From Candidatus Shapirobacteria bacterium (GTDB taxonomy: Bacteria; Patescibacteriota; Microgenomatia; UBA12405), in NCBI GenBank assembly GCA_028704635.1, contig JAQWFB010000003.1:56357-120356 (forward strand): DNA of 64,000 bases. The letters are read 5' to 3'. The notes below the pieces were generated by a model. That model was given only the letters and a program-made list of their open reading frames with translations. It made no database searches and was not told where the DNA came from. Every line of letters begins with the position of its first letter. Positions within the stretch are counted from its first letter, which is position 1. Of the stretch, positions 1 to 64,000 are shown piece by piece. Made by a program: the position numbers and the translations under genes.

Positions 1-274
1 TCTTTGCTTCCAAAATCCAAGCCCTAATATCGTGTTTGGTAATTTCTCTTTCAGTCTTATCAATTTGTGTGGTTGGAATATTCAATACCGCCTGTCTAAT
101 TTCCGGAGTCAATAGGTCAAAATCTTCCTTAGTAATTTTACCCAATTTAAACATTGCTTCTAAATTAGCAAATTCTACTTCGGCAATAGTTCGATAAAGA
201 TTGTCATAACCAAAAAACTCAACTAACGACTTTGATTGATAACGGGGATTTCCTGGCAACATTAAATTCGCCAT
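1..274 (-). CDS. Partial N-terminus of a lyase_1 family enzyme, probably adenylosuccinate lyase; runs off the window edge
   Basis: Minus-strand ATG at 272-274. Translation MANLMLPGNPRYQSKSLVEFFGYDNLYRTIAEVEFANLEAMFKLGKITKEDFD...ITKHDIRAWI resembles the PurB N-terminus, including the HD(V/I)xA motif. Not in the ORF track because it is truncated. Confidence 0.4.
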   Translation of the reverse strand, partial: MANLMLPGNPRYQSKSLVEFFGYDNLYRTIAEVEFANLEAMFKLGKITKEDFDLLTPEIRQAVLNIPTTQIDKTEREITKHDIRAWILEAK

Positions 275-431
275 AACTAACACTTTCCTTTCTTTTTGTA
301 TTTTTTAAAGATCCATTATAAAAAAAACGCCAATGCCATTTTTATAAAGTTAGGGGATTATACCGTATTTTTTATTTTCAATAGAATTTTACTTTTCAGT
401 TTATTTTCAGCTTTAGATTTATAATTAAACT

Positions 432-1100
432 ATGAAAATTTTAATCGTTGAAGACGAACACTTAATTGCCAACGCTCTTAAAAAGGGGTTAGAGCAAGAA
501 CATTACACGGCAGATTTAGCTTTTGATGGTGAAAAAGGTTTTGATTTGGCTTCAAGTGGGGATTATGATCTAATTTTATTAGATCTCATGCTCCCCAAAA
601 TGAATGGTTTCGAAGTTTGCAATCAACTTCGCCAACAACAAATACACACTCCTATTCTAATGCTTACCGCCAAAGGTCAAGTTGAAGACAAAATCAAAGG
701 TCTCAACAACGGAGCTGATGATTATCTAACCAAACCTTTTGCTTTTGAAGAGCTTTTAGCTCGTATTCGAGCCCTAACTCGTCGTCCTCAAAAATCCGCC
801 AGTGAAATTATTACCATCGGTGATCTTTCTTTGAATTTATCTACTTACGAAGTCATTCGACAGGGTAAACAAATTAATTTATCTAGTAAAGAATATTCTC
901 TTTTGGAATGTCTTATGCGTCATGCCAATAAAATTTTAAACAAAGATCAATTAATTCAGCACGTCTGGAGTTATGAATCAGATATCCTTCCCAACACTGT
1001 CGAAGTTTACATTAGAAATTTACGTCAAAAAATTGACCAACCCTTCAAAACTAAATTAATCAAAACCATCCGTGGTTTTGGATATAAAATCAGTGAATAA
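432..1100 (+). CDS. Two-component response regulator, OmpR/PhoB family
   Basis: Receiver domain with the conserved Asp pocket (VEDE...LLDLMLP...K) and a C-terminal winged-helix domain (LTKPFAFEELLARIRALTRR...VWSYE). Confidence 0.9.
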   Translation: MKILIVEDEHLIANALKKGLEQEHYTADLAFDGEKGFDLASSGDYDLILLDLMLPKMNGFEVCNQLRQQQIHTPILMLTAKGQVEDKIKGLNNGADDYLTKPFAFEELLARIRALTRRPQKSASEIITIGDLSLNLSTYEVIRQGKQINLSSKEYSLLECLMRHANKILNKDQLIQHVWSYESDILPNTVEVYIRNLRQKIDQPFKTKLIKTIRGFGYKISE

Positions 1101-1120
1101 ATTAAATGTTCAAAATAAAT

Positions 1121-1166
1121 CGCCCTGTCAAGGGAGATGTCCCCGCTACGCGGGGACAGAGGGTTT
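1121..1166 (+). repeat. Copy 1 of the dispersed structured repeat (CCCTGTCAAGGGAG, variable GC hairpin, GAGGGTTT)
   Basis: cgCCCTGTCAAGGGAGatgtCCCCGCtacGCGGGGacaGAGGGTTT, in the 78-bp spacer between the response-regulator and histidine-kinase genes. See the copies at 8548, 33319 and 63660. Confidence 0.6.
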
Positions 1167-1177
1167 AATACAAAAAT

Positions 1178-2188
1178 ATGTTTAAACAAGCCCGATTAAA
1201 ACTAACTGGTTGGTATCTTTTAATCATCATGGTTGTTAGTTTTTCCTTTAGTGCTCTTATTTATCAAATCAGTAGCATGGAAATTATCCATTTTGCCGAG
1301 TCCCAACGAAGTCGAATTGAAAGAAAATTCAATTCTTCTTGTCCCGATTCGCCACCGCCACCAATTTTAGTCGACTCTGATCTTATCGTTGAAAGTCAAC
1401 ATCGTCTTCTTGCCAATTTAGGCATCATTAATGGTTTTATTCTTTTAATTTCTGGCTCACTTTCTTATTTTTTGGCTGGTCGCACTCTTCGTCCTATTCA
1501 AAAAATGACCGAAGAACAAAAGCAGTTTATCAGTGACGCTTCTCATGAATTAAGAACCCCCATCACTGCTCTTAAAGCCATGCTTGAAGTTTCTCTTCGC
1601 GACCCTAAATTAGATTTAATTGAATCCAAAAAGGTTCTCACCAATGCTATTTATTCCACTAATCAATTAAAAAATTTATCGGATTCTCTTCTTGAGTTGA
1701 ATCATTTTAATAATAAATCGGCTCTTAATTTAAGCCCAGTTTCAATTAAAAACTTAATGTCTGAATCCATTAAAAAAATTAAACCCAAAGCCGACAAAAA
1801 ACAAATTACCATCAAAGTTAACCCAATCAAAGGCCAGATCAATGTTGATGTTCAAAAAATAGAAGAGCTATTTTTAATTCTTCTCGACAACGCCATTAAA
1901 TATAGTCCCAAATCCAGTCAAATTAAATTCATCGCTCTTAAAACTAGAAAAAATATAATTTTTAAAATCATTGATCAAGGTATTGGTATTTCCCAAAAAG
2001 ATTTGCCTCATATTTTTGATCGTTTTTATCGGGCCGACAATGCTCGCACCAAAAATGGTACTTCTGGTTATGGGCTCGGTCTTTCCATTGCCAAAAAAAT
2101 TATTGAATCACATGGTGGAAAATTGGAAGTTGACAGTAAATTAAATAATGGAACTACTTTTTTCATCTATTTATCGAATTTCAGCTAA
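1178..2188 (+). CDS. Sensor histidine kinase (HisKA plus HATPase_c)
   Basis: N-terminal transmembrane segments, H-box SHELRTPITALKAMLE, and G-box motifs DQGIGIS and GYGLGLSIAK. Confidence 0.85.
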   Translation: MFKQARLKLTGWYLLIIMVVSFSFSALIYQISSMEIIHFAESQRSRIERKFNSSCPDSPPPPILVDSDLIVESQHRLLANLGIINGFILLISGSLSYFLAGRTLRPIQKMTEEQKQFISDASHELRTPITALKAMLEVSLRDPKLDLIESKKVLTNAIYSTNQLKNLSDSLLELNHFNNKSALNLSPVSIKNLMSESIKKIKPKADKKQITIKVNPIKGQINVDVQKIEELFLILLDNAIKYSPKSSQIKFIALKTRKNIIFKIIDQGIGISQKDLPHIFDRFYRADNARTKNGTSGYGLGLSIAKKIIESHGGKLEVDSKLNNGTTFFIYLSNFS

Positions 2189-2218
2189 CCTTCAGTATTA
2201 ACTTTTACACTTCCGTTT

Positions 2219-3559
2219 ATGAAATTACCTAAATTTTTGAGAATAATTTTAATCTTTTTAATCATTGGCTTAATTGGTTATTTTGCTTATTCCAAAATAA
2301 CTTCCTCAACTAAAAAAGTAACTTATAAAACTACTCAAGTTACCAAAGGTACTTTAGTCACTTCTATTTCTGCCACTGGCACCATCACTTCTTCTAATAA
2401 ATCTGCCATTACCACCGGTGCTACCGGTACTATTAAAACCGTTTATGTTAAAGACGGCGACACTGTCACTAAAGGTCAAAAAATTGCCGAAGTTACTCTC
2501 GATGATGATGGTACGAGTAACAAAATTACTGCCTGGACTAATTATTTAACCATGCAGCAAAATGAAAAACAGGCTATTGCTGATCAATCGTCTGCTGATA
2601 TTCAAATGTGGACCGATCGTCAAGCCGTTATCGACGCTCAAGAAAAATATAATAGTTCAATTTCTGGCGGTTGGAATCCAACAACTCACGCTGAATATAC
2701 CTACAATGAAAAAGCTGTTGTTGCTAAAACTTTAACTTTGGCCAAACAAAAATTCACCGCTGATGAAACTACTTACAATAATTATTCTGCTTTTGTCACC
2801 AAAGCCAAACAACAAACCACCGAAGCCTACAATAATTATAAAAAAGTTTCATCAACTATTTATGCCGCAGATTCGGGCACAATTAGCAATTTAAGTATTG
2901 CTCCTGGAGTTATTATTTCCAACACTTCCACTTCAATTACTGTTTCCACCGGCACTAAAAGTACTGAAACATCATCAACCGTTACTTCCCACACTGTTGG
3001 CAGTATCACCAATCCCAAAGGCCAATATCAAGCCACTCTCAGTTTAACTGAATCGGATATTGTTAAAATTAAAGCTGGTCAAAAAGTCACTATGACTATG
3101 GACGCTTTTAGTGGAACTACTTTTACTGGTCAAGTTTTATCTGTTGATGTTGCTGGTGCTACCACTTCTGGTGTTACTTCTTATTCTGTTGTTGTCCTTC
3201 TTGATGACACCGACAAACAAATCTATACCAACATGTCTGTCACTGCCACCGTTATCATCAACTCCAAGGCCGACGTTCTTCTAATTCCATCCACCGCTAT
3301 CGACACCGCCACTGATGGGACTACTACCGTTAGAACCATGAAAGATAATATTGTTTCCACTGTTACCATTACCACTGGTGACACTAACGACAGCGAAATC
3401 GAAGTTAAATCGGGCCTCAATGAAGGCGACACTATCATTTCTTCTTCTGTCAGTAATGACACCAAATCAAACAACAACACCACTTCTGCCTTTAGTAGTT
3501 CTAACTCCAATCGAAACAGTAGTAGTTTTGGTGGCATGGGTGGTCCTCCAGGAATGTAA
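2219..3559 (+). CDS. Periplasmic adaptor / membrane-fusion protein (HlyD/MacA-like), Thr/Ser-rich
   Basis: N-terminal signal anchor. Biotin-lipoyl-like motif GTIKTVYVKDGDTVTKGQKIAEV, C-terminal VKSGLNEGDTII, GGMGGPPGM tail. Immediately upstream of the ABC ATPase and FtsX permease. Confidence 0.65.
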   Translation: MKLPKFLRIILIFLIIGLIGYFAYSKITSSTKKVTYKTTQVTKGTLVTSISATGTITSSNKSAITTGATGTIKTVYVKDGDTVTKGQKIAEVTLDDDGTSNKITAWTNYLTMQQNEKQAIADQSSADIQMWTDRQAVIDAQEKYNSSISGGWNPTTHAEYTYNEKAVVAKTLTLAKQKFTADETTYNNYSAFVTKAKQQTTEAYNNYKKVSSTIYAADSGTISNLSIAPGVIISNTSTSITVSTGTKSTETSSTVTSHTVGSITNPKGQYQATLSLTESDIVKIKAGQKVTMTMDAFSGTTFTGQVLSVDVAGATTSGVTSYSVVVLLDDTDKQIYTNMSVTATVIINSKADVLLIPSTAIDTATDGTTTVRTMKDNIVSTVTITTGDTNDSEIEVKSGLNEGDTIISSSVSNDTKSNNNTTSAFSSSNSNRNSSSFGGMGGPPGM

Positions 3560-3570
3560 TTCAAATAATT

Positions 3571-4311
3571 ATGCCAAAATCAAAAGCCATTATTATTGCC
3601 AAAAATCTTTCCAAAATTTACAAAACTGATGTTTTGGAAACCGTCGCTCTCGACAATGTTTCTTTTCAAATCAACGAAGGGGAGTTTGTCGCCATCATGG
3701 GTCCATCTGGATCAGGTAAATCCACTCTAATGCATATCCTTGGTGCTCTCGATAAACCCACCAGTGGTCGATATATTTTAGATAGCAAAAACGTTGAAAA
3801 TTTATCAGATGATGAATTATCAGAAATCCGTAATAAAAAAATTGGTTTTATTTTTCAGGCCTTCAATCTTTTACCCAGAACCACCACTTTAACTAATGTT
3901 ATGTTGCCTATGGTCTATGCTGGCATTCCCAAAGAAGAAAGACAAAAAATTGCCGAAAAATTCCTTAAAATGGTTGGTCTTAGTGATCGCTTAAACCACA
4001 CTTCAAACCAAATTTCCGGTGGACAACAACAACGCGTTGCCATCGCTCGATCTTTAGTTTTAAATCCAGCCATGATTCTCGCTGACGAACCAACCGGGAA
4101 TATTGCCTCAGCTCAAGCCGATGAAGTTATGTCTATTTTTGAAAAATTAAATGACGAAGGTCACACTATTGTTATGATTACTCACGAACCAGATATTGCC
4201 GAACATGCTAAAAGAATTATTTTTATTAAAGACGGTAAAATTATCAAAGACAGCACCAATCACCAACGTCGAAGAGCAGCCATTAAAAAGGAGGTATTAA
4301 AAAATGATTGA
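3571..4311 (+). CDS. ABC transporter ATP-binding protein (MacB/LolD/FtsE-like)
   Basis: Walker [10 protein letters not shown], signature [13 protein letters not shown], Walker [10 protein letters not shown]-loop ITHE. Confidence 0.9.
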
Positions 4312-5527
4312 ATTTTGGGAATTAATTAAAGAAAGTGTTAACACTCTTCGGCTCAATAAAATGAGAACTAGTTTAGCTGTTTTGGGAATTGTTATTGGTA
4401 TTGGTAGTGTTATTGCTCTTATTTCCATTGGTCAATCCAGCCAAAAATCTGTCACTTCCCAAATAGAATCTCTGGGTTCTAATTTAATTACCGTTTCTCC
4501 TGGATCTCAATCATCTGGCATGGTTCGAACCTCAACTGCCAGAAAAACTTTAACTTTGGCCGATGCCGAAGCTCTTGAAAAAGCCGGTCTTTCAGCTATA
4601 AATTCTGTTTCACCTGAATCTTCCAGTCGGCTTCAAGTCATCGCCGGCGACAATAACACCAACACTACTATTTATGGCGTCAAATCAACTTACTCTGGTA
4701 TTCATAACCTCAAAATTAATGGTGGCCGATTTATCACCGACAGCGATTACACTTCCCAAAGTCACGTGGCCGTTCTTGGCCCCACTGTTGTTGAAGATCT
4801 TTATGGTAGTTCTAGTTACGATTGCATCGGTGAAATCATTCGCATTAATGGTCAAAACTTTACTATCATTGGTATTACTGTGGCCAAAGGTTCATCTGGT
4901 ATGACCGATTCAGATGACGCCATTTACATTCCTCTTTCCACTGCCATGAAGCAACTTTTTGGTGTCAATTATTTATCTTCTATCGCTATCGAAGCCGCCA
5001 GTAGTGATGTTATGGTTCAAGCCCAAAATCAAATCGGTTATTTTTTATTAGCTCGTCACAAAAAAACGGAAATCGCTAAAGCTGATTTTACTATCAGATC
5101 TTCAGAAGAAATGCTTTCCACTGCCTCCAGCGTCACCGGGACTTTCACTTCACTTTTATCCGGTGTTGCCGCCATTTCTCTCATCGTCGGTGGCATTGGT
5201 ATTATGAATATCATGTTAGTTACTGTCACTGAAAGAACTCGAGAAATCGGTTTAAGAAAAGCTCTTGGTGCCAAAAAGAAAACCATTATCACCCAATTTT
5301 TAACCGAATCAGTTATTCTTACTTTTACCGGCGGAATTTTAGGGATCATTATCGGTGTTGCCACTTCGTATGGTTATTCTCGGATCAATTCTTCTAATTT
5401 CACTATTTCACCATATTCAGTTTTATTAGCCTTCAGTGTTTCTGTTGTCATCGGTATTATTTTTGGTTGGTATCCTGCTAAAAAAGCCGCCAGTCTTCAA
5501 CCAATTGAAGCTCTTCGCTACGAGTAA
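4304..5527 (+). CDS. ABC transporter permease, FtsX/MacB-like
   Basis: N-terminal TM, large periplasmic domain, and a C-terminal 3-TM FtsX-type domain. Overlaps the ATPase gene by 8 nt. Confidence 0.8.
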   Translation: MIEFWELIKESVNTLRLNKMRTSLAVLGIVIGIGSVIALISIGQSSQKSVTSQIESLGSNLITVSPGSQSSGMVRTSTARKTLTLADAEALEKAGLSAINSVSPESSSRLQVIAGDNNTNTTIYGVKSTYSGIHNLKINGGRFITDSDYTSQSHVAVLGPTVVEDLYGSSSYDCIGEIIRINGQNFTIIGITVAKGSSGMTDSDDAIYIPLSTAMKQLFGVNYLSSIAIEAASSDVMVQAQNQIGYFLLARHKKTEIAKADFTIRSSEEMLSTASSVTGTFTSLLSGVAAISLIVGGIGIMNIMLVTVTERTREIGLRKALGAKKKTIITQFLTESVILTFTGGILGIIIGVATSYGYSRINSSNFTISPYSVLLAFSVSVVIGIIFGWYPAKKAASLQPIEALRYE

Positions 5528-5535
5528 TTTCAGCC

Positions 5536-6051
5536 TTGTTTCAGTTTAGTTTTTTATTATCAATCAATTATTTATTATTTAAAATTATGAAAAACATAAA
5601 ACAAATATTTTCCGTTTCCACTATTATTATTTCTCTAGTCACTCTTGTTATCGGCTTTGCCGGTGGTTATATTTATCAAAAAAATAAAACACCTTCTTTT
5701 GCTCGCAATGGTCAATCTCAAATGGCTGGTGGTAATCCTTCTAATCGTAGTGGTAATGGAACTGGTGGTATGCCCAGTCAAAGAATTTCCTCTAAAGAAA
5801 CTGTTGGTGAAATCACCACTGTCGATAACTCTTCTATAACCGTCAAAACCCCCGATGGTGGTTCTAAAATTATTATGATTTCTGATTCCACTACTATTAA
5901 CCAAGCTACTAAAGTTGATAAAACCAATCTTAAAGATGGTTCTCAAGTCTCTATTTCTGGTGATCAAAACACTGACGGCACTGTTACCGGTAAGATTATT
6001 AATATTAATTCCACTACTACTGCTGTCACCACTCCTGTCACTAAAAATTAA
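5536..6051 (+). CDS. Hypothetical Gly/Thr-rich secreted or membrane-anchored protein
   Basis: One N-terminal TM, then low-complexity G/T/S-rich sequence. The true start is probably the internal Met near 5587 (MKNIKQIF). Confidence 0.4.
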   Translation: MFQFSFLLSINYLLFKIMKNIKQIFSVSTIIISLVTLVIGFAGGYIYQKNKTPSFARNGQSQMAGGNPSNRSGNGTGGMPSQRISSKETVGEITTVDNSSITVKTPDGGSKIIMISDSTTINQATKVDKTNLKDGSQVSISGDQNTDGTVTGKIININSTTTAVTTPVTKN

Positions 6052-6077
6052 ATTTTTATTAATTTTTAATTAATTTA

Positions 6078-6104
6078 AAACCCTCCCAAATTCGGAGGGT
6101 TTTA
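6078..6104 (+). terminator. Intrinsic terminator hairpin CCCTCCcaaattcGGAGGG followed by TTTT
   Basis: Perfect 6-7 bp GC stem plus a T-run after the efflux operon. Near-identical to the hairpin at 40716. Confidence 0.6.
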
Positions 6105-6143
6105 ACTCGACTGTTAATTTGATAAGATTAAAAACTATTTTCT

Positions 6144-7562
6144 ATGATCAACAAAGCCAAAAATATTATTAAAATGCCCGTTTTTAAGGCACTTTTTACT
6201 CTGGCTATTCCTATTATCATGGCCAATCTTTTTCAGGCCATGTATCAACTTACTGATTCTTTTTGGGTTGGTCGTCTTGGGGGCACTGCTCTCGCCGCTG
6301 TTTCTATTTGTGGTCCGGTCATTTTTTTAACCGTTTCTTTAGGTATTGGTTTTGCTATTGCCGGTTCTACTTTCGTTGCTCAATATTTTGGTGCTAAAAA
6401 CCATAAAATGGTCAGCCATGCCGCCGCCCAAACAATTTTAATGATTATTGCTACATCCATTATTTTTAGTACCTTAGGATTTATTTTTGCTCCACAGATA
6501 CTTCATTTTATGGGAGCTAATACTGAAATTTTCAGTATGGCTTTGGCTTTTTTAAGAATTTCTTTTATTGGTCTTGTTGCTAATTTTTCTTTTTTTATTT
6601 TTCAATCTATTATGAGAGGAATTGGCCGTCCCCAGATTCCCGTCTACATAGTCATTGCCACTGTTTTGTTAAATTTTATCCTTGATCCACTTTTAATTTT
6701 TGGATTTGGTTCAATTCCAGCTTTTGGTCCTGCAGGTGCTGCTGTGGCCACTCTTTTAACCCAAACCATTGCCGCCGTTTCGGGCTTTATTATTCTCTTT
6801 GGTGGGCGCCATGGCATTCATTTAAAAATGAGTGATTTTAGACCAGATTTTAAATTTATTAAAAAAGCTTTTAAAATTGGTTTACCTTCATCAATTGAAC
6901 AATCATCTCGTAATTTAGTCATGGTTTTTATGACGTCTCTTATTGCTGGTTTTGGCACCACCGCTGTTGCCTCTTACGGAGCTGGTTCAAATATTATTCA
7001 AGTCGCTATTTTTATTGCCGTCGGATTATCTGTTGCCAACGGCACTTTAGTTGGTCAAAATATTGGAGCTCAAAATATTAGTCAAGCCATCAAAGCCTCA
7101 AAAATCAGTTCTTTTGTTGCTTTCACTTGTTTATCTTTTTTAGGAATCATTATTTTTATTTTTTCCCGCCAATTCGTTTCTTTCTTCGTTCCCAATGATT
7201 TTGCTGTTATCAAAGAAGCGTCTAATTTTATTAGAACCGTTTCTCTTAGTTTTGGGTTAGTTGCCCTACAGATGTGTTTTAGTAGCGTTTTTAACGCTGC
7301 TGGTCAAACTAAAATCACCATGTTTGTTACCATTTTTTCCCAATGGTGTATTCAAATTCCTTTAGCTTATTTTTTATCACAACACACTAGTCTTGGTATT
7401 CAAGGAATTTGGTTAACTTTTCCTATTACTAATATTTTTACTAGTTTTATCGCTTTTATCTTTTATTCTCGTGGATCTTGGAAAACCACCAGAATTATTG
7501 AAGAAGATAAAACTATTGGTCAAGTGTCTGAAGAGACCACAGTTGAAGAGGGTATTCATTAA
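6144..7562 (+). CDS. MATE family efflux transporter
   Basis: 12 predicted TMs. N-terminal motif PIIMANLFQAMYQLTDSFWVGRLG is typical of MatE/NorM. Confidence 0.7.
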   Translation: MINKAKNIIKMPVFKALFTLAIPIIMANLFQAMYQLTDSFWVGRLGGTALAAVSICGPVIFLTVSLGIGFAIAGSTFVAQYFGAKNHKMVSHAAAQTILMIIATSIIFSTLGFIFAPQILHFMGANTEIFSMALAFLRISFIGLVANFSFFIFQSIMRGIGRPQIPVYIVIATVLLNFILDPLLIFGFGSIPAFGPAGAAVATLLTQTIAAVSGFIILFGGRHGIHLKMSDFRPDFKFIKKAFKIGLPSSIEQSSRNLVMVFMTSLIAGFGTTAVASYGAGSNIIQVAIFIAVGLSVANGTLVGQNIGAQNISQAIKASKISSFVAFTCLSFLGIIIFIFSRQFVSFFVPNDFAVIKEASNFIRTVSLSFGLVALQMCFSSVFNAAGQTKITMFVTIFSQWCIQIPLAYFLSQHTSLGIQGIWLTFPITNIFTSFIAFIFYSRGSWKTTRIIEEDKTIGQVSEETTVEEGIH

Positions 7563-7635
7563 ATAAACTTTACATTCACCTAAAATTCATCTAATATTAA
7601 TTTGTTAGTTATTTTACAAAAGGAGGTGTATTTTA

Positions 7636-7836
7636 ATGAACAAAAGCCCTTTATATACCCTTTGTCTTGTTCTTGCCATAATTGGTGGACTTAATTGGGG
7701 ATTAGTTGGTCTTTTTAATTATGATCTTGTCGCCATGATTTTTGGCAATATGTCCTTTTTGTCAAAATTAGTTTACGACCTTGTTGGTTTATCGTCATTT
7801 TATCTTTTAATAGCTCTTTTTTACTCAAAAAAATAA
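7636..7836 (+). CDS. DUF378 family small membrane protein
   Basis: 66 aa. GGLNWGLVGLFNYDLV matches the DUF378 signature. Ribosome-binding site aaaggagg lies 7 nt upstream. Confidence 0.6.
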   Translation: MNKSPLYTLCLVLAIIGGLNWGLVGLFNYDLVAMIFGNMSFLSKLVYDLVGLSSFYLLIALFYSKK

Positions 7837-7847
7837 AGATATTCTTT

Positions 7848-7874
7848 GGTGACAGAATATTTTCTGTCACCTTT
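7848..7874 (+). terminator. Intrinsic terminator-like hairpin GGTGACAGaatatttTCTGTCACC followed by TTT
   Basis: 8-bp perfect stem followed by a T-run, immediately after the DUF378 gene. Confidence 0.45.
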
Positions 7875-8033
7875 AGTTCACCTTTATTTTTAAATAATCT
7901 TCAATTTCCTTTAATAATTTTTCTGTTGGTTTTCTACAATTACAGTTCTTATTATGTTCTATATGCCATTTTATTCGTTCTTTTTGGGTTGGATTTTTCG
8001 GCATTCTATTTTTCAAATGCCATTCTTTATTAA

Positions 8034-8828
8034 TCATAACTGTTCTTTTCTTTCCATTATCATCTTATAACCCAAATCAATCAAATATTGATAATTCTTT
8101 TTTCTAAAATCTAAAACAAAAGCTTTGTTTTCAATAGAATTTAAATAAATTATTTTTTTATTTTTCAAATGTTTTGCCCTTTCTAAGCTATTACTTTGTT
8201 GCATCGCTATAATTGTTGCATGTAAAACATCCACTACTGTACTTTTTTCATTTATTTTTTTAATTGGTTTAGTAATATCCGATATTATTATTTTTCCCGA
8301 TTTTTCAATCAAACTAGTTGGCACATTATTCACCACTCCGCCATCCACCAAAAATTTATCATGATATTTAAGTGGGGGAAACACCCCGGGAATCGATATC
8401 GACGCCATCACCCCTGGAAAAATTTTTCCTTTTTCAAAAATTATCTCTTCATTATTATTTATATCTGTAGCATTAAATCTCATCTTAATTTTCAAATCAT
8501 CAAAATGATCAGCCTTAATATAATTTTTCAAAAACTTTTCCAAGATAGCCTCCCTGTCAAGGGAGGTGCCCGCAGGGCGGAGGGTTTTATCAAAAATTAT
8601 AGACTGAATTAGTTTAGAAAAATTCAACTCACTCGCTTCCTTTTCAAAATCAATTTTCGGATTAGCCGCATACATCAATCCCACTATTGCTCCAATCGAT
8701 GTCCCACTAATTTCATTTATTTTTATTCCCATTTCCTGGAGTCCTTTTATTACTCCCATATGAAAGAAACCTCTTGCACCACCGCCTCCAAGAACCAATC
8801 CAATTTTATTTTTATTAAACATAATCAT
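8034..8828 (-). CDS. Patatin-like phospholipase
   Basis: GGGGARG oxyanion motif, GTSIG (GxSxG) nucleophile and DGG catalytic Asp. Carries the 14-codon in-frame repeat-derived insert TLRPAGTSLDREA. Confidence 0.8.
   Translation of the reverse strand: MIMFNKNKIGLVLGGGGARGFFHMGVIKGLQEMGIKINEISGTSIGAIVGLMYAANPKIDFEKEASELNFSKLIQSIIFDKTLRPAGTSLDREAILEKFLKNYIKADHFDDLKIKMRFNATDINNNEEIIFEKGKIFPGVMASISIPGVFPPLKYHDKFLVDGGVVNNVPTSLIEKSGKIIISDITKPIKKINEKSTVVDVLHATIIAMQQSNSLERAKHLKNKKIIYLNSIENKAFVLDFRKKNYQYLIDLGYKMIMERKEQL
8548..8588 (+). repeat. Copy 2 of the dispersed structured repeat, inside the patatin CDS in antisense and in frame
   Basis: gcctCCCTGTCAAGGGAGGTGCCCGCAGGGCGGAGGGTTTT. On the minus strand it translates as LRPAGTSLDREA with no stop codon. 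Confidence 0.6.
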
Positions 8829-11065
8829 TTTTCCTTTATTTCAAATTTTCCGTATTTTTCTACAGTTGTGTAATTATTTAAAATATAATTATTTATTAAT
8901 TCTAATTTATCTGCTCCCAACCCTCCAAAACTCATCTCTGAATTGTAGATTATTATTGTTTTTTCATCTTTTTTTAAGTCCTCAATCATCTGCATTTGAT
9001 AATCATTAGTAAAGAAACCGTAAGGGGTATCAATTTTAGTCGCATTTTTTTTATCAGCCAAAAAATAAATTTCTGGCATCCACGGATAGGCAAATATTTT
9101 TTTATCCGGCGAAGTGTGCGAAATATAATTTATTAAATTATCCATATTCGCTGTTGCAGTTCCTTGGTCAACCGCTATTCCAAATCTTGGATTTTGATAG
9201 TTTTTAGAAGTCCCTGGAATTTTCCCGTAAGATTGAATTTTTTCCACTTGTCCATACAAGAAATAATCATTAAATCCATCTCGGTTTAAGATCATGGCAA
9301 AAACTAGAAGAGCTATACCAAAAACTATAGATGGCTTCTGACAAAATTTTTCAACTATTTGGCCAAACAAAATTAAAGCAATAATTATCAGAGGTAATAA
9401 GTGCCACCAGTCTGATCGACCCAAAGCACTTCTAAATAAAACCAAGCCAATCAAACTTAGAATTATAAAAATACCATTCTTTGAATCTTTTTTTTCTCCT
9501 TTAAAATAAAAATAAACTCCCAATAAAAATGAACCAATAATTACTATTTGGCTAAATTGCCACCACATTTCCATTGAACCCAAAAAATCATTAACAACTC
9601 TCCAGTCTAAAAGTGGCAGTAATTTAGTTCTATTGATTGCCAAATTAAAATAACCGTCAGTAAACGCTTTGGAATAATAAGTTAATTGAGTAATCATCTC
9701 CCATAGCGCTCCTTGATAAAGAAGTACTCCAAATATTGGAACGATCACTATCAATAATCCGCCTAAATAATTTAATAGTGGTTTTATTATGTTTATATTT
9801 TTAGTTATGACCAAAAAAGCACCGACAGATAACAGTGATACTATTCCTACTTCTAAACTAACAAATATCGACAATCCACTGGCTATTCCCGCCCAAATTA
9901 ACCACCAATTATTCTTAAATTTTAAATAATTAAATAATGGAATTAATGGTAATAACCCCATCGCCAACCTAATCTCGGCATTATTTTTAGTTAAACCGCT
10001 ACTTATTCCCATAATCATAGCCAAGATTATTATCTGGCCTGTTTTATTATTGATAACTTTTTTTATTAATAGATAAAAAATAAAATAAGCCACTATCTGC
10101 ATCAAATGAAAGAAGAGTTTCATGTTAGCCACACTTGCCCCAGTTATTAAAATAAAATATTTAAGCAGCCAAGCCAATAATGGTGGGTGATAGGCTAAAA
10201 AATCTTTATACATTACTTCTTTGTTTAAAAGATGCTGTAACCATCCCAACCAAAATCCTTCTTCAACTGGATCTAGTGTCGTCCAATAATATAAAGGGTT
10301 AAAAGCCACTAAAGTAATCACTACAAATGGATATATTTTATAAATTAATTCAGTTATTTTTTTCTTATTTTTAAATTTAATCAATTCTGTTAAAACTACC
10401 ACCACTGCCGTTATTACCAATAGAATTAAAAGCCAACTAAAATTTCCTGGCTTAAATATAAAAAAACTTAAAATTATATGACTTGGATTTAACAAAAAAT
10501 TAAATGGCAGTAGATGATAAATTAAAGGCATTAATATTAATACAAATAGCGGTAAGATTAGGGAATAATTAAACTTTTGAACCAACTGCATCATTATTAA
10601 ACCAACAAAAATACCATTGATTAATAATCGACTGTCAAATTTTATAGTTTTATTTTTTCCCTTAAATAAAACCATTGCCCAAAAAATAATTTGAAATAAT
10701 ACAAAAAAAGCCAACATTAAACTGCCTGAAAAACCGACAAAATTAGTCTGTGCAAAAAATAACAGAGAAACTCCAAAATAAAACCAGTCATAAAAAGATT
10801 GTTTTTTTTGACGTTTTTTTAATAAAAAAAGAGTTATCCCAAATAACACTGCCATTATTAAAATAAGCAGTCCATATTCAATCATGTCGATTGATTTTGC
10901 CTGGGCCAATTCCAAAGAAAAAGAGGGAATTGTTTGTAGAAAAGATTGAGAAAATATATTTATCGAACCAAATTTACTGATTAAATATAAAATTACTTTA
11001 TCCAAACCCAATGAGAAGAAAAGTATTCCCAAAAAAAGCCCAATAGTCATCCCAAAGTTTAACAA
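8825..11065 (-). CDS. Large polytopic membrane protein, possibly a GT-C-type glycosyltransferase or YfhO-like; function uncertain
   Basis: 746 aa with more than 15 predicted TM helices and a C-terminal soluble domain. No diagnostic catalytic motif recognised. Confidence 0.4.
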   Translation of the reverse strand: MLNFGMTIGLFLGILFFSLGLDKVILYLISKFGSINIFSQSFLQTIPSFSLELAQAKSIDMIEYGLLILIMAVLFGITLFLLKKRQKKQSFYDWFYFGVSLLFFAQTNFVGFSGSLMLAFFVLFQIIFWAMVLFKGKNKTIKFDSRLLINGIFVGLIMMQLVQKFNYSLILPLFVLILMPLIYHLLPFNFLLNPSHIILSFFIFKPGNFSWLLILLVITAVVVVLTELIKFKNKKKITELIYKIYPFVVITLVAFNPLYYWTTLDPVEEGFWLGWLQHLLNKEVMYKDFLAYHPPLLAWLLKYFILITGASVANMKLFFHLMQIVAYFIFYLLIKKVINNKTGQIIILAMIMGISSGLTKNNAEIRLAMGLLPLIPLFNYLKFKNNWWLIWAGIASGLSIFVSLEVGIVSLLSVGAFLVITKNINIIKPLLNYLGGLLIVIVPIFGVLLYQGALWEMITQLTYYSKAFTDGYFNLAINRTKLLPLLDWRVVNDFLGSMEMWWQFSQIVIIGSFLLGVYFYFKGEKKDSKNGIFIILSLIGLVLFRSALGRSDWWHLLPLIIIALILFGQIVEKFCQKPSIVFGIALLVFAMILNRDGFNDYFLYGQVEKIQSYGKIPGTSKNYQNPRFGIAVDQGTATANMDNLINYISHTSPDKKIFAYPWMPEIYFLADKKNATKIDTPYGFFTNDYQMQMIEDLKKDEKTIIIYNSEMSFGGLGADKLELINNYILNNYTTVEKYGKFEIKEK

Positions 11066-11146
11066 ATTAGAGTGACAAAATTAACTTTTGATATTTTAAT
11101 CAAGAATGGCTCTTAAATTATCCCCATATGTTAAATTAATTTACAA

Positions 11147-11773
11147 ATGAAAATAAAAATAGATTCAACAAATATAGGTTTATTAGTGGCGATTAGTTAT
11201 GTTTCTGCTCAAATATTTTCCAATATTGCCAGCAGTAAAATCGCTCTCATCGGTGGTTTTTCGATTGACGGCGGAACTATTATTTATCCAATTACTTTTA
11301 CTCTTAGAGATTTAATCCATAAAACATTAGGAAAAAAAGTGGCCAGATTTGTGGTTTTTACTGCCGGATTAATTAATATGATTATTGCCTTACTTTTTTG
11401 GATAGTCACTCTGCTCCCTCAAGATCCTGGCTGGGGACTGCAATCCCAATTTGCGATGATACTCGGCCCTGTTTGGAGAATTGTGATGGCTTCAATAATT
11501 GCTCAAGTGGTATCGGAATTAATCGATACCGAAGCCTACCATTTTTTTGTTAACAAAATATCTAAAAAACATCAGTGGGGGAGAGTTTTGTTCTCCAATG
11601 CTTTTAGTGTTCCCACCGACAGTATAATTTTCTGCCTAATCGCTTTTCTAGGCGCCATGCCATTAAAAGTGGTCACCAGCATCATCATCGCCAATATTTT
11701 AATTAAAGGCATCGTCACCATAACCTCAATTCCACTTATTTATTCTGTTCCAGAAAGAAAAAACCACCATTAA
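11147..11773 (+). CDS. yhhQ: Queuosine-precursor transporter YhhQ family (DUF165 / VUT)
   Basis: The pattern GGTIIYPITFTLRDLIHKTLGKKVARFVVF, plus ELIDTEAYHFF and FSNAFSVPTDSIIFCLIAF, aligns with the E. coli YhhQ conserved blocks. Confidence 0.6.
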   Translation: MKIKIDSTNIGLLVAISYVSAQIFSNIASSKIALIGGFSIDGGTIIYPITFTLRDLIHKTLGKKVARFVVFTAGLINMIIALLFWIVTLLPQDPGWGLQSQFAMILGPVWRIVMASIIAQVVSELIDTEAYHFFVNKISKKHQWGRVLFSNAFSVPTDSIIFCLIAFLGAMPLKVVTSIIIANILIKGIVTITSIPLIYSVPERKNHH

Positions 11774-11853
11774 TATCTTTTTGTCTTCATTAAACACTTT
11801 TTCTTTTTAAAATTTAGATATAAAATTAACCTAATTATCGATTAATATTTAAA

Positions 11854-12306
11854 ATGAATGATTGTGTTTTTTGTAAAATTGTTAGTGAAGAATTACCATC
11901 TCATAAAATTTGGGAGGATGAAAAACACATTGCTTTTTTATCAATTTTTCCAAATACTGCCGGTTTTACTGTTGTAATTCCCAAAAAACATTTTTCTAGT
12001 TATGCTTTTGATTTAGAAGACGATGTTTTAAAAGATTTAATAATAGCAGCCAAAAAAGTGGCCAAACTTTTAGACAGTAAACTTGAAGACGTTGGAAGAA
12101 CGGCCATGATTTTTGAAGGCTTTGGCATAGACCATGTTCATGCCAAATTATTTCCCATGCATGGAACTAAAATGACCGAGTGGACACCTTTTAAATCTAA
12201 TGTTGATAAATATTTCGAACAATATGAGGGTTATGTTTCTTCACATGATTATAAAAGAGAGGATGATGCTAAATTAGCAGAGCTGGCTAAAAAAATTAGA
12301 GAATAA
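11854..12306 (+). CDS. HIT-family (histidine triad) hydrolase
   Basis: CVFCKIV...FPNTAGFTVVIPKKH, and a DHVHAKLFP histidine-triad-like motif. Confidence 0.75.
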   Translation: MNDCVFCKIVSEELPSHKIWEDEKHIAFLSIFPNTAGFTVVIPKKHFSSYAFDLEDDVLKDLIIAAKKVAKLLDSKLEDVGRTAMIFEGFGIDHVHAKLFPMHGTKMTEWTPFKSNVDKYFEQYEGYVSSHDYKREDDAKLAELAKKIRE

Positions 12307-12309
12307 AAA

Positions 12310-12354
12310 AAAAGGGTTTGTGCGTACCTACAAGTAGGTAGCCAAACCCTTTTA
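12310..12354. terminator. Bidirectional intrinsic terminator between convergent genes
   Basis: aaaaaaaaGGGTTTGtgcgtacctacaagtaggtagCCAAACCCtttt. A long hairpin with A-run and T-run flanks. Confidence 0.55.
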
Positions 12355-12378
12355 AAGGACAAAAAGTTCAAGATTAAT

Positions 12379-13689
12379 TTATGGAAATAGTCTATTCGGA
12401 CCCCGATATAAAAAAGTTACTTCTCTGACATTTTTTTTACCTAAGAGTAGCATCAGCATTCGAGTCAAACCGAAACCATATCCACCATGAGGAGGGCAAC
12501 CATATTTGAAACAGTTATAATAGTATTTCAATGGTTCTAAATTTAACCCTTTTTCCTGAATCTGCTTTAAAAGTATGTCTGGACGGTGTTCACGTTGTGC
12601 TCCAGTTGTTATTTCCAACCCTTTCCAAAGAAGATCGAAGCTTTTTGTGATTGTCGGATCGTTTTCATCTCTCATATGATAAAAAGGTCGTACATTAGTC
12701 GGATAATCCGTCACAAAAACAAATTCATGGCCATATTTTTTTTTGATATATTCACAAAGTTTTTTCTCTTCCTCTGGATCCAAATCTCCTTTTTCACTAC
12801 GAGATAATTGGTGTCCAGCTTTTTCAAGTATTTGGTAAGCGTCTTTCATGGAAATTTTTGGGAACGGTCTTGTTGGAACAACAACTTCTGCCCCAAAGAT
12901 TTTTTTAATTTTGTCGCCAAAATTATCTTTGATATAGTTGAAAACATATTCTAACCATTTTTCTTCCCATTCCATCACATCATAATGTGATTCGATCCAT
13001 GAAATTTCACAGTCAACACTAATAAACTCAGTATCATGCCGAGACGTAAATGATGGGTTTGCCCTAAAAACAGGTCCAATTTCAAAAATACGATCGAAAC
13101 CTGCCGCCATCGCCATTTGTTTGTAAAATTGAGGTGACTGAGCCAAATAAGCTTGCTTATTAAAATAATCAACTTTAAAAAGCTCGGCCCCCGATTCACT
13201 TGGACTACCCATGAGTTTCGGCGAGTGAAGTTCTACAAAATGATTTTCATACCAAAAGAGTCTCATTGCGTGTTCGATAGCTGTTTGTATTTGAAAAATT
13301 AATAATCCTTGAGGATTTAATCTCAAATAGAGGAATCTCCAATCAGCTCGAAGTTCTTCCTGAAGTGTGTCAGTATTAATAGGAAGTGGCGAAAGTGCCA
13401 GATTTAAAACAATCAGTTTTTCAATCACGATTTCAAATCCATTTTTAGCAATGTTATTGCTGACAACTTTACCAATTATCTCGACTGCAGACTCCAATGT
13501 AAGATGATCTATTTTATTAGAAATTTCAACAGAATTTGTTTTTTCATTAATTGCTTGAATAATGCCTGTTTGGTCACGAATAATAACAAACTGCATTTTT
13601 TTTTGGTTTCGGATATTATTTACCCAACCAAGAATTCTGACTTCTTCATTAATATGGCTTCCTAAATTAGAAATAAGTGTTCGGTTCAT
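12379..13689 (-). CDS. Class II aminoacyl-tRNA synthetase, Asp/Asn family (archaeal-type; aspartyl-like)
   Basis: N-terminal OB fold. Motif 2 FRANPSFTSRHDTEFISVDCE and motif 3 GGYGFGLTRMLMLLLG. EFxSVDxE resembles AspRS. Confidence 0.8.
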   Translation of the reverse strand: MNRTLISNLGSHINEEVRILGWVNNIRNQKKMQFVIIRDQTGIIQAINEKTNSVEISNKIDHLTLESAVEIIGKVVSNNIAKNGFEIVIEKLIVLNLALSPLPINTDTLQEELRADWRFLYLRLNPQGLLIFQIQTAIEHAMRLFWYENHFVELHSPKLMGSPSESGAELFKVDYFNKQAYLAQSPQFYKQMAMAAGFDRIFEIGPVFRANPSFTSRHDTEFISVDCEISWIESHYDVMEWEEKWLEYVFNYIKDNFGDKIKKIFGAEVVVPTRPFPKISMKDAYQILEKAGHQLSRSEKGDLDPEEEKKLCEYIKKKYGHEFVFVTDYPTNVRPFYHMRDENDPTITKSFDLLWKGLEITTGAQREHRPDILLKQIQEKGLNLEPLKYYYNCFKYGCPPHGGYGFGLTRMLMLLLGKKNVREVTFLYRGPNRLFP

Positions 13690-13703
13690 AATAAAAATCT
13701 CCT

Positions 13704-15026
13704 TTACGGTTCAATTTTTCGTCCAAATGTTCTAAAAAATGGAATAGTGTCCCTAACATGAGGTATATCTAATAACCAGCGGATTAGTCTTTCAATTCCC
13801 ATTCCGAAGCCAGCATGTGGTACACAACCATATTGTCTTAAATCTTTAAGCCAGTCATATCTTTCATCGCTAAATTTATTTTTTTCAATCATTCTTTCGT
13901 CTAACATCTCAGGTAGATAAATTTTTTCAGCCACACCAAGAAGCTCACCATAACCGTTTGAAGCAATAAGATCAGCAGTCATAGTACGGCGTGTATCCAA
14001 TGGGTTAATTGAGTAAGGAAAAGGCTCAATCGTTCTAGGGATACCCACCACCCAAAATGGCTTATCATACAAAAATGACAAAATAGCCTCTTCATCAGAC
14101 CCTAAACTCTTACCAAATTCAATATCACAACCCTTCTTTTGTAAATAATTAATTGCTTCAGCATAATCGATTCTGGGAAATGGTGGATCCAAACCATCAG
14201 TGCAAATTTTTATATCAAGAGGTGAAATTATTTCTTGAATATTTTTTTCAAGGCAAAAAGCATTTACATAGCTAATAAGTGATTCGACCGTCGAGACAAT
14301 TCCTTCAAAATCGCAGAATGCTAATTCAGCTTTAATATGCCAGTACTCCATAAGATGTCTTTTGCTTCTACCTTCTTCTCCTCTAAAGCTTGGGCCAATA
14401 TTATAAATCCTTTCAAATGCATGAACAGCAGATTCAAGATAAAATCCAACACATTGGGTGAGAAAAACCTTTTGTCCATGTATATCCAAAAATAAAGCAG
14501 ATCCATCTTCATATAAAAGAGTTGGTGTTAATATAGGGGCGGTGATTTCAATAAAGCGATTTTCTTCAAACCAGTCGCGAACCTTCGCCATTAATAAACT
14601 CCTAAATTTCAGAATAGCAATGTTTTTTTCGTTTCTAATATAGAAATGTTTATTACTCATTAGGTATTCTTGAAGATCTGGGTTAAAAATGTCAATGTTA
14701 TCTCTTGGTGACGGGGAGAGACTAATTGTAGATTCACCAATGATTTGGTAGCTTGACGCTACGATATCAAAACTTTCTTTACCTTGCTGGAGTAATCCGA
14801 CGACTTTAATTGCGGTTTCTTTACTGATTTTTTTGATTCTTTCGTAATCATTCGGTGAAAAATTGTCTCTATTAAAAATAACCTGCATATTACCAGTAGA
14901 GTCGGTAATATTTACAAAAACAATTCCACCGTAGTCCCTTTTTGATTTACACCATCCGTGCATAGTAACTTCCGTTCCAATTTTGTTTTCATCCACCAAT
15001 AGGTCACTAATAAAAACACTTTTCAC
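13704..15026 (-). CDS. Class II aminoacyl-tRNA synthetase, Asp/Asn family (asparaginyl-like)
   Basis: Motif 2 FRGEEGRSKRHLMEYWHIKAELAF (AsnRS-like EFWxxExExAF) and motif 3 GFGMGIERLIRWLL. Confidence 0.8.
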   Translation of the reverse strand: MKSVFISDLLVDENKIGTEVTMHGWCKSKRDYGGIVFVNITDSTGNMQVIFNRDNFSPNDYERIKKISKETAIKVVGLLQQGKESFDIVASSYQIIGESTISLSPSPRDNIDIFNPDLQEYLMSNKHFYIRNEKNIAILKFRSLLMAKVRDWFEENRFIEITAPILTPTLLYEDGSALFLDIHGQKVFLTQCVGFYLESAVHAFERIYNIGPSFRGEEGRSKRHLMEYWHIKAELAFCDFEGIVSTVESLISYVNAFCLEKNIQEIISPLDIKICTDGLDPPFPRIDYAEAINYLQKKGCDIEFGKSLGSDEEAILSFLYDKPFWVVGIPRTIEPFPYSINPLDTRRTMTADLIASNGYGELLGVAEKIYLPEMLDERMIEKNKFSDERYDWLKDLRQYGCVPHAGFGMGIERLIRWLLDIPHVRDTIPFFRTFGRKIEP

Positions 15027-15326
15027 AATACAGCACTCCTTTCAATACTTTAAAAATCTTGAACTTTTTGTTAAAGAACTAATTTATGTAAATATTATTC
15101 TATGCAAATTACAGAATAATAGTAATTAAATTAAATTTGTCGAATTATACCACCAATTTATATCTTAAATACAGTAAAAAACTGAGTATTAAAAACTTAT
15201 TCAACAAAAAAATATTGGAATTGAAGAATATTCAGCAACAGGTTCACAGAGAACACCAAACGTTCCACGAGATGGAAATTGTACGAAGTATTTACGTATG
15301 AATTTATTAGTAATTCAGAACGGGTT

Positions 15327-18300
15327 TTAAGGAGTAATTATAGTGCTAACGTTTAACAGTTTATAATCGTAATAACTTTGAACCTTATCATAAGAATATT
15401 TTTTTACTCGATATACACTTTTTAAAATATATCCCAATCTTAAATTATGGTGTTTTAACCATTCATCTAAATATAATTTGTCTATCATAAGATGTTGGCC
15501 ATGATGTATCGGCAAATCACGGTCATACCTTTCCCTTAACCCTCCAAGCCAGTCACTATACTCAATAATATTTCGACTATTTAAATCTTGATACGACCAT
15601 TTATCTTCTTCTATCTTCAAGTTAAGATTTTTTGAAAGTTCAGGGGTTACATTTAAACTGATTTCCCTATCTCTATAATACTGCCATAAACCAATGCAAA
15701 AATCGTCGTTTCTAGATGTTAATGGATAAATAAACATGTCCTTTAGTTGAGTAAATTCATCACCAATGAGAATAAAATTACTTTGATCTTCAAGAAAATG
15801 AAAAGGATTATTTGTTTTTGTTGGTATTCTTGTAATTGTTTGGCTATATAGTACTTCTTTTGCTATTTCTTCAGGTGATGGAAGCTGTTTCCCGGTTACT
15901 TTATAACCGAAACCTATTAGAGAAAATGAGTGCATTGGAGGTGTGGATTGCCAATCAATACCCGGTTTTATCGAACCTTCGGCTGCAAGTAAATACTTTC
16001 CATCTCTTATTTCACATAATGTTTCAATAGGTTTTTTTAAAGATAAAGAAACAATATTACTTTTTTGGGATACTTCTCCATCGTTTAATTGCGGCCACCA
16101 ACTAGGAATTGGTTTTGGTGATATTTTCCAAAATGATAGTTCGACAGGCAAAGTAGCGTAAGCCCATTCAAGATAAATATCGTTAGGAATTTCTTTTTGA
16201 CTGTGAAAATATTGTAATACCCTAATAAATGCTGATCGATAAACCTGACTTACCTTCGAGGAAAATCCAATAACGAAATCATCATTCTGACTTCTACCCA
16301 TGAAATAGGTTTGATTAGAATCAAGGATAGTGGAGGTATTTTCAACTATCTTATCTGAAACATACGACCAATATTTTATAAATGGTTTACCAGTTGCTTT
16401 TTCGATTTCCTTGGCTCTAATCATATAAATAGGTGCTAGGAATGTTTTAATATGTCCTAAAAAAAACTTGGATATTACATAATTTATAGGAGGGATTTCA
16501 ATCTTTTCATAATTAAGTTCAAATGACTTTGTGGACTTTAATAATTCTGCTATCTCAGAAACCAGTTTATCTACTACAATAGAATTGATTTTTATGGAAT
16601 TTTCGATATCCTTGTAAGAAATATAACTTAATTCACTTATATCTCTTACTAAAAAAATTGCTTTTAAAATAACTAATAACCCGATTGCGATAGTACTTTC
16701 CATTTTTTGTTGGCTAATCCAAACTAGAAGTCTTGTAAAAATGTCTTTTTTGTCTTTAGACTCAATTAATAATCTTGATATCGATGTGGCTGCTCTTTCC
16801 TGAGTAATAGTACTTGGCCATAATAGTCTTTGAAAAAGAAGATCTATAAGATCAATTGAATTTTTATCTTTTTGCCATTCAATATCTGGTAGAGCTAGAT
16901 TGGCCATCAATTCTTCAGCGAATAAAATACTTGAATCAGTGATCTCTTCCGCGACAGCTTGATCATCAAATTGTAAAAAATATTCAACTCCAGTAGAAAG
17001 TGGAACCCCGCCTTCGGTACTTTTTTTGAAGAACTCTAAATATCTTTTTGGGAAAAGTGTTTTAACAATATTCCATCTTTGTTCTGCCTTTTTTTTATCT
17101 GTCCAATATTTTTGCCATCCATGATCGTTTGTTTGTGCGGAACATAAATACTCAAAAGCTTCTTGATTATCAAACTCTTGAGCAAGAGGGAATATTGTAT
17201 CTAATAATTCACCTGAAACATTTTGGATACCATATTTTTTGATCAACTCTTTACAAATCTTATAAACTTCTTTTTTGTCATAATTATCTGTCCAATACTT
17301 TGACCAACCTTTCAAATAATCTGACATTTGCCACTTGTTTTCAAAGTTTGATTCTAAATATGATTTCAGATCATCTGGTTTTATGGTTGAATAATCAATT
17401 ATTTCAGGTGTATATGGTGTTGTATTTCCTCTGTCTTCTTCAGGATAATTAATTTCTCCAAGATATTCTTCGATATTGTTTAATGCGATTTTTGCACCAG
17501 AATTGTTTTTTGATTGTTCTTTTAGAATTGTGAATGATCCCTTATCCAATGCAGTACTCGACAGAGCTATTTCAATGTCGCTTGAATAAGTAAACGATTC
17601 TATTAATATCTTGAAGAGGTTTTCTGCATGATATAGTTCTTCATTTTTGGTAGCATAATACAAGTTTTTAAATAGTAGATTTCTATTTCGTTTCGCCAGT
17701 AAACTTGCCAACTCATCCCTAAGATAACCTGTTTCATCACCGTCGGTATATTCTCCAATGTGCTCAATAATTGGGATAAGTTTATTAATCCAATTATTAA
17801 TTTTTTCTGTAGGTAAGCCGTTTTCAGCACAAAAATCAATAGCTTCTAACACTTCGAATAGAAACATGTCTTTGTGATAGCCGTATCCAAGTAAATTATT
17901 TATGGCGTCTATTAACAGTGGCTTTGAGGTTTTTTCATTATCATATAGGCGGATTAATTTTGTAATTTCGGCATAACCTTTTGATCTATCTGGAAAATAA
18001 GTCACCGAGTCTATCAGCCCTTTAATCTTTTCGTCTCTTATTTTTTGAAAAACATTTTTACTCAATATGGCAACATCGTAATCAAGAGAGAGATCAAGTA
18101 AATCTTTTCTACTGAATAAGAATGGTATTTTATCTATAAGTTTACAATCGTCAATTTCGAAGAGTAAACTGTTTCCGAAAAATGCTTTTATGTTCATGAG
18201 ATCTTTTAAAATTAAGTTTAAGGAATCATGAAAAGCATTTTGTATATTCAATGAATCTCTATCTTCGGGCCACTTAAGTTCCGGTATAGTAATTAAATTG

Positions 18301-21203
18301 ACAAATAAATCTTTATAATTTACTTGCGATTTGTTTATTGAATGCCCAATTGCTAAACTTGCCTCGAACAATGATTTCATAGCATTTACAGACCACTCGT
18401 TATTGGCGTTTTTCATCCAATCCTCTATAACTTTTTCCTTATTGGTTAAGCAATATAGAATTCCCGTCAAAAAACTTTCATAAAAAATATCCCTCCAATA
18501 GGCTCGTTCATTTGGATCGTGTTCTTTCAACACTATTGGGAAAGCGTCTCGAGCTGGTAAGATGGGGCAGTTTTTTATCGGCATACCTTTGATATGAAGG
18601 TAAATTAGCTCTAGTGAAGATAAATTTATTTTTTTATTGAGTAAACCAGACAGATCATGAGAGTTTTTTATAAAGCCGTGTCTAAGATATTCATACCAAA
18701 TTGCTTTTTCTTCATCAGATGTAAGTTTATATTGGAGAAGTTCTTCTAGTTTATTAGTTTGTCCTGTAGATAATAAAGCTGAACTATAAGTTTTAAATAA
18801 TAATGATGTTATGCCCAAATCATTAAATTGAGATATATAATCGTATATTTTTTTAACTTTATGATTTCTGTTAAAAATGATTGTCTCTAATAAAGCATTC
18901 GTGACCAAAGGAACTTCTTCATGTCGATACTCTTGATAATCAAGTCTCTCGATAAGTTCATCAATAATTGCTTTAATAATCCGATCCTTACCTACTGAAT
19001 CAGCTAAGCATGCTAATGTAGATAAAGTTTTTACTGGTAGTTCATTTATATTTATATGCTCAAACAAGTTTTGATTCTGAAAAAAAGATTCTTTCAATAT
19101 TAGCTCTGATGATTCTTCTATAAAACTTTTTGAGTTAATGTAATAATTATTAAGGTAAGAGAGTTTTAATGCTTTTGCAAAATCATTTTGTTCGAAGGCA
19201 ACTTTTGAAGCTTTTTCTAATTGAAACGATATTTGACTCGGATTTGAAGAAATACAAATTGCTTCTATAAGCCATTTTCTATCAATGTTTAGTATGGGGG
19301 TATTATTACCAAGGTCGCATTCGATTAATCTTAGTTCTGCCCACTTTAAATATTCATAAGATGATTGTTCAAGCCACTTTTTTATATTTGTCCTTAAAAC
19401 AATTTTTTGCTGTTCGAACTCAACTCGATTTTTAAGGTAGATTTCGAAACTATTATGGTAAACACTTAATTCGTCTCGATAATTAATTTTTATTAAGTGG
19501 GCTATGGAATTAAACCCACTGGTAATATCTGACGGATTAATTAAAGTGGATGAAACACACTCGATAAGTTGTTGTTCCGTAAAATGAAAATTTACAGAAC
19601 AAACTATTAATAATAGATTTTTTGCAATATCGGAAATTTTCAACCAAAGTGAGTCATAATATTTTTCAATATTCCCTGCATAAGGGATTAGATCACGGCA
19701 TGAGTATTCATTAACTACTGTGTTTCCATTAATGTTTTTTAACTGTTGAAGTGTATATCGTAGATGAAGTGGATTTCCTTTAGTAATTTCACAGACTTTA
19801 TTAACAAGCTCCTTCAACTGCTGAACATCTACTGGAAGTTTAAGAGATATTATATTCTTCTTTATCAAACTCGATATTGAAAATCTATTTAAACCATCAA
19901 TTTTAATCCAATCTTTTTCTGGACATTTTTCTGTGATTATTAAAGGCAAGTAAGGCTTTGCGACTAGTTGCATTCCAATTACTATCCAAACGCCCTTCTG
20001 AGGAAAACTGATTTCGTTTAAAAATGTTTTGAGTTCTTTATCTGCACCATATTTTAGCGGATGATCAAGACCATCAATAATGATTACGAAAGGTCTTTTA
20101 TTTTGTACTGACTTTTCTGCTATTTTTTTAATAAATTCACTTAATGGAAGACCTGGAGAGTTTATGTTTGATAATTCTTCAAGATCATCCTTGTGTATTT
20201 TGAATTGAGCTTTTATAGCATCTATTACGCGGTTAGAATTTAGCCTTTCCATTGGGTTATCATCTTCTGGAGAGATGTGATAGTGGTGCTTTATTGATAT
20301 TACCCCCAATTTATTTAACTGTTCATCTAACTTTGAAAGATAAACACTTTTCCCTGACCCTGGTTCTCCATATATGACCTTTATGCCACCATTAATATTA
20401 TTTAAATCTTTCAATATACCTTTATGAACTGTTTCATCAAAAAATTGAAAATCGGATGGAATTATAAATTTTTCATTTAATGGTTTTGGGATATCAAACT
20501 CACATTGTTTCCTGATTTCTTCGAGTCCAATATTAATTGTGTATTCGTCTTGAGCTCTATTTCGTATCCATTGAATAAAACTATCAAAGCCTGCTTTTGT
20601 AACATGTAGAGTATTGTAATAAAAATTTCTGACATCTATCCCAAACTCATCCTGACTCTTTTGAGAGAATTTGAACTTAAGTTTCTTAAAGAACTGTGTT
20701 GTCAGTTTCTGTCCACCAATTAGTTTTTCGATGGATTTATATAAAACCAGGTCACTCTTTTTTATTAACTCAATATCAATTAATTCATTTTTTAGATATT
20801 TCTTGACTTCTCTAGAAGCTCCGGCATTTGTGATAAAAAAAGCAGTATCTGTATTATTATAAAAACTCTGATTGTTTAGATCTCCTCTGAACAGGGAATA
20901 AGCCCACTTATTTAAAAGTGATTTTTTGCTTTTTGGAAGAGGCTCAATTAATTCACTCCAGGTCCATACATTATTTGGGTCTACTTTATGTTTAGTCTGA
21001 TATAATTCGTATTTCCCTGCCAAATTTGTTACAACAATATCATCTAAATAAAAGTCTTTTTGTTCATTTTTATCTGGATTAACTTCAAATTGTATGGATT
21101 GATATGCTTCTGGATTTAAAAGCCAATCACCAGCTAATTTGACTCCCCATAACTCTTGGTAATAATCTCCTTTTTTTCTAGCACTAGTAATATTTTTTTT
21201 CAT
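15327..21203 (-). CDS. Giant STAND/NACHT-type P-loop NTPase with an N-terminal Mrr-like (PD-(D/E)xK-type) domain and a C-terminal helical-repeat region; Avs-like antiviral candidate
   Basis: 1958 aa. Walker A VIYGEPGSGKS (aa 276-286). Walker B-like FVIIIDGLDH (the hhhhDGxDE pattern of NACHT/STAND). N-terminal GDYYQELWG...DFYLDDIVVTNLAGKYELYQTKHK resembles the Mrr_cat D...(Q/E)xK core. About 1300 aa of predicted alpha-helical repeats sit C-terminal. The overlapping small ORFs in the track are spurious. Confidence 0.6.
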   Translation of the reverse strand: MKKNITSARKKGDYYQELWGVKLAGDWLLNPEAYQSIQFEVNPDKNEQKDFYLDDIVVTNLAGKYELYQTKHKVDPNNVWTWSELIEPLPKSKKSLLNKWAYSLFRGDLNNQSFYNNTDTAFFITNAGASREVKKYLKNELIDIELIKKSDLVLYKSIEKLIGGQKLTTQFFKKLKFKFSQKSQDEFGIDVRNFYYNTLHVTKAGFDSFIQWIRNRAQDEYTINIGLEEIRKQCEFDIPKPLNEKFIIPSDFQFFDETVHKGILKDLNNINGGIKVIYGEPGSGKSVYLSKLDEQLNKLGVISIKHHYHISPEDDNPMERLNSNRVIDAIKAQFKIHKDDLEELSNINSPGLPLSEFIKKIAEKSVQNKRPFVIIIDGLDHPLKYGADKELKTFLNEISFPQKGVWIVIGMQLVAKPYLPLIITEKCPEKDWIKIDGLNRFSISSLIKKNIISLKLPVDVQQLKELVNKVCEITKGNPLHLRYTLQQLKNINGNTVVNEYSCRDLIPYAGNIEKYYDSLWLKISDIAKNLLLIVCSVNFHFTEQQLIECVSSTLINPSDITSGFNSIAHLIKINYRDELSVYHNSFEIYLKNRVEFEQQKIVLRTNIKKWLEQSSYEYLKWAELRLIECDLGNNTPILNIDRKWLIEAICISSNPSQISFQLEKASKVAFEQNDFAKALKLSYLNNYYINSKSFIEESSELILKESFFQNQNLFEHININELPVKTLSTLACLADSVGKDRIIKAIIDELIERLDYQEYRHEEVPLVTNALLETIIFNRNHKVKKIYDYISQFNDLGITSLLFKTYSSALLSTGQTNKLEELLQYKLTSDEEKAIWYEYLRHGFIKNSHDLSGLLNKKINLSSLELIYLHIKGMPIKNCPILPARDAFPIVLKEHDPNERAYWRDIFYESFLTGILYCLTNKEKVIEDWMKNANNEWSVNAMKSLFEASLAIGHSINKSQVNYKDLFVNLITIPELKWPEDRDSLNIQNAFHDSLNLILKDLMNIKAFFGNSLLFEIDDCKLIDKIPFLFSRKDLLDLSLDYDVAILSKNVFQKIRDEKIKGLIDSVTYFPDRSKGYAEITKLIRLYDNEKTSKPLLIDAINNLLGYGYHKDMFLFEVLEAIDFCAENGLPTEKINNWINKLIPIIEHIGEYTDGDETGYLRDELASLLAKRNRNLLFKNLYYATKNEELYHAENLFKILIESFTYSSDIEIALSSTALDKGSFTILKEQSKNNSGAKIALNNIEEYLGEINYPEEDRGNTTPYTPEIIDYSTIKPDDLKSYLESNFENKWQMSDYLKGWSKYWTDNYDKKEVYKICKELIKKYGIQNVSGELLDTIFPLAQEFDNQEAFEYLCSAQTNDHGWQKYWTDKKKAEQRWNIVKTLFPKRYLEFFKKSTEGGVPLSTGVEYFLQFDDQAVAEEITDSSILFAEELMANLALPDIEWQKDKNSIDLIDLLFQRLLWPSTITQERAATSISRLLIESKDKKDIFTRLLVWISQQKMESTIAIGLLVILKAIFLVRDISELSYISYKDIENSIKINSIVVDKLVSEIAELLKSTKSFELNYEKIEIPPINYVISKFFLGHIKTFLAPIYMIRAKEIEKATGKPFIKYWSYVSDKIVENTSTILDSNQTYFMGRSQNDDFVIGFSSKVSQVYRSAFIRVLQYFHSQKEIPNDIYLEWAYATLPVELSFWKISPKPIPSWWPQLNDGEVSQKSNIVSLSLKKPIETLCEIRDGKYLLAAEGSIKPGIDWQSTPPMHSFSLIGFGYKVTGKQLPSPEEIAKEVLYSQTITRIPTKTNNPFHFLEDQSNFILIGDEFTQLKDMFIYPLTSRNDDFCIGLWQYYRDREISLNVTPELSKNLNLKIEEDKWSYQDLNSRNIIEYSDWLGGLRERYDRDLPIHHGQHLMIDKLYLDEWLKHHNLRLGYILKSVYRVKKYSYDKVQSYYDYKLLNVSTIITP

Positions 21204-21282
21204 TCTGATTTAGTGCAATTATACTATTACTTCTAGTAAATAGAAGATAAAATACATTGTAAGATCAATATATTTTCTAAAG

Positions 21283-21789
21283 TTGGTAAAATTGATTATG
21301 GGTCAATTATTTAAATTTCGTGGTTTAGATTATAAAAATTACGAACTAAATTTTAAACAAAAACTATTCTGTGATGGGTATCTAAATTCCAAAGGTGATT
21401 CTATATCAGCAGTCGAAGGTGCAGGTTACAAAGTAAGTGATAATAGAAGATTAGCCTCGTCAATAGCCTCGGAGAACCTAACAAAACCTAACATTTGTGC
21501 ATATTTGAACTTGAAACTAAAAGAAAGTGGATTGGATGATGAATTTGTAGATAAACAACTGCTTTTTTTAGTAAATCAATATTCAGATTTGAGAGTAAAA
21601 CTATCTGCAATTGATACCTATTACAAATTAAAGGGTAGATATGCTCCTAAAAAACTAGATATAAAAGAGGAAAAGAATATTTATAAAGACATGACAGATG
21701 ATGAATTAGATCGATTAGCTTGGGGAGAAAATTATGAGCTCTATAAAAAAACTAAAGCTAAAGAACAGACACAACAACAATCTAATTAA
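21283..21789 (+). CDS. Phage terminase small subunit (Terminase_2 / P27 family)
   Basis: LNFKQKLFCDGYLNSKGDSISAVEGAGYKVSDNRRLASSIASENLTKPNICAYL matches the family consensus KQxxFCxEYLxxxNATxAAxxAGYS...ASENLTKPxI. No large terminase, portal or capsid gene nearby. Confidence 0.7.
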   Translation: MVKLIMGQLFKFRGLDYKNYELNFKQKLFCDGYLNSKGDSISAVEGAGYKVSDNRRLASSIASENLTKPNICAYLNLKLKESGLDDEFVDKQLLFLVNQYSDLRVKLSAIDTYYKLKGRYAPKKLDIKEEKNIYKDMTDDELDRLAWGENYELYKKTKAKEQTQQQSN

Positions 21790-21809
21790 TTTTGTAATTA
21801 TTTAAGAGT

Positions 21810-22514
21810 ATGGATATCAAAACCACAAAGCTAAACTGGACCAAATCAAAGAATGGAATCTTAATGGATTTTGAACTTGATGTGGTTATTCATCCTTTCA
21901 ATAACGGAAAAATAATTATTAATGTTCCTGGAGCTGATGGGTCCATTAATGGATACGAAGATAAATATATTAAGATTGCTAATTATTTAGTTGAACAAAA
22001 AATCGGAGCTGTGGTTAGGATACCCAACATTTCATCTTTAGGGTTTGGTTGGGATATTAATTTAAGAGAAACGCTTTCTTATGTCTTAGATAATGCCAAG
22101 GAAATCTGTGGTAGTAGTAAACCGGAAATATATCTAATGGGTCTTTCTGCGGGGGCTGGTGCTATTTCTATGACTGCTTGGGAATATCCTGAGGTTACAA
22201 AAATATTATTAGTAGAACCAGCTTTAATTTTTAGTGGTGAACATGGGGTTGAAGGAATTAGAGAATACAAAGGTGAAGTTACTATTGTTGTTGGCAAAGG
22301 AGATACGGCTTTAGGTAAAGAGGTTGGTGATAAATTCTTTGATTATTTTATCAATGCTAAACATAAAGAAATTATTGAGATAGAAAATTGTGACCATCGC
22401 TTTATGGGAGAAACTAATGGAAGAATTTTTAGTGAAGCTCCAATCTACGCTTTTAAAGATGGAAAGAAGATTAAGTTCCCAAATCCAAATGGCGGAATAA
22501 AATTATACGACTAA
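21810..22514 (+). CDS. Alpha/beta hydrolase (dienelactone-hydrolase-like)
   Basis: Nucleophile elbow GLSAGAG. Downstream catalytic-type Asp/His (ENCDHRF). 234 aa. Confidence 0.55.
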   Translation: MDIKTTKLNWTKSKNGILMDFELDVVIHPFNNGKIIINVPGADGSINGYEDKYIKIANYLVEQKIGAVVRIPNISSLGFGWDINLRETLSYVLDNAKEICGSSKPEIYLMGLSAGAGAISMTAWEYPEVTKILLVEPALIFSGEHGVEGIREYKGEVTIVVGKGDTALGKEVGDKFFDYFINAKHKEIIEIENCDHRFMGETNGRIFSEAPIYAFKDGKKIKFPNPNGGIKLYD

Positions 22515-23300
22515 ACTTTTTGCTTTGTCTGTAAATAAGTATTTAGGATCAACACATGTGCCAATACGAGGTAGATCTAATCTATCAGCGTCAAGGCAGG
22601 TCTGAACAGTAATGTTATTGATCAATGGGCTATCTACTTTAGTCAATTCTTCAGGTGATAGGTTATGGTTTTTAACTGCAAACTTTAAAACTTCTATTTG
22701 ATCTTTATTTAAGTATTCCGGAAAACTATTACAGAAATTAACAGCTCTTTCACCATGAGATAGGTCCTCGTATTCATTAGCTCTACAATAATCATGTAGA
22801 ACAGAAAAGAAATAAATTACCTTTTTATCAGTTCCATTTTGATCGGCAATTTGTTTTCCAAATTTATATACATTTCGCCAATGAGAGAAGCCATGTACTC
22901 CAGTAAAATCGATTTTGGTCCCGGCTCCGGCATTATCAAGAAAGGCATATGGATTTTTAAAGATGAGATTTTCTATTAAGAAAAACATCCAACAATTAAA
23001 GTAATTATGTTGTCGAACAAAGAAACCGGTATCTAGTTCATTTATTTTGTCAAAGGTCATAAATGATTCGTGAGAAATATATTTATTACCTTCTCTTATA
23101 AAGTGAATTTTAAAAACAACGGTGGGATTCAAACTTCTTAGGATATAAACCCAATCATCTTTTGTTTCGATATACCAACGCTGAGTGTCGGGATTTTGAG
23201 GTTGTTTACGAGGACAGCCTTTCTTAATTAATTCAAACTCTTCTTCATTATATTCAAACCTAGTGTGAATCGAAGTATTGGCATTATCTTCAAATTTCAT
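22503..23300 (-). CDS. HD-domain phosphohydrolase-like protein with an extra N-terminal domain
   Basis: HGFSHW...SVLHDYCR...HGERA...CLDADRLDL follows the H...HD...D pattern of the HD superfamily. Confidence 0.5.
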   Translation of the reverse strand: MKFEDNANTSIHTRFEYNEEEFELIKKGCPRKQPQNPDTQRWYIETKDDWVYILRSLNPTVVFKIHFIREGNKYISHESFMTFDKINELDTGFFVRQHNYFNCWMFFLIENLIFKNPYAFLDNAGAGTKIDFTGVHGFSHWRNVYKFGKQIADQNGTDKKVIYFFSVLHDYCRANEYEDLSHGERAVNFCNSFPEYLNKDQIEVLKFAVKNHNLSPEELTKVDSPLINNITVQTCLDADRLDLPRIGTCVDPKYLFTDKAKSLVV

Positions 23301-23311
23301 AAGAGGATAAA

Positions 23312-23554
23312 TTATTTAAAAATAGACACTAAAAATACAATGGGTAAAATTATTAATAAAGCTAAAATTATATAAAGAATAGTTTTTATTACTTTATAAG
23401 TTTTATCATAAGTCTTTTTCAGACCTTTTTCTTCTAATTTCCCTTTTAATTTAGCAACATATTTTCTTTTTATTTCAGGCAAAATAAACCAACAAACATA
23501 GAGTAATCCACCAATAATTGCAGCTTTAAGTGATCCTAATAATATTTTTTCCAT
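23312..23554 (-). CDS. Small membrane protein (2 TM), hypothetical
   Basis: 80 aa with two hydrophobic helices. Confidence 0.4.
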   Translation of the reverse strand: MEKILLGSLKAAIIGGLLYVCWFILPEIKRKYVAKLKGKLEEKGLKKTYDKTYKVIKTILYIILALLIILPIVFLVSIFK

Positions 23555-23555
23555 A

Positions 23556-23744
23556 TTATTTTTCTAAACCGTGTCCTCTTAAACACATTTTATACTGTAA
23601 CTCCAATTCTTCGGCATTACTTGGTCTATTTGAAATTTTATCTACACAAATTGATCTGATATGGCTTGGTCGGTATCCATACCAATAGAAAAGAAATGAT
23701 AAAACGATAGTGAAAACTGTTATTGTAATAATCTTCATTTTCAT
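23556..23744 (-). CDS. Small membrane protein (1 TM), hypothetical
   Basis: 62 aa with an N-terminal hydrophobic helix. 1-nt spacing to the upstream ORF. Confidence 0.35.
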   Translation of the reverse strand: MKMKIITITVFTIVLSFLFYWYGYRPSHIRSICVDKISNRPSNAEELELQYKMCLRGHGLEK

Positions 23745-23767
23745 AATTTTTTATATTAATAATCAAA

Positions 23768-23866
23768 AAGCTCCCGTCAGTGATAACTTGCGTTACCCAT
23801 ACAAGTTTCCCTGTATGACCATTGAAGGAGCTCTGACGAGAGCTTACTGCCTTCAATGGCTTTTTA
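23768..23866 (+). ncRNA. Candidate structured RNA or terminator element (nested long hairpins followed by a T-run)
   Basis: GACCATTGAAGG(agctc-tgacga-gagct)tactgCCTTCAATGGC followed by TTTTTATTT: an 11-bp perfect stem enclosing a 5-bp hairpin. Upstream GCTCCCGTCAG can pair with CTGACGAGAGC. No coding potential. Confidence 0.3.
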
Positions 23867-24027
23867 TTTACCATGCCTAAAAGTTTATCCTTCTAGGTTT
23901 AGGTAACAAATTGTACGAACAACTTTATCTTACCATATACCTAATTCATTTAAAGGAAAATGAGGGATAATATAGTTTTTATTAAAAGAGATAACCATAT
24001 GTTATATCCATATGATAGGCCAAATTC

Positions 24028-24138
24028 TTGACTTTAATATTTATTTGAAGTAATATTTATTAGAAGTCAAAGACTTTTGTAGAGTTACAGAAAAACTGAG
24101 CTCTCGAACACGTTGTGTTCGGGGGCTTTTTTTTGGTT
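24028..24138 (+). ncRNA. Candidate small RNA: sigma70-like promoter (TTGACT, 17 bp, TAATAT) followed by an intrinsic terminator about 75 nt downstream
   Basis: TTGACTttaatatttatttgaagTAATAT at 24028-24056. Terminator CGAACACgttGTGTTCGggggcTTTTTTTT at 24107-24138. No ORF in between. Confidence 0.25.
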
Positions 24139-24165
24139 CTATTCATAAAAATTAAATAAAATAAT

Positions 24166-24441
24166 ATGGAAAATATTTGTAAATATGAGTATTTGTTTGA
24201 GAGTAAAGATTTAGCTGAATCGAGTTTTTTATTGGCAAAAGGAAAAATATTAGAATCTATTGAGAGAGAAGGTTCGGTTTGTTGGTTTGTTTTTCAGGAT
24301 AAAGAAAGTTGTGAAGATTTGGTCCGAAAATTTCGCTTTGGAGACTCAACTATACAAGCAAAGAAATTCTACGAAGCTATTCAAACCCTTAAAAAATTGA
24401 TATTCCCGGGAGGTAATCGAAATGATCCAAAATATCCTTGA
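24166..24441 (+). CDS. Hypothetical protein (mobile-element cargo)
   Basis: 91-aa ORF. No recognisable motif. Confidence 0.35.
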   Translation: MENICKYEYLFESKDLAESSFLLAKGKILESIEREGSVCWFVFQDKESCEDLVRKFRFGDSTIQAKKFYEAIQTLKKLIFPGGNRNDPKYP

Positions 24442-24958
24442 GATCGAAAAAAAATTCCCAAACTGGTTTAATCAATTTTCTGATTTATCTTATGAGGATC
24501 AGAAATATATTTGGGAAAATATACCTCTAATTAAAGACTTAAAGGATAATAATTTAGAACATAATACCAATGTTAATGGTAATGATAATGGTGCCTGTAA
24601 ACAAAAAGTAAACACAAAATTAACAACGAATAAACAACAAGTAATAGAAAGTTTATTGAAGTGCAACTATAGGACACCTCCACGACTTATTGCTTCATAT
24701 TTAGAAGTATTGTTTTCAAAATTCGAGGCGAAGGAGGGTCACTGGTTATGGATAGCACAACATTACACGCCCAGATCGACAAACCAAGTTATTTTAGAAA
24801 TACTAAAGCTACATAGTTCTGGAAGGTGTAGGGTAGTTAATCCAGGAGCAATGTTTACTTTTCTAATTAAAAAGAGAAAGAAAAGAAAAGTGTTTAGAAA
24901 CACCAATGGTGTCTATAAACAACAAGGTAAAGAACAGATTGGGAGGGTAAAATGTTAA
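24422..24958 (+). CDS. Hypothetical protein (mobile-element cargo)
   Basis: 178-aa ORF overlapping its neighbours by a few nt (operon-like). Basic C-terminus KKRKKRK. Confidence 0.4.
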   Translation: MIQNILEIEKKFPNWFNQFSDLSYEDQKYIWENIPLIKDLKDNNLEHNTNVNGNDNGACKQKVNTKLTTNKQQVIESLLKCNYRTPPRLIASYLEVLFSKFEAKEGHWLWIAQHYTPRSTNQVILEILKLHSSGRCRVVNPGAMFTFLIKKRKKRKVFRNTNGVYKQQGKEQIGRVKC

Positions 24959-25140
24959 GCGATAAAGCAGTGATCGAATACATGGAAATTTATCGTCTGG
25001 AATATGGAAAAGATATAAATATTGAGGCAGCACGAAAACAAGCAACTAATCTATTGAAATTAATTAAATTAATATCCACTCCATCGACACCACTTAATGG
25101 TTTAATAATTGACAAACGAGGAAAATATGAGAATAATTAA
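24952..25140 (+). CDS. Hypothetical small protein
   Basis: 62 aa, overlapping the previous ORF by 7 nt. Confidence 0.3.
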   Translation: MLSDKAVIEYMEIYRLEYGKDINIEAARKQATNLLKLIKLISTPSTPLNGLIIDKRGKYENN

Positions 25141-25206
25141 ATTGCAACCAGGATTATCATTAGGACTTTTTAATGCCCTCATTGGACAGAGTCTTAATGA
25201 TTCTGG

Positions 25207-26973
25207 TTGCACCAATGGGGGCATTTAAGTATGGAAAACAAATATTTTATATACTGTAGAAAATCTAGTGAACAAGAAGATAGACAGGTTCTTTCTCTGG
25301 ATTCACAAGAAAAAGTTTTGGTGAATTTGGCAAAGGAAGAAAAACTGAATGTTATAGATATTTTGAGAGAATCTGGAACTGCACATTCAATGGGGAGAAA
25401 AATATTTGCAGAAATGAACTTGAGATTATTACGAGGTGAGGCTAATGGACTACTTGTCTGGGATGAATCACGAATTGCTAGAAATGCTGGTGATGGTGGA
25501 ATGATAATTAATATGTTTGATATTGGTAAATTGGTGGAAATAAAAAAACCTGGAAAAACTTATCGAAACACTCCTGATGATAAATTCTTTTTAAATTTAA
25601 TATTTTCGATGTCAAAAAAAGAATCAGATGATAAAGGAGTAAATGTAAAAAGAGGTTTAAATACAAAGGCTGAAAAAGGATGGTTACCAAGTGGAGCAAA
25701 ACCTGGATATATGAATGATAAATATGCAGAAAAGGGAAATAAAACAATAAAATCTGATCCTGAAAGATTCCCGATTATTAGAAAAGTCTGGGATCACTTT
25801 ATTTATCAAGGATACTCAATACCTAAGATTTTAAAAAAAATGAATGATGAATGGGGTTATAGATCCCCTGTTAAGAGATCTATTGGGGGTAAACCAATGT
25901 GTCGAAGTCAATTGTATTTAATCCTTCGCGATCCTTTTTATTATGGCTATTTTGAATATCCAATTGGTAGTGGAAAATGGCGTAAAGGAGCTCATAAGCC
26001 GATGATTTCTGAAGAGGAATTTAATAGAGCACAAGTAATCCTTGGTAGGAAAATGGCTCCTAAACCACATAAAACTGAATTTGCTTATACAGGTTTAATT
26101 ACTTGTAGTGAATGTGGAGCAAGAATAACAGCGGAAGAAAAGTGGCATACAGTGTGTTCTGTTTGTAAAACGAAATTTAATTCAACTCATAATAATATCT
26201 GCCCGAATTGTGGAATAAAAACTGAAGATATGGATAAACCAATTATTCGACATTACATTTATTATCACTGCACTAAAAAGAAAAATCCTAATTGTGTTCA
26301 AAAGAGTGTTGAGATAAAAGAGTTAGAAAGACAATTGGATATTTTGTTAGGTGAGGTCCAAATATCAGATAGGTTTGTAAAATGGGCGTTAAAACATTTA
26401 AATGAGCTTAATGATGAGGAAGTTGAAGATAGAAATAATATTGTTAATGCCCTTCAAAATACCTACACTAATTGTTTAAAAAAATTAGATAATTTAACAG
26501 CCTTGATGATTTCTCCTAATAATGCTGATCGATCACTGTTAAGTGATAACGAGTTTAAAGAACGGAAAACAGAAATATTAGAAGAAAAACAAAAATTAGA
26601 AAATCAGATGAATAATACCGGAAGAAGAGTGGAAGATTGGTTAAAAGAAGTTGAAGATAAGTTTGATTTTGCCACACAAGCAAGGAAAAAATTTAATGAA
26701 CCTGATATAACAATTGAAGAAAAAAGAGAGATGATGTTTAGGATAAGTTCGGACCTCAAACTTTATAACAAAAACATCGATGCTTTACTGGAAAACTTAT
26801 ATGAGCCTCTCAGGAGAATAACAAAGGGAGAACCTACAACAAAGCTAGAGTTCGAAACTAAAGAAATAAAGGAAAAATACGGTAATTTAGAGTCTTATTG
26901 GACTCAAAATCCATTAGTGCTCGGCGGAAGGGATGGGAGTCGAACCCACATGCCATTTCTGACGCAGGTTTAG
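25207..26973 (+). CDS. Large serine recombinase (resolvase/invertase N-domain, recombinase domain, Zn-ribbon)
   Basis: N-terminal YFIYCRKSSEQEDRQVLSLDSQ with catalytic Ser/Arg. ARNAGDG...PGYM recombinase domain. Cys-rich CSECGARITAEEKWHTVCSVC...CPNCG zinc ribbon. C-terminal coiled coil. The last roughly 17 codons (positions 26925-26973) overlap the tRNA-Ser gene on the opposite strand. Confidence 0.85.
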   Translation: MHQWGHLSMENKYFIYCRKSSEQEDRQVLSLDSQEKVLVNLAKEEKLNVIDILRESGTAHSMGRKIFAEMNLRLLRGEANGLLVWDESRIARNAGDGGMIINMFDIGKLVEIKKPGKTYRNTPDDKFFLNLIFSMSKKESDDKGVNVKRGLNTKAEKGWLPSGAKPGYMNDKYAEKGNKTIKSDPERFPIIRKVWDHFIYQGYSIPKILKKMNDEWGYRSPVKRSIGGKPMCRSQLYLILRDPFYYGYFEYPIGSGKWRKGAHKPMISEEEFNRAQVILGRKMAPKPHKTEFAYTGLITCSECGARITAEEKWHTVCSVCKTKFNSTHNNICPNCGIKTEDMDKPIIRHYIYYHCTKKKNPNCVQKSVEIKELERQLDILLGEVQISDRFVKWALKHLNELNDEEVEDRNNIVNALQNTYTNCLKKLDNLTALMISPNNADRSLLSDNEFKERKTEILEEKQKLENQMNNTGRRVEDWLKEVEDKFDFATQARKKFNEPDITIEEKREMMFRISSDLKLYNKNIDALLENLYEPLRRITKGEPTTKLEFETKEIKEKYGNLESYWTQNPLVLGGRDGSRTHMPFLTQV

Positions 26974-27007
26974 CAAACCTGTGGCTTACCATTCGCCGCA
27001 CCCTTCC
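26925..27007 (-). tRNA. tRNA-Ser (anticodon GCT), class II with a long variable arm
   Basis: Minus-strand sequence GGAAGGGtgCGGCgaatggtaaGCCaCAGGTttGCTaaACCTGcgtcagaaatggcatGTGGGttcgactCCCATCCCTTCCg. 7-bp acceptor stem, anticodon loop TTGCTAA, T-loop TTCGACT, discriminator G. Confidence 0.75.
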
Positions 27008-27063
27008 TGGGGATAGTGTTTTAGTATATCAAATTTTTCTCAAATGCTTTAAAATTAAAACAA

Positions 27064-27602
27064 TGAAGAAGAAAGCAGTTAGCAAGGTTGATAAGGCGAT
27101 AAAAGACATTAACGAAGAAAAAACTTTATTCAAATGGACAGCCGCCGAAAGGGCATTTAAGAAGAGAGACAAAGATTTTTGGATCACTGCTATTTCCATT
27201 TTAGTTCTATTTTCAGTCGTTTTAATTTTTATTGAAGAATTTTTTCTAATCGTCGCTCTCGTTTCAGTTTTATTTTTATATTACGTTCTCTCTACTGTCC
27301 CTCCTCAAGAAGTTAAATATAAAATTACCAACAGGGGAATTCATTTTGGTGATTCAAAATATAGTTGGGACATTTTATTAAGATTTTGGTTCAGGAAAAG
27401 TCTTAACGTTGAGCTTTTAGAATTTGAAACTAATCTAAGAGTTCCTCGACAAATTTCTTTTGTTATTAAAGAATCTGACAAAGAAGAAATAAAAAAAATT
27501 GTTTTAAAAAAATTACCTTTAGTTGAATCATCGCCAAATTTTGTTGATAAATTGGCCAAGTGGTGGAACGATAAAATGCCTTGGGAAAAACGGGAAAAAT
27601 AG
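27064..27602 (+). CDS. Hypothetical membrane protein (the tracked ORF trimmed to an internal Met)
   Basis: The tracked ORF starts at 26898 inside the tRNA-Ser gene. The likely real start is MKKKAVSKVD at 27064. Two TM helices. Confidence 0.45.
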
Positions 27603-27634
27603 ACTTTATTTGGTATAATTCATATGATTTATTT

Positions 27635-27706
27635 GCGCTTATAGTTTAATGGATAGAATAGCGGTTTGCGGAACCGTTGATCCAGGTTCGATTCCTGGTA
27701 GGCGCA
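27635..27706 (+). tRNA. tRNA, most likely Arg with anticodon GCG by my manual fold
   Basis: GCGCTTAtaGTTTaatggataGAATaGCGGTttGCGgaACCGTtgatCCAGGttcgattCCTGGTAGGCGCa. Acceptor and T arm (GGTTCGATTCC) are clear. Anticodon loop TTGCGGA. Promoter-like TATAAT sits upstream. Confidence 0.7.
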
Positions 27707-27719
27707 CTCTTTAAAAAAT

Positions 27720-27801
27720 GGAGGGTTGGCCGAGTGGTTTATGGCGCACGCCTCGAAAGCGTGTGGGGAAACCCGCAGAGGTTCAAATCCTCTACCCTCC
27801 G
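27720..27801 (+). tRNA. tRNA-Ser (anticodon CGA), class II
   Basis: GGAGGGTtgGCCgagtggtttatGGCgCACGCctCGAaaGCGTGtggggaaacccgcAGAGGttcaaatCCTCTACCCTCCg. Anticodon loop CTCGAAA, long variable arm, discriminator G. Confidence 0.8.
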
Positions 27802-27813
27802 CTCAATATTTAA

Positions 27814-29331
27814 CTACTTAAGGACACCTATTTTTTTATAGGTTAAATCTGCTAATTTTTTGGATTTTATATTAATCAACCCATCATAATAGATGTTCTT
27901 ATCCGAGATAATTGCTTTTTTATATTTTTCATCAGATAAATATGCTTCATCAGTGATGATGTTATATTTAATTATTTTTAGAGATCCATTAGGATAAACA
28001 TCATCATGTGATAAAAAATAGGCAATATTATTATCATTCCTAATGTCATATATATCATTAAATTCAGTAGTAATAGAATCATCGTCAAACTTTATTACAC
28101 CATTAACATTTGCAAGTGTTTTTTTAGTTATCTCCTTTTTATCAAGATCAATTATTGTTAAACCATAAGTGTTTGCAAAAATTAGAAAGTTTTTATAGTT
28201 TATATATTTACATAAATCATTAATATTTTCACAATCTTCCATATTACCTATTTCATAATTTTTATTGGAAATACTGTCATAATATTCAAGGATGGACATA
28301 TGTTTATTATTATCAATAGTTTTTCCATTAGATAGGTAATAATAATTTCCATCCATATAGGAATAACCTAGATTTGTTCCATTATAATCAATAGTCTCAC
28401 CTTGAGAATTTATTGCCAAACCTTGATTATTAAATTGTATCGACATTAAAGTATTATCATTGCATTGAGGATTTGTTTTATCAATTTTACAAACAGTTAG
28501 GGTTGAATCTGTTGAATTTTTGGTTAAAGCTAGGCGTTTTACTACCGTACTATGACCAGTACCAGCTTCAGGCACATTATAGTATAAATAGTTGTTGTCA
28601 TGATTTTTAATCGATATTGCCTTCTTATCAATTTCCTTTATTTTTTTTGTAGATACATCATACTCTTTAAGACCATTATTTTTATAATTTTCCGTTTTAT
28701 CTATAAAATATATTTTATTATCAGTAGCAAAAGTCATATCGTTGCCCAGATTAATTTCAGAAGTAACATTAAAAATTGTATTTGTGTTCAAATTGAAAAT
28801 CTTATTAACATAAGTGGTTAGCAATGATAAAACAAAAAATATTATCGAAATAATAATAATTTTTACAATGACAGATTTTGTAGAAAATTTCGTTAGTTTA
28901 TTAAAAAACCAGGTATATATCGAAAAGAAAACTAAACCAGCAGAAATATTTCCAATTAAAAAAATGGCAGATGCCACCATAAAAGCTAACGCAAAACCAG
29001 CTCCTGCCCCTCCTTCTGAAGACATGTTTTGTCCAGATAGAAAAAACATATATCCCAACACTCCTACCACAACAGTTCCAATATAGCTAATTAATAAACT
29101 TAAAGAAATTACAAATAAGTGTTTTTTAAGTAAAATTTTATTGCGCCAACGATAAATTAGTACTACAACTTCAGAGATAACTATTAAAAAAATAATTAAC
29201 CTAATATTAGTAATAAAAACAAGAGCAGAACTACCAGTCATTTGTGAAGAAAAATGTAATATTGGTGAACCAAAAAAAATAAAGAAAACTAACATCAAGA
29301 CAAAAAATACTATTCCAATTATTATTTCCAT
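27814..29331 (-). CDS. Hypothetical membrane protein: N-terminal multi-TM region plus a C-terminal extracytoplasmic domain
   Basis: 505 aa. About six N-terminal hydrophobic helices, then an Asn/Tyr-rich domain with repeated beta-strand-like segments. No catalytic motif recognised. Confidence 0.45.
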   Translation of the reverse strand: MEIIIGIVFFVLMLVFFIFFGSPILHFSSQMTGSSALVFITNIRLIIFLIVISEVVVLIYRWRNKILLKKHLFVISLSLLISYIGTVVVGVLGYMFFLSGQNMSSEGGAGAGFALAFMVASAIFLIGNISAGLVFFSIYTWFFNKLTKFSTKSVIVKIIIISIIFFVLSLLTTYVNKIFNLNTNTIFNVTSEINLGNDMTFATDNKIYFIDKTENYKNNGLKEYDVSTKKIKEIDKKAISIKNHDNNYLYYNVPEAGTGHSTVVKRLALTKNSTDSTLTVCKIDKTNPQCNDNTLMSIQFNNQGLAINSQGETIDYNGTNLGYSYMDGNYYYLSNGKTIDNNKHMSILEYYDSISNKNYEIGNMEDCENINDLCKYINYKNFLIFANTYGLTIIDLDKKEITKKTLANVNGVIKFDDDSITTEFNDIYDIRNDNNIAYFLSHDDVYPNGSLKIIKYNIITDEAYLSDEKYKKAIISDKNIYYDGLINIKSKKLADLTYKKIGVLK

Positions 29332-29541
29332 AATTTGAACATTTTTTTTAATTAATTTTAATAATTAAACCAAAAAAAATAGTCTAACTTAGATAAGAAT
29401 ACACCCATTTAGTAAAATAAGACAAAAAAGAGGTAGTCATGTTATAAGGACAAAAGAGTTCTGGATTTCTACCCTCCGACAAAATATTCAGACTTAGTCT
29501 TATATACCCGAATGCAAAGTAGACAATGATACAATCATAGG

Positions 29542-31002
29542 ATGATTTCGGCAAAAAACATATTTTATTCTTACGGCAAAGAGAACATTTTTGAAGGGGC
29601 TAACTTTTATGTTGCCAAAAATAGTAAGGTTGGTGTAGTTGGAGCCAATGGTTCTGGTAAATCCACTCTTTTCAATTTAATTACCGGTGAAGATCGTATT
29701 GATGATGGCAGTCTCGAGATTGTTGGCGATGTTATGTCTGTTCCTCAAGAAGTTAAGCACGATGCCACCATGGAAAAAGCCGAATCAATTCGTGACTATA
29801 TCGATCCTTATTGGCAAAAACAAGATTATGAAATTTTAAAAATGCTTTCTCGATTAGAATTATCTCGCCTAACTCTTGACGGCAAACCTCAAGTTTTAAG
29901 TGGTGGTCAAAAAACCAAATTAGCCATCGCCAGGGCTTTAATCTTTGAGCCAGAAATTTTACTTCTCGACGAACCCACTAATTTTTTAGATGTCGAAGGT
30001 AAACTTTGGATGATGAATTTTTTAGGTCGTTATTCAAAAACTCTAATTATTATTTCTCATGATTTAAAATTACTCGACAAAAACATCGATAAAATTATCG
30101 AAGTTGACAAACGAACTAAACAAATTACTGAATATAACGGCAATTACAGCAATTATGTTAATTTAAAAGGCGAAAGAGAAACTCTTTTAGTCAATCAAAT
30201 TCATGTTCAAGAACGTAAGATTGTTGATATGAAAAAAGGTTTAGTCAGAATTTCTGGCAATCGATCAGAAAAAGGTGTTCGCCAAAAACTTAATTTGCAA
30301 AAAAGAATCGAAAAATTAGTCGTTGCGCTGCCAGAAATGCCACCAAGTGTTAAAAAAATTAACATGCAATTACCCGAGCCAGCCTGGGTAGGTGAAGTGC
30401 CATTTATGGTCAAAAATTTATGTAAGTCTTATGGTGAAAAGAAAATTTTAATTGATATTAATTTTGATATAAAAAGAGGCGAGAGAGTTGCTCTCATGGG
30501 TCAAAATGGCGCTGGTAAAAGTACTTTAATTAAAATTTTAATGGGCATGTTAAACCCAGATTCTGGTGAAATTATTAAAGATGAAAAATTAAAGATTGGT
30601 TATTATTCCCAAGAATTTGAAACTTTTGACATGGATAAAAATCTTTTAGAAACGGTCAAAGATAAATGTGAAATGACCGAACCCCAACTTCGTTGTTTAT
30701 TAGGTCGTTTTTTATTTCCCGGTCAAAAAGTTTTCCAAAAAATTTCTACTCTTTCTGGTGGCGAAAAAACCCGTCTTTCAATTGCCACTCTTTTAGCCAA
30801 AAATTACAATCTTTTAATTCTCGACGAACCAACCACTTATCTTGATGTTCTTTCTCAAAGACTAATTCTTGAAGCTCTAAAATTTTATCAAGGCGCCATG
30901 ATTATCGTCAGCCACACCCCAGAATTTATTGAAGAATTAAAACCATCCCGTAAATTTCTCCTTCCTGAAAATAAAATGGTTTTGTGTTCAGAAAATTATT
31001 AA
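29542..31002 (+). CDS. ABC-F family ATPase (tandem ABC domains, no TM; translation-associated type)
   Basis: Two Walker A motifs (GANGSGKST and GQNGAGKST), two signatures (LSGGQKTKLAIARAL and LSGGEKTRLSIATLL), two Walker B motifs (LLLDEPTN and LILDEPTT), and an inter-domain linker. Confidence 0.8.
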   Translation: MISAKNIFYSYGKENIFEGANFYVAKNSKVGVVGANGSGKSTLFNLITGEDRIDDGSLEIVGDVMSVPQEVKHDATMEKAESIRDYIDPYWQKQDYEILKMLSRLELSRLTLDGKPQVLSGGQKTKLAIARALIFEPEILLLDEPTNFLDVEGKLWMMNFLGRYSKTLIIISHDLKLLDKNIDKIIEVDKRTKQITEYNGNYSNYVNLKGERETLLVNQIHVQERKIVDMKKGLVRISGNRSEKGVRQKLNLQKRIEKLVVALPEMPPSVKKINMQLPEPAWVGEVPFMVKNLCKSYGEKKILIDINFDIKRGERVALMGQNGAGKSTLIKILMGMLNPDSGEIIKDEKLKIGYYSQEFETFDMDKNLLETVKDKCEMTEPQLRCLLGRFLFPGQKVFQKISTLSGGEKTRLSIATLLAKNYNLLILDEPTTYLDVLSQRLILEALKFYQGAMIIVSHTPEFIEELKPSRKFLLPENKMVLCSENY

Positions 31003-31016
31003 AATACAGTCTTTTA

Positions 31017-31520
31017 TTACATTTTTCTCGAATCGTAAGCCCAATGCAATAATGCTTGTCTTTGAATTGGTCTACATTTAAAATCTCTAATTTTACAGTT
31101 TTTTCTAAGTTGACCAATATGTCTTTTCATTGCCAACCATCTTTTGATTTGTATTTCATCATCTTCGCATCTTCTCCCCAAATAATATCGGCAATACCAT
31201 TGGAACCAACCTCTTGGGTCATCTTTAGAAATCCAACCTTTTTCTCTCCAAACACTTAATGGTTGGCTAGCGTTTACTTCAAAAAAATTAATTTTCGGGT
31301 CATGAAATTCATGACACAATTTTTCTTTTTTAAACCAATCTTTCGGGAATTCATTTTGACAGTCAGTCATATATTTACCTCCAAAAACTCCCATACCCAA
31401 CATTTCTTCTGGAGTTAATTCTGGTTTAAATGTTGGATTAAATCGTTCACCTTCAGGTTCAGTTAAATAATACCTATAGTCTGTTTGCATTAAATCATTA
31501 ACTACCATCAGTTTTTTCAT
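31017..31520 (-). CDS. Conserved hypothetical protein, Trp/Cys-rich (GWFQWYCRYYLGRR motif)
   Basis: 167 aa with no TM. Family not recognised by inspection. Confidence 0.45.
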   Translation of the reverse strand: MKKLMVVNDLMQTDYRYYLTEPEGERFNPTFKPELTPEEMLGMGVFGGKYMTDCQNEFPKDWFKKEKLCHEFHDPKINFFEVNASQPLSVWREKGWISKDDPRGWFQWYCRYYLGRRCEDDEIQIKRWLAMKRHIGQLRKNCKIRDFKCRPIQRQALLHWAYDSRKM

Positions 31521-31525
31521 AAAAT

Positions 31526-32185
31526 TTATTTCATCGCTGTTTTTTTATACTCATATTTTCCATAGATTCTCACTTCTGTCCCAATCTCAGCCCAATTAAA
31601 AATTTCCGCCGCATCGGCCGTTTTCATATTAATACATCCATGGCTCATCGGCACTCCAAAATTATTATGCCAATAGGTGCCATGTAAACTAAAACCAACT
31701 CTTTTTGCATATACATTATTATAGAAGAACATAATATATGGAACATTAGGCAAATAATAATAATCATTTGTCAACTTAGACCCACCAGACATCTTTTGTG
31801 ATCTAATTTTAGTCCATATTTTAAAAACTCCAGTCGGAGTTCTTCCCCATTTTCCCGAAGAAATAATATATTCCTTAAGTCTTTGACTATTTTCATAGGT
31901 ATAAACTTTCTGAGAAGTTAAATCAACTTCAATATATTTATTTGAATTATTTGTCATAGCCATATATGTCTCTCCTAAAACTTGTGGCTGATCTTGTGGT
32001 ATATTCACTTCCTTATTATTAAATATTCCCACTCGTGCCAAAGGATCGTAGTATTCAGATATAGTGTTCGGATCAATTTCTTTCTGAAAAGAAAGATATT
32101 TTGGCCACCACGGCTGACTTATAATCATCAATCCCAAAAAACTAGCCAAAAACAGTAATAAAAATAACACTTTCCGCATTATCAA
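31526..32185 (-). CDS. L,D-transpeptidase (YkuD domain)
   Basis: Signal anchor, then catalytic motif SLHGTYWHNNFGVPMSHGCINM (the H...SHGC signature). Confidence 0.8.
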   Translation of the reverse strand: MIMRKVLFLLLFLASFLGLMIISQPWWPKYLSFQKEIDPNTISEYYDPLARVGIFNNKEVNIPQDQPQVLGETYMAMTNNSNKYIEVDLTSQKVYTYENSQRLKEYIISSGKWGRTPTGVFKIWTKIRSQKMSGGSKLTNDYYYLPNVPYIMFFYNNVYAKRVGFSLHGTYWHNNFGVPMSHGCINMKTADAAEIFNWAEIGTEVRIYGKYEYKKTAMK

Positions 32186-32202
32186 ATAATAAACTTTTTT
32201 AT

Positions 32203-32484
32203 CTACTTTGTAAACTGTCGGTCAAATTTTTTTGTCAAAGGAATTGTTAAAAAACTAATTATGATCAAAATCATAATTACCGCCGATATTATATCGCTAA
32301 TCCAACCATTAGTAATTTTTGGCCAAAATTGGGTTAATCCTAAGATTTGAAAATAATTCAAAAATTTTATATTCCCGTTTTTAATTGTACTAAAAACCAA
32401 CACTCCAATATGAATCAATGCTGTTAATAACACAAATTTTAAAAAACTTGACCAAATTTTTTTACTTATTTTTATAAAAATCAT
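32203..32484 (-). CDS. Small membrane protein, hypothetical
   Basis: 93 aa, 2-3 TM. Confidence 0.35.
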   Translation of the reverse strand: MIFIKISKKIWSSFLKFVLLTALIHIGVLVFSTIKNGNIKFLNYFQILGLTQFWPKITNGWISDIISAVIMILIIISFLTIPLTKKFDRQFTK

Positions 32485-32569
32485 AAATCAGCTTATCATA
32501 TAAAATTTAATCCCTTGACAAATATGTTAACTAGATCTAACATATAGTTAGAATTAATTAACAATTAAT

Positions 32570-33115
32570 ATGACACTTAAAAAATATAATCAAATCAGAT
32601 TAGCTATAGTTATAATAATTTCCATTGTTGTTGGCCAATCAATCGTCTTGGAAAATTATTTAATGTCTATTTCTACTGTAGCCATTGGTTCTTTAGTTTT
32701 ACTTTTTCTTCGTCGTCAAGTTAAGGAAGTTGTTGCTGATGAGCGTGATTATGCCCTTACGGGTAAATCTGCCAGTTGGGCTATCCAAATTTATTCTTGG
32801 ATTGCTGTTATTGCTATGTTTATTTTATATGCCTTCAAAAATCTAAATCCCAGCTATGAGCCAATTGCCTTGACTTTAGCCTATTCAACTTGTGCTCTTA
32901 TGCTAATTTACAGTCTTATTTATAAATTTATAAATAAAATTAAATTCACTCCAAGCAAAAGCAAATTTATTGTCTTTATTATAATTTTAGCCATATTCTT
33001 AGGAATTTTTACTGTTCGTTTATTCTCAGGTGAAGATAACTGGGTTTGCCAAAAAGGGGAATGGATTCAACATGGCCATCCTGACTTTTCTGCTCCCACT
33101 ATCCCTTGTAAATAA
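32570..33115 (+). CDS. Hypothetical membrane protein (4 TM) upstream of the XRE regulator
   Basis: 181 aa. Cys-rich C-terminal tail [23 protein letters not shown]. Confidence 0.45.
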
Positions 33116-33117
33116 TT

Positions 33118-33306
33118 ATGCAAACCAAAATTAAAGAATATCGAGCCAAATTAAATCTAACTCAAGAGCAGTTGGCTGATTTGGTTGGAGTCAGAAGAGA
33201 AACAATCGTTTTTCTCGAGCAGGGGAAATACAACCCCTCACTAAAATTAGCCCATGATGTGGCTAAAATTTTAAAAACATCAATTGATAATTTGTTTATA
33301 TTTTAA
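33118..33306 (+). CDS. XRE-family helix-turn-helix transcriptional regulator
   Basis: [41 protein letters not shown] is a canonical HTH_XRE. 62 aa. Confidence 0.85.
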
Positions 33307-33318
33307 TTATTAATTTAA

Positions 33319-33366
33319 GCCGCCCTGTTAAGGGAGGTGCCCCGCAGAGCGGGGCGGAGGGTTTTT
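33319..33366 (+). repeat. Copy 3 of the dispersed structured repeat, intergenic, directly after the XRE gene
   Basis: gccgCCCTGTTAAGGGAGGTGCCCCGCagaGCGGGGCGGAGGGTTTTT. The tracked ORF at 33337 starts inside it. The likely real start is ATG 33369 (MIGKAKW). Confidence 0.6.
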
Positions 33367-33368
33367 AT

Positions 33369-33765
33369 TATGATTGGAAAAGCAAAATGGTTCAAAATTA
33401 GAAAATATACTGGTTGGGGATTAACTCCAGTAACTTGGCAAGGGTGGCTTTATATAGTCTTATTTGTAGCCCCAATAGCCCTTATTAATTCAATTTCTCT
33501 AGATCAAAATATCAAAAATATTTTTATCTTAACTTTAATCGCTTTATTTATAATCGATATTATTCATATCATGTCCCAAATTAAAAAAGACGAAAGAGAA
33601 AGACTTCATGAAGCCATTGCCGATAGAAACGCCCTCTGGTTTATGATTTTTGTTTTATTGATTGGAGCTTTTATTAACCAAATTGTCGATCCAATTTTTA
33701 TTATTGCCATCGTCGGTGCTACATTAATTAGAGCGGGGACTCAATTTTATTTAAGAGATAAATAA
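33369..33765 (+). CDS. Hypothetical membrane protein (3-4 TM)
   Basis: The tracked ORF 33337-33765, trimmed to the Met after the repeat. Confidence 0.45.
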
Positions 33766-33770
33766 AAAAA

Positions 33771-34976
33771 TTATCGACAAATAAACAACTTGTCACTTTT
33801 CCTCACTTTTTCTTCAACCTTAAAAGTCATGATGTTGTTATCCATTTTTATTCCAAAAAATTTTCCTCTAATTACACCACTGCTTGGCCCAATAATCACA
33901 TAGTTGTCGCCATTATTTACTCGTTCACTGTTGGTTAATTTTATTTCGGCAATTTTAACTTTTGGATAATAATGATCAATTTTACCCAACAATATTCTTT
34001 TCTCTGTCGCCAAACTATTTTCTCCTTGGGCCCATTCTTCTACCTTTCTTCCTAAATAATAACCCTCAGAAAATCCTCTATTAAAAACTGTTTTTAATTG
34101 CTCCAATAATTTTTCTTTAATGGCTTTATCATATTTTTTTTCTTCAATTAATTTCAATGCCTTTTTGTAAACCCTCACCACTGTATCCACATAATCAGCA
34201 CTTCTAGCTCGACCTTCAATTTTAATAGTACTAATTCCTGTTTCCACTAATTTATCCAACAATCCAATCGTACACAAATCACTTCGGCTCATAATTAAAT
34301 TATTATCAAGAATTAATTTTTTCCCGGTTTCCATTTCCATCACTTCATATTTTCGTCGACACATTTGCACACATTTTCCTCGGTTAGCCGACAAATTTTG
34401 ATGAAATAAACTCATTTGACATCGACCCGAAATTCCCACACACATTGCTCCATGTCCAAACACTTCAATTTCAATTAATTGCTTTTTTGGTCCTTTATTT
34501 TTTTCTTTTTTAATTCCCTCAACTATTTTTTTAATTTGTTCTAAATTTAATTCTCGGGCCAAGACAATTCTATCCACCCACTTACTTAAAAATTTTATTG
34601 TTTCCAAATTCGACACTGACATTTGGGTCGACACACAAACTTCAATTTTCTTTTCGTTTGCCAATTTTATAATTGCCAAATCAGAGGCAATAACCCCATC
34701 AATTCCAGTTTTTTTAATTTTGTCCAAAATCTTTTTTATTTCTTCAATTTCTTCATCATAAACCACTGTATTTAAAGTCACCCAAGCTTTTATTTTTGCT
34801 TTTTTACAAATTTGACTAATTTTTTCTAAGTCATTAATAGAAAAATTATTAGCCCCCGCCGCTCTCATATTTAAAATTCCAATTCCAAAATAAATCTCAT
34901 CGGCTCCGGCATTTACTGCCGCCATCAGTGACTCAAAATTTCCCGCCGGCGCTAATATTTTTATTTTATTTTTCAA
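33771..34976 (-). CDS. Peptidase U32 family protein (collagenase-like / YhbU-type)
   Basis: N-terminal KILAPAGNFESLMAAVNAGADEIYFG and conserved Cys-rich region EVFGHGAMCVGISGRCQMS...CVQMCRR, typical of U32. Confidence 0.85.
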   Translation of the reverse strand: MKNKIKILAPAGNFESLMAAVNAGADEIYFGIGILNMRAAGANNFSINDLEKISQICKKAKIKAWVTLNTVVYDEEIEEIKKILDKIKKTGIDGVIASDLAIIKLANEKKIEVCVSTQMSVSNLETIKFLSKWVDRIVLARELNLEQIKKIVEGIKKEKNKGPKKQLIEIEVFGHGAMCVGISGRCQMSLFHQNLSANRGKCVQMCRRKYEVMEMETGKKLILDNNLIMSRSDLCTIGLLDKLVETGISTIKIEGRARSADYVDTVVRVYKKALKLIEEKKYDKAIKEKLLEQLKTVFNRGFSEGYYLGRKVEEWAQGENSLATEKRILLGKIDHYYPKVKIAEIKLTNSERVNNGDNYVIIGPSSGVIRGKFFGIKMDNNIMTFKVEEKVRKSDKLFICR

Positions 34977-36474
34977 TTAAACTTTCTCCTGTCATTTCCA
35001 CTGGCTTCTCTATTCCCATTAATTCTAAAATTGTTGGTGCCACATCTTTTAATCCACCATCTTTAACTTGGCCATCAATTCCAATAAAAGAAAACTTAAC
35101 TGGATTAAAACCATGAGACACATCAACCCCACCATCTTTATAAAGCATATTTTCAGCGTTACCATGATCAGCTCCCACAATTACCACATAATCATTTTCA
35201 ATTCCTTTATTTACAATTTTACCTACTTGTTCATCTACCACTTCACAAGCTTTTTTAACCGCCTCAAATTTTCCACTATGTCCCACCAAATCCGCATTAG
35301 CAAAATTAACCAAAATAAAATCGTAATTACCAATTACTTCCAATACTTTTTCTGACACCTGCGGTGCTGACATCTCCGGTTGTAAATCATAAGACAACAC
35401 TTTTGGACTAGGCACCATTATTCTATCCTCACCAGCAAATGCTGTTTCTTGCTGAGAATCAAAAAAGAAAGTCACATGAGCATATTTCTCAGTTTCCGCA
35501 ATTCTAATTTGTTTTTTATTATTTTTCGACAAAACTTCACCCAAATTATTTTTTACATTTTCCAATAAAAAGGCGACTGGTAAATCCCAAGATTTATCAT
35601 ATGTTCCCATGCAAACCCAAACCAAATCCAAATTACTTTGCAGTTCAGTTGGGCAAAGTGTTTGCCTAGTTATCATCGCTGTAATTTGGCGAGATCTATC
35701 AGTTCTAAAGTTAAACCAAATAAATGAATCACCATTTTTTAATAATCCATTTTTATCAATTATTGTTGGTTGTACATAATAATCAGTTTCATCGCCTCGT
35801 TCATAAGCCAAATTTATGGCTTCAATTGCGTCCATTGCTTCATAACCCTCACCTTTAATCCACAAACCAGCTGCTTTCTCAGTTCTTTCCCAATTAGTAT
35901 CCCTATCCATAGCATAATATCTTCCTACTGCTGTGGCAATTTTACCTACCCCAATTTCTTTTATTTTTTTATTTAATTGTTCAACATAACTTTTTGCCGA
36001 TTTTTCGGGAACATCTCGTCCATCCAACACTAAATGAATATAAACTTTTTCCAAACCATTATCTTTAGACAATTTTAATAAAGCATACAAATGATTCACG
36101 TCAGAATGAACTCCAGCATCTGACAATAATCCTGACAAATGTAAAGTGGAATTATTTTTTCGACAATTTTCAATTGCTTTTAATAAGGCTGGATTTTTAA
36201 AAAAATTCCCATCACTAATAGCATTATTAATCGTTTCCTGTGGTTGCCACACGATTCTTCCGGCTCCCATCGTCAAATGGCCAACCTCACTCCCACCTTG
36301 CGATCCTTTTGGATTCCCAACATCTTCGCCGGTGCACTTTAATAAGGCCGATGGACATTGGGCTAAATATTTATCATTATTTGGCACTTTCGCCGCCATA
36401 ATAGCATTACCATAAGAATCAGTTGAATAACCCCAACCATCTCTAATTATCAAAATTACTTTTTTATTATTCAT
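34966..36474 (-). CDS. gpmI: 2,3-bisphosphoglycerate-independent phosphoglycerate mutase
   Basis: IRDGWGY N-terminus, HLxGLLSDGGVHS-type motif (HLSGLLSDAGVHS), C-terminal ADHGNAE. Confidence 0.9.
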   Translation of the reverse strand: MNNKKVILIIRDGWGYSTDSYGNAIMAAKVPNNDKYLAQCPSALLKCTGEDVGNPKGSQGGSEVGHLTMGAGRIVWQPQETINNAISDGNFFKNPALLKAIENCRKNNSTLHLSGLLSDAGVHSDVNHLYALLKLSKDNGLEKVYIHLVLDGRDVPEKSAKSYVEQLNKKIKEIGVGKIATAVGRYYAMDRDTNWERTEKAAGLWIKGEGYEAMDAIEAINLAYERGDETDYYVQPTIIDKNGLLKNGDSFIWFNFRTDRSRQITAMITRQTLCPTELQSNLDLVWVCMGTYDKSWDLPVAFLLENVKNNLGEVLSKNNKKQIRIAETEKYAHVTFFFDSQQETAFAGEDRIMVPSPKVLSYDLQPEMSAPQVSEKVLEVIGNYDFILVNFANADLVGHSGKFEAVKKACEVVDEQVGKIVNKGIENDYVVIVGADHGNAENMLYKDGGVDVSHGFNPVKFSFIGIDGQVKDGGLKDVAPTILELMGIEKPVEMTGESLIEK

Positions 36475-37759
36475 TTTTTAATTCTTCCTCTATCCTCATT
36501 AATCTATTATACTTACACACTCTTTCCCCTCGAGTCGGTCCAACTTTAATATAATCCGACCCAACTGCCACTGCCAAATCCACCATAAAAGTATCATTCG
36601 TTTCACCACCGCCGCGATGGCTTGGCATCGTCATCAAATTATTTTGTCTGGCCAAAAGGCAGCAATCCACAGTTTCCGTTAAAGTTCCCGCCTGATTTAA
36701 TTTAATTAAAATCGCTGTCGCTGCCTTCATGTCAATCGCCTTTTGCAATAGTTTTGTATTAGTCACTGTCAAATCGTCAGCGATCAATGGAAATTTCCCA
36801 TTAATTTTTTCCACTAATTTTGGCCAACTTTCCCAATCAAATTCCGACAACATGTCTTCCATTGTCACAATTGGGTATTTTTCAATCCATGGCAAATAAT
36901 AGTTGATCAATTCTTCACTCGTTAAAATTTTTCCTTCTAATTTCAAATCATACATTTTTGATTCCTCGTTGAAAAATTCCGATGCCGCTGCATCAATTCC
37001 CACTCCAGCATCAACCCCTGGAATATAACCAGCATTTTTAATTGCCTCAACAAAATACTCCATTGGTTTTTCATTCGAAGAAATTCCATTTGGAGCAAAA
37101 GCGCCTTCATTTCCCACATTAGTTGATAATTTTTCCGCCTTCAAAATCTTTTTTAAAGCGTTATAAATTTCCATTTCCATTCTCACGTTTTCGGCCGCTG
37201 TTTTCGTTCCCATCGCTCCAATCATAAATTCCTGCAAATCAGTCGTTTCATCGGCATGTTTTCCCCCTTCAATCATCACCATCATTGGTTTTGGTAAAGT
37301 CCAGTTCACCGTATCGAAGTCGCTAGACGAAGTTCCGCCAATTCCATAAATTTTTCTCAAATATTTATATAAAGGCAAATTCTCTTCATTCGCTTCTGCA
37401 CGAGCCACAGCCAAACTCACTCCCAAAATTGCATTTCCACCCAAAATAGATTTATTTTCAGTCCCATCCAATTCAATCATTTTTTGGTCAATATTTCTTT
37501 GTTCTCCGGCTTCCATCCCCACCAAATTTTCTTTAATAATAGTATTAATATTCTCAATTGCCCTTAACATTCCCTTACCGTTATATCGAGCCATATTACC
37601 ATCCACTAATACTGTCGCTTCTTTTGATCCAGCCGATGCTCCATAACTTACTGATGCCTCCCCAATTAATCCCGATTCTAATGTGACTGTCACTTCTAAA
37701 CTTGGGGCTCCACCACTAGCCAAAATCTCTCGTGCAAAAATATTTTTTATTTTACTCAT
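36467..37759 (-). CDS. eno: Enolase (phosphopyruvate hydratase)
   Basis: N-terminal IFAREILASGGAPSLEV...SGASAGS, and the signature GKFPLIADDLTVTNTK / SHRGGGETNDTFMVDLAV. Confidence 0.9.
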   Translation of the reverse strand: MSKIKNIFAREILASGGAPSLEVTVTLESGLIGEASVSYGASAGSKEATVLVDGNMARYNGKGMLRAIENINTIIKENLVGMEAGEQRNIDQKMIELDGTENKSILGGNAILGVSLAVARAEANEENLPLYKYLRKIYGIGGTSSSDFDTVNWTLPKPMMVMIEGGKHADETTDLQEFMIGAMGTKTAAENVRMEMEIYNALKKILKAEKLSTNVGNEGAFAPNGISSNEKPMEYFVEAIKNAGYIPGVDAGVGIDAAASEFFNEESKMYDLKLEGKILTSEELINYYLPWIEKYPIVTMEDMLSEFDWESWPKLVEKINGKFPLIADDLTVTNTKLLQKAIDMKAATAILIKLNQAGTLTETVDCCLLARQNNLMTMPSHRGGGETNDTFMVDLAVAVGSDYIKVGPTRGERVCKYNRLMRIEEELKNE

Positions 37760-37815
37760 AGCCCATTATACAAAATCTTAAATTATTAATTCTTAACTAG
37801 TAACTATTAATTATT

Positions 37816-38673
37816 TTATGTCTCCGGTCGTCCTAAAATTCTTTTGACTAATTTTTTTATCCAAAAACTCTTAAATTGTCCCAAGCGGTCGTTAAAATTA
37901 ATCTCACTTTTAACCCATAAATTTCCATAATCGTCCTCATTTTTATCACTATACTTTTTATCCAAAAATTTTTGTGAGGCAGGGAAGTGGATTTGAATAT
38001 ATTCATCCACCCAAAATATTTTTTTATAAATTTTTCTAAAAAATTCTATCATTTCTTTAATCTCCGAGCCGGCATTTTTTGCCCCCCATGGCCAATATTC
38101 AAAAAATATTATTGGTTTACTTTTTTCTATTGTTTCTTTTCCGCCTTCAATCACCAATGGCTCAAACCCCTGGACATCCATTTTAATAAAATCAATTTTT
38201 GTAAATTCTAATTCTCTTAATAAATCATCCAACCTCCTACAAAAAACAGGAACAGACGGCCCATTTCCCCACATCCTATGATCTCCATAATTTTCTTTAG
38301 ACTCGTAAATCCCCATTTTTTTATTCTCACTTCCCATTGCCGCTTGCACTGCCACCACATTAAATAATTTATTTTCTTTAATATTTTTTTGCAAAATTTC
38401 AAAGTTAATTGAATCCGGCTCAATCGCAATTACTTTTCCATTGTTACCAACTTTGTCAGCAAATAAAACCGTATCATAGCCAATATTTGCTCCTATATCC
38501 AAAACGACATCTCCAGCTTTTATTTTTGACAACATTAAATCAGTCAAATACGGTTCATATTTTTCCAACGCCACTCTTTGTCCCACATATTTATCATCTG
38601 GCAGATAATAAAAAATATATTTTCCAAAAACTTTAACTTTTTCTAATTTCATTTTCACGCTTAATTTTATCAA
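37816..38673 (-). CDS. FkbM-family SAM-dependent methyltransferase
   Basis: Motif I VLDIGANIGYDTVLFA and motif II-like VIAIEPD. 285 aa. Confidence 0.7.
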   Translation of the reverse strand: MIKLSVKMKLEKVKVFGKYIFYYLPDDKYVGQRVALEKYEPYLTDLMLSKIKAGDVVLDIGANIGYDTVLFADKVGNNGKVIAIEPDSINFEILQKNIKENKLFNVVAVQAAMGSENKKMGIYESKENYGDHRMWGNGPSVPVFCRRLDDLLRELEFTKIDFIKMDVQGFEPLVIEGGKETIEKSKPIIFFEYWPWGAKNAGSEIKEMIEFFRKIYKKIFWVDEYIQIHFPASQKFLDKKYSDKNEDDYGNLWVKSEINFNDRLGQFKSFWIKKLVKRILGRPET

Positions 38674-38734
38674 TTTTTACTCGATATTCTTCGTGCTAAA
38701 ATCGTATACACGATTATTTTTTAAAAATATTTTT

Positions 38735-39022
38735 ATGACCAAAATCCATCCGGTTCCTGGCTTTTTATTAGTCGAACCACAAAAAAAAGAATCCACCACT
38801 GCCTCCGGCATTGTTCTCCCTGAATCTCATCAGGACAAACCTCAACAAGGAAAAGTTTTAGCCATTGGTGATGCCACTTTTATTGATGGTCGAGAAGTTA
38901 AATCCCCTTGTCAAATAGGCGATATTGTCGTTTATAAAGAATGGGGTGGCAAAGAATACAAGGAAGATTCCGTCGATTTGTTATTATTAAAATTCGACGA
39001 CATCATGGCAATCATAAAATAA
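38735..39022 (+). CDS. groES: Co-chaperonin GroES
   Basis: KIHPVPGFLLVEPQ...ASGIVLPES...GKVLAIGD...GDIVVYKEWGG. The tracked ORF start at 38693 is an upstream over-extension. Confidence 0.9.
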   Translation: MTKIHPVPGFLLVEPQKKESTTASGIVLPESHQDKPQQGKVLAIGDATFIDGREVKSPCQIGDIVVYKEWGGKEYKEDSVDLLLLKFDDIMAIIK

Positions 39023-39027
39023 TTTAA

Positions 39028-40695
<1,668 letters not shown>

Positions 40696-40715
40696 ATCAA
40701 AGTCTTTTCATTAAA

Positions 40716-40741
40716 AACCCTCCCTAATCGGAGGGTTTTTA
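40716..40741. terminator. Intrinsic (palindromic, bidirectional) terminator CCCTCCctaatcGGAGGG followed by TTTTT
   Basis: Sits between the groEL stop and the convergent minus-strand operon. Same motif as the hairpin at 6078. Confidence 0.65.
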
Positions 40742-41494
40742 ATTCAAATCCAATACTATCGGAAGTAATTTCTTCAAAAATTCTAAAAAATTAGAAATTT
40801 TAATAACACCGATTTTACAGAGAAAGCAAATTAATATAGAAACTATAAAAATAACTAATAACCATCTTAAAATCCAACTTAATGTATTACGTAAAAACTT
40901 TTTCAAAAAACCACCAAAAATTTTAGATTTCTTTTCTCTATTTATTTCAATCATTGCGTTTGTCAAAACTTCTATTCCGTTTTCACCCAGTTTAAAGGCG
41001 TACTGGGCATATTTATCTTTCTCTGAATTTAAATCTTCAGACGCTAAACCTAACAGTTCTAAAAATTTAGCAAACCAAAAAATTATTTTATTCCCTTCAG
41101 CTCTTATCAAACCATATTTAAAGTCATCCTTTAATAACAATCTCTCGATTTCCTTTTTTTTTCGAGAAATCTCTTTGATTTTTGTCGTACAAAAAATAAG
41201 CCACTTATCTCCTTCTAATGATTTAATTACGTCACTACCTGATTTTGTTATTTTATCTTTTTTATCTATCCAACCTATTTGTCTACAAAAAAACAACATA
41301 TCTGGGTCAATCAACCACCCATCCATGTAATACTCAAAAAATTGTTTTGTCTTTAAGAAACCGTTTTCTTGTTTTCTCCACTCTTGCCTTTTCTTATAAA
41401 GGGCAGTCTCTTGTGTTGCATTAACAAGAGGTAAATTATTTTCCCATTCTAATGGGTCAAAAGTAGTCCTTTCTTGATTTATTCCTAAACTCAT
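40739..41494 (-). CDS. Hypothetical protein with a C-terminal transmembrane anchor, translationally coupled to the upstream 1004-aa protein
   Basis: 251 aa. Soluble N-terminal roughly 210 aa, then C-terminal LSWILRWLLVIFIVSILICFLC. Its start overlaps the upstream stop (ATGA, 41491-41494). Confidence 0.45.
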   Translation of the reverse strand: MSLGINQERTTFDPLEWENNLPLVNATQETALYKKRQEWRKQENGFLKTKQFFEYYMDGWLIDPDMLFFCRQIGWIDKKDKITKSGSDVIKSLEGDKWLIFCTTKIKEISRKKKEIERLLLKDDFKYGLIRAEGNKIIFWFAKFLELLGLASEDLNSEKDKYAQYAFKLGENGIEVLTNAMIEINREKKSKIFGGFLKKFLRNTLSWILRWLLVIFIVSILICFLCKIGVIKISNFLEFLKKLLPIVLDLN

Positions 41495-44400
41495 TTAAAT
41501 ACCCCCATAATGGAGTTGTAAGGAATAGTTCCTGCAATCTCTTGAAGGTATTTCTTCTGAACATCTTCAATTTTTGTATTTAACCAATTTATATCTTCAA
41601 TATTTTGATTTTTTCTAAGCCATTTTTTAGTTTTTTCTATTGCTTCTAGTCTAGAATCCAATTCAATATTCCCCAAATATCCAAAAAATATATTCCATAA
41701 ATAATTTACAAAAGGCCAAACCTTTTGTCTTTCATTAGTGTTTAATCTTTCAACAGACAAATCCAATAAGGAAATTAATTTATCAAGATATTTTGGATTT
41801 TTTAACTTCATTATCGGCCCAGCAAAATAGAAATCATTGGTCTCGTTTTCTGCCGGTCCAACTTCATGAACCACACCAGTTGGAATAGTCAATCCCTCTA
41901 TTTCTTCTTTTTTACCTTTAATTCGGTCAATTCTCCAGTCAATTGACACCTCGTCACCAAATCTCCTAATTAAAATTCTATTAGCAATTTCCGCTAAATT
42001 TCTTTTAGTTTCATCTTCACTTTTAACACCATCAGTAAAAATACTTTCACAGTATTTTTTCTCTTCTTTAGTTTTTTTGATAAATTTTCCCAATACTTTT
42101 AATGCATGTCTTTGGTCATAACCAGAAACTTTTGAATCACCAATAAAAGATTTTAGTACTTTAACCACTTCATTTTTGTCGGTTTTCTTTTTTAAATTGA
42201 ATTGAACAAATTCGACGTAGGCCGATGGTAATAAGTATCCAGTATCATCATTTTTATCTAAATAAATTTTATTAATTCTTTCCAACTTTGAACTGTCTAC
42301 TTTTCCAACTATTTCACCAACGGTCACACGGTCGTCGGAGTAGGCAAATGGAATAAAATCAATAAAATCTTGATAATATTTTTTTAATTTATCCGGGTTT
42401 AATTTTTGAGTTGTTCGCATTGCGTCGCCATAATATTTGACATAGTCAGTAATATTGTAATTTTTTGCCCCATCGACACCAAAAGTATTTATTTTTACCT
42501 TTACTTTTTGTGGTTTGGCTTTTTCCAAAATTTCATCAACGGCTAAGTTTTTTAATCTTGTTAATTCCTCTTTTGAGACCTTACTTTCAAGCTCTTTTTG
42601 ATTTTGATTATAATATTCAAAAACGGTTGGAAAATATCGGTTATCTCCTGGTTCAAGTAATTTTTTAAACTCTTTATATTTACTATCAACCGGATCTTCA
42701 ACAACTTTTTCCTGTTTAATATCTTCTATCAATTGAAGCCTTACCGCTTCATCTTTAATTTTTACCCCATCATCTTTTCTATACCATCCAACTCGCCAAA
42801 CTGTCATATTTGCAAATCGGTCACTATCATTATCAATTTCTTTTATTTCAGTAAAAAATTTTCTCAAATCTTCTTTTTGGATTATCCAAGCCATTAAATC
42901 AACATAGTTATAAAGCAACTCAGATTTATTCTCTCCACTGTTTTTTAAATTTTCTAAAAGTTCAAATAAATATCTTTTTTCCTTATCTGATATTATTTCG
43001 GCTAATTTTTTGATGAAATATGATTCATTAAAACGATAATAACGGTTCTCACTAAAAGCCAAAGCGATAATATTTTTTAGTAATTTAGAAATATCTTTAT
43101 CAAAATATTTTCTGATTCTTTTAATAATTATTTCATCACGTGGATCTTTTTCTTTATTAAAAATACTTTCCTTGTCTAAAAATTCACTCAAAAAACTAAC
43201 TTCAGTGGCAAAAAAGTTTAATAATTCTTTTATTCCTGTTTTTGAGGTTATTTTATACAATGCATATCTACCATAAATATCAATTCCATGTTTATTTATT
43301 CCATCAACCACAGCCTTAATCGATTCATGATTATTTGGATCCGTATTTCCACAAAATCTCACGAATGCCTCTTTCACCAGAGAATCACTGTGACTGAAAC
43401 ATATTTCTTTAAGTTCAGGAATTAGATTTGGGTCTTTGTAATATGCCAAAACGTCCAAAGATTTTCTTTTAAGAACTCCATTTTCTTTATCGTCATTTTT
43501 AATTAGCTCAATCAATTTAGCTTTCCAAAAAATCAGACTTTCTTTAGTTAAAATTTCTTTTCTGAATTCAAAAACACCTTCTAAAATCTCTAAAATATTT
43601 CCCCATCTAACAATATTTTCAGTTCTAGTTCCTTTAATATTAATTTTTTCTTCTAATGACAGTATTTGCTCTTTTGAGGCATATTTTGAAAGCTGCTCAA
43701 TTGACCAATTTGAAATCCAGATTGTTTTATCCCAATAAGATTGGAAAATTAATTCAAAAATTTCAGTTTTAGTTTCATTTTTTAATAAATTAGATTCTAT
43801 TGAAGTTATCGCATTAGAAAAATATTCATCAACTGTATCTTTGTGACTTTTTGAGAAATTTAAAAGCCACTCTAAAACTAAATCACGAGTGTCAGTTTCT
43901 AACAAGAATCTTATAACCCCATACCAACTTGGATTTATCGCTTCAAACTTATCTTTTTTAACTATAGCTAAAAAATCAAGTTTTTTTATCGGCTCAGTTC
44001 TTAAAAAATTCTTTGCAGCCAAAAATTCTTGAATAATATGGTGATAAAATCCAGTTTTTAAAATTTTTTTATCTTTTTGATCCGGTCTATCTTCAATTAT
44101 TTTTTGAGAGTATAAATAATTAATTTCGTCTTCGACAACACCATCTTCTTTTGATAACCATAAAAATCTATCTTTATGGATTTCATTTGCCTGAAAATAT
44201 TCCATATTAATCGCCAAATCGTCAAGTTTCTCTAGTAGTAAATTGTCAGGTATTAATTTATCAAAAACATAATTTAAAAAATCAAATCTTGAATCAGGAA
44301 CTCTTTTTTTATCCCTAATAAATTCAATCAAATAATTCAAATATATTTCCCTAGAAATCAAACTATTGTAAGCATCCATTCTCCAAAACATTTCCACCAT

Positions 44401-44505
44401 CTCCTGTGCTTTGATTTTTGTCATTTTAAAGCCAGTAGGGTAGTTAGCCGCAATCAGTTTTTCGATTATTTCACTATTATCTAATCTTCCTGTTATAAAG
44501 GACAT
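41491..44505 (-). CDS. Large hypothetical protein (1004 aa) with HEAT/ARM-like helical repeats and no NTPase motif
   Basis: Predominantly alpha-helical repeat composition, for example NGVLKRKSLDVLAYYKDPNLIPELKEICFSHSDSLVKEAFVRFCGN (HEAT-like). No Walker A motif. Confidence 0.45.
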   Translation of the reverse strand: MSFITGRLDNSEIIEKLIAANYPTGFKMTKIKAQEMVEMFWRMDAYNSLISREIYLNYLIEFIRDKKRVPDSRFDFLNYVFDKLIPDNLLLEKLDDLAINMEYFQANEIHKDRFLWLSKEDGVVEDEINYLYSQKIIEDRPDQKDKKILKTGFYHHIIQEFLAAKNFLRTEPIKKLDFLAIVKKDKFEAINPSWYGVIRFLLETDTRDLVLEWLLNFSKSHKDTVDEYFSNAITSIESNLLKNETKTEIFELIFQSYWDKTIWISNWSIEQLSKYASKEQILSLEEKINIKGTRTENIVRWGNILEILEGVFEFRKEILTKESLIFWKAKLIELIKNDDKENGVLKRKSLDVLAYYKDPNLIPELKEICFSHSDSLVKEAFVRFCGNTDPNNHESIKAVVDGINKHGIDIYGRYALYKITSKTGIKELLNFFATEVSFLSEFLDKESIFNKEKDPRDEIIIKRIRKYFDKDISKLLKNIIALAFSENRYYRFNESYFIKKLAEIISDKEKRYLFELLENLKNSGENKSELLYNYVDLMAWIIQKEDLRKFFTEIKEIDNDSDRFANMTVWRVGWYRKDDGVKIKDEAVRLQLIEDIKQEKVVEDPVDSKYKEFKKLLEPGDNRYFPTVFEYYNQNQKELESKVSKEELTRLKNLAVDEILEKAKPQKVKVKINTFGVDGAKNYNITDYVKYYGDAMRTTQKLNPDKLKKYYQDFIDFIPFAYSDDRVTVGEIVGKVDSSKLERINKIYLDKNDDTGYLLPSAYVEFVQFNLKKKTDKNEVVKVLKSFIGDSKVSGYDQRHALKVLGKFIKKTKEEKKYCESIFTDGVKSEDETKRNLAEIANRILIRRFGDEVSIDWRIDRIKGKKEEIEGLTIPTGVVHEVGPAENETNDFYFAGPIMKLKNPKYLDKLISLLDLSVERLNTNERQKVWPFVNYLWNIFFGYLGNIELDSRLEAIEKTKKWLRKNQNIEDINWLNTKIEDVQKKYLQEIAGTIPYNSIMGVFK

Positions 44506-44686
44506 TTATTTTATAACCTATAAAACACTATTTCTAGTGGCTGTCCACCATCATACCCACTACCACTGGACCACGTCAATAGATTAAAATATATCAAAAC
44601 CCCAATTTACAATTAATCCGCGGATAAATAATCAAATCCCTCCTTAAATGTAGGTTTTTTTGATAAAATAGAGTACTTTTCAATCT

Positions 44687-44760
44687 GACGCGGTAGTCAA
44701 GCGGTTAGACAGCAGTCTGCAAAACTGCGTAGATGGGTTCGACTCCCATCCGCGTCTCCA
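44687..44760 (+). tRNA. tRNA-Cys (anticodon GCA), CCA encoded
   Basis: GACGCGGtagtcaagcggttagacaGCAGTctGCAaaACTGCgtagaTGGGTtcgactCCCATCCGCGTCtCCA. Anticodon loop CTGCAAA, T-loop TTCGACT. Confidence 0.85.
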
Positions 44761-44794
44761 AGTATAAATTCTATCCTATAATTTGCATTTTTTC

Positions 44795-44883
44795 ATTTTT
44801 TTTAGTACAATTCCACCACTTTATTAACTGGCCACAATAGGCGACTGGATTAATAAATCCCCACATTTAAAATCAATAAAACT
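44795..44883 (+). repeat. Cassette-array module (partial): TATAAT, TTTAGTACAAT...CACTTTATTAA box, and left inverted repeat AAAATCAATAAAACT
   Basis: Homologous to 45373-45453 and 45943-46035. The left inverted repeat at 44869-44883 is the reverse complement of AGTTTTATTGATTT at 45313-45326. Confidence 0.5.
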
Positions 44884-44905
44884 GAAGTTAGAAAGGAAGA
44901 TTTTA

Positions 44906-45304
44906 ATGGCGAAACATAATCCTTATAAGTATTGTCGGAACCCAAAAGATTATCAAGATATGGAAGAGGCTTTAGACCAACAAGAAGCTGCAGAAATTAA
45001 GGTTTTTTTAAAATTCAACAACAATGATCTTAAGGAACTTCCACAAATTTGGCGTTTTGTTTTTGGCTTTTTGTTTATTTTTACGACAGTCATCTTAATT
45101 GCTTTTGACAAAAATCCTAAATTTATTAAAGCCCATCCGATCGAAATTATAACCTCATTTGTGCTTATTTTTTTGATCGCAGCCATACCAACTTTTAAAG
45201 CCCTACTAACAAAGAGAAAATTAATTCATAGGTTGGAAAAATTAGAAAATAAAAAATTCCAAACAACCTCAACAGCAAAAATAATTAAATTTCGACCGAA
45301 ATAA
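44906..45304 (+). CDS. Cassette 1 ORF: small membrane protein (2 TM), hypothetical
   Basis: 132 aa. Ribosome-binding site gaaaggaag upstream. Hydrophobic central region FVFGFLFIFTTVILIAF...IITSFVLIFLIAAI. Confidence 0.45.
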   Translation: MAKHNPYKYCRNPKDYQDMEEALDQQEAAEIKVFLKFNNNDLKELPQIWRFVFGFLFIFTTVILIAFDKNPKFIKAHPIEIITSFVLIFLIAAIPTFKALLTKRKLIHRLEKLENKKFQTTSTAKIIKFRPK

Positions 45305-45312
45305 AAACCTTT

Positions 45313-45453
45313 AGTTTTATTGATTTAAGCCGGTAGGTAGACTACATATTAAATATGTATACACCGCCGGCTCTTTTTTTGTTATAATGTAATTACTTTA
45401 TTGATTAGTCTATTGCAGACTTTTTTAATAAATTCCTTGAAAATCAATAAAAC
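45313..45453 (+). repeat. Inter-cassette module 1: right inverted repeat AGTTTTATTGATTT, hairpin/terminator (45329-45380), TATAAT box, left inverted repeat GAAAATCAATAAAACT
   Basis: Bounded by about 15-bp inverted repeats. Internal hairpin GCCGGtaggtagacTACATATtaaATATGTAtacaCCGCCGGC plus T9. Confidence 0.5.
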
Positions 45454-45494
45454 TTTGCAGTTTGTGTTTTAGAAAAAGAAAGGCGGTTTTGTCA

Positions 45495-45878
45495 ATGTCA
45501 AAGAAAATTCCAACGTCGACGCTGGATGAATTTTTTCATCTTACCAACAATGAAAAAATCAAGGTGGCCCACGTTGGCTATACCAAGGAAGGAGATTTGT
45601 ATTATGTAGATGAGTATGGAGATATAGAAAGGGTTGTAAGTAGAGCTAAAATCGTAAATAGTTATATTTGTAATAGCAATGAACCCTCTTCAGAAAATTT
45701 AAGTCTTAAGATCAAAGATTTAGTTGTCCAGAGAACATTTTTGATGTGGTTGGTTATTAAAATAAACAATCTTGAATACAAAAAAGAAAACTGCGGTAAA
45801 ATTAAAATCCCTTTTTCTACCTTCGTAGTTTTAACTTCACTAAACATAGATACAAAAATATTTAAAATAATTAAGTAG
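45495..45878 (+). CDS. Cassette 2 ORF: hypothetical protein
   Basis: The tracked ORF starts at 45462. The likely start is ATG 45495 (MSKKIPTST), preceded by the ribosome-binding site aaagaaagg. No motif recognised. Confidence 0.4.
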   Translation: MSKKIPTSTLDEFFHLTNNEKIKVAHVGYTKEGDLYYVDEYGDIERVVSRAKIVNSYICNSNEPSSENLSLKIKDLVVQRTFLMWLVIKINNLEYKKENCGKIKIPFSTFVVLTSLNIDTKIFKIIK

Positions 45879-45880
45879 TC

Positions 45881-46035
45881 AGTTTTATTGATTTTCATTT
45901 TAAACCGGGCAGGTTTGTGCATTAGCATAAATTATGTCCGGTATTTTTTTATAATTTTTAGTACAATCATTCACTTTATTAATCAGTGTCTTTAAGAGAA
46001 ATTAATAAATCGTTCCTTTAAAATTAATAAAACTA
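45881..46035 (+). repeat. Inter-cassette module 2: right inverted repeat AGTTTTATTGATTTT, hairpin/terminator (45903-45950), TATAAT-TTTAGTACAAT box, left inverted repeat AAAATTAATAAAACT
   Basis: Same architecture as module 1. Hairpin AACCGGGCAGG...TGTCCGGT plus T8. Confidence 0.5.
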
Positions 46036-46047
46036 ATAAAGAAAGAG

Positions 46048-46515
46048 GTGTTATTTTTGGTTAAAGATGTTTTTTTTGTCAGACATGGGGATTATAGTTT
46101 TAGCAGTGGGAAACTTAACAGTGAAGGAATAAGGTTAATCAATATCCTCGCAGACGAGATATTGCCTTACACCCTAAATAAAAAAATTGTGATTCTTTCA
46201 TCATCGGCAATTAGGACTTTAGACAGTGCTGAAATCATTAGTAATAAACTCAATATCCGTTTTGAAACCAAAGAAATATTATGTCCAGATAATAATTTTG
46301 ACCTTAAAGCTGTTTTTAATCTTATTCAATCATATATTGAAGAAGCTGATATTCTTATTTTAGTCACTCATTTAGAGTACACCGATGTATTACCGTATTA
46401 TTTTGCCTGTAAACAATTAAAAACAACTAGTCTTAAGTCATTTCCTATTCCTAAAGGCAGCGCATGGCACATCAATTGTGTCGAAAAAACTATAAAAATA
46501 ATTAATCCCCAGTGA
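46048..46515 (+). CDS. Cassette 3 ORF: histidine phosphatase superfamily (SixA/PGAM-like)
   Basis: RHG motif in FVRHGDYS, and a second His in ILVTHLEYTD. The tracked start is GTG 46048. Alternative TTG 46057 has better ribosome-binding-site spacing. Confidence 0.5.
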   Translation: MLFLVKDVFFVRHGDYSFSSGKLNSEGIRLINILADEILPYTLNKKIVILSSSAIRTLDSAEIISNKLNIRFETKEILCPDNNFDLKAVFNLIQSYIEEADILILVTHLEYTDVLPYYFACKQLKTTSLKSFPIPKGSAWHINCVEKTIKIINPQ

Positions 46516-46579
46516 GTTTTATCGATTTTAAACCGGGCAGGTCAATGCATTTTTTAAATGTATACCTGCTATTTTTTTG
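46515..46579 (+). repeat. Cassette-array terminal module: right inverted repeat AGTTTTATCGATTTT plus hairpin GCAGGT...ACCTGC plus T-run
   Basis: Homologous to the right-hand parts of modules 1 and 2 (shared AAACCGGGCAGG and TTAAATGTATAC). Confidence 0.5.
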
Positions 46580-47200
46580 TCAAAAATTTTCACAAACACC
46601 ATCCGCCCACATTCCTATCTTTTTTTCTTTTGCCATTTTTTCTACTTTTTTGAATTCTGTCTGAAATTTATAATCAATTTTGTAAGTATATTCCATACCA
46701 AATCCTTCCTCCACTAATTTTTTATTAACCAAAGTTCCATCTTCTAAATAAACATATCGTAGCAATCGGTCATATTTATCTTTATTATCTTGACTACTAT
46801 CAGCCTCCAATTTTATTTTTTTATTTTCCATTAATTCTTTTGCTCTTTTAGTTGCCTCTTTTTCAAAACATTCATTTTTTTCCGGGGTATCAATTCCAAC
46901 CAGTCTTATAGATTCCTCTTTGCCGTTAATTTTCACTATCACTGTGTCACCATCAATTACTTTTACCACTTCAACTAATTCTTGTTCTTGTTTCACAATA
47001 GGAGTTGTTACTGCCAGTTTTAGTCTTTCAATTGGATTAATATTCTCTTTTACTACTTTTCTTTGATTTCTATTTTGTAAAATTTTAAAAACCAATATTA
47101 AAAATAAAATTCCAGCTATTGTCCATCCCAAATTTTTTATCTTAAAAATCTTTCTCATTCTCCTATCACTTGTACCAAAACTTTTCTTGGCCGACAACAA
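46580..47200 (-). CDS. Thermonuclease (SNase-like), membrane-anchored
   Basis: VIDGDTVIVKINGKEESIRLVGIDTPE matches the staphylococcal nuclease motif DGDT...RLxGIDxPE. N-terminal TM. The real start is probably the internal Met at 47158, which gives a 4-nt overlap with the upstream gene. Confidence 0.7.
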   Translation of the reverse strand: MLSAKKSFGTSDRRMRKIFKIKNLGWTIAGILFLILVFKILQNRNQRKVVKENINPIERLKLAVTTPIVKQEQELVEVVKVIDGDTVIVKINGKEESIRLVGIDTPEKNECFEKEATKRAKELMENKKIKLEADSSQDNKDKYDRLLRYVYLEDGTLVNKKLVEEGFGMEYTYKIDYKFQTEFKKVEKMAKEKKIGMWADGVCENF

Positions 47201-47607
47201 TCTAATTCAATTGCAAAAATTTTTTGCCACATTCCCAATGTCATTTTTCCATCAATAATTGGGATAGTTTCCGAGTTTCTCATCAATAAATGAGTGCAAT
47301 GTGAATGCCCGTTCAAACAATCCGACGCTCCCGACTGACAAACTAAATTTTCAGTTCTCTTTGTTAAATCATTATGTTCATAATAAGCATTTTTTGGTAT
47401 TAATTTATCAGTTAAATTCTTAAAATCAGCCACAATTCCTTTCTCTTTTTCATTAATGCAAATTGATAAAGTCGTATGAGTTGAATAAATTAAAACATTC
47501 CCATTTTTTATTTTACTTTCTTCTACAAATTTTTCTACTTCATCAGTCAGATCTCTAAATTCCATATTATCACTACTTGTAAATTCAATTGTCGTATTTT
47601 TGATCAT
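47155..47607 (-). CDS. YjbQ / UPF0047 family protein (secondary thiamine-phosphate synthase-like)
   Basis: IYSTHTTLSICINE...NAYYEHND...NGHSHCTHLLMRNSETIPIIDGKMTLGMWQKIFAIELD fits the YjbQ pattern. Confidence 0.65.
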   Translation of the reverse strand: MIKNTTIEFTSSDNMEFRDLTDEVEKFVEESKIKNGNVLIYSTHTTLSICINEKEKGIVADFKNLTDKLIPKNAYYEHNDLTKRTENLVCQSGASDCLNGHSHCTHLLMRNSETIPIIDGKMTLGMWQKIFAIELDCCRPRKVLVQVIGE

Positions 47608-47635
47608 AGCAATTTAGTCGAGAGCTATTTTAAAA

Positions 47636-47980
47636 TCATTTGCTTCTCATTACTCTAATTATCCAATATCCCAAATATGCCAATAAAAAAAATTCAATTC
47701 CACTCACTATTAAAAAAAACATTCCAACTCCATTAATAATTAGGCCAAATCGATAATAATCCCAAACCACTCTTGCCACAGAATAAGCCAAAATCGGCAT
47801 CAAAAAAACTATTCCCACTAAAAACATCTGCGATTTATCCCTATCTTTTACAATTAATTTTTTAAACGTCAAAAAGGGTTGTTCAATCATATGATACAAA
47901 TTACACAACAATTTCCAAATCTGCCTTATCGTTATCAAAAAAACTAATTCACTTATTTTTTTAATCCTTTTTTTGATCAT
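47636..47980 (-). CDS. Small membrane protein, putative anti-sigma factor partner
   Basis: 114 aa, 3 TM. Overlaps the end of the ECF sigma gene by 20 nt (co-operonic). Confidence 0.35.
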   Translation of the reverse strand: MIKKRIKKISELVFLITIRQIWKLLCNLYHMIEQPFLTFKKLIVKDRDKSQMFLVGIVFLMPILAYSVARVVWDYYRFGLIINGVGMFFLIVSGIEFFLLAYLGYWIIRVMRSK

Positions 47981-48461
47981 AAACCCAAGCCTCCCTAAAT
48001 TTTTTTTTCGCCCTAATTAATTTTGATTCCACCGCTTTACCTGTCAATTTTAAATTTATTGCAATTTCGTTTATTTTCATTCCCTCTATATATTTAAGTC
48101 GTAGAATATCTTTATATCCTTTGCTTAATTCTGCTAAAGTTTTTTTGATTTCTTCTTTTAATTCATTTTTAAGTACATCTCTTTCCGGTGTTAAAGCCTT
48201 ATCAGCAATTTCCTCAAATTCATCTGATATTGAAAATAAAATCATTTTCAATTTTTTCTTTCGGTAATAATCAATAATTTTATGTTTAGCAATACTACAA
48301 ATCCAACTAAATTCATTGCAATCCCCATTAAAATTTGATCGGCACACCATTGCCGCCATCATAATATCATTAGTCAATTCTTCCACCAATCCTTCATCAT
48401 CAATCTTTTGACTGACAAATTTTTTAACCCCTAAATAATATTTTTTATAAAAACTGTCCAT
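47961..48461 (-). CDS. RNA polymerase ECF-type sigma-70 factor
   Basis: Region 2 (LVEELTNDIMMAA...YYRKKK) and region 4 HTH (LKYIEGMKINEIAINLKLTGKAVESKLIRAKKKFRE). Confidence 0.8.
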   Translation of the reverse strand: MDSFYKKYYLGVKKFVSQKIDDEGLVEELTNDIMMAAMVCRSNFNGDCNEFSWICSIAKHKIIDYYRKKKLKMILFSISDEFEEIADKALTPERDVLKNELKEEIKKTLAELSKGYKDILRLKYIEGMKINEIAINLKLTGKAVESKLIRAKKKFREAWVYDQKKD

Positions 48462-48529
48462 CTGTAAGCAATATTATATCTAATTTAAATTTAATTTGAT
48501 TTTAATTTAATATTAAATGATAATTAATC

Positions 48530-49552
48530 ATGGAAAATAAGAACAACCTCGATACTAATATTTTCCAATCGAATATTTTTATATATTTATTTTTTTTATC
48601 TTTATTAATCTTATTAATAATAATTGCTTCTATTTATTTAATTACCGAAAATAAAAAATATAAAATCATTTCACCTAAATCAAAAAATAACTATCAAATC
48701 GTTTCCACTGAATTTAAAGATAAAAATTCAATTTCGATCAATAAAACAGAAATTAGCACTAAAACTACAACCATATTATTAACCGGAGATATTATGTTGG
48801 GCAGAAGTGTAATGGGTACAAGTTTAGCCAAAAACAATCCCAATTACCCTTTTAAAGAAGTCGCCGAAGTTGTGAAAAGTGCCGATATTACATTTTCTAA
48901 TTTAGAAAATCCAATTACCAAAAATTGTCCAACATCAAACGATGGTTTTATATTTTGCACCGACCCTAAAATGATTAACGGTCTCAACTATGCCGGAGTC
49001 GATATTGTAAATTTGGCCAATAATCATACTAAAAATTATGGTCAAGATGGAATTAACCAGACCAAAAAGTACCTAATAGATTCTGGTATTGATTATGTGG
49101 GACTAGAAAATTTAATTACCAAAAATATTAATGGAATAAAATTTGGGTTTTTAGGTTTTGATTTTGTCAGCCAAAAACCAACAGATTCTGATTACACATT
49201 AATTTCAGATTATAAAAAAAATATTGATGTTTTAATTATTATGGTCCATTGGGGAGTTGAATATGTTTCAATTCCAAACTCAAATCAAAAAGAAATTGCC
49301 AAAAATTTAATTAATGCTGGAGCTGATGTTATTGTCGGCGGTCATCCACATTGGGTCCAAAGTATTGAATATATTAGTGAAAAACCAGTTTTTTATTCAC
49401 TTGGAAATTTTATTTTTGATCAATCATGGAGTGAAGAAACCAAAAAAGGTTTGGCTATTAAATTAACTTATCAAAACAATCAACTTATAAAAATTGACCA
49501 ACTACCAATTTACATGAAAAATTTTGCTCAGCCAGAGTGGGTTGTTAATTAA
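48530..49552 (+). CDS. CapA/PGA_cap family metallophosphatase-like protein, membrane-anchored
   Basis: LLTGDIMLGRSV...FSNLENPIT...VHWGVEY...GGHPHWVQ matches CapA. Its N-terminal anchor MENKNNLDTNI is paralogous to 52377 and 56719. Confidence 0.7.
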   Translation: MENKNNLDTNIFQSNIFIYLFFLSLLILLIIIASIYLITENKKYKIISPKSKNNYQIVSTEFKDKNSISINKTEISTKTTTILLTGDIMLGRSVMGTSLAKNNPNYPFKEVAEVVKSADITFSNLENPITKNCPTSNDGFIFCTDPKMINGLNYAGVDIVNLANNHTKNYGQDGINQTKKYLIDSGIDYVGLENLITKNINGIKFGFLGFDFVSQKPTDSDYTLISDYKKNIDVLIIMVHWGVEYVSIPNSNQKEIAKNLINAGADVIVGGHPHWVQSIEYISEKPVFYSLGNFIFDQSWSEETKKGLAIKLTYQNNQLIKIDQLPIYMKNFAQPEWVVN

Positions 49553-50630
49553 AATGAAAAAAAATATTTTATTTTTAATCTCACTAGATTCAGTACTATT
49601 AATATTAATATTTTTATTTAAATTATATTTTCAACCAATTGCCATTGTTGTTCCTCATCATAATATTGTAAAAGAAAAACGCTTAGAATTTTTTAAAACC
49701 ATTGCTCAAAAAAGACCAGTTACAAAAAAAATTATTATCATTGGCCCCGATCATTTTTCGCCTTATCAAAATACTATTTCTTACTCTAATTTCAATTGGA
49801 ATCTTTCCAATGGTGAAATTAAATTCAATTCATCTCTTGAAACTAAATTAAAACCATTTTTATCTCTTCAAAATAGTATCGTCAAAAATGATCATGCTAT
49901 TTATAATTTATTGCCTGATATTAAATTTGTTTGGCCTAATTCTCAAGTTTTTCCCATTTTAGTTGGTCAAAATTATCCCATTTCTAAGCTTAATAATTTA
50001 ATTAACGAATTAAAAAATGTTTGTAATTATGATTGTTTATTAATTTCTTCAGTCGATTTTTCTCATTATCTTCCAGCCGCTTTTGCTAATGTTCATGATC
50101 AAAAAAGCATTTATGATTTATCCACTCAAAATTTAACTGAAATTCCCAAATTAGAAGTTGACAGTCCTCAATCTTTATATGTTTTAACTAAGTATTCAAT
50201 ATTAAAAAATGCCCATAAATGGGATTTATTTTATCATTCAAATTCTGGCGAGATAGCCAATGATCCTGACATTGAAACTACTAGCCATGTTTTAGGTTTC
50301 TATCAAAGAAGTTTTTTTAAAAACAAAATTACTAAAGTTGAAACTTATTTAATTTCTAAAAATATTGACTCTAAAAAAAGTCTAAATTCTCTTGGCAAAA
50401 GATTTTTTTATGGCACCGATTATATTGATTTAAATTATTCTTCAAAATCATCATATATTTTACCTTTTGATTTAGCCGACGATATGGTTGTTACTGTTGT
50501 TGTTGCAGATAATAAACCAACTTTCACTTTTTTCCCTACCGAAATTAAAAATGGCGCTACATATTTTTTAAGAGGTCAAGAAAAAATAAATAAATTAAAT
50601 TATGTTAAATTTATTTATGGAATTAAATAA
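49524..50630 (+). CDS. Memo-like (AmmeMemoRadiSam system protein B-like) protein, membrane-anchored
   Basis: AIVVPHHNIV...KIIIIGPDHFSPY...SSVDFSHYLP matches Memo1-family blocks (vvPHAGY, ilGPsH, DlSHy). Only moderate similarity by eye. Confidence 0.4.
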   Translation: MLSQSGLLIKMKKNILFLISLDSVLLILIFLFKLYFQPIAIVVPHHNIVKEKRLEFFKTIAQKRPVTKKIIIIGPDHFSPYQNTISYSNFNWNLSNGEIKFNSSLETKLKPFLSLQNSIVKNDHAIYNLLPDIKFVWPNSQVFPILVGQNYPISKLNNLINELKNVCNYDCLLISSVDFSHYLPAAFANVHDQKSIYDLSTQNLTEIPKLEVDSPQSLYVLTKYSILKNAHKWDLFYHSNSGEIANDPDIETTSHVLGFYQRSFFKNKITKVETYLISKNIDSKKSLNSLGKRFFYGTDYIDLNYSSKSSYILPFDLADDMVVTVVVADNKPTFTFFPTEIKNGATYFLRGQEKINKLNYVKFIYGIK

Positions 50631-52374
50631 TATTAACCCTATAGAGTCACAACTAGAAACTAATTTAGAAATTAATTCTCAACCAATTTCACCTAAAAAA
50701 ATAAAAACATTTCCAATTGTTTTAGCTGGGGGGATTATTATTGGTGTTATTCTAACTGCCTCAATCACTTCAGCTGTGTATTTTTATCAAAAAAGTAAAA
50801 CTACTATTACCAGTAACTTTACTCAAAACCAACCAACAATCACTCCTACCACCGCTTATGAATATTCTCAATTTGGATCCATTTCTTGGCTAGATCAACC
50901 AAAACAAATATCAGCTATCAGCATTTTTAATTCAGAAAAAATCAATTCTGAAGAATATCCTTATCTTGATATTTCTAGTGCAGAATATTTTCAAGTTGGT
51001 GTTTTTTCTAATGGGGCTCAACTAATCAATGCCTATATTAATCCAAATGACCCAGGTGGAACCATTATTTTTCGTTTGATTAAGGATAATAATAGTATTT
51101 TTTTGTTAACCAACATGATTGGCGGTCGAGATCTTGAAAGTGTAAAAGAATATTTGGTTAGTAGTCTTTTATTTTCAGATATAAAAATATTGGAATTAAG
51201 TCCACTAGAAAATATTTCTCTTAGTACTGACAATATTCTTTATCTTTTTGATAGTGATTCTGCCTCGTCAAAAAGATCATCTGATTTTAAAAATTTACAA
51301 AAAATTGCCGATTCCAGTTATGGATCAATATATAAAAATACTTTTAGTATAATGGACAATATTTCCATTGATCAGGTTGCTGGTAGAACCATTTATTTAA
51401 AAATGAAAGATGGCACCTTAGTTAGTTATAAATATAAAAATGAGGTTTCTGATGATAGTATTCCTCGAATAACTTGGAACTCAGGGACTACTAACAATGA
51501 TGTTTATACACAAAATATTTCTTCAGGATGTGGTACTCAAACCTTCGGAAGTGTCCCTGTTATTTTAAAAGATTCAACTTTACTTGGCGATAAAATTCAA
51601 GTAGGTAAAACTCAAAGCGGAAAAAGTGTTTTTAAAATAGAAAATAAAAACAATGAATTTGTTAAAAAACTTTATGCTGAGTATAAACAAACCCGATCTT
51701 ATGAAAACACCAAAATAATTACTTTAGAAGAATTTGTAACTAACCCTAATCATTTTCTTTTACAAGATCCAACAGGTGATTGGCAAATTTTTGTAAATTC
51801 TAATTATTCTTCTTTGGCTGAATGTGGTAAACCTGTGATTTATTTATATCCTACCAAAGAGACCCAAATTAAAGTTCAAGTTGGTGCTCAAATCACTAAA
51901 AGTGAACCAACTTATCCTAATGATGGATGGGTGGTAATAGCCAAACCAAATGGAGAGTTAATTTATCAAAATCAAACCTATTCATACTTATTTTGGGAAG
52001 GTTTAGGTAATGGTCTTTACCCAGATTATAAAAATAAGGGGATTGTCGTTGCTCAAAAAGATTTAATTTCCACCCTTTATTCTCAATTATCACAATTAGG
52101 GTTAAACCAAAAAGAATCAGCTGATTTTATGGAATTTTGGCAATCAAAACTACCCACCACTCCTTTTATTCGTCTAACTTGGTTGGGAACCAAAGACATG
52201 GATATTTTAGCTCCATTAACAGTTAATCCTCAACCGGATACTAGGATTAGAATCTTTTTAGAATTTCAAGGTTTACAAAATCCAGTTAAATTAATTCCTC
52301 AAAAACTATCTGCTCCTGCTCGTGAGGGTTTCACTTTAATTGAATGGGGTGGTCTCTTATTTAAAAACAATTAA
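50602..52374 (+). CDS. Hypothetical membrane-anchored extracytoplasmic protein (590 aa)
   Basis: One N-terminal TM, then a large domain with no recognisable motifs. Confidence 0.45.
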   Translation: MLNLFMELNNINPIESQLETNLEINSQPISPKKIKTFPIVLAGGIIIGVILTASITSAVYFYQKSKTTITSNFTQNQPTITPTTAYEYSQFGSISWLDQPKQISAISIFNSEKINSEEYPYLDISSAEYFQVGVFSNGAQLINAYINPNDPGGTIIFRLIKDNNSIFLLTNMIGGRDLESVKEYLVSSLLFSDIKILELSPLENISLSTDNILYLFDSDSASSKRSSDFKNLQKIADSSYGSIYKNTFSIMDNISIDQVAGRTIYLKMKDGTLVSYKYKNEVSDDSIPRITWNSGTTNNDVYTQNISSGCGTQTFGSVPVILKDSTLLGDKIQVGKTQSGKSVFKIENKNNEFVKKLYAEYKQTRSYENTKIITLEEFVTNPNHFLLQDPTGDWQIFVNSNYSSLAECGKPVIYLYPTKETQIKVQVGAQITKSEPTYPNDGWVVIAKPNGELIYQNQTYSYLFWEGLGNGLYPDYKNKGIVVAQKDLISTLYSQLSQLGLNQKESADFMEFWQSKLPTTPFIRLTWLGTKDMDILAPLTVNPQPDTRIRIFLEFQGLQNPVKLIPQKLSAPAREGFTLIEWGGLLFKNN

Positions 52375-52376
52375 TT

Positions 52377-53192
52377 ATGGAAAATACAAACAATCTCGAT
52401 ACTAATATTCCTCAACCAACTGAATCTCCAATTATTTTTCCCACTCCAAAAAAAATAAATATTTTCAAATATTTATTTTTTATTTCAGTTGCAGCTTTAT
52501 TAACAGTAATTATTTCTTTTTATTTTATTTTAAAAAATAAAAATTCAAAAGTTAATCAAATCCAATCAAACAATAATATTGTTCAACAAACACCAGACAA
52601 TAACACCGTTAAATCAATAACAGAAACGCCTACAAATACTCAAGAAAAAACTATTTCATATCAAGCCAAATCAGTTGAAGATGACACCAATTCAGTTTCA
52701 AAATTAATTTTAGTGGATCAAAACAATAAAGAAAAAATTATTACTGAAGATAAATATCTTGACGATGAAAATGGTACTGTAAATAAAACACTTACAAAAG
52801 TGAGTTATAGTAATTTTATTTTTTCATCAGATAATAAATATTTATTTTATGATACTAACTATGGCTATGAATACGGAACTTCCTTTTTGTATGATATTAA
52901 AAATAATCAAATAGTCAAAATAGGTTTTCTTGCAACTAACGCAGGTTTCACTTCAAACCTAAAATATTTTTATAGTTGTGCTCAATCTGGTATGTCAGCT
53001 GGGGGAATTTTAATTAAACAGCTTCCATCACTAGAGAATGAATTTATTCGTTCAGGAGGAGAAGATTCGTACAACTGTAATTACATTAATAATAAAATTA
53101 CTTTTTCTGGGTTAAAAGAAAATGACCCAGCGACAGTTGTTTCACAATACGAATTTTCAGAAGATTCAGGTAGTATTTTAAAAATAAAATAA
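52377..53192 (+). CDS. Hypothetical membrane-anchored protein, paralog of 56719-57495
   Basis: N-terminal MENTNNLDTNIPQ...IFKYLFFISVAALLTVIISFYFILKNK is shared with 48530 and 56719. Confidence 0.45.
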   Translation: MENTNNLDTNIPQPTESPIIFPTPKKINIFKYLFFISVAALLTVIISFYFILKNKNSKVNQIQSNNNIVQQTPDNNTVKSITETPTNTQEKTISYQAKSVEDDTNSVSKLILVDQNNKEKIITEDKYLDDENGTVNKTLTKVSYSNFIFSSDNKYLFYDTNYGYEYGTSFLYDIKNNQIVKIGFLATNAGFTSNLKYFYSCAQSGMSAGGILIKQLPSLENEFIRSGGEDSYNCNYINNKITFSGLKENDPATVVSQYEFSEDSGSILKIK

Positions 53193-53219
53193 AGTCTGAT
53201 TTTGCTTTATACTTAATCA

Positions 53220-53999
53220 ATGCTCCCGTTTATTAAGGCCAATCCACTCCAAAAAGTCAGTCAAGATTTGCGACATGATTTATTGGACATGATTTACAAA
53301 AATGGTGGACACATCGGCGGATCTCTCTCTTCAATTGATTTAATTACTGCCGTTTATTTCGGCAACCTCTTTAATTTTAAAAAAGATCATTTTATTTTAT
53401 CGGCTGGTCACTTAGCTCCAGCTCTTTATACCGTCCTAGCCAACGCCGGTTATTTTTCTAAAAAATTACTCGATACTTATTCCTCTTTTGATTCTATTCT
53501 TCAACATCATATTTCTCGCGATGTTCCTGGAGTTGAGTATTCTTCTGGCTCTCTTGGCCAAGGACTTTCTTTTGCTTGTGGTTTGGCTCTGGGCAACCCT
53601 AAACACACCACCATTTGTCTCACCAGCGACGGTGAACATCAAGAAGGTCAAATCTGGGAATCGTTGCTTTTTGCCAAAAAATATAAATTAGGTAATTTAA
53701 TTAATATTGTCGATTTTAATCAGTTCCAAATCGATGGCCCAGTTTCTGAAATTATGCCTCTCGACAATTTAGCTGCCAAATATATTCAATTTGGCTGGAC
53801 AGTTACCACTGTCGACGGTCACAATTTTAATCAAATAATTTCTGCTCTTAAAAATGCCAAAAAATCAGATTATCCAAATTGTATTATTGCCAAAACAACC
53901 ATAGGTAAGGGAGTTTCCTTTATGGAAAATAACTTCAAATATCATGACGTTAAAAATCTTTCCGAGGTCTTATACAATCAGGCCAAATCAGAATTATGA
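53220..53999 (+). CDS. Transketolase, N-terminal (TPP-binding) subunit
   Basis: GHIGGSLSSIDLITAVYF...GHLAPALY...SSGSLGQGLSFACGLAL...TSDGEHQEG. Confidence 0.9.
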   Translation: MLPFIKANPLQKVSQDLRHDLLDMIYKNGGHIGGSLSSIDLITAVYFGNLFNFKKDHFILSAGHLAPALYTVLANAGYFSKKLLDTYSSFDSILQHHISRDVPGVEYSSGSLGQGLSFACGLALGNPKHTTICLTSDGEHQEGQIWESLLFAKKYKLGNLINIVDFNQFQIDGPVSEIMPLDNLAAKYIQFGWTVTTVDGHNFNQIISALKNAKKSDYPNCIIAKTTIGKGVSFMENNFKYHDVKNLSEVLYNQAKSEL

Positions 54000-54943
54000 C
54001 CAATTCTATTCGCCAATCATTTGGTGACACTCTCACCAAATTAGCTAAAAATAACAAAAATATTTTTGTTGTTAACGCCGATTTAAAATCATCTCTTTTT
54101 TTAAACGATTTTGCTAAAAAATTCCCTCGTTGTTTCATTGAGTGTGGTGTTGCTGAAAACAATGCTGCGGCTATTGCTGCCGGTTTAGCGCAAACTGGAA
54201 AAACTGTTTTTTTAACTTCTTTTGCCTGTTTTTCTCCTGCCATCAATTGGAATACCATCAAACAATCAATTTGTTACAACAATTCTAATGTCAAAATTAT
54301 TGGCTCTCATGCCGGTCTTATGAGTACTGATCTTGGTGCCACCCATCAAATGCTTGAAGATTTAGCCTTAATGCGTTCCCTTCCCAATATGGAAGTTTTT
54401 TCACCCCTCGATGCTCTTGAAACTGAAAAAATTGTTAAAACCGTTTCATTCAGTAAAAAACCAGCTTACATTCGCTTAGTTCGTCCTTCAACTCAAAATC
54501 TTTTTGATCCAAAATTCGATTTCACCATCGGTAAATCTCATATTTTACAACCCGGCAAAAACATTACCATTATTGGTCATGGGCCCATTTTAGAAGAAGC
54601 TTTTCAAGTCCAGGCCAAACTAAATTTGGACGACAAATACAAAAAAATTACTCTCGAAATTATCAACTGTTCATCAATCAAACCTCTTGATACCACTACA
54701 ATTTTAAAAAGCGTTAAAAAAACTGGCCGCTTAATTTGCCTTGAAGATCATCAAAAAAATGGTGGATTAGGGGAGGCGGTCGCTTCTCTAATTCTAACCA
54801 ATAATCTTTCTTGTAAATTTATTCATTTGGCTGTCGACAACAGTTTTGGCCGTTCAGCTAAAACTTATCAGGAGCTGTACAATTATTATGGCATTGGTGT
54901 TAATGATTTACTCTCCGCTGTCAAAAAAATAATTTTAAAATAA
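53996..54943 (+). CDS. Transketolase, C-terminal (pyrimidine-binding) subunit
   Basis: FIECGVAENNAAAIAAGLA...GSHAGL...GATHQMLEDLALMRSLPNM. 4-nt overlap with the N-terminal subunit gene. Confidence 0.9.
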   Translation: MTNSIRQSFGDTLTKLAKNNKNIFVVNADLKSSLFLNDFAKKFPRCFIECGVAENNAAAIAAGLAQTGKTVFLTSFACFSPAINWNTIKQSICYNNSNVKIIGSHAGLMSTDLGATHQMLEDLALMRSLPNMEVFSPLDALETEKIVKTVSFSKKPAYIRLVRPSTQNLFDPKFDFTIGKSHILQPGKNITIIGHGPILEEAFQVQAKLNLDDKYKKITLEIINCSSIKPLDTTTILKSVKKTGRLICLEDHQKNGGLGEAVASLILTNNLSCKFIHLAVDNSFGRSAKTYQELYNYYGIGVNDLLSAVKKIILK

Positions 54944-55788
54944 TGAAAACCTTACGCCAATTATTAACTGAATATCGTGCCACCGGCAAAGCCATTCCCG
55001 CTTTTAATATCGATACTTTTGAAATTTACCAAGCAGTCGAAGACTCTGTCAAAGAAACCGGTTTGCCTTGCATTGTCCAGCTTTCCACAGGGGAAGATAA
55101 ATTTATTCAGGCTGAACGTCTTTTTGTTTTGGTTAAAAAAGCTCAGCTCGATGGTTTACCAATTTATTTAAATATGGATCACGCCTCCGACCAAATTCGT
55201 TTAGAAAAATTAATCAGTCTTGGCTTTGACATGGTTCATTTTGACGGTTCAAAAATGGATTATTCCACCAATTTAGAAACCAGTCAAAAATTCATTCACA
55301 TTTTAAAAAATCATTATCCACACACTCTTTTTGAAGTCGAATTTAATCATATTAATTTAGTCGACACCGAAGTTTCCAAAAACAGTTTCACTGATCCAAA
55401 TCAAGCTTATGAATTTATGACTCAAACTTCTGCCGATCTTCTGGCTGTTTCTATTGGCAATCTTCATGGCGTCAGTTTAAAATTACCAGAAACCATCGAC
55501 TTAAATTTATTAACCAAAATTAAAAATAAAATTCCCGAAGATCGATTCATTACTCTTCATGGCGGTTCCGGTATCAGTCCTGATCAAATCACTCAGGCCA
55601 TTCAACTCGGTGTCGTTAAAATTAATATCAATACCGAATTAAGAATTGCTTTTAATCAATCACTCGCCAAAATTTATTCGAAGGAAGTTAGCCAAAAAAT
55701 TTACGATAATTTTTCTCCCGCCATCGATGAATTAAAAAATATTATCAAATCAAAATTACTTCTTTTTTCCACTTCCAAATATGCTTGA
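54943..55788 (+). CDS. Class II fructose/tagatose-bisphosphate aldolase
   Basis: AFNIDTFE...MDHASD...HFDGS...LHGGSGI...KININTE hallmarks. Confidence 0.85.
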   Translation: MKTLRQLLTEYRATGKAIPAFNIDTFEIYQAVEDSVKETGLPCIVQLSTGEDKFIQAERLFVLVKKAQLDGLPIYLNMDHASDQIRLEKLISLGFDMVHFDGSKMDYSTNLETSQKFIHILKNHYPHTLFEVEFNHINLVDTEVSKNSFTDPNQAYEFMTQTSADLLAVSIGNLHGVSLKLPETIDLNLLTKIKNKIPEDRFITLHGGSGISPDQITQAIQLGVVKININTELRIAFNQSLAKIYSKEVSQKIYDNFSPAIDELKNIIKSKLLLFSTSKYA

Positions 55789-56701
55789 TGTTATTTCCAT
55801 TGGCGGTGCCACTATCGATATTTTCGCTAAATCAAAACAATTTATCGTCGATAACAATTTATTATCTTTAGAATATTCCTCGAAAGCCGAAATCAGTCAA
55901 AGCCTAATTTGCAGTGGCGGTGGTGCCACTAATTCCGCTGTTTCTTTTAGTCGTCTTGGTTTAAAATCTACATGTATTTCTTTAATTGCCGACGATCATT
56001 TAAGTAATTACATTATCGACGATTTAAAAAAAGAATCAGTCAGCACCAATCTTTTAATTAAAAATAAAAAAGACACTACTGACTTTTCCATTATTTTAGT
56101 TGCCCCCGACGGTGGTCGATCAATTCTTACCAATAGGGGAACCACTCGCCTCGAAGAAAAAAATATTAATTGGAATAAAATTCCTAAAGCTAAATGGTTT
56201 TACATTACTTCTCTTGAAGGCAATCTTGATTTATTGGAAAAAGTAATCGGTTTTGCCAAAGAAAATAATAGCAAAATTGCCATAAATCCTGGCAATCGTG
56301 AGTTATCTCAAAGAAAAAAACTTTTACCTTTATTGAAATTAGTTGATTTTTTGCTTTTAAATAAAACCGAATCAGAAACTTTAGTCGGTCTTAATATTGA
56401 TGATAAAAATTTTTGGAATCATTTAGTTTCCCTTTCTCCGACAACTGTCGCCGTCACCAATGGCCGCAATGGCGCCTTTGTTTTTGCCGAGGGTCGTCAT
56501 TATTTCTCTCCTGTTATCAACGTTAAACCAGTTGACGAAACCGGTGCCGGCGATGCTTTTGGTTCTACTTTTGTCAGTGCTCTAATTTACAAACACACTC
56601 CTCAGGAAGCCCTCTTTTGGGCTATCAAAAACTCCGCCTCTGTCGTTTCCGCCCTCGGCGCCAAATCCAACCTCCTGACCTTAAAACAAATTAAAAAATA
56701 A
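55781..56701 (+). CDS. PfkB-family carbohydrate kinase (ribokinase-like)
   Basis: N-terminal GGATIDIF, and the C-terminal anion-hole / ATP motif DETGAGDAFGSTFVSAL. Confidence 0.8.
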   Translation: MLDVISIGGATIDIFAKSKQFIVDNNLLSLEYSSKAEISQSLICSGGGATNSAVSFSRLGLKSTCISLIADDHLSNYIIDDLKKESVSTNLLIKNKKDTTDFSIILVAPDGGRSILTNRGTTRLEEKNINWNKIPKAKWFYITSLEGNLDLLEKVIGFAKENNSKIAINPGNRELSQRKKLLPLLKLVDFLLLNKTESETLVGLNIDDKNFWNHLVSLSPTTVAVTNGRNGAFVFAEGRHYFSPVINVKPVDETGAGDAFGSTFVSALIYKHTPQEALFWAIKNSASVVSALGAKSNLLTLKQIKK

Positions 56702-56718
56702 ATTAAGTATAATAATTT

Positions 56719-57495
56719 ATGGAAGATATAAATCAAACAGATATAACGAATCAAATATTAGGCAATCAACCAACAAATATCCCAATTTCCAAATCAAAAA
56801 ATATTTTTAAATTACTATTTTTTATTTCTATTTTTGTTTTATTGGTTGTAATAATTTCTTTCTATTTTATTATTTTAAATAAAAAAAATTATCAAGCATC
56901 AAACAATAATATTTCTCAGATAACACCAACCACTTCTGTTTCCAAAAGCGATAATTTAAATATTAGTGCATATATTAAAACAGACAATAAAAATAGTTAT
57001 CTTGTTTTAAATAAAAACAATGAAGAATTTATTATTGACACCATCGACAAAGATATGTGGTTGGATGAAGTTAGATTTACAGGCAGTCTGAGGTATTTAA
57101 TATACGCTATCAAAGCCCCAGGAGCTACTAGTATTAAAATTTATGATACTAAACATAATTCTTTTATTAAAGATGAAGAGTCAGACGGTTTTTTTCCTCA
57201 ATCAGGTCCTCCTATAATCACCAATGATGAAAATTACTTAATTTTTTGTTCGGGTAGTGACTATGCTGGGATAAGTGGTGGTAAAATAATTTCGTTATCA
57301 GATCAAAGTGTCAAATTTGATTTTATTAAATATTTAGGTAATAAAATAGCAGATTCTTCAATTTCTTGTTCATATAATTCAAATACTAATATTGTTTCTT
57401 TCCAATACTATCAAGGTACTGGTGGTACAAAAGATTCAGGCGTTAACTACAATTTAAACACAGACAAGTTTGAAGATTGGCAAATAGATAATTAA
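56719..57495 (+). CDS. Hypothetical membrane-anchored protein, paralog of 52377-53192
   Basis: MEDINQTDITNQ...IFKLLFFISIFVLLVVIISFYFIILNKK N-terminus. C-terminal domain similar to 52377 (FCSGSDYAGISGGKII vs SCAQSGMSAGGILI). Confidence 0.45.
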   Translation: MEDINQTDITNQILGNQPTNIPISKSKNIFKLLFFISIFVLLVVIISFYFIILNKKNYQASNNNISQITPTTSVSKSDNLNISAYIKTDNKNSYLVLNKNNEEFIIDTIDKDMWLDEVRFTGSLRYLIYAIKAPGATSIKIYDTKHNSFIKDEESDGFFPQSGPPIITNDENYLIFCSGSDYAGISGGKIISLSDQSVKFDFIKYLGNKIADSSISCSYNSNTNIVSFQYYQGTGGTKDSGVNYNLNTDKFEDWQIDN

Positions 57496-57549
57496 TTTCA
57501 ATATTTTTTCTTCGAACCCTTGTTCTTAAATATGTCATAATTTACTATC

Positions 57550-58164
57550 ATGTTGCCTAAACAAGAAAAAATCAAAAAGAAGCCAGACACCGAACAACCC
57601 GGTCTTTTTGATAAAGAAGACGAAAAAAAACGTCTCGCTAAAAAAAGAAAATTTGTTTACATTGCTATGATTTTAACTGTCGGTCTCAGTTTGTCTTTTT
57701 GGGCCTATCGCTCCATCAAAAACTTTAAAATGCCAACTTTAAATATGCCTGTTTCTTCACCTAAAACTACTTCCATAAAAACCACCAGTAATTTTACTTT
57801 ACCCAAAGATACTAATTCAACCTGGTCTTTTTTCTTAAAAAGAATTGATACCGACTCTGTTATTTTTCAAAATAACCAAGACATTATTTTTTCCACTCAA
57901 GATCTAAATTCTGTTTTGGACAAAATTAATCAAACAGATTTTATTACTTCCAGTTCTTATTCTTCTTATCTCCCTCAAGGTCTAAAAATAAAAGAAATTG
58001 TCGAAGAAAATGATTCTTCTTTTTCCTATTTTTCTACCATCACCACTCCGGCTCAACAATTACTTTTAATTATAAAAATCACTGATTCTAAAGATTTAAC
58101 TCAAGCTAAAAATTCAATTCCAGATTTAATTAATCAACTTTATTGGTATTCTCTCCAAAAATAA
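57550..58164 (+). CDS. Hypothetical membrane-anchored protein
   Basis: 204 aa, one TM, Ser/Thr-rich. Confidence 0.4.
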   Translation: MLPKQEKIKKKPDTEQPGLFDKEDEKKRLAKKRKFVYIAMILTVGLSLSFWAYRSIKNFKMPTLNMPVSSPKTTSIKTTSNFTLPKDTNSTWSFFLKRIDTDSVIFQNNQDIIFSTQDLNSVLDKINQTDFITSSSYSSYLPQGLKIKEIVEENDSSFSYFSTITTPAQQLLLIIKITDSKDLTQAKNSIPDLINQLYWYSLQK

Positions 58165-58167
58165 TTT

Positions 58168-58566
58168 CTAACCTCGCTTATTATTCAACTTTTTATCAAA
58201 ACTAAAAAATTCCATTCCTTCGTATTTTTCCAAAGCCAACAAATAACTGTCAACAAAATGTTGTCCTTTTTCATACCAATTCCACAATCCCAATAATGCT
58301 TTTTCATGTTCCAAAGTCAACCATGGTTGCATTAAAATTAATTGAATGCTTTTAGATATTTCGGTTAATGATTTGTGATAAAAATTTTGCAACACATAAG
58401 CCGTTTCAGCCACAACTATTGGTAATAATATTAACTCTATTTCTCCTTTTTCTGCTTTAATAAACAATTTTTCCACCTCATCTGCCTGACTTTTTATATC
58501 ATTAACCAAAAATCTAACAATAATATTAGTGTCAATAATTATTTTTTTTATATTTTTCGAGCCCAT
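58168..58566 (-). CDS. vapC: PIN-domain toxin (VapC-like)
   Basis: IIIDTNIIV (Asp), VAETAYVL (Glu) and FVDSYL (Asp) acidic PIN residues. 132 aa. Confidence 0.75.
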   Translation of the reverse strand: MGSKNIKKIIIDTNIIVRFLVNDIKSQADEVEKLFIKAEKGEIELILLPIVVAETAYVLQNFYHKSLTEISKSIQLILMQPWLTLEHEKALLGLWNWYEKGQHFVDSYLLALEKYEGMEFFSFDKKLNNKRG

Positions 58567-58796
58567 TTTTTTTCAAATTTTCTTCTTGCCTCAGATAATT
58601 GATTATCAGTTAATTTAATATTAGATTTTAATAAACCTTTTAATAGTCGAAAATCCGTCACCGGTTTAATTCTTAATTCTTCTCCAACCAAAGTTACCAT
58701 TAGTTTTTTAGGCTTAACTTTACCCCAAACACGTGACATATTTACTGGAATACTAATTTGATTTTGACTGGTTAAACTTACTATTTGTTGTGTCAT
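58548..58796 (-). CDS. Antitoxin (SpoVT/AbrB-like, VapB-type)
   Basis: 82 aa, QISIPVNMSRVWG swapped-hairpin-like N-terminus. Overlaps the PIN gene start by 19 nt. Confidence 0.55.
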   Translation of the reverse strand: MTQQIVSLTSQNQISIPVNMSRVWGKVKPKKLMVTLVGEELRIKPVTDFRLLKGLLKSNIKLTDNQLSEARRKFEKKWARKI

Positions 58797-58838
58797 ACCA
58801 TTACTTTATATAATTTACATTACTTTGTCAAGTGTTCA

Positions 58839-60788
58839 TTACTTTTCTTCAAAAATAATTTTATCGTCAGGCAACGAAATCGTTGATCCTGTCCATTGTT
58901 CATCAATTTTATTTTCTAAAATTTTAGTCATAATTCTATTCCAAATTGGCGTTGCTCCACTTACACCCGAAGCCACCCAACTCATTGGAGTTGAATCGTT
59001 ATTTCCCACCCAAGCCGCCACCAAATAATTAGGCGTCCACCCAATACACCAATTATCTTTCAAATTATTTGTCGTTCCAGTTTTTACTGCCACAGTTTTC
59101 CCTTCAATCTTCAATTTTGAACTTAATCCAAAAATAGGCGATCTGGCCTGGTTGTCACTCAAAATACTATCAATTGTTAAAGCTAAATTAGGATCCACAA
59201 TTTGTTCCGATTCTCTTTCTTTTATATAAATATTTTCTCCCAAATAATTATCAATTTTATAAATCGGGTTAATTTCCACCTTCTCTCCTAAATTGGCAAA
59301 CACAGTATATGCCTGAGCCAATTCTGTCATTTTAACTTCACCACTTCCCAATGCCAACGACAACCCATATCTGTTTCTATCTTTCCATGTAGTTATTCCC
59401 ATTTTTTCGGCTAAATCAATCATATTATTTACACCGTTTTCTGCCAATAATTTTACCGACGGCACATTTAAAGATGATGCTAACGCCGTTCTTAATGTTA
59501 CCTTGCCTAAATATTTACCAGTGTAATTTTGTGGTGAATATGGTTTTTGTCCCGGCACATAATAACTCACTGGGCTGTCATCGATATAATCTTCTGGATT
59601 TTTTCCTTTTTCAAATGCCAACAAATAATTAATTGGTTTTATTGACGACCCTGGTTGTCTTAAAGAAGTTGCCACATTCACATTACCATCAATATCAGCC
59701 GCTCCATAATCCTTCGATCCCACCATTGCCAAAATATCACCGTTCTTTACTCCAACCACCAATGCTGCCCCATTTGATATTTTTAAATTTTTCACTTTAT
59801 CAACTTCATCTCTAACCACTTTTTCTGCTTCTTTTTGGATATTCAAATCTAAACTGGTGTAAATATTTAATCCCTGTCTTTCCATATTTATATAGCCATA
59901 CTTATTTTCCAATATATTTTTAATATAAAAAACAAAATGAGGAGCTTCTATTTTTTGTTTTCTTTTTTCAAAAATTAATTTTTGTTCTAGTATTCTTACA
60001 CCCTCTTCCTCAGAAATATATTTTGCCGCCATCATTTCCTCGACCACTCTTTTCTGTCGGAAAATTCCCAATTCTGGATTATTTCCAAAAGGGGAGTAAG
60101 AACTTGGTGCGGCTGGCAGTCCTGCCAAAAAAGTTATTTCACTATCACTCAAATCATCAACATTTACCCCAAAATATTTTTGAGCTGCTTCCTGAATTCC
60201 ATACGCCTCACCACCATAAGAAACTTGGTTAAAATATCTTTCTAAAATTTCATCTTTAGTCCATTTTCTTTCTACTCGTAGAGTCAAAATTGCTTCCTTA
60301 ATTTTTCTTTTAAAAGATTTTTCATTAGTCAGAAACACATTTTTAACCAATTGTTGGGTAATTGTTGAGCCGCCTCGCAATTTATCATCATCAGATTTTT
60401 TAAAGTTATAAATAAATGCTTTTAAAATTCCCTTCAATGATAATCCCTTGTGTCTATAAAAATCTTTATCTTCAATTGATAAAGTTGCTTCAATAAATGT
60501 TTTTGGAATTTTATCTAAACTTATCCAAGTTCTATTTTCTTCTTCATAAAAACTATAAAGCAGATTTCCATTTCGGTCAAAAATTTTAGTTGATAATTTT
60601 GGCGGATTATAAATTAAATTTATATCCGGTATTTCTTTATTTAAAAATTGATAGCCATTATAAGTAAATACAATTAAAATAATTATTACCAAAAAAAACT
60701 TTGTTTTCTTCAAAAACCAAAAAATTGGCCTTCCTATTACTATTAAAAATTTAATTAATTTTTCCAGTAAAATCATCTCATTTAACAA
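58839..60788 (-). CDS. Class A penicillin-binding protein (glycosyltransferase GT51 plus transpeptidase)
   Basis: GT51 motifs (EDKDFYRHKG, GGSTITQQLVKN) and transpeptidase motifs (PGSSIKP as SxxK, KTGTT). Confidence 0.85.
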   Translation of the reverse strand: MLNEMILLEKLIKFLIVIGRPIFWFLKKTKFFLVIIILIVFTYNGYQFLNKEIPDINLIYNPPKLSTKIFDRNGNLLYSFYEEENRTWISLDKIPKTFIEATLSIEDKDFYRHKGLSLKGILKAFIYNFKKSDDDKLRGGSTITQQLVKNVFLTNEKSFKRKIKEAILTLRVERKWTKDEILERYFNQVSYGGEAYGIQEAAQKYFGVNVDDLSDSEITFLAGLPAAPSSYSPFGNNPELGIFRQKRVVEEMMAAKYISEEEGVRILEQKLIFEKRKQKIEAPHFVFYIKNILENKYGYINMERQGLNIYTSLDLNIQKEAEKVVRDEVDKVKNLKISNGAALVVGVKNGDILAMVGSKDYGAADIDGNVNVATSLRQPGSSIKPINYLLAFEKGKNPEDYIDDSPVSYYVPGQKPYSPQNYTGKYLGKVTLRTALASSLNVPSVKLLAENGVNNMIDLAEKMGITTWKDRNRYGLSLALGSGEVKMTELAQAYTVFANLGEKVEINPIYKIDNYLGENIYIKERESEQIVDPNLALTIDSILSDNQARSPIFGLSSKLKIEGKTVAVKTGTTNNLKDNWCIGWTPNYLVAAWVGNNDSTPMSWVASGVSGATPIWNRIMTKILENKIDEQWTGSTISLPDDKIIFEEK

Positions 60789-62961
60789 AGGCAGATGATG
60801 TATTAGGACTTGTATCTCCTACTAATGGGCAATCTAAACACACTTTAACTCCACTGACATCAGTCACCACTATGTGGTCCTGCCACTCCGCATTTGGTGT
60901 CTCTTCATTATCTTTCACAATTCTACCAGTATCTTTATTAATCAATACATTCATTCTCAAATTTGTTGCCACTGGTAAAAATTTTTTATTAAAATATTCA
61001 TAATGAGAGTCGCACCCGCCTTCTGGAACCGCTCCACCAGTCAAATTACAAACATTCATACCAATCACATCAGTTGGCATCACTGGTTTTTTAACAGTTT
61101 TATCTTTCAATAATTCAGTCATTATTTTATTCCAAATTGGCGCTGCTCCACTTATTCCCGAAACCACCCCACTCATTTTTGAATTATCATTATTTCCCAC
61201 CCAAGTTCCTACTACATAATCAGCCGTATAACCATAAGTCCAATTATCTCGTAAATCATTTGTTGTTCCAGTTTTTACCGCCACCTCTGGATGGTTTTTG
61301 ATATTTAACAGTGACCCTCTTCCAAAAACCATACCTCTCGCCCCATCATCAGATAATATATTTTGAATAATATAAGCTGTTTCTCTCGACAACACTCTTT
61401 CTCCAGGTGATTCTTCAAATTCTTCCAAAGTTTTTCCATCCTTATCTTCAATTTTTAATATTGGTGTCAAAGTTTGTTTAACTCCCATATTTGCTAAAAC
61501 ACCATAAGCGGTGGCCATATCTGTCATGTAAACTTCACCTCCACCTAAAGTCAATGATAATCCATAATTAGACGGATCAATAAAAGTAGTTATTCCCATT
61601 GCCGATGCCGATGCTATAAAAGTTTCTACTCCATTTAATTTCAAGACTTTCACTGCTCCAATATTTAAAGAATTAGCCAAAGAATTCCTGATGGTTTGCA
61701 GTCCATGATAAGCCCCGCCATAATTTGTTGGACAATACGGCTTCTGGTTTTCTAAACCAAAACAAGTTGGATCATCATCAACTATTGACGCCGCTGTTAT
61801 TTTTCCTAACTCCAATGCTGTTGCATAATTTAAAGGTTTTATTGACGACCCTGGCTGTCTTAATGCTGTTGCCACGTTATATTTACCATCTATATCATTA
61901 GAAAAATAATCAATCGATCCCACCATTGCTAAAATTTGTCCTGTTCCTGGTTCAGTCACCAAAGCTGCGCCATTTGTTACATTTGATTTTTTCAATTTCG
62001 CCACTTCAGAAGCTACCACTACTTCTGTCATATTTTGCATATCCAAATCTAATGTTGTAGTAATTTTCAACCCTCCCTCAGTCAATTTTTTCAAACCATA
62101 TTCTTCCGTCAATCGTTCTTTAACATAAAAAACAAAATGAGGTGCCAAAATTCCATTTTTATCCAAAAAATAATTTAATTTTTCTGCTTTTGCTGCTTCC
62201 ATCTCCTCTTTAGTAATAAAACCAACTTCATTCATTCTCGTCAAAACCAATTCTTGTCTAGCCTTAGCTGCTACCGGATGACTAAACGGATTGTATTTTG
62301 TTGGCGATGCTGGCAATCCAGCAATCAATGCCGCCTCAGCTAAATCCAAATCTTTTATATCCTTATTAAAAAATTCTCTTGCTGCTGATTTTGCTCCCCA
62401 TAAGGTTCCGCCATATGGCGTTTGATTAAAATACATTTCCAAAATTTGATCCTTACTATAAAGTGCCTCTGTTGCCACAGTTAATATCGCTTCTTTAATT
62501 TTTCTAGATATTGTTCTTTCTTGTGTTAATAATGCATTTTTAACCAATTGTTGGGTTAAAGTTGATCCTCCCTGCAATCGTTTTTCCACTATAGTTCTAT
62601 AAAGACCTCTCAAAATTCCTCTAAAATCAAAGCCATTATGTTTATAAAAATTAACATCCTCAATTGCTAAAGTCGCTTTTCTTAAATTATCTGGCACCTC
62701 CGCAAGTTTAACGGGAGTCCTTTTTTTATCTAAATAAATTTCAAATAATAATCGACCTTTTCGATCTAATATTTGCGAAGATTGAGGATAACTGCCATTG
62801 CTTAATTGAGTTGGGTTAGGTATTTCTTTAACAATATAAAAAATTACCAATACTAATAATACTAATATCAATACCAATATCCCAATCCCTTTTTTTAAAA
62901 AAGACTTCTTAATTCCTTTCATTATATTCCCTATTTTTTTGATTCCAGTTTTCCAACTCAT
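60778..62961 (-). CDS. Class A penicillin-binding protein, second tandem paralog
   Basis: EDVNFYKHNG, GGSTLTQQLVKN, PGSSIKP, KTGTT. 727 aa. 11-nt overlap with the downstream PBP gene. Confidence 0.85.
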   Translation of the reverse strand: MSWKTGIKKIGNIMKGIKKSFLKKGIGILVLILVLLVLVIFYIVKEIPNPTQLSNGSYPQSSQILDRKGRLLFEIYLDKKRTPVKLAEVPDNLRKATLAIEDVNFYKHNGFDFRGILRGLYRTIVEKRLQGGSTLTQQLVKNALLTQERTISRKIKEAILTVATEALYSKDQILEMYFNQTPYGGTLWGAKSAAREFFNKDIKDLDLAEAALIAGLPASPTKYNPFSHPVAAKARQELVLTRMNEVGFITKEEMEAAKAEKLNYFLDKNGILAPHFVFYVKERLTEEYGLKKLTEGGLKITTTLDLDMQNMTEVVVASEVAKLKKSNVTNGAALVTEPGTGQILAMVGSIDYFSNDIDGKYNVATALRQPGSSIKPLNYATALELGKITAASIVDDDPTCFGLENQKPYCPTNYGGAYHGLQTIRNSLANSLNIGAVKVLKLNGVETFIASASAMGITTFIDPSNYGLSLTLGGGEVYMTDMATAYGVLANMGVKQTLTPILKIEDKDGKTLEEFEESPGERVLSRETAYIIQNILSDDGARGMVFGRGSLLNIKNHPEVAVKTGTTNDLRDNWTYGYTADYVVGTWVGNNDNSKMSGVVSGISGAAPIWNKIMTELLKDKTVKKPVMPTDVIGMNVCNLTGGAVPEGGCDSHYEYFNKKFLPVATNLRMNVLINKDTGRIVKDNEETPNAEWQDHIVVTDVSGVKVCLDCPLVGDTSPNTSSAFVK

Positions 62962-63532
62962 TTATAATTTTATCTACTTTTTCATTTTTGTAATTGAATG
63001 ATTTTACTATATCTTCATAAGCTAAACCAGCCTGATCAATTTGTTGATTAGTTTTAAAAAATTCAACATCCTTTTGATTTTTTTCAAAAAGATTCTTTTT
63101 AGCTTCTTCTAAATTACAAATTGAATCATCCAATGTTTTTAAAATTAAGTCATCACTTTTTTTATCCTTAATCAAATTTACCACTTCGAACATCCTTTTA
63201 TCCGCCATTAGTAAATATACTTCAGCCTTTTCTTTTGGTGTTCGACTCAATAAAATCCATAACTCATCTCGAAATTTTTTTAACGAATACCTTATATCTC
63301 CTGGTTCAATATTACTTTCAGGAACCTTATAAATTTTTAAAATTTTTTCCCCATTTCCAATTTCCTTTACATATTCAATCGGAATATTTCTTAACCTATT
63401 AGATCTCATATCGCTCATCATTTTTTCAAATCCCGCCGATACCAAAGACCAAAACAAAATCATTAAACTGATTATTAATAAAAAAAACCGGCCACACCAT
63501 TTTATAGTTTTTTCTTTTGGCCGGGAAATCAT
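62909..63532 (-). CDS. Hypothetical membrane-anchored protein
   Basis: 207 aa, one N-terminal TM, coiled-coil-like C-terminus. Overlaps the PBP start by 53 nt, so one of the two starts is probably internal. Confidence 0.35.
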   Translation of the reverse strand: MISRPKEKTIKWCGRFFLLIISLMILFWSLVSAGFEKMMSDMRSNRLRNIPIEYVKEIGNGEKILKIYKVPESNIEPGDIRYSLKKFRDELWILLSRTPKEKAEVYLLMADKRMFEVVNLIKDKKSDDLILKTLDDSICNLEEAKKNLFEKNQKDVEFFKTNQQIDQAGLAYEDIVKSFNYKNEKVDKIINELENWNQKNREYNERN

Positions 63533-63547
63533 TCTTTATTTTATCAT

Positions 63548-63958
63548 TCAATGGTGAAAAAAAGCTTTATGCAATCCAACTTTCTCATTTTTTATTTTTT
63601 TCTTCATATATAAAAATTGCAGCCAAAACATCAACCAATTAATTATCCTTTCTGATAAAGCCTCCCTGTCAAGGGAGGTCCCCCGATTTATCGGGGGGGA
63701 GGGTTTTTTCAAACTATAACCAGTAGCAATGTACTTTTTTGCCCAATCATTAGCCAAAATAAATTTTTCATAAGTTTTATTCTTGTTTATCAGCGGTTTC
63801 ATTAATATTAAATCAACCGCATTTTTTAAATGTTGTTTTTCTTTGTCCAATTCCAATGACTTTTCATCCAACCATAAGTTAAAACAAAACTCATCTGTTT
63901 TTTCTTTTTTTCCAAATTTACGATGGGGGATTTTATTAACCATAATAAAAAGTCTCAA
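63548..63958 (-). CDS. Hypothetical protein carrying an in-frame repeat-derived insert
   Basis: 136 aa. It contains KPSPPINRGTSLDREA, encoded by repeat copy 4 in antisense. Confidence 0.3.
   Translation of the reverse strand: MRLFIMVNKIPHRKFGKKEKTDEFCFNLWLDEKSLELDKEKQHLKNAVDLILMKPLINKNKTYEKFILANDWAKKYIATGYSLKKPSPPINRGTSLDREALSERIINWLMFWLQFLYMKKKIKNEKVGLHKAFFHH
63660..63708 (+). repeat. Copy 4 of the dispersed structured repeat, inside a minus-strand ORF in antisense and in frame
   Basis: gcctCCCTGTCAAGGGAGGTCCCCCGAtttaTCGGGGGGGAGGGTTTTTT. Confidence 0.6.
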
Positions 63959-64000
63959 CTTTAGTCTTATCAGCCATAATTTATTTATTTTTGTAATTAT

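What the first reader, a model, noticed from the sequence alone, without database searches (positions are those of the whole stretch)
44795..46579. Tandem array of three small gene cassettes bounded by ~15-bp inverted repeats with homologous promoter and hairpin modules, downstream of tRNA-Cys
Three consecutive unrelated small ORFs (a 2-TM protein, an unknown protein, and a SixA-like histidine phosphatase) share a fixed layout. Each is preceded by a TATAAT box, a TTTAGTACAAT...CACTTTATTAA box and AAAATCAATAAAACT followed by an AAAGAAAGG-like ribosome-binding site. Each is followed by the exact reverse complement AGTTTTATTGATTT(T), then a homologous GC hairpin (AAACCGGGCAGG...CCGG) and a T-run. 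Positions are 44869/45313, 45438/45881 and 46021/46515. Cassettes 1 and 2 are both 458 bp. Two readings fit: mobile or shuffled cassettes with variable cargo between conserved recombination-like sites, or MITE-like TIR-bounded intergenic elements supplying a promoter and a terminator. The mRNA 5' and 3' ends could also pair and circularise each transcript.
Basis: seen in the sequence. Interest (0 to 1): 0.7.

Follow-up and report, generated by a model that had tools for sequence, protein, structure and literature searches.

The report
Swappable gene cassettes with self-pairing UTRs
In an uncultured Candidatus Shapirobacteria genome, three unrelated small genes each sit in the same "expression cassette" (promoter, 5' hairpin, 15-nt box, gene, reverse-complement box, terminator); the two boxes most likely pair the two ends of each mRNA, and related strains carry different genes in the same scaffold.

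Summary
AAAATCAATAAAACT occurs six times (at most one mismatch) in the 64-kb window, all within 44869-46529, in alternating orientation around three ORFs. The flanking promoter/leader and terminator modules are homologous; the ORFs are not.

Related contigs show one strain-variable locus between tRNA-Cys and a convergent thermonuclease gene. It holds zero, one, two or three cassettes and at least seven or eight cargo families, always in the same orientation. Leader conservation is confined to the -10 box, the arms of a hairpin at the predicted 5' end, and the 15-mer.

The two boxes of one cassette show compensatory double substitutions, a coordinated length change and cassette-specific complementary extensions. 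They pair better with each other than with neighbouring cassettes. Full-length mRNA folds recover the helix in 19 of 23 cases.

Best reading: autonomous transcription units whose 5' and 3' UTRs form a 14-20 bp closing helix, as in B. subtilis hbs or S. aureus icaR, reused as a module. The shared scaffold could let cargo be gained, lost or swapped. Integron, MITE and inverton readings fail their defining tests. The RNA-versus-DNA level is not settled: G.U pairs are not enriched over A.C, and function is untested.

The parts
44687..44760 (+). tRNA-Cys (GCA). It is the fixed left border of the variable locus in all relatives except L017.
   Evidence: ARAGORN; Rfam. The same tRNA precedes the array in L026, L028, L062, L106, L166 and L170, and directly abuts the nuclease gene in L172.
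44766..44905 (+). Leader module A, upstream of ORF1. It contains TATAAT 44777-44782 overlapping a -35-like TTGCAT 44783-44788, then a 17-nt spacer, then the -10 TACAAT 44806-44811. Next comes the 5' hairpin HP1 (44820-44857; arms TTTATTAA / TTAATAAA), then the 5' box (IRL1), then the RBS AGAAAGGAAG 44890-44899.
   Evidence: Sequence; promoter scan (44782..44811); nhmmer leader profile E=1e-27; HP1 consensus fold with covariation; conservation islands.
44869..44887 (+). IRL1, the 5' box of cassette 1: AAAATCAATAAAACT plus the cassette-specific extension GAAG.
   Evidence: (I5).
44906..45304 (+). ORF1: a 132-aa protein read by eye as having two hydrophobic (putative TM) segments, cargo family '1a'. 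It has no Pfam hit.
   Evidence: An ortholog is present in L026 and a 3' remnant in L037.
45309..45327 (+). IRR1, the 3' box of cassette 1: CTTT + AGTTTTATTGATTTA, starting 9 nt after the stop codon.
45328..45381 (+). Terminator 1: hairpin 45328-45372 followed by a T-run.
   Evidence: Fold (-19.9 kcal/mol, z -3.0).
45380..45494 (+). Leader module B. It contains an extended -10 TGtTATAAT (TATAAT 45383-45388), HP1 at 45397-45432, IRL2, and the RBS AAGAAAGG at 45476-45483.
   Evidence: (E=1.3e-25).
45438..45454 (+). IRL2: TG + AAAATCAATAAAACT.
   Evidence: (I4, 17/17).
45495..45878 (+). ORF2: 127 aa of unknown function, from a narrow lineage-specific family. Only 5 cluster representatives were found in 1.84 billion proteins.
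   Evidence: The structure model is unreliable (pLDDT 50.6).
45879..45897 (+). IRR2: TC + AGTTTTATTGATTTT + CA, starting 2 nt after the stop codon.
45904..45951 (+). Terminator 2: hairpin 45904-45942 followed by a T-run.
   Evidence: -22.9 kcal/mol, z -6.5. The NCBI MAG contig JAQUJG010000054.1 breaks inside this repeat.
45950..46056 (+). Leader module C. It contains TATAAT 45950-45955, the -10 TACAAT 45962-45967, HP1 at 45975-46009, IRL3, and the RBS AAAGAAAGAGG at 46038-46048.
   Evidence: (E=4e-20).
46017..46034 (+). IRL3: TTT + AAAATTAATAAAACT.
   Evidence: (I7).
46057..46515 (+). ORF3: 152 aa with a TTG start, a SixA-like histidine phosphatase. This cassette is absent from many relatives.
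   Evidence: weak His_Phos_1; called as 152 aa in the NCBI MAG; the NCBI name; fold.
46515..46532 (+). IRR3: AGTTTTATCGATTTT + AAA. Its first base is the last base of the stop codon.
46536..46579 (+). Terminator 3, 'type D': hairpin 46536-46570 followed by a T-run. It is the fixed right border of the locus, whichever cassette comes last, and abuts the stop codon of the convergent nuclease gene.
   Evidence: term alignment.
46580..47158 (-). Thermonuclease (SNase) gene, convergent with the array. It is the conserved right anchor and the first gene of the minus-strand run SNase, YjbQ, a 114-aa protein (possibly an anti-sigma factor; no family hit), ECF sigma.
   Evidence: Pfam; synteny; NCBI name.

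Best explanation
What it is. The region is a lineage-specific, strain-variable array of autonomous single-gene transcription units. It lies between tRNA-Cys and a convergent thermonuclease operon in Candidatus Shapirobacteria (CPR/Patescibacteria).

Every unit uses the same regulatory scaffold, in this order:
- a sigma-70-type promoter;
- a hairpin (HP1) at the predicted 5' end of the transcript;
- the box AAAAUCAAUAAAACU, 5-40 nt upstream of the Shine-Dalgarno sequence;
- the cargo ORF;
- the reverse-complement box, 0-13 nt after the stop codon;
- an intrinsic terminator.

How it most likely works. [quoted passage not shown] This leaves the 5' hairpin and the terminator hairpin side by side. 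The most probable effect is control of mRNA fate: protection of both ends against ribonucleases, and/or coupling of stability and translation, because initiating and terminating ribosomes would both abut the helix. The 5' box is far more constrained than the 3' box. It therefore probably also has a sequence-specific role, for example as a binding or enhancer site that the 3' box masks.

The shared leader and terminator modules are direct repeats. They also offer homology arms through which cassettes could be lost, gained or swapped by ordinary homologous recombination.

Shown: the anatomy, the homology of the modules, cargo variability at one locus, the conservation islands, and complementarity with compensatory changes.

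Inferred: the transcript ends, pairing at the RNA level, the effect on stability or translation, and the mechanism of cargo exchange.
For: Architecture and non-random occurrence.

Same scaffold, different cargo, one locus:
- L026 has 3 cassettes.
- L028, L039, L045, L143 and L166 have 2 cassettes and lack the phosphatase.
- L037 has a decayed cassette 1.
- L069 has an extra ORF.
- L017 has a single cassette. L062 shows one, but the contig ends in the terminator.
- L170 carries cargo X plus a 64-aa protein.
- L172 has none: tRNA-Cys abuts the nuclease gene.
. Cargo families are unrelated to one another, apart from the cargo-X pair in L017 and L170.

Leader conservation islands (mean pairwise identity): -10 box 0.90, HP1 arms 0.93 and 0.91, 5' box 0.93, against 0.35-0.39 for the segments in between.

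HP1 behaves as an RNA helix on the sense strand. In the outer stem, 10 cells changed on one side remain G.U pairs and 2 cells are broken. The inner stem covaries CG<->UA and GC<->AU.

Compensatory changes between the two boxes of the same cassette:
- C6:G10 -> U:A in L026 cassette 1;
- C14:G2 -> U:A in L143 cassette 1, with C.A in its relatives L028 and L032;
- C14:G2 -> A:U in L037 cassette 2;
- C14:G2 -> U:A in L037 cassette 3;
- the flanking G:C -> A:U in L106 cassette 2;
- coordinated shortening of the A-run and U-run in L170 cassette 2 (UGAAUC/GAUUCA)
.

Cassette-specific complementary extensions occur beyond the core: CUGAAG/CUUUAG, CUAUUUUU/AAAAAUAG and CUCGA/UCGAG.

Pairing measures:
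- Core cells are 381/420 Watson-Crick.
- Covariation score 0.148 against 0.096 shuffled, 0 of 500 shuffles.
- Duplex energy for same-cassette pairs is -17.5 kcal/mol, against -13.3 for the neighbour pairing IRR(n):IRL(n+1) and -14.3 +/- 0.5 for permuted partners, 0 of 20,000.
- The long-range helix is in the MFE of the full-length mRNA in 19 of 23 cassettes, mostly with P > 0.9.

Precedent for 14-bp 5'/3' UTR helices controlling RNase access or translation: hbs (PMC5737220), and icaR and RNAIII (PMC7821165).
Against: There is no transcript data, so the TSS, the terminators and co-transcription of the two boxes are all inferred.

The long-range helix lacks the RNA hallmark. G.U pairs (7 cells) are not favoured over A.C (11 cells).

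In several cassettes the helix is degraded: L028/L032 cassette 1, L106 cassette 1, L069 cassette 2 and L037 cassette 3.

The slide-by-one control gives a covariation score of 0.135, close to the observed 0.148, because the sequence is AT-rich and of low complexity.

The cassettes are related by descent, so the permutation statistics overstate independence.

The near-invariance of the 5' box (7 variants in 28 instances, against 19 in 30 for the 3' box) points to sequence-specific recognition. That could be the primary function, with pairing secondary.
Confidence: 0.5

Rival explanations
1. The boxes are DNA recombination sites of a cassette-capture system. It would resemble an integron or pdif module but with self-contained promoters. 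An unidentified recombinase encoded elsewhere would insert, excise or exchange the unit between the boxes, or the unit box-terminator-promoter-box plus cargo.
For: - Four unrelated cargo families (1a, 1b, X and a 104-aa protein) occupy the same first position behind the same leader in different genomes.
- blastn similarity to the window ends exactly at the 3' edge of the 5' box (44883) in L017 and L062. It resumes within about 3 nt of the start of the 3' box in L062 and L106.
- The phosphatase cassette is present or absent as one precise unit.
- The locus sits next to a tRNA gene that attracts other insertions: a GIY-YIG gene in L106 and partial tRNA duplicates.
- Complementarity between the two boxes is also what terminal inverted repeats would show.
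Against: - No recombinase is adjacent in the window or in any relative. The only recombinase in the window is a large serine integrase 18 kb away, at a tRNA-Ser beside a terminase gene.
- No module copy exists elsewhere in 64 kb.
- All seven genuine metagenome hits are at this one locus.
- The gain/loss junction lies inside a direct repeat spanning the tail of the 3' box and the start of the terminator stem, as homologous recombination or slippage would give.
- In-situ compensatory substitutions among orthologous cassettes are not expected for protein-recognised sites.
- The boxes do not match the attC R''/R' consensus or the XerC/D dif layout.
Confidence: 0.17
2. The 15-mer is a binding site for a trans-acting factor: a DNA-binding regulator, or an RNA-binding protein or small RNA acting on the UTRs. 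Under this reading the inverted arrangement is incidental or serves looping, and intramolecular pairing is not the function.
For: - The 5' box is almost invariant across cassettes and genomes. The same sequence occurs in 18 of 28 instances.
- Conservation is by sequence, not only by complementarity.
- G.U pairs are not preferred over A.C in the helix.
- An ECF sigma gene followed by a 114-aa gene that could encode its anti-sigma factor (no family hit) lies next to the locus.
Against: - The motif occurs only here in 64 kb.
- It is non-palindromic.
- Double substitutions at paired positions and a coordinated indel in the same cassette are not predicted by independent binding sites.
- Cassette-specific extensions of complementarity lie outside the shared motif.
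Confidence: 0.15
3. The intergenic modules (3' box, terminator, promoter, 5' box; 142 and 154 bp) are MITE- or Correia-like TIR-bounded mobile elements that inserted between pre-existing genes and donated promoters and terminators.
For: - Their size, 14-15 bp terminal inverted repeats and internal promoter plus terminator resemble Correia-type elements. This comparison is from my own knowledge and was not tested against a library.
- The module folds as one hairpin: -38.7 kcal/mol, z -6.2.
Against: - The first and last modules are halves. Single-cassette genomes (L017, L062) have the two halves on opposite sides of the gene.
- There is no target-site duplication.
- There are no dispersed copies.
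- The covariation links the boxes across the ORF, not across the intergenic module.
Confidence: 0.06
4. The inverted boxes are targets of a site-specific invertase, in the manner of an inverton or shufflon, that flips genes or promoter modules for phase variation.
For: The alternating orientation of six sites resembles a shufflon layout.
Against: - None of the roughly 30 related loci, covering 28 cassette instances, shows an inverted ORF or inverted intergenic module.
- No invertase gene is adjacent.
Confidence: 0.03

Closest known systems
Intramolecular 5'UTR-3'UTR helices in bacterial mRNAs: B. subtilis hbs (14 bp), S. aureus icaR, and S. aureus RNAIII/hld
   Same: A short (about 14 bp) complementary stretch lies in the 5' leader near the ribosome-binding region and in the 3' UTR just upstream of the terminator of the same monocistronic mRNA. 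In hbs the helix limits RNase Y cleavage. In icaR it blocks translation and creates an RNase III substrate (PMC5737220, PMC7821165).
   Different: The known cases are idiosyncratic to single genes. Here one UTR pair is a reusable module shared by at least seven or eight unrelated cargo genes in a tandem, strain-variable array. The 5' partner lies upstream of the Shine-Dalgarno sequence rather than over it. The helix is bracketed by a conserved 5'-terminal hairpin and the terminator. No experiment exists for this system.
Integron gene-cassette arrays (attC-bounded)
   Same: Both are tandem arrays of small, unrelated, mostly unknown-function ORFs in one orientation at one locus. Cassette number and content vary between strains. 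An imperfect inverted-repeat element starts right after each stop codon and ends shortly before the next ORF.
   Different: There is no IntI or attI. The boxes do not fit the RYYYAAC/GTTRRRY cores. Each cassette carries its own promoter and terminator, whereas integron cassettes are typically promoterless. The covarying partners span the ORF rather than forming a compact attC hairpin.
Correia (CREE) and similar promoter- or terminator-bearing MITEs
   Same: Both are intergenic units of about 140-155 bp bounded by inverted repeats. They can supply a promoter and a terminator and could fold when co-transcribed.
   Different: This unit is not dispersed, has no target duplication, and shows half-units at the ends of the array. 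The unit that is conserved across genomes is leader...terminator around a gene, not a free-standing element.
pdif (XerC/D) modules of Acinetobacter plasmids
   Same: Both are discrete gene modules flanked by short sites in alternating, inverted orientation, with unrelated cargo.
   Different: The 15-mer lacks the 11-6-11 XerC/spacer/XerD layout. It is chromosomal, in a CPR bacterium, with no evidence of movement between replicons. This comparison was made by inspection only.

Membership tests
Intramolecular 5'/3' UTR pairing (hbs / icaR type) | Complementary segments of about 7-14 nt or more in the 5' UTR and the 3' UTR of the same gene | tested here: met
   There are 14-18 nt of complementarity in all three window cassettes. 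Core cells are 381/420 Watson-Crick over 28 cassettes.
Intramolecular 5'/3' UTR pairing (hbs / icaR type) | Both segments lie on one transcript, between the TSS and the terminator | not testable with these tools
   This is only inferred. A -10 box lies about 58-63 nt upstream of the 5' box, and an intrinsic-terminator hairpin with a T-run lies 0-10 nt downstream of the 3' box. No RNA data are available.
Intramolecular 5'/3' UTR pairing (hbs / icaR type) | The pairing is maintained by selection (covariation) | tested here: inconclusive
   Four compensatory double substitutions, one compensated flank pair and one coordinated indel were found. Covariation is 0.148 against 0.096 shuffled, but 0.135 when slid by one column. 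G.U pairs (7) are not favoured over A.C (11).
Intramolecular 5'/3' UTR pairing (hbs / icaR type) | The helix affects mRNA stability or translation | not testable with these tools
   This requires reporter or RNase-mutant experiments.
Integron | A tyrosine recombinase IntI with attI adjacent to the array | tested here: not met
   Pfam scans of the main (non-nested) window ORFs outside those already identified by synteny (GroES/GroEL, PGA_cap, transketolase to PfkB) found no Phage_integrase, only a large serine recombinase at 25207-26973. Precomputed Pfam hits for the neighbours in relatives show none either.
Integron | attC sites with R'' RYYYAAC and R' GTTRRRY cores | tested here: not met
   By inspection: the 3' box contains GTTTTAT (2 mismatches to GTTRRRY) at the wrong end, and the 5' box contains ATAAAAC (2 mismatches to RYYYAAC).
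Integron | Cassettes are generally promoterless and are expressed from Pc | tested here: not met
   Each cassette has its own conserved -10 box and terminator.
MITE / Correia-like element | Multiple dispersed copies in the genome | tested here: not met
   nhmmer profiles of the leader and terminator find only the array in 64 kb, even at E <= 10. All 7 true hits of the (truncated) metagenome scan are at this locus. Whole genomes could not be scanned.
MITE / Correia-like element | Target-site duplication flanking the TIRs | tested here: not met
   The flanks are cttt/ttgc and agtc/aata.
Inverton / shufflon | Both orientations of the segment are found, and an invertase gene is nearby | tested here: not met
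   Every cassette in about 30 related loci has the same orientation. No invertase gene is adjacent.
pdif / Xer modules | 28-bp sites with XerC and XerD arms around a 6-bp spacer | not tested
   Inspection only: the 15-18 nt box is non-palindromic and has no two-arm layout.

The most novel reading that the evidence does not exclude
The array is a previously undescribed cassette-capture platform in CPR bacteria. Each captured gene would be delivered into, or together with, a ready-made expression scaffold (promoter, 5' stabiliser, terminator). The inverted 15-mers would double as the recombination boundaries recognised by an unknown enzyme and as the mRNA closing helix. Functionally this would be an 'integron with built-in expression modules'.
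Probability: 0.12. Interest if true: 0.85.

Novelty: new variant of a known kind. Interest (0 to 1): 0.5.

Why it matters
Only a handful of bacterial mRNAs are known to pair their own 5' and 3' UTRs, and each case looks like a one-off. Here the same UTR pair, together with a 5' hairpin and a terminator, is reused as a portable module around at least seven or eight unrelated genes. It also shows natural compensatory variants.

If the pairing is confirmed, it would show that end-to-end mRNA pairing can be a general, transferable expression device. It would also provide a natural, compact 'expression cassette' from the little-studied CPR bacteria, where almost nothing is known about promoters, UTRs or RNA decay.

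Independently of mechanism, the locus is a clear example of a strain-variable accessory-gene hotspot in a reduced genome. The cargo consists of small membrane proteins, orphan proteins and a SixA-like phosphatase, and may bear on host interaction.

Tried and rejected
**Database and collection scans**
- The genome contigs pattern scan returned 22 loci. 20 were chance AT-rich matches. Only L006 (= L028) and L017 were real.
- The viral-contig scan gave one chance match.
Only 7 of 120 loci were real, so absence elsewhere is not proven.
- Exact-protein look-ups for ORF1 and ORF2 found nothing on record.
- Rfam: no family matches the leaders or boxes.
- Phage DNA similarity, PHROGs and PADLOC: nothing for the modules or the cargo.

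**Protein analyses**
- The ORF2 structure prediction was too poor to use (pLDDT 50.6).
- ORF3 has no sequence match in the PDB, but a fold match was obtained.
- ORF1 family 1a against family 1b shows no significant similarity. They are therefore counted as separate cargo, although both look like two-TM proteins with a basic tail.

**Pairing tests**
- Flank-only complementarity tests were weak: proximal 1779/20,000 and distal 166/20,000 permutations were as good.
- Alternative pairing of the HP1 5' arm with the 5' box is possible in window module B (TTTATTGATT). It is not conserved in orthologs (TTTATTAATT), so it was dropped.

**Readings considered and rejected**
- Integron, MITE, inverton and Xer readings were rejected (see membership tests).
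- The large serine recombinase at 25.2-27.0 kb was judged unrelated. It is 18 kb away, sits beside a terminase gene and a tRNA-Ser, and is not seen within the about 6 kb of flanking DNA examined in relatives that carry the array.


Full report

Yes. Reading 44400-47000 shows this order:
- tRNA-Cys (44687-44760);
- ORF1 (44906-45304; 132 aa, read by eye as having two hydrophobic segments);
- ORF2 (most likely 45495-45878; 127 aa);
- ORF3 (most likely TTG 46057-46515; 152 aa);
- then a convergent nuclease gene.

The 15-mer AAAATCAATAAAACT, with at most one mismatch, occurs at 44869+, 45313-, 45440+, 45881-, 46020+ and 46515-, and nowhere else in the 64-kb window. Allowing up to 2 mismatches gives 13 matches, against 3.2 +/- 1.7 in shuffles, and none of 100 shuffles reaches 13. 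The same-cassette arms are 18 nt (94%), 17 nt (100%) and 18 nt (89%).

The intergenic modules align with each other. Aligning the three whole cassettes shows similarity only in the flanks. The post-ORF hairpins followed by T-runs fold significantly better than shuffles.

- Box-to-box lengths are 459 and 456 bp, not both 458.
- Module B has an extended -10 (TGtTATAAT) rather than TTTAGTACAAT.

**2. Anatomy of one cassette**

Each leader contains, in order:
- a -10 hexamer (TACAAT or TATAAT; module A also has a -35-like TTGCAT at a 17-nt spacing);
- within about 8-10 nt, a hairpin HP1 with arms UUUAUUAA / UUAAUAAA;
- 7-11 nt later, the 5' box (IRL);
- 5-40 nt later, a strong Shine-Dalgarno sequence (AGAAAGG).

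After the ORF, the 3' box (IRR) begins 0-13 nt past the stop codon. In cassette 3 it overlaps the stop. An intrinsic-terminator hairpin follows within 0-10 nt.

Across 16 diverse leaders, conservation is confined to islands (mean pairwise identity):

| Segment | Identity |
|---|---|
| -10 box | 0.90 |
| HP1 arms | 0.93 and 0.91 |
| 5' box | 0.93 |
| Segments in between | 0.35-0.39 |

HP1 carries an RNA-type signature on the sense strand. In the outer stem, ten cells changed on one side remain G.U pairs and two cells are broken. The inner stem covaries CG<->UA and GC<->AU.

**3. What organism, and is it elsewhere?**

The nuclease and ORF3 are 100% identical to NCBI proteins named from a Candidatus Shapirobacteria MAG; the longest contig on record is 138,100 bp. 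A near-identical but fragmented MAG (GCA_028681165.1) has a contig that ends exactly inside the repeated terminator. That is an assembly break caused by the repeats, and it independently confirms the sequence.

nhmmer profiles of the leader and of the box-plus-terminator find only the three array copies in the window, even at E <= 10. Rfam has no family for them.

**4. Comparative picture**

Related loci were reached through homologs of ORF2 and of the nuclease, plus the true hits of the pattern scans. All lie at one locus: GroES-GroEL, terminator, tRNA-Cys, [array], then on the opposite strand SNase, YjbQ, a 114-aa protein (possibly an anti-sigma factor; no family hit) and an ECF sigma factor. 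L017 is the exception on the left side: it has no tRNA-Cys there.

The array content varies:

| Locus | Array content |
|---|---|
| L172 (nuclease 57% identical) | None; tRNA-Cys abuts the nuclease stop |
| L017 | One cassette, cargo X of 134 aa plus a small ORF |
| L062 | One cassette seen, cargo of 104 aa; the contig ends in the terminator |
| L170 | Cargo X (140 aa; homologous to L017's) plus a 64-aa one-TM protein |
| L028, L039, L045, L143, L166 | A 98-111 aa two-TM protein ('1b', weak DUF3784) plus ORF2; no phosphatase cassette |
| L069 | An additional 107-aa ORF inside cassette 1 |
| L026 | The same three cassettes as the window |
| L037 | Cassettes 2 and 3; only the 3' remnant of ORF1, with its promoter deleted |

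- Cargo 1a and 1b show no detectable similarity.
- The ORF2 family has only five 50%-identity representatives among 1.84 billion proteins.
- ORF3 has a SixA-like fold.
- None of the cargo hits PHROGs or PADLOC, and the DNA has no phage match.

Three features are constant. The leader next to the tRNA is always the A type. The terminator next to the nuclease is always the D type, whichever cassette is last. All 28 cassette instances point the same way.

For cassettes with unrelated cargo, blastn similarity to the window stops at 44883, the last base of the 5' box. It resumes within about 3 nt of the start of the 3' box.

**5. Do the two boxes pair?**

Within the 15-nt core, 381 of 420 cells are Watson-Crick.

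Changes at paired positions within the same cassette:
- C6:G10 -> U:A (L026 cassette 1).
- C14:G2 -> U:A (L143 cassette 1; its relatives L028 and L032 have the one-sided C.A).
- C14:G2 -> A:U (L037 cassette 2, which also has two U.G pairs).
- C14:G2 -> U:A (L037 cassette 3).
- The pair flanking the core, G:C -> A:U (L106 cassette 2), and G.U in L026 and L143.
- In L170 cassette 2, the A-run and the U-run are both two bases shorter, while the outer G:C and U:A pairs are kept (UGAAUC/GAUUCA).

In each case the box of the neighbouring cassette did not change. The constraint therefore links the two boxes across the ORF, not across the intergenic module.

Outside the shared core, different cassettes have different but complementary extensions: CUGAAG/CUUUAG, CUUAAA/UUUAAG, CUAUUUUU/AAAAAUAG and CUCGA...AAAAU/AUUUU...UCGAG.

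Quantitative measures:

| Measure | Observed | Control |
|---|---|---|
| Same-cassette duplex energy (kcal/mol) | -17.5 | -13.3 for IRR(n):IRL(n+1); -14.3 +/- 0.5 for permuted partners (0 of 20,000 as good) |
| Cells paired | 78.4% | 73.9% shuffled |
| Covariation score | 0.148 | 0.096 shuffled (0 of 500) |

Folding each predicted full-length mRNA (470-1000 nt) puts the long-range helix in the MFE for 19 of 23 cassettes, usually with P > 0.9.

**6. Caveats on the pairing**

- The slide-by-one control scores 0.135, because the region is AT-rich.
- Flank-only tests are weak.
- The cassettes are related by descent, so the permutation counts are not probabilities.
- In contrast to HP1, G.U (7 cells) is not favoured over A.C (11 cells) in this helix. 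The data therefore do not by themselves say that the constraint acts on RNA rather than on DNA.
- The 5' box is much more constrained than the 3' box: 7 variants in 28 instances against 19 in 30. This suggests a sequence-specific role for the 5' box, with the 3' box as its complement.
- Several cassettes have a degraded helix: L028/L032 cassette 1, L106 cassette 1, L069 cassette 2 and L037 cassette 3.

**7. Mechanism I commit to (confidence about 0.5)**

Each cassette is an autonomous monocistronic unit. Its mRNA starts at or just before HP1 and ends at the terminator. The two boxes form a 14-20 bp closing helix, so that HP1 and the terminator hairpin flank one junction. Both RNA ends and the A-rich segment upstream of the Shine-Dalgarno sequence are then sequestered.

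The nearest precedents are these:
- The 14-bp hbs 5'/3' UTR helix limits RNase Y cleavage and couples stability to initiating ribosomes (PMC5737220).
- The icaR 3' UTR blocks initiation and creates an RNase III site (PMC7821165).

By analogy, the helix most likely tunes mRNA stability and/or translation. A terminating ribosome (the 3' box is 0-13 nt from the stop) and an initiating ribosome (the 5' box is 22-40 nt from the start) would both disturb it.

The direct-repeat leaders and terminators provide homology for loss, gain or exchange of cassettes. The only resolved indel is the phosphatase cassette, comparing L028 with the window. Its junction lies inside a direct repeat spanning the tail of the 3' box and the start of the terminator stem (GATTTT...AAACC-GCAGGT).

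Shown: the anatomy, the homology, the variability, the conservation islands and the complementarity with compensation. Inferred: the transcript ends, RNA-level pairing, its effect, and the exchange mechanism.

**8. Rivals**

- **Recombination-site or cassette-capture system (0.17).** It is attractive because four unrelated cargo families occupy the first slot and similarity ends at the box edges. But there is no adjacent recombinase, no second locus, no inversion, no attC or dif features, and in-situ compensation is unexpected for protein-recognised sites.
- **Trans-factor binding site (0.15).** It explains the invariance of the 5' box. It does not explain the paired double changes or the cassette-specific extensions.
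- **MITE/Correia-like element (0.06).** It fails on dispersal, target duplication, the half-modules, and the direction of covariation.
- **Inverton/shufflon (0.03).** No inverted instance exists.

**9. Novelty and score**

5'/3' UTR pairing is known from a few individual genes. An array of strain-variable cassettes that reuse one UTR pair, 5' hairpin, promoter and terminator around unrelated cargo has not, to my knowledge, been described; literature searches found nothing comparable. I rate it a new variant of a known kind, with interest 0.5. It is real, clean and testable, but phylogenetically narrow and functionally unproven.

The most novel reading not excluded is a cassette-capture platform with built-in expression modules (probability about 0.12).

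Noticed in passing
window 40739-44505 (-): Two genes lie between GroEL and tRNA-Cys only in this window: a 251-aa gene with no family, and a 1004-aa gene with weak HEAT_2 and CdiI_4-like hits. In all relatives, GroEL's terminator is followed directly by tRNA-Cys. A remnant of that terminator (aatccctccttaaatgtaggttttttt) still precedes the tRNA here. This is a second strain-specific insertion at the same hotspot. Neither gene has a PADLOC hit.
   Followed up: partly
window 21283-27007: A large serine recombinase (25207-26973; Resolvase + Recombinase + Zn_ribbon_recom) has a 3' end that overlaps tRNA-Ser (26923-27007, minus strand). A terminase small-subunit gene (21283-21789) and a DUF5659 gene lie nearby. 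This is probably a prophage remnant or integrated element at tRNA-Ser. It is 18 kb from the cassette array, and no link to the array is evident.
   Followed up: partly
window 15327-21203 (-): A 1958-aa protein with a STAND-type NTPase region (AAA_22, NPHP3_N, AAA_16) lies next to the phage-like genes. It could be a defence NTPase, but it has no PADLOC hit.
   Followed up: partly
window 23782-23905 (-): A LOOT RNA (Rfam RF03000) scores 88.4 bits against a gathering score of 46.4. It is an orphan structured RNA class lying in the phage-like region.
   Followed up: no
L106 1270-1620 (minus strand as fetched): A small GIY-YIG nuclease gene (Pfam E=8e-16) is inserted just upstream of tRNA-Cys, and the first ~24 nt of the tRNA together with ~27 nt of its upstream flank are duplicated on its far side. 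L170 has a partial duplicate of the tRNA-Cys anticodon arm between the tRNA and the first cassette. The tRNA-Cys site attracts several kinds of insertion.
   Followed up: partly
L017 752-830, L062 (rc) about 485-395, L069 (rc) about 14550-14480: In these relatives an extra long hairpin (HP2) lies between the 5' box and the Shine-Dalgarno sequence. The L017 and L062 versions are homologous (GCARTACATT...TGGATCAA...AATGTATTGCA). Window module B keeps only its first bases (TTGCAGT). HP2 may be an additional cis-regulatory RNA element.
   Followed up: no
L006/L028 (CAYRMT010000005.1) and L017 (CAYSME010000002.1): These two GenBank MAGs are titled 'uncultured Gammaproteobacteria bacterium'. They carry the same locus and gene order as the Candidatus Shapirobacteria contigs, so the depositor's label is probably wrong.
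   Followed up: no
P0135: A 1238-aa protein matches the ORF2-family profile in 8 separate stretches. The small ORF2 fold therefore also exists as a tandem-repeat domain in a large protein elsewhere.
   Followed up: no
window 12379-15026 (-): Two adjacent class II aminoacyl-tRNA synthetase paralogs (tRNA-synt_2 plus an OB anticodon-binding domain; 436 and 440 aa) lie in tandem.
   Followed up: no
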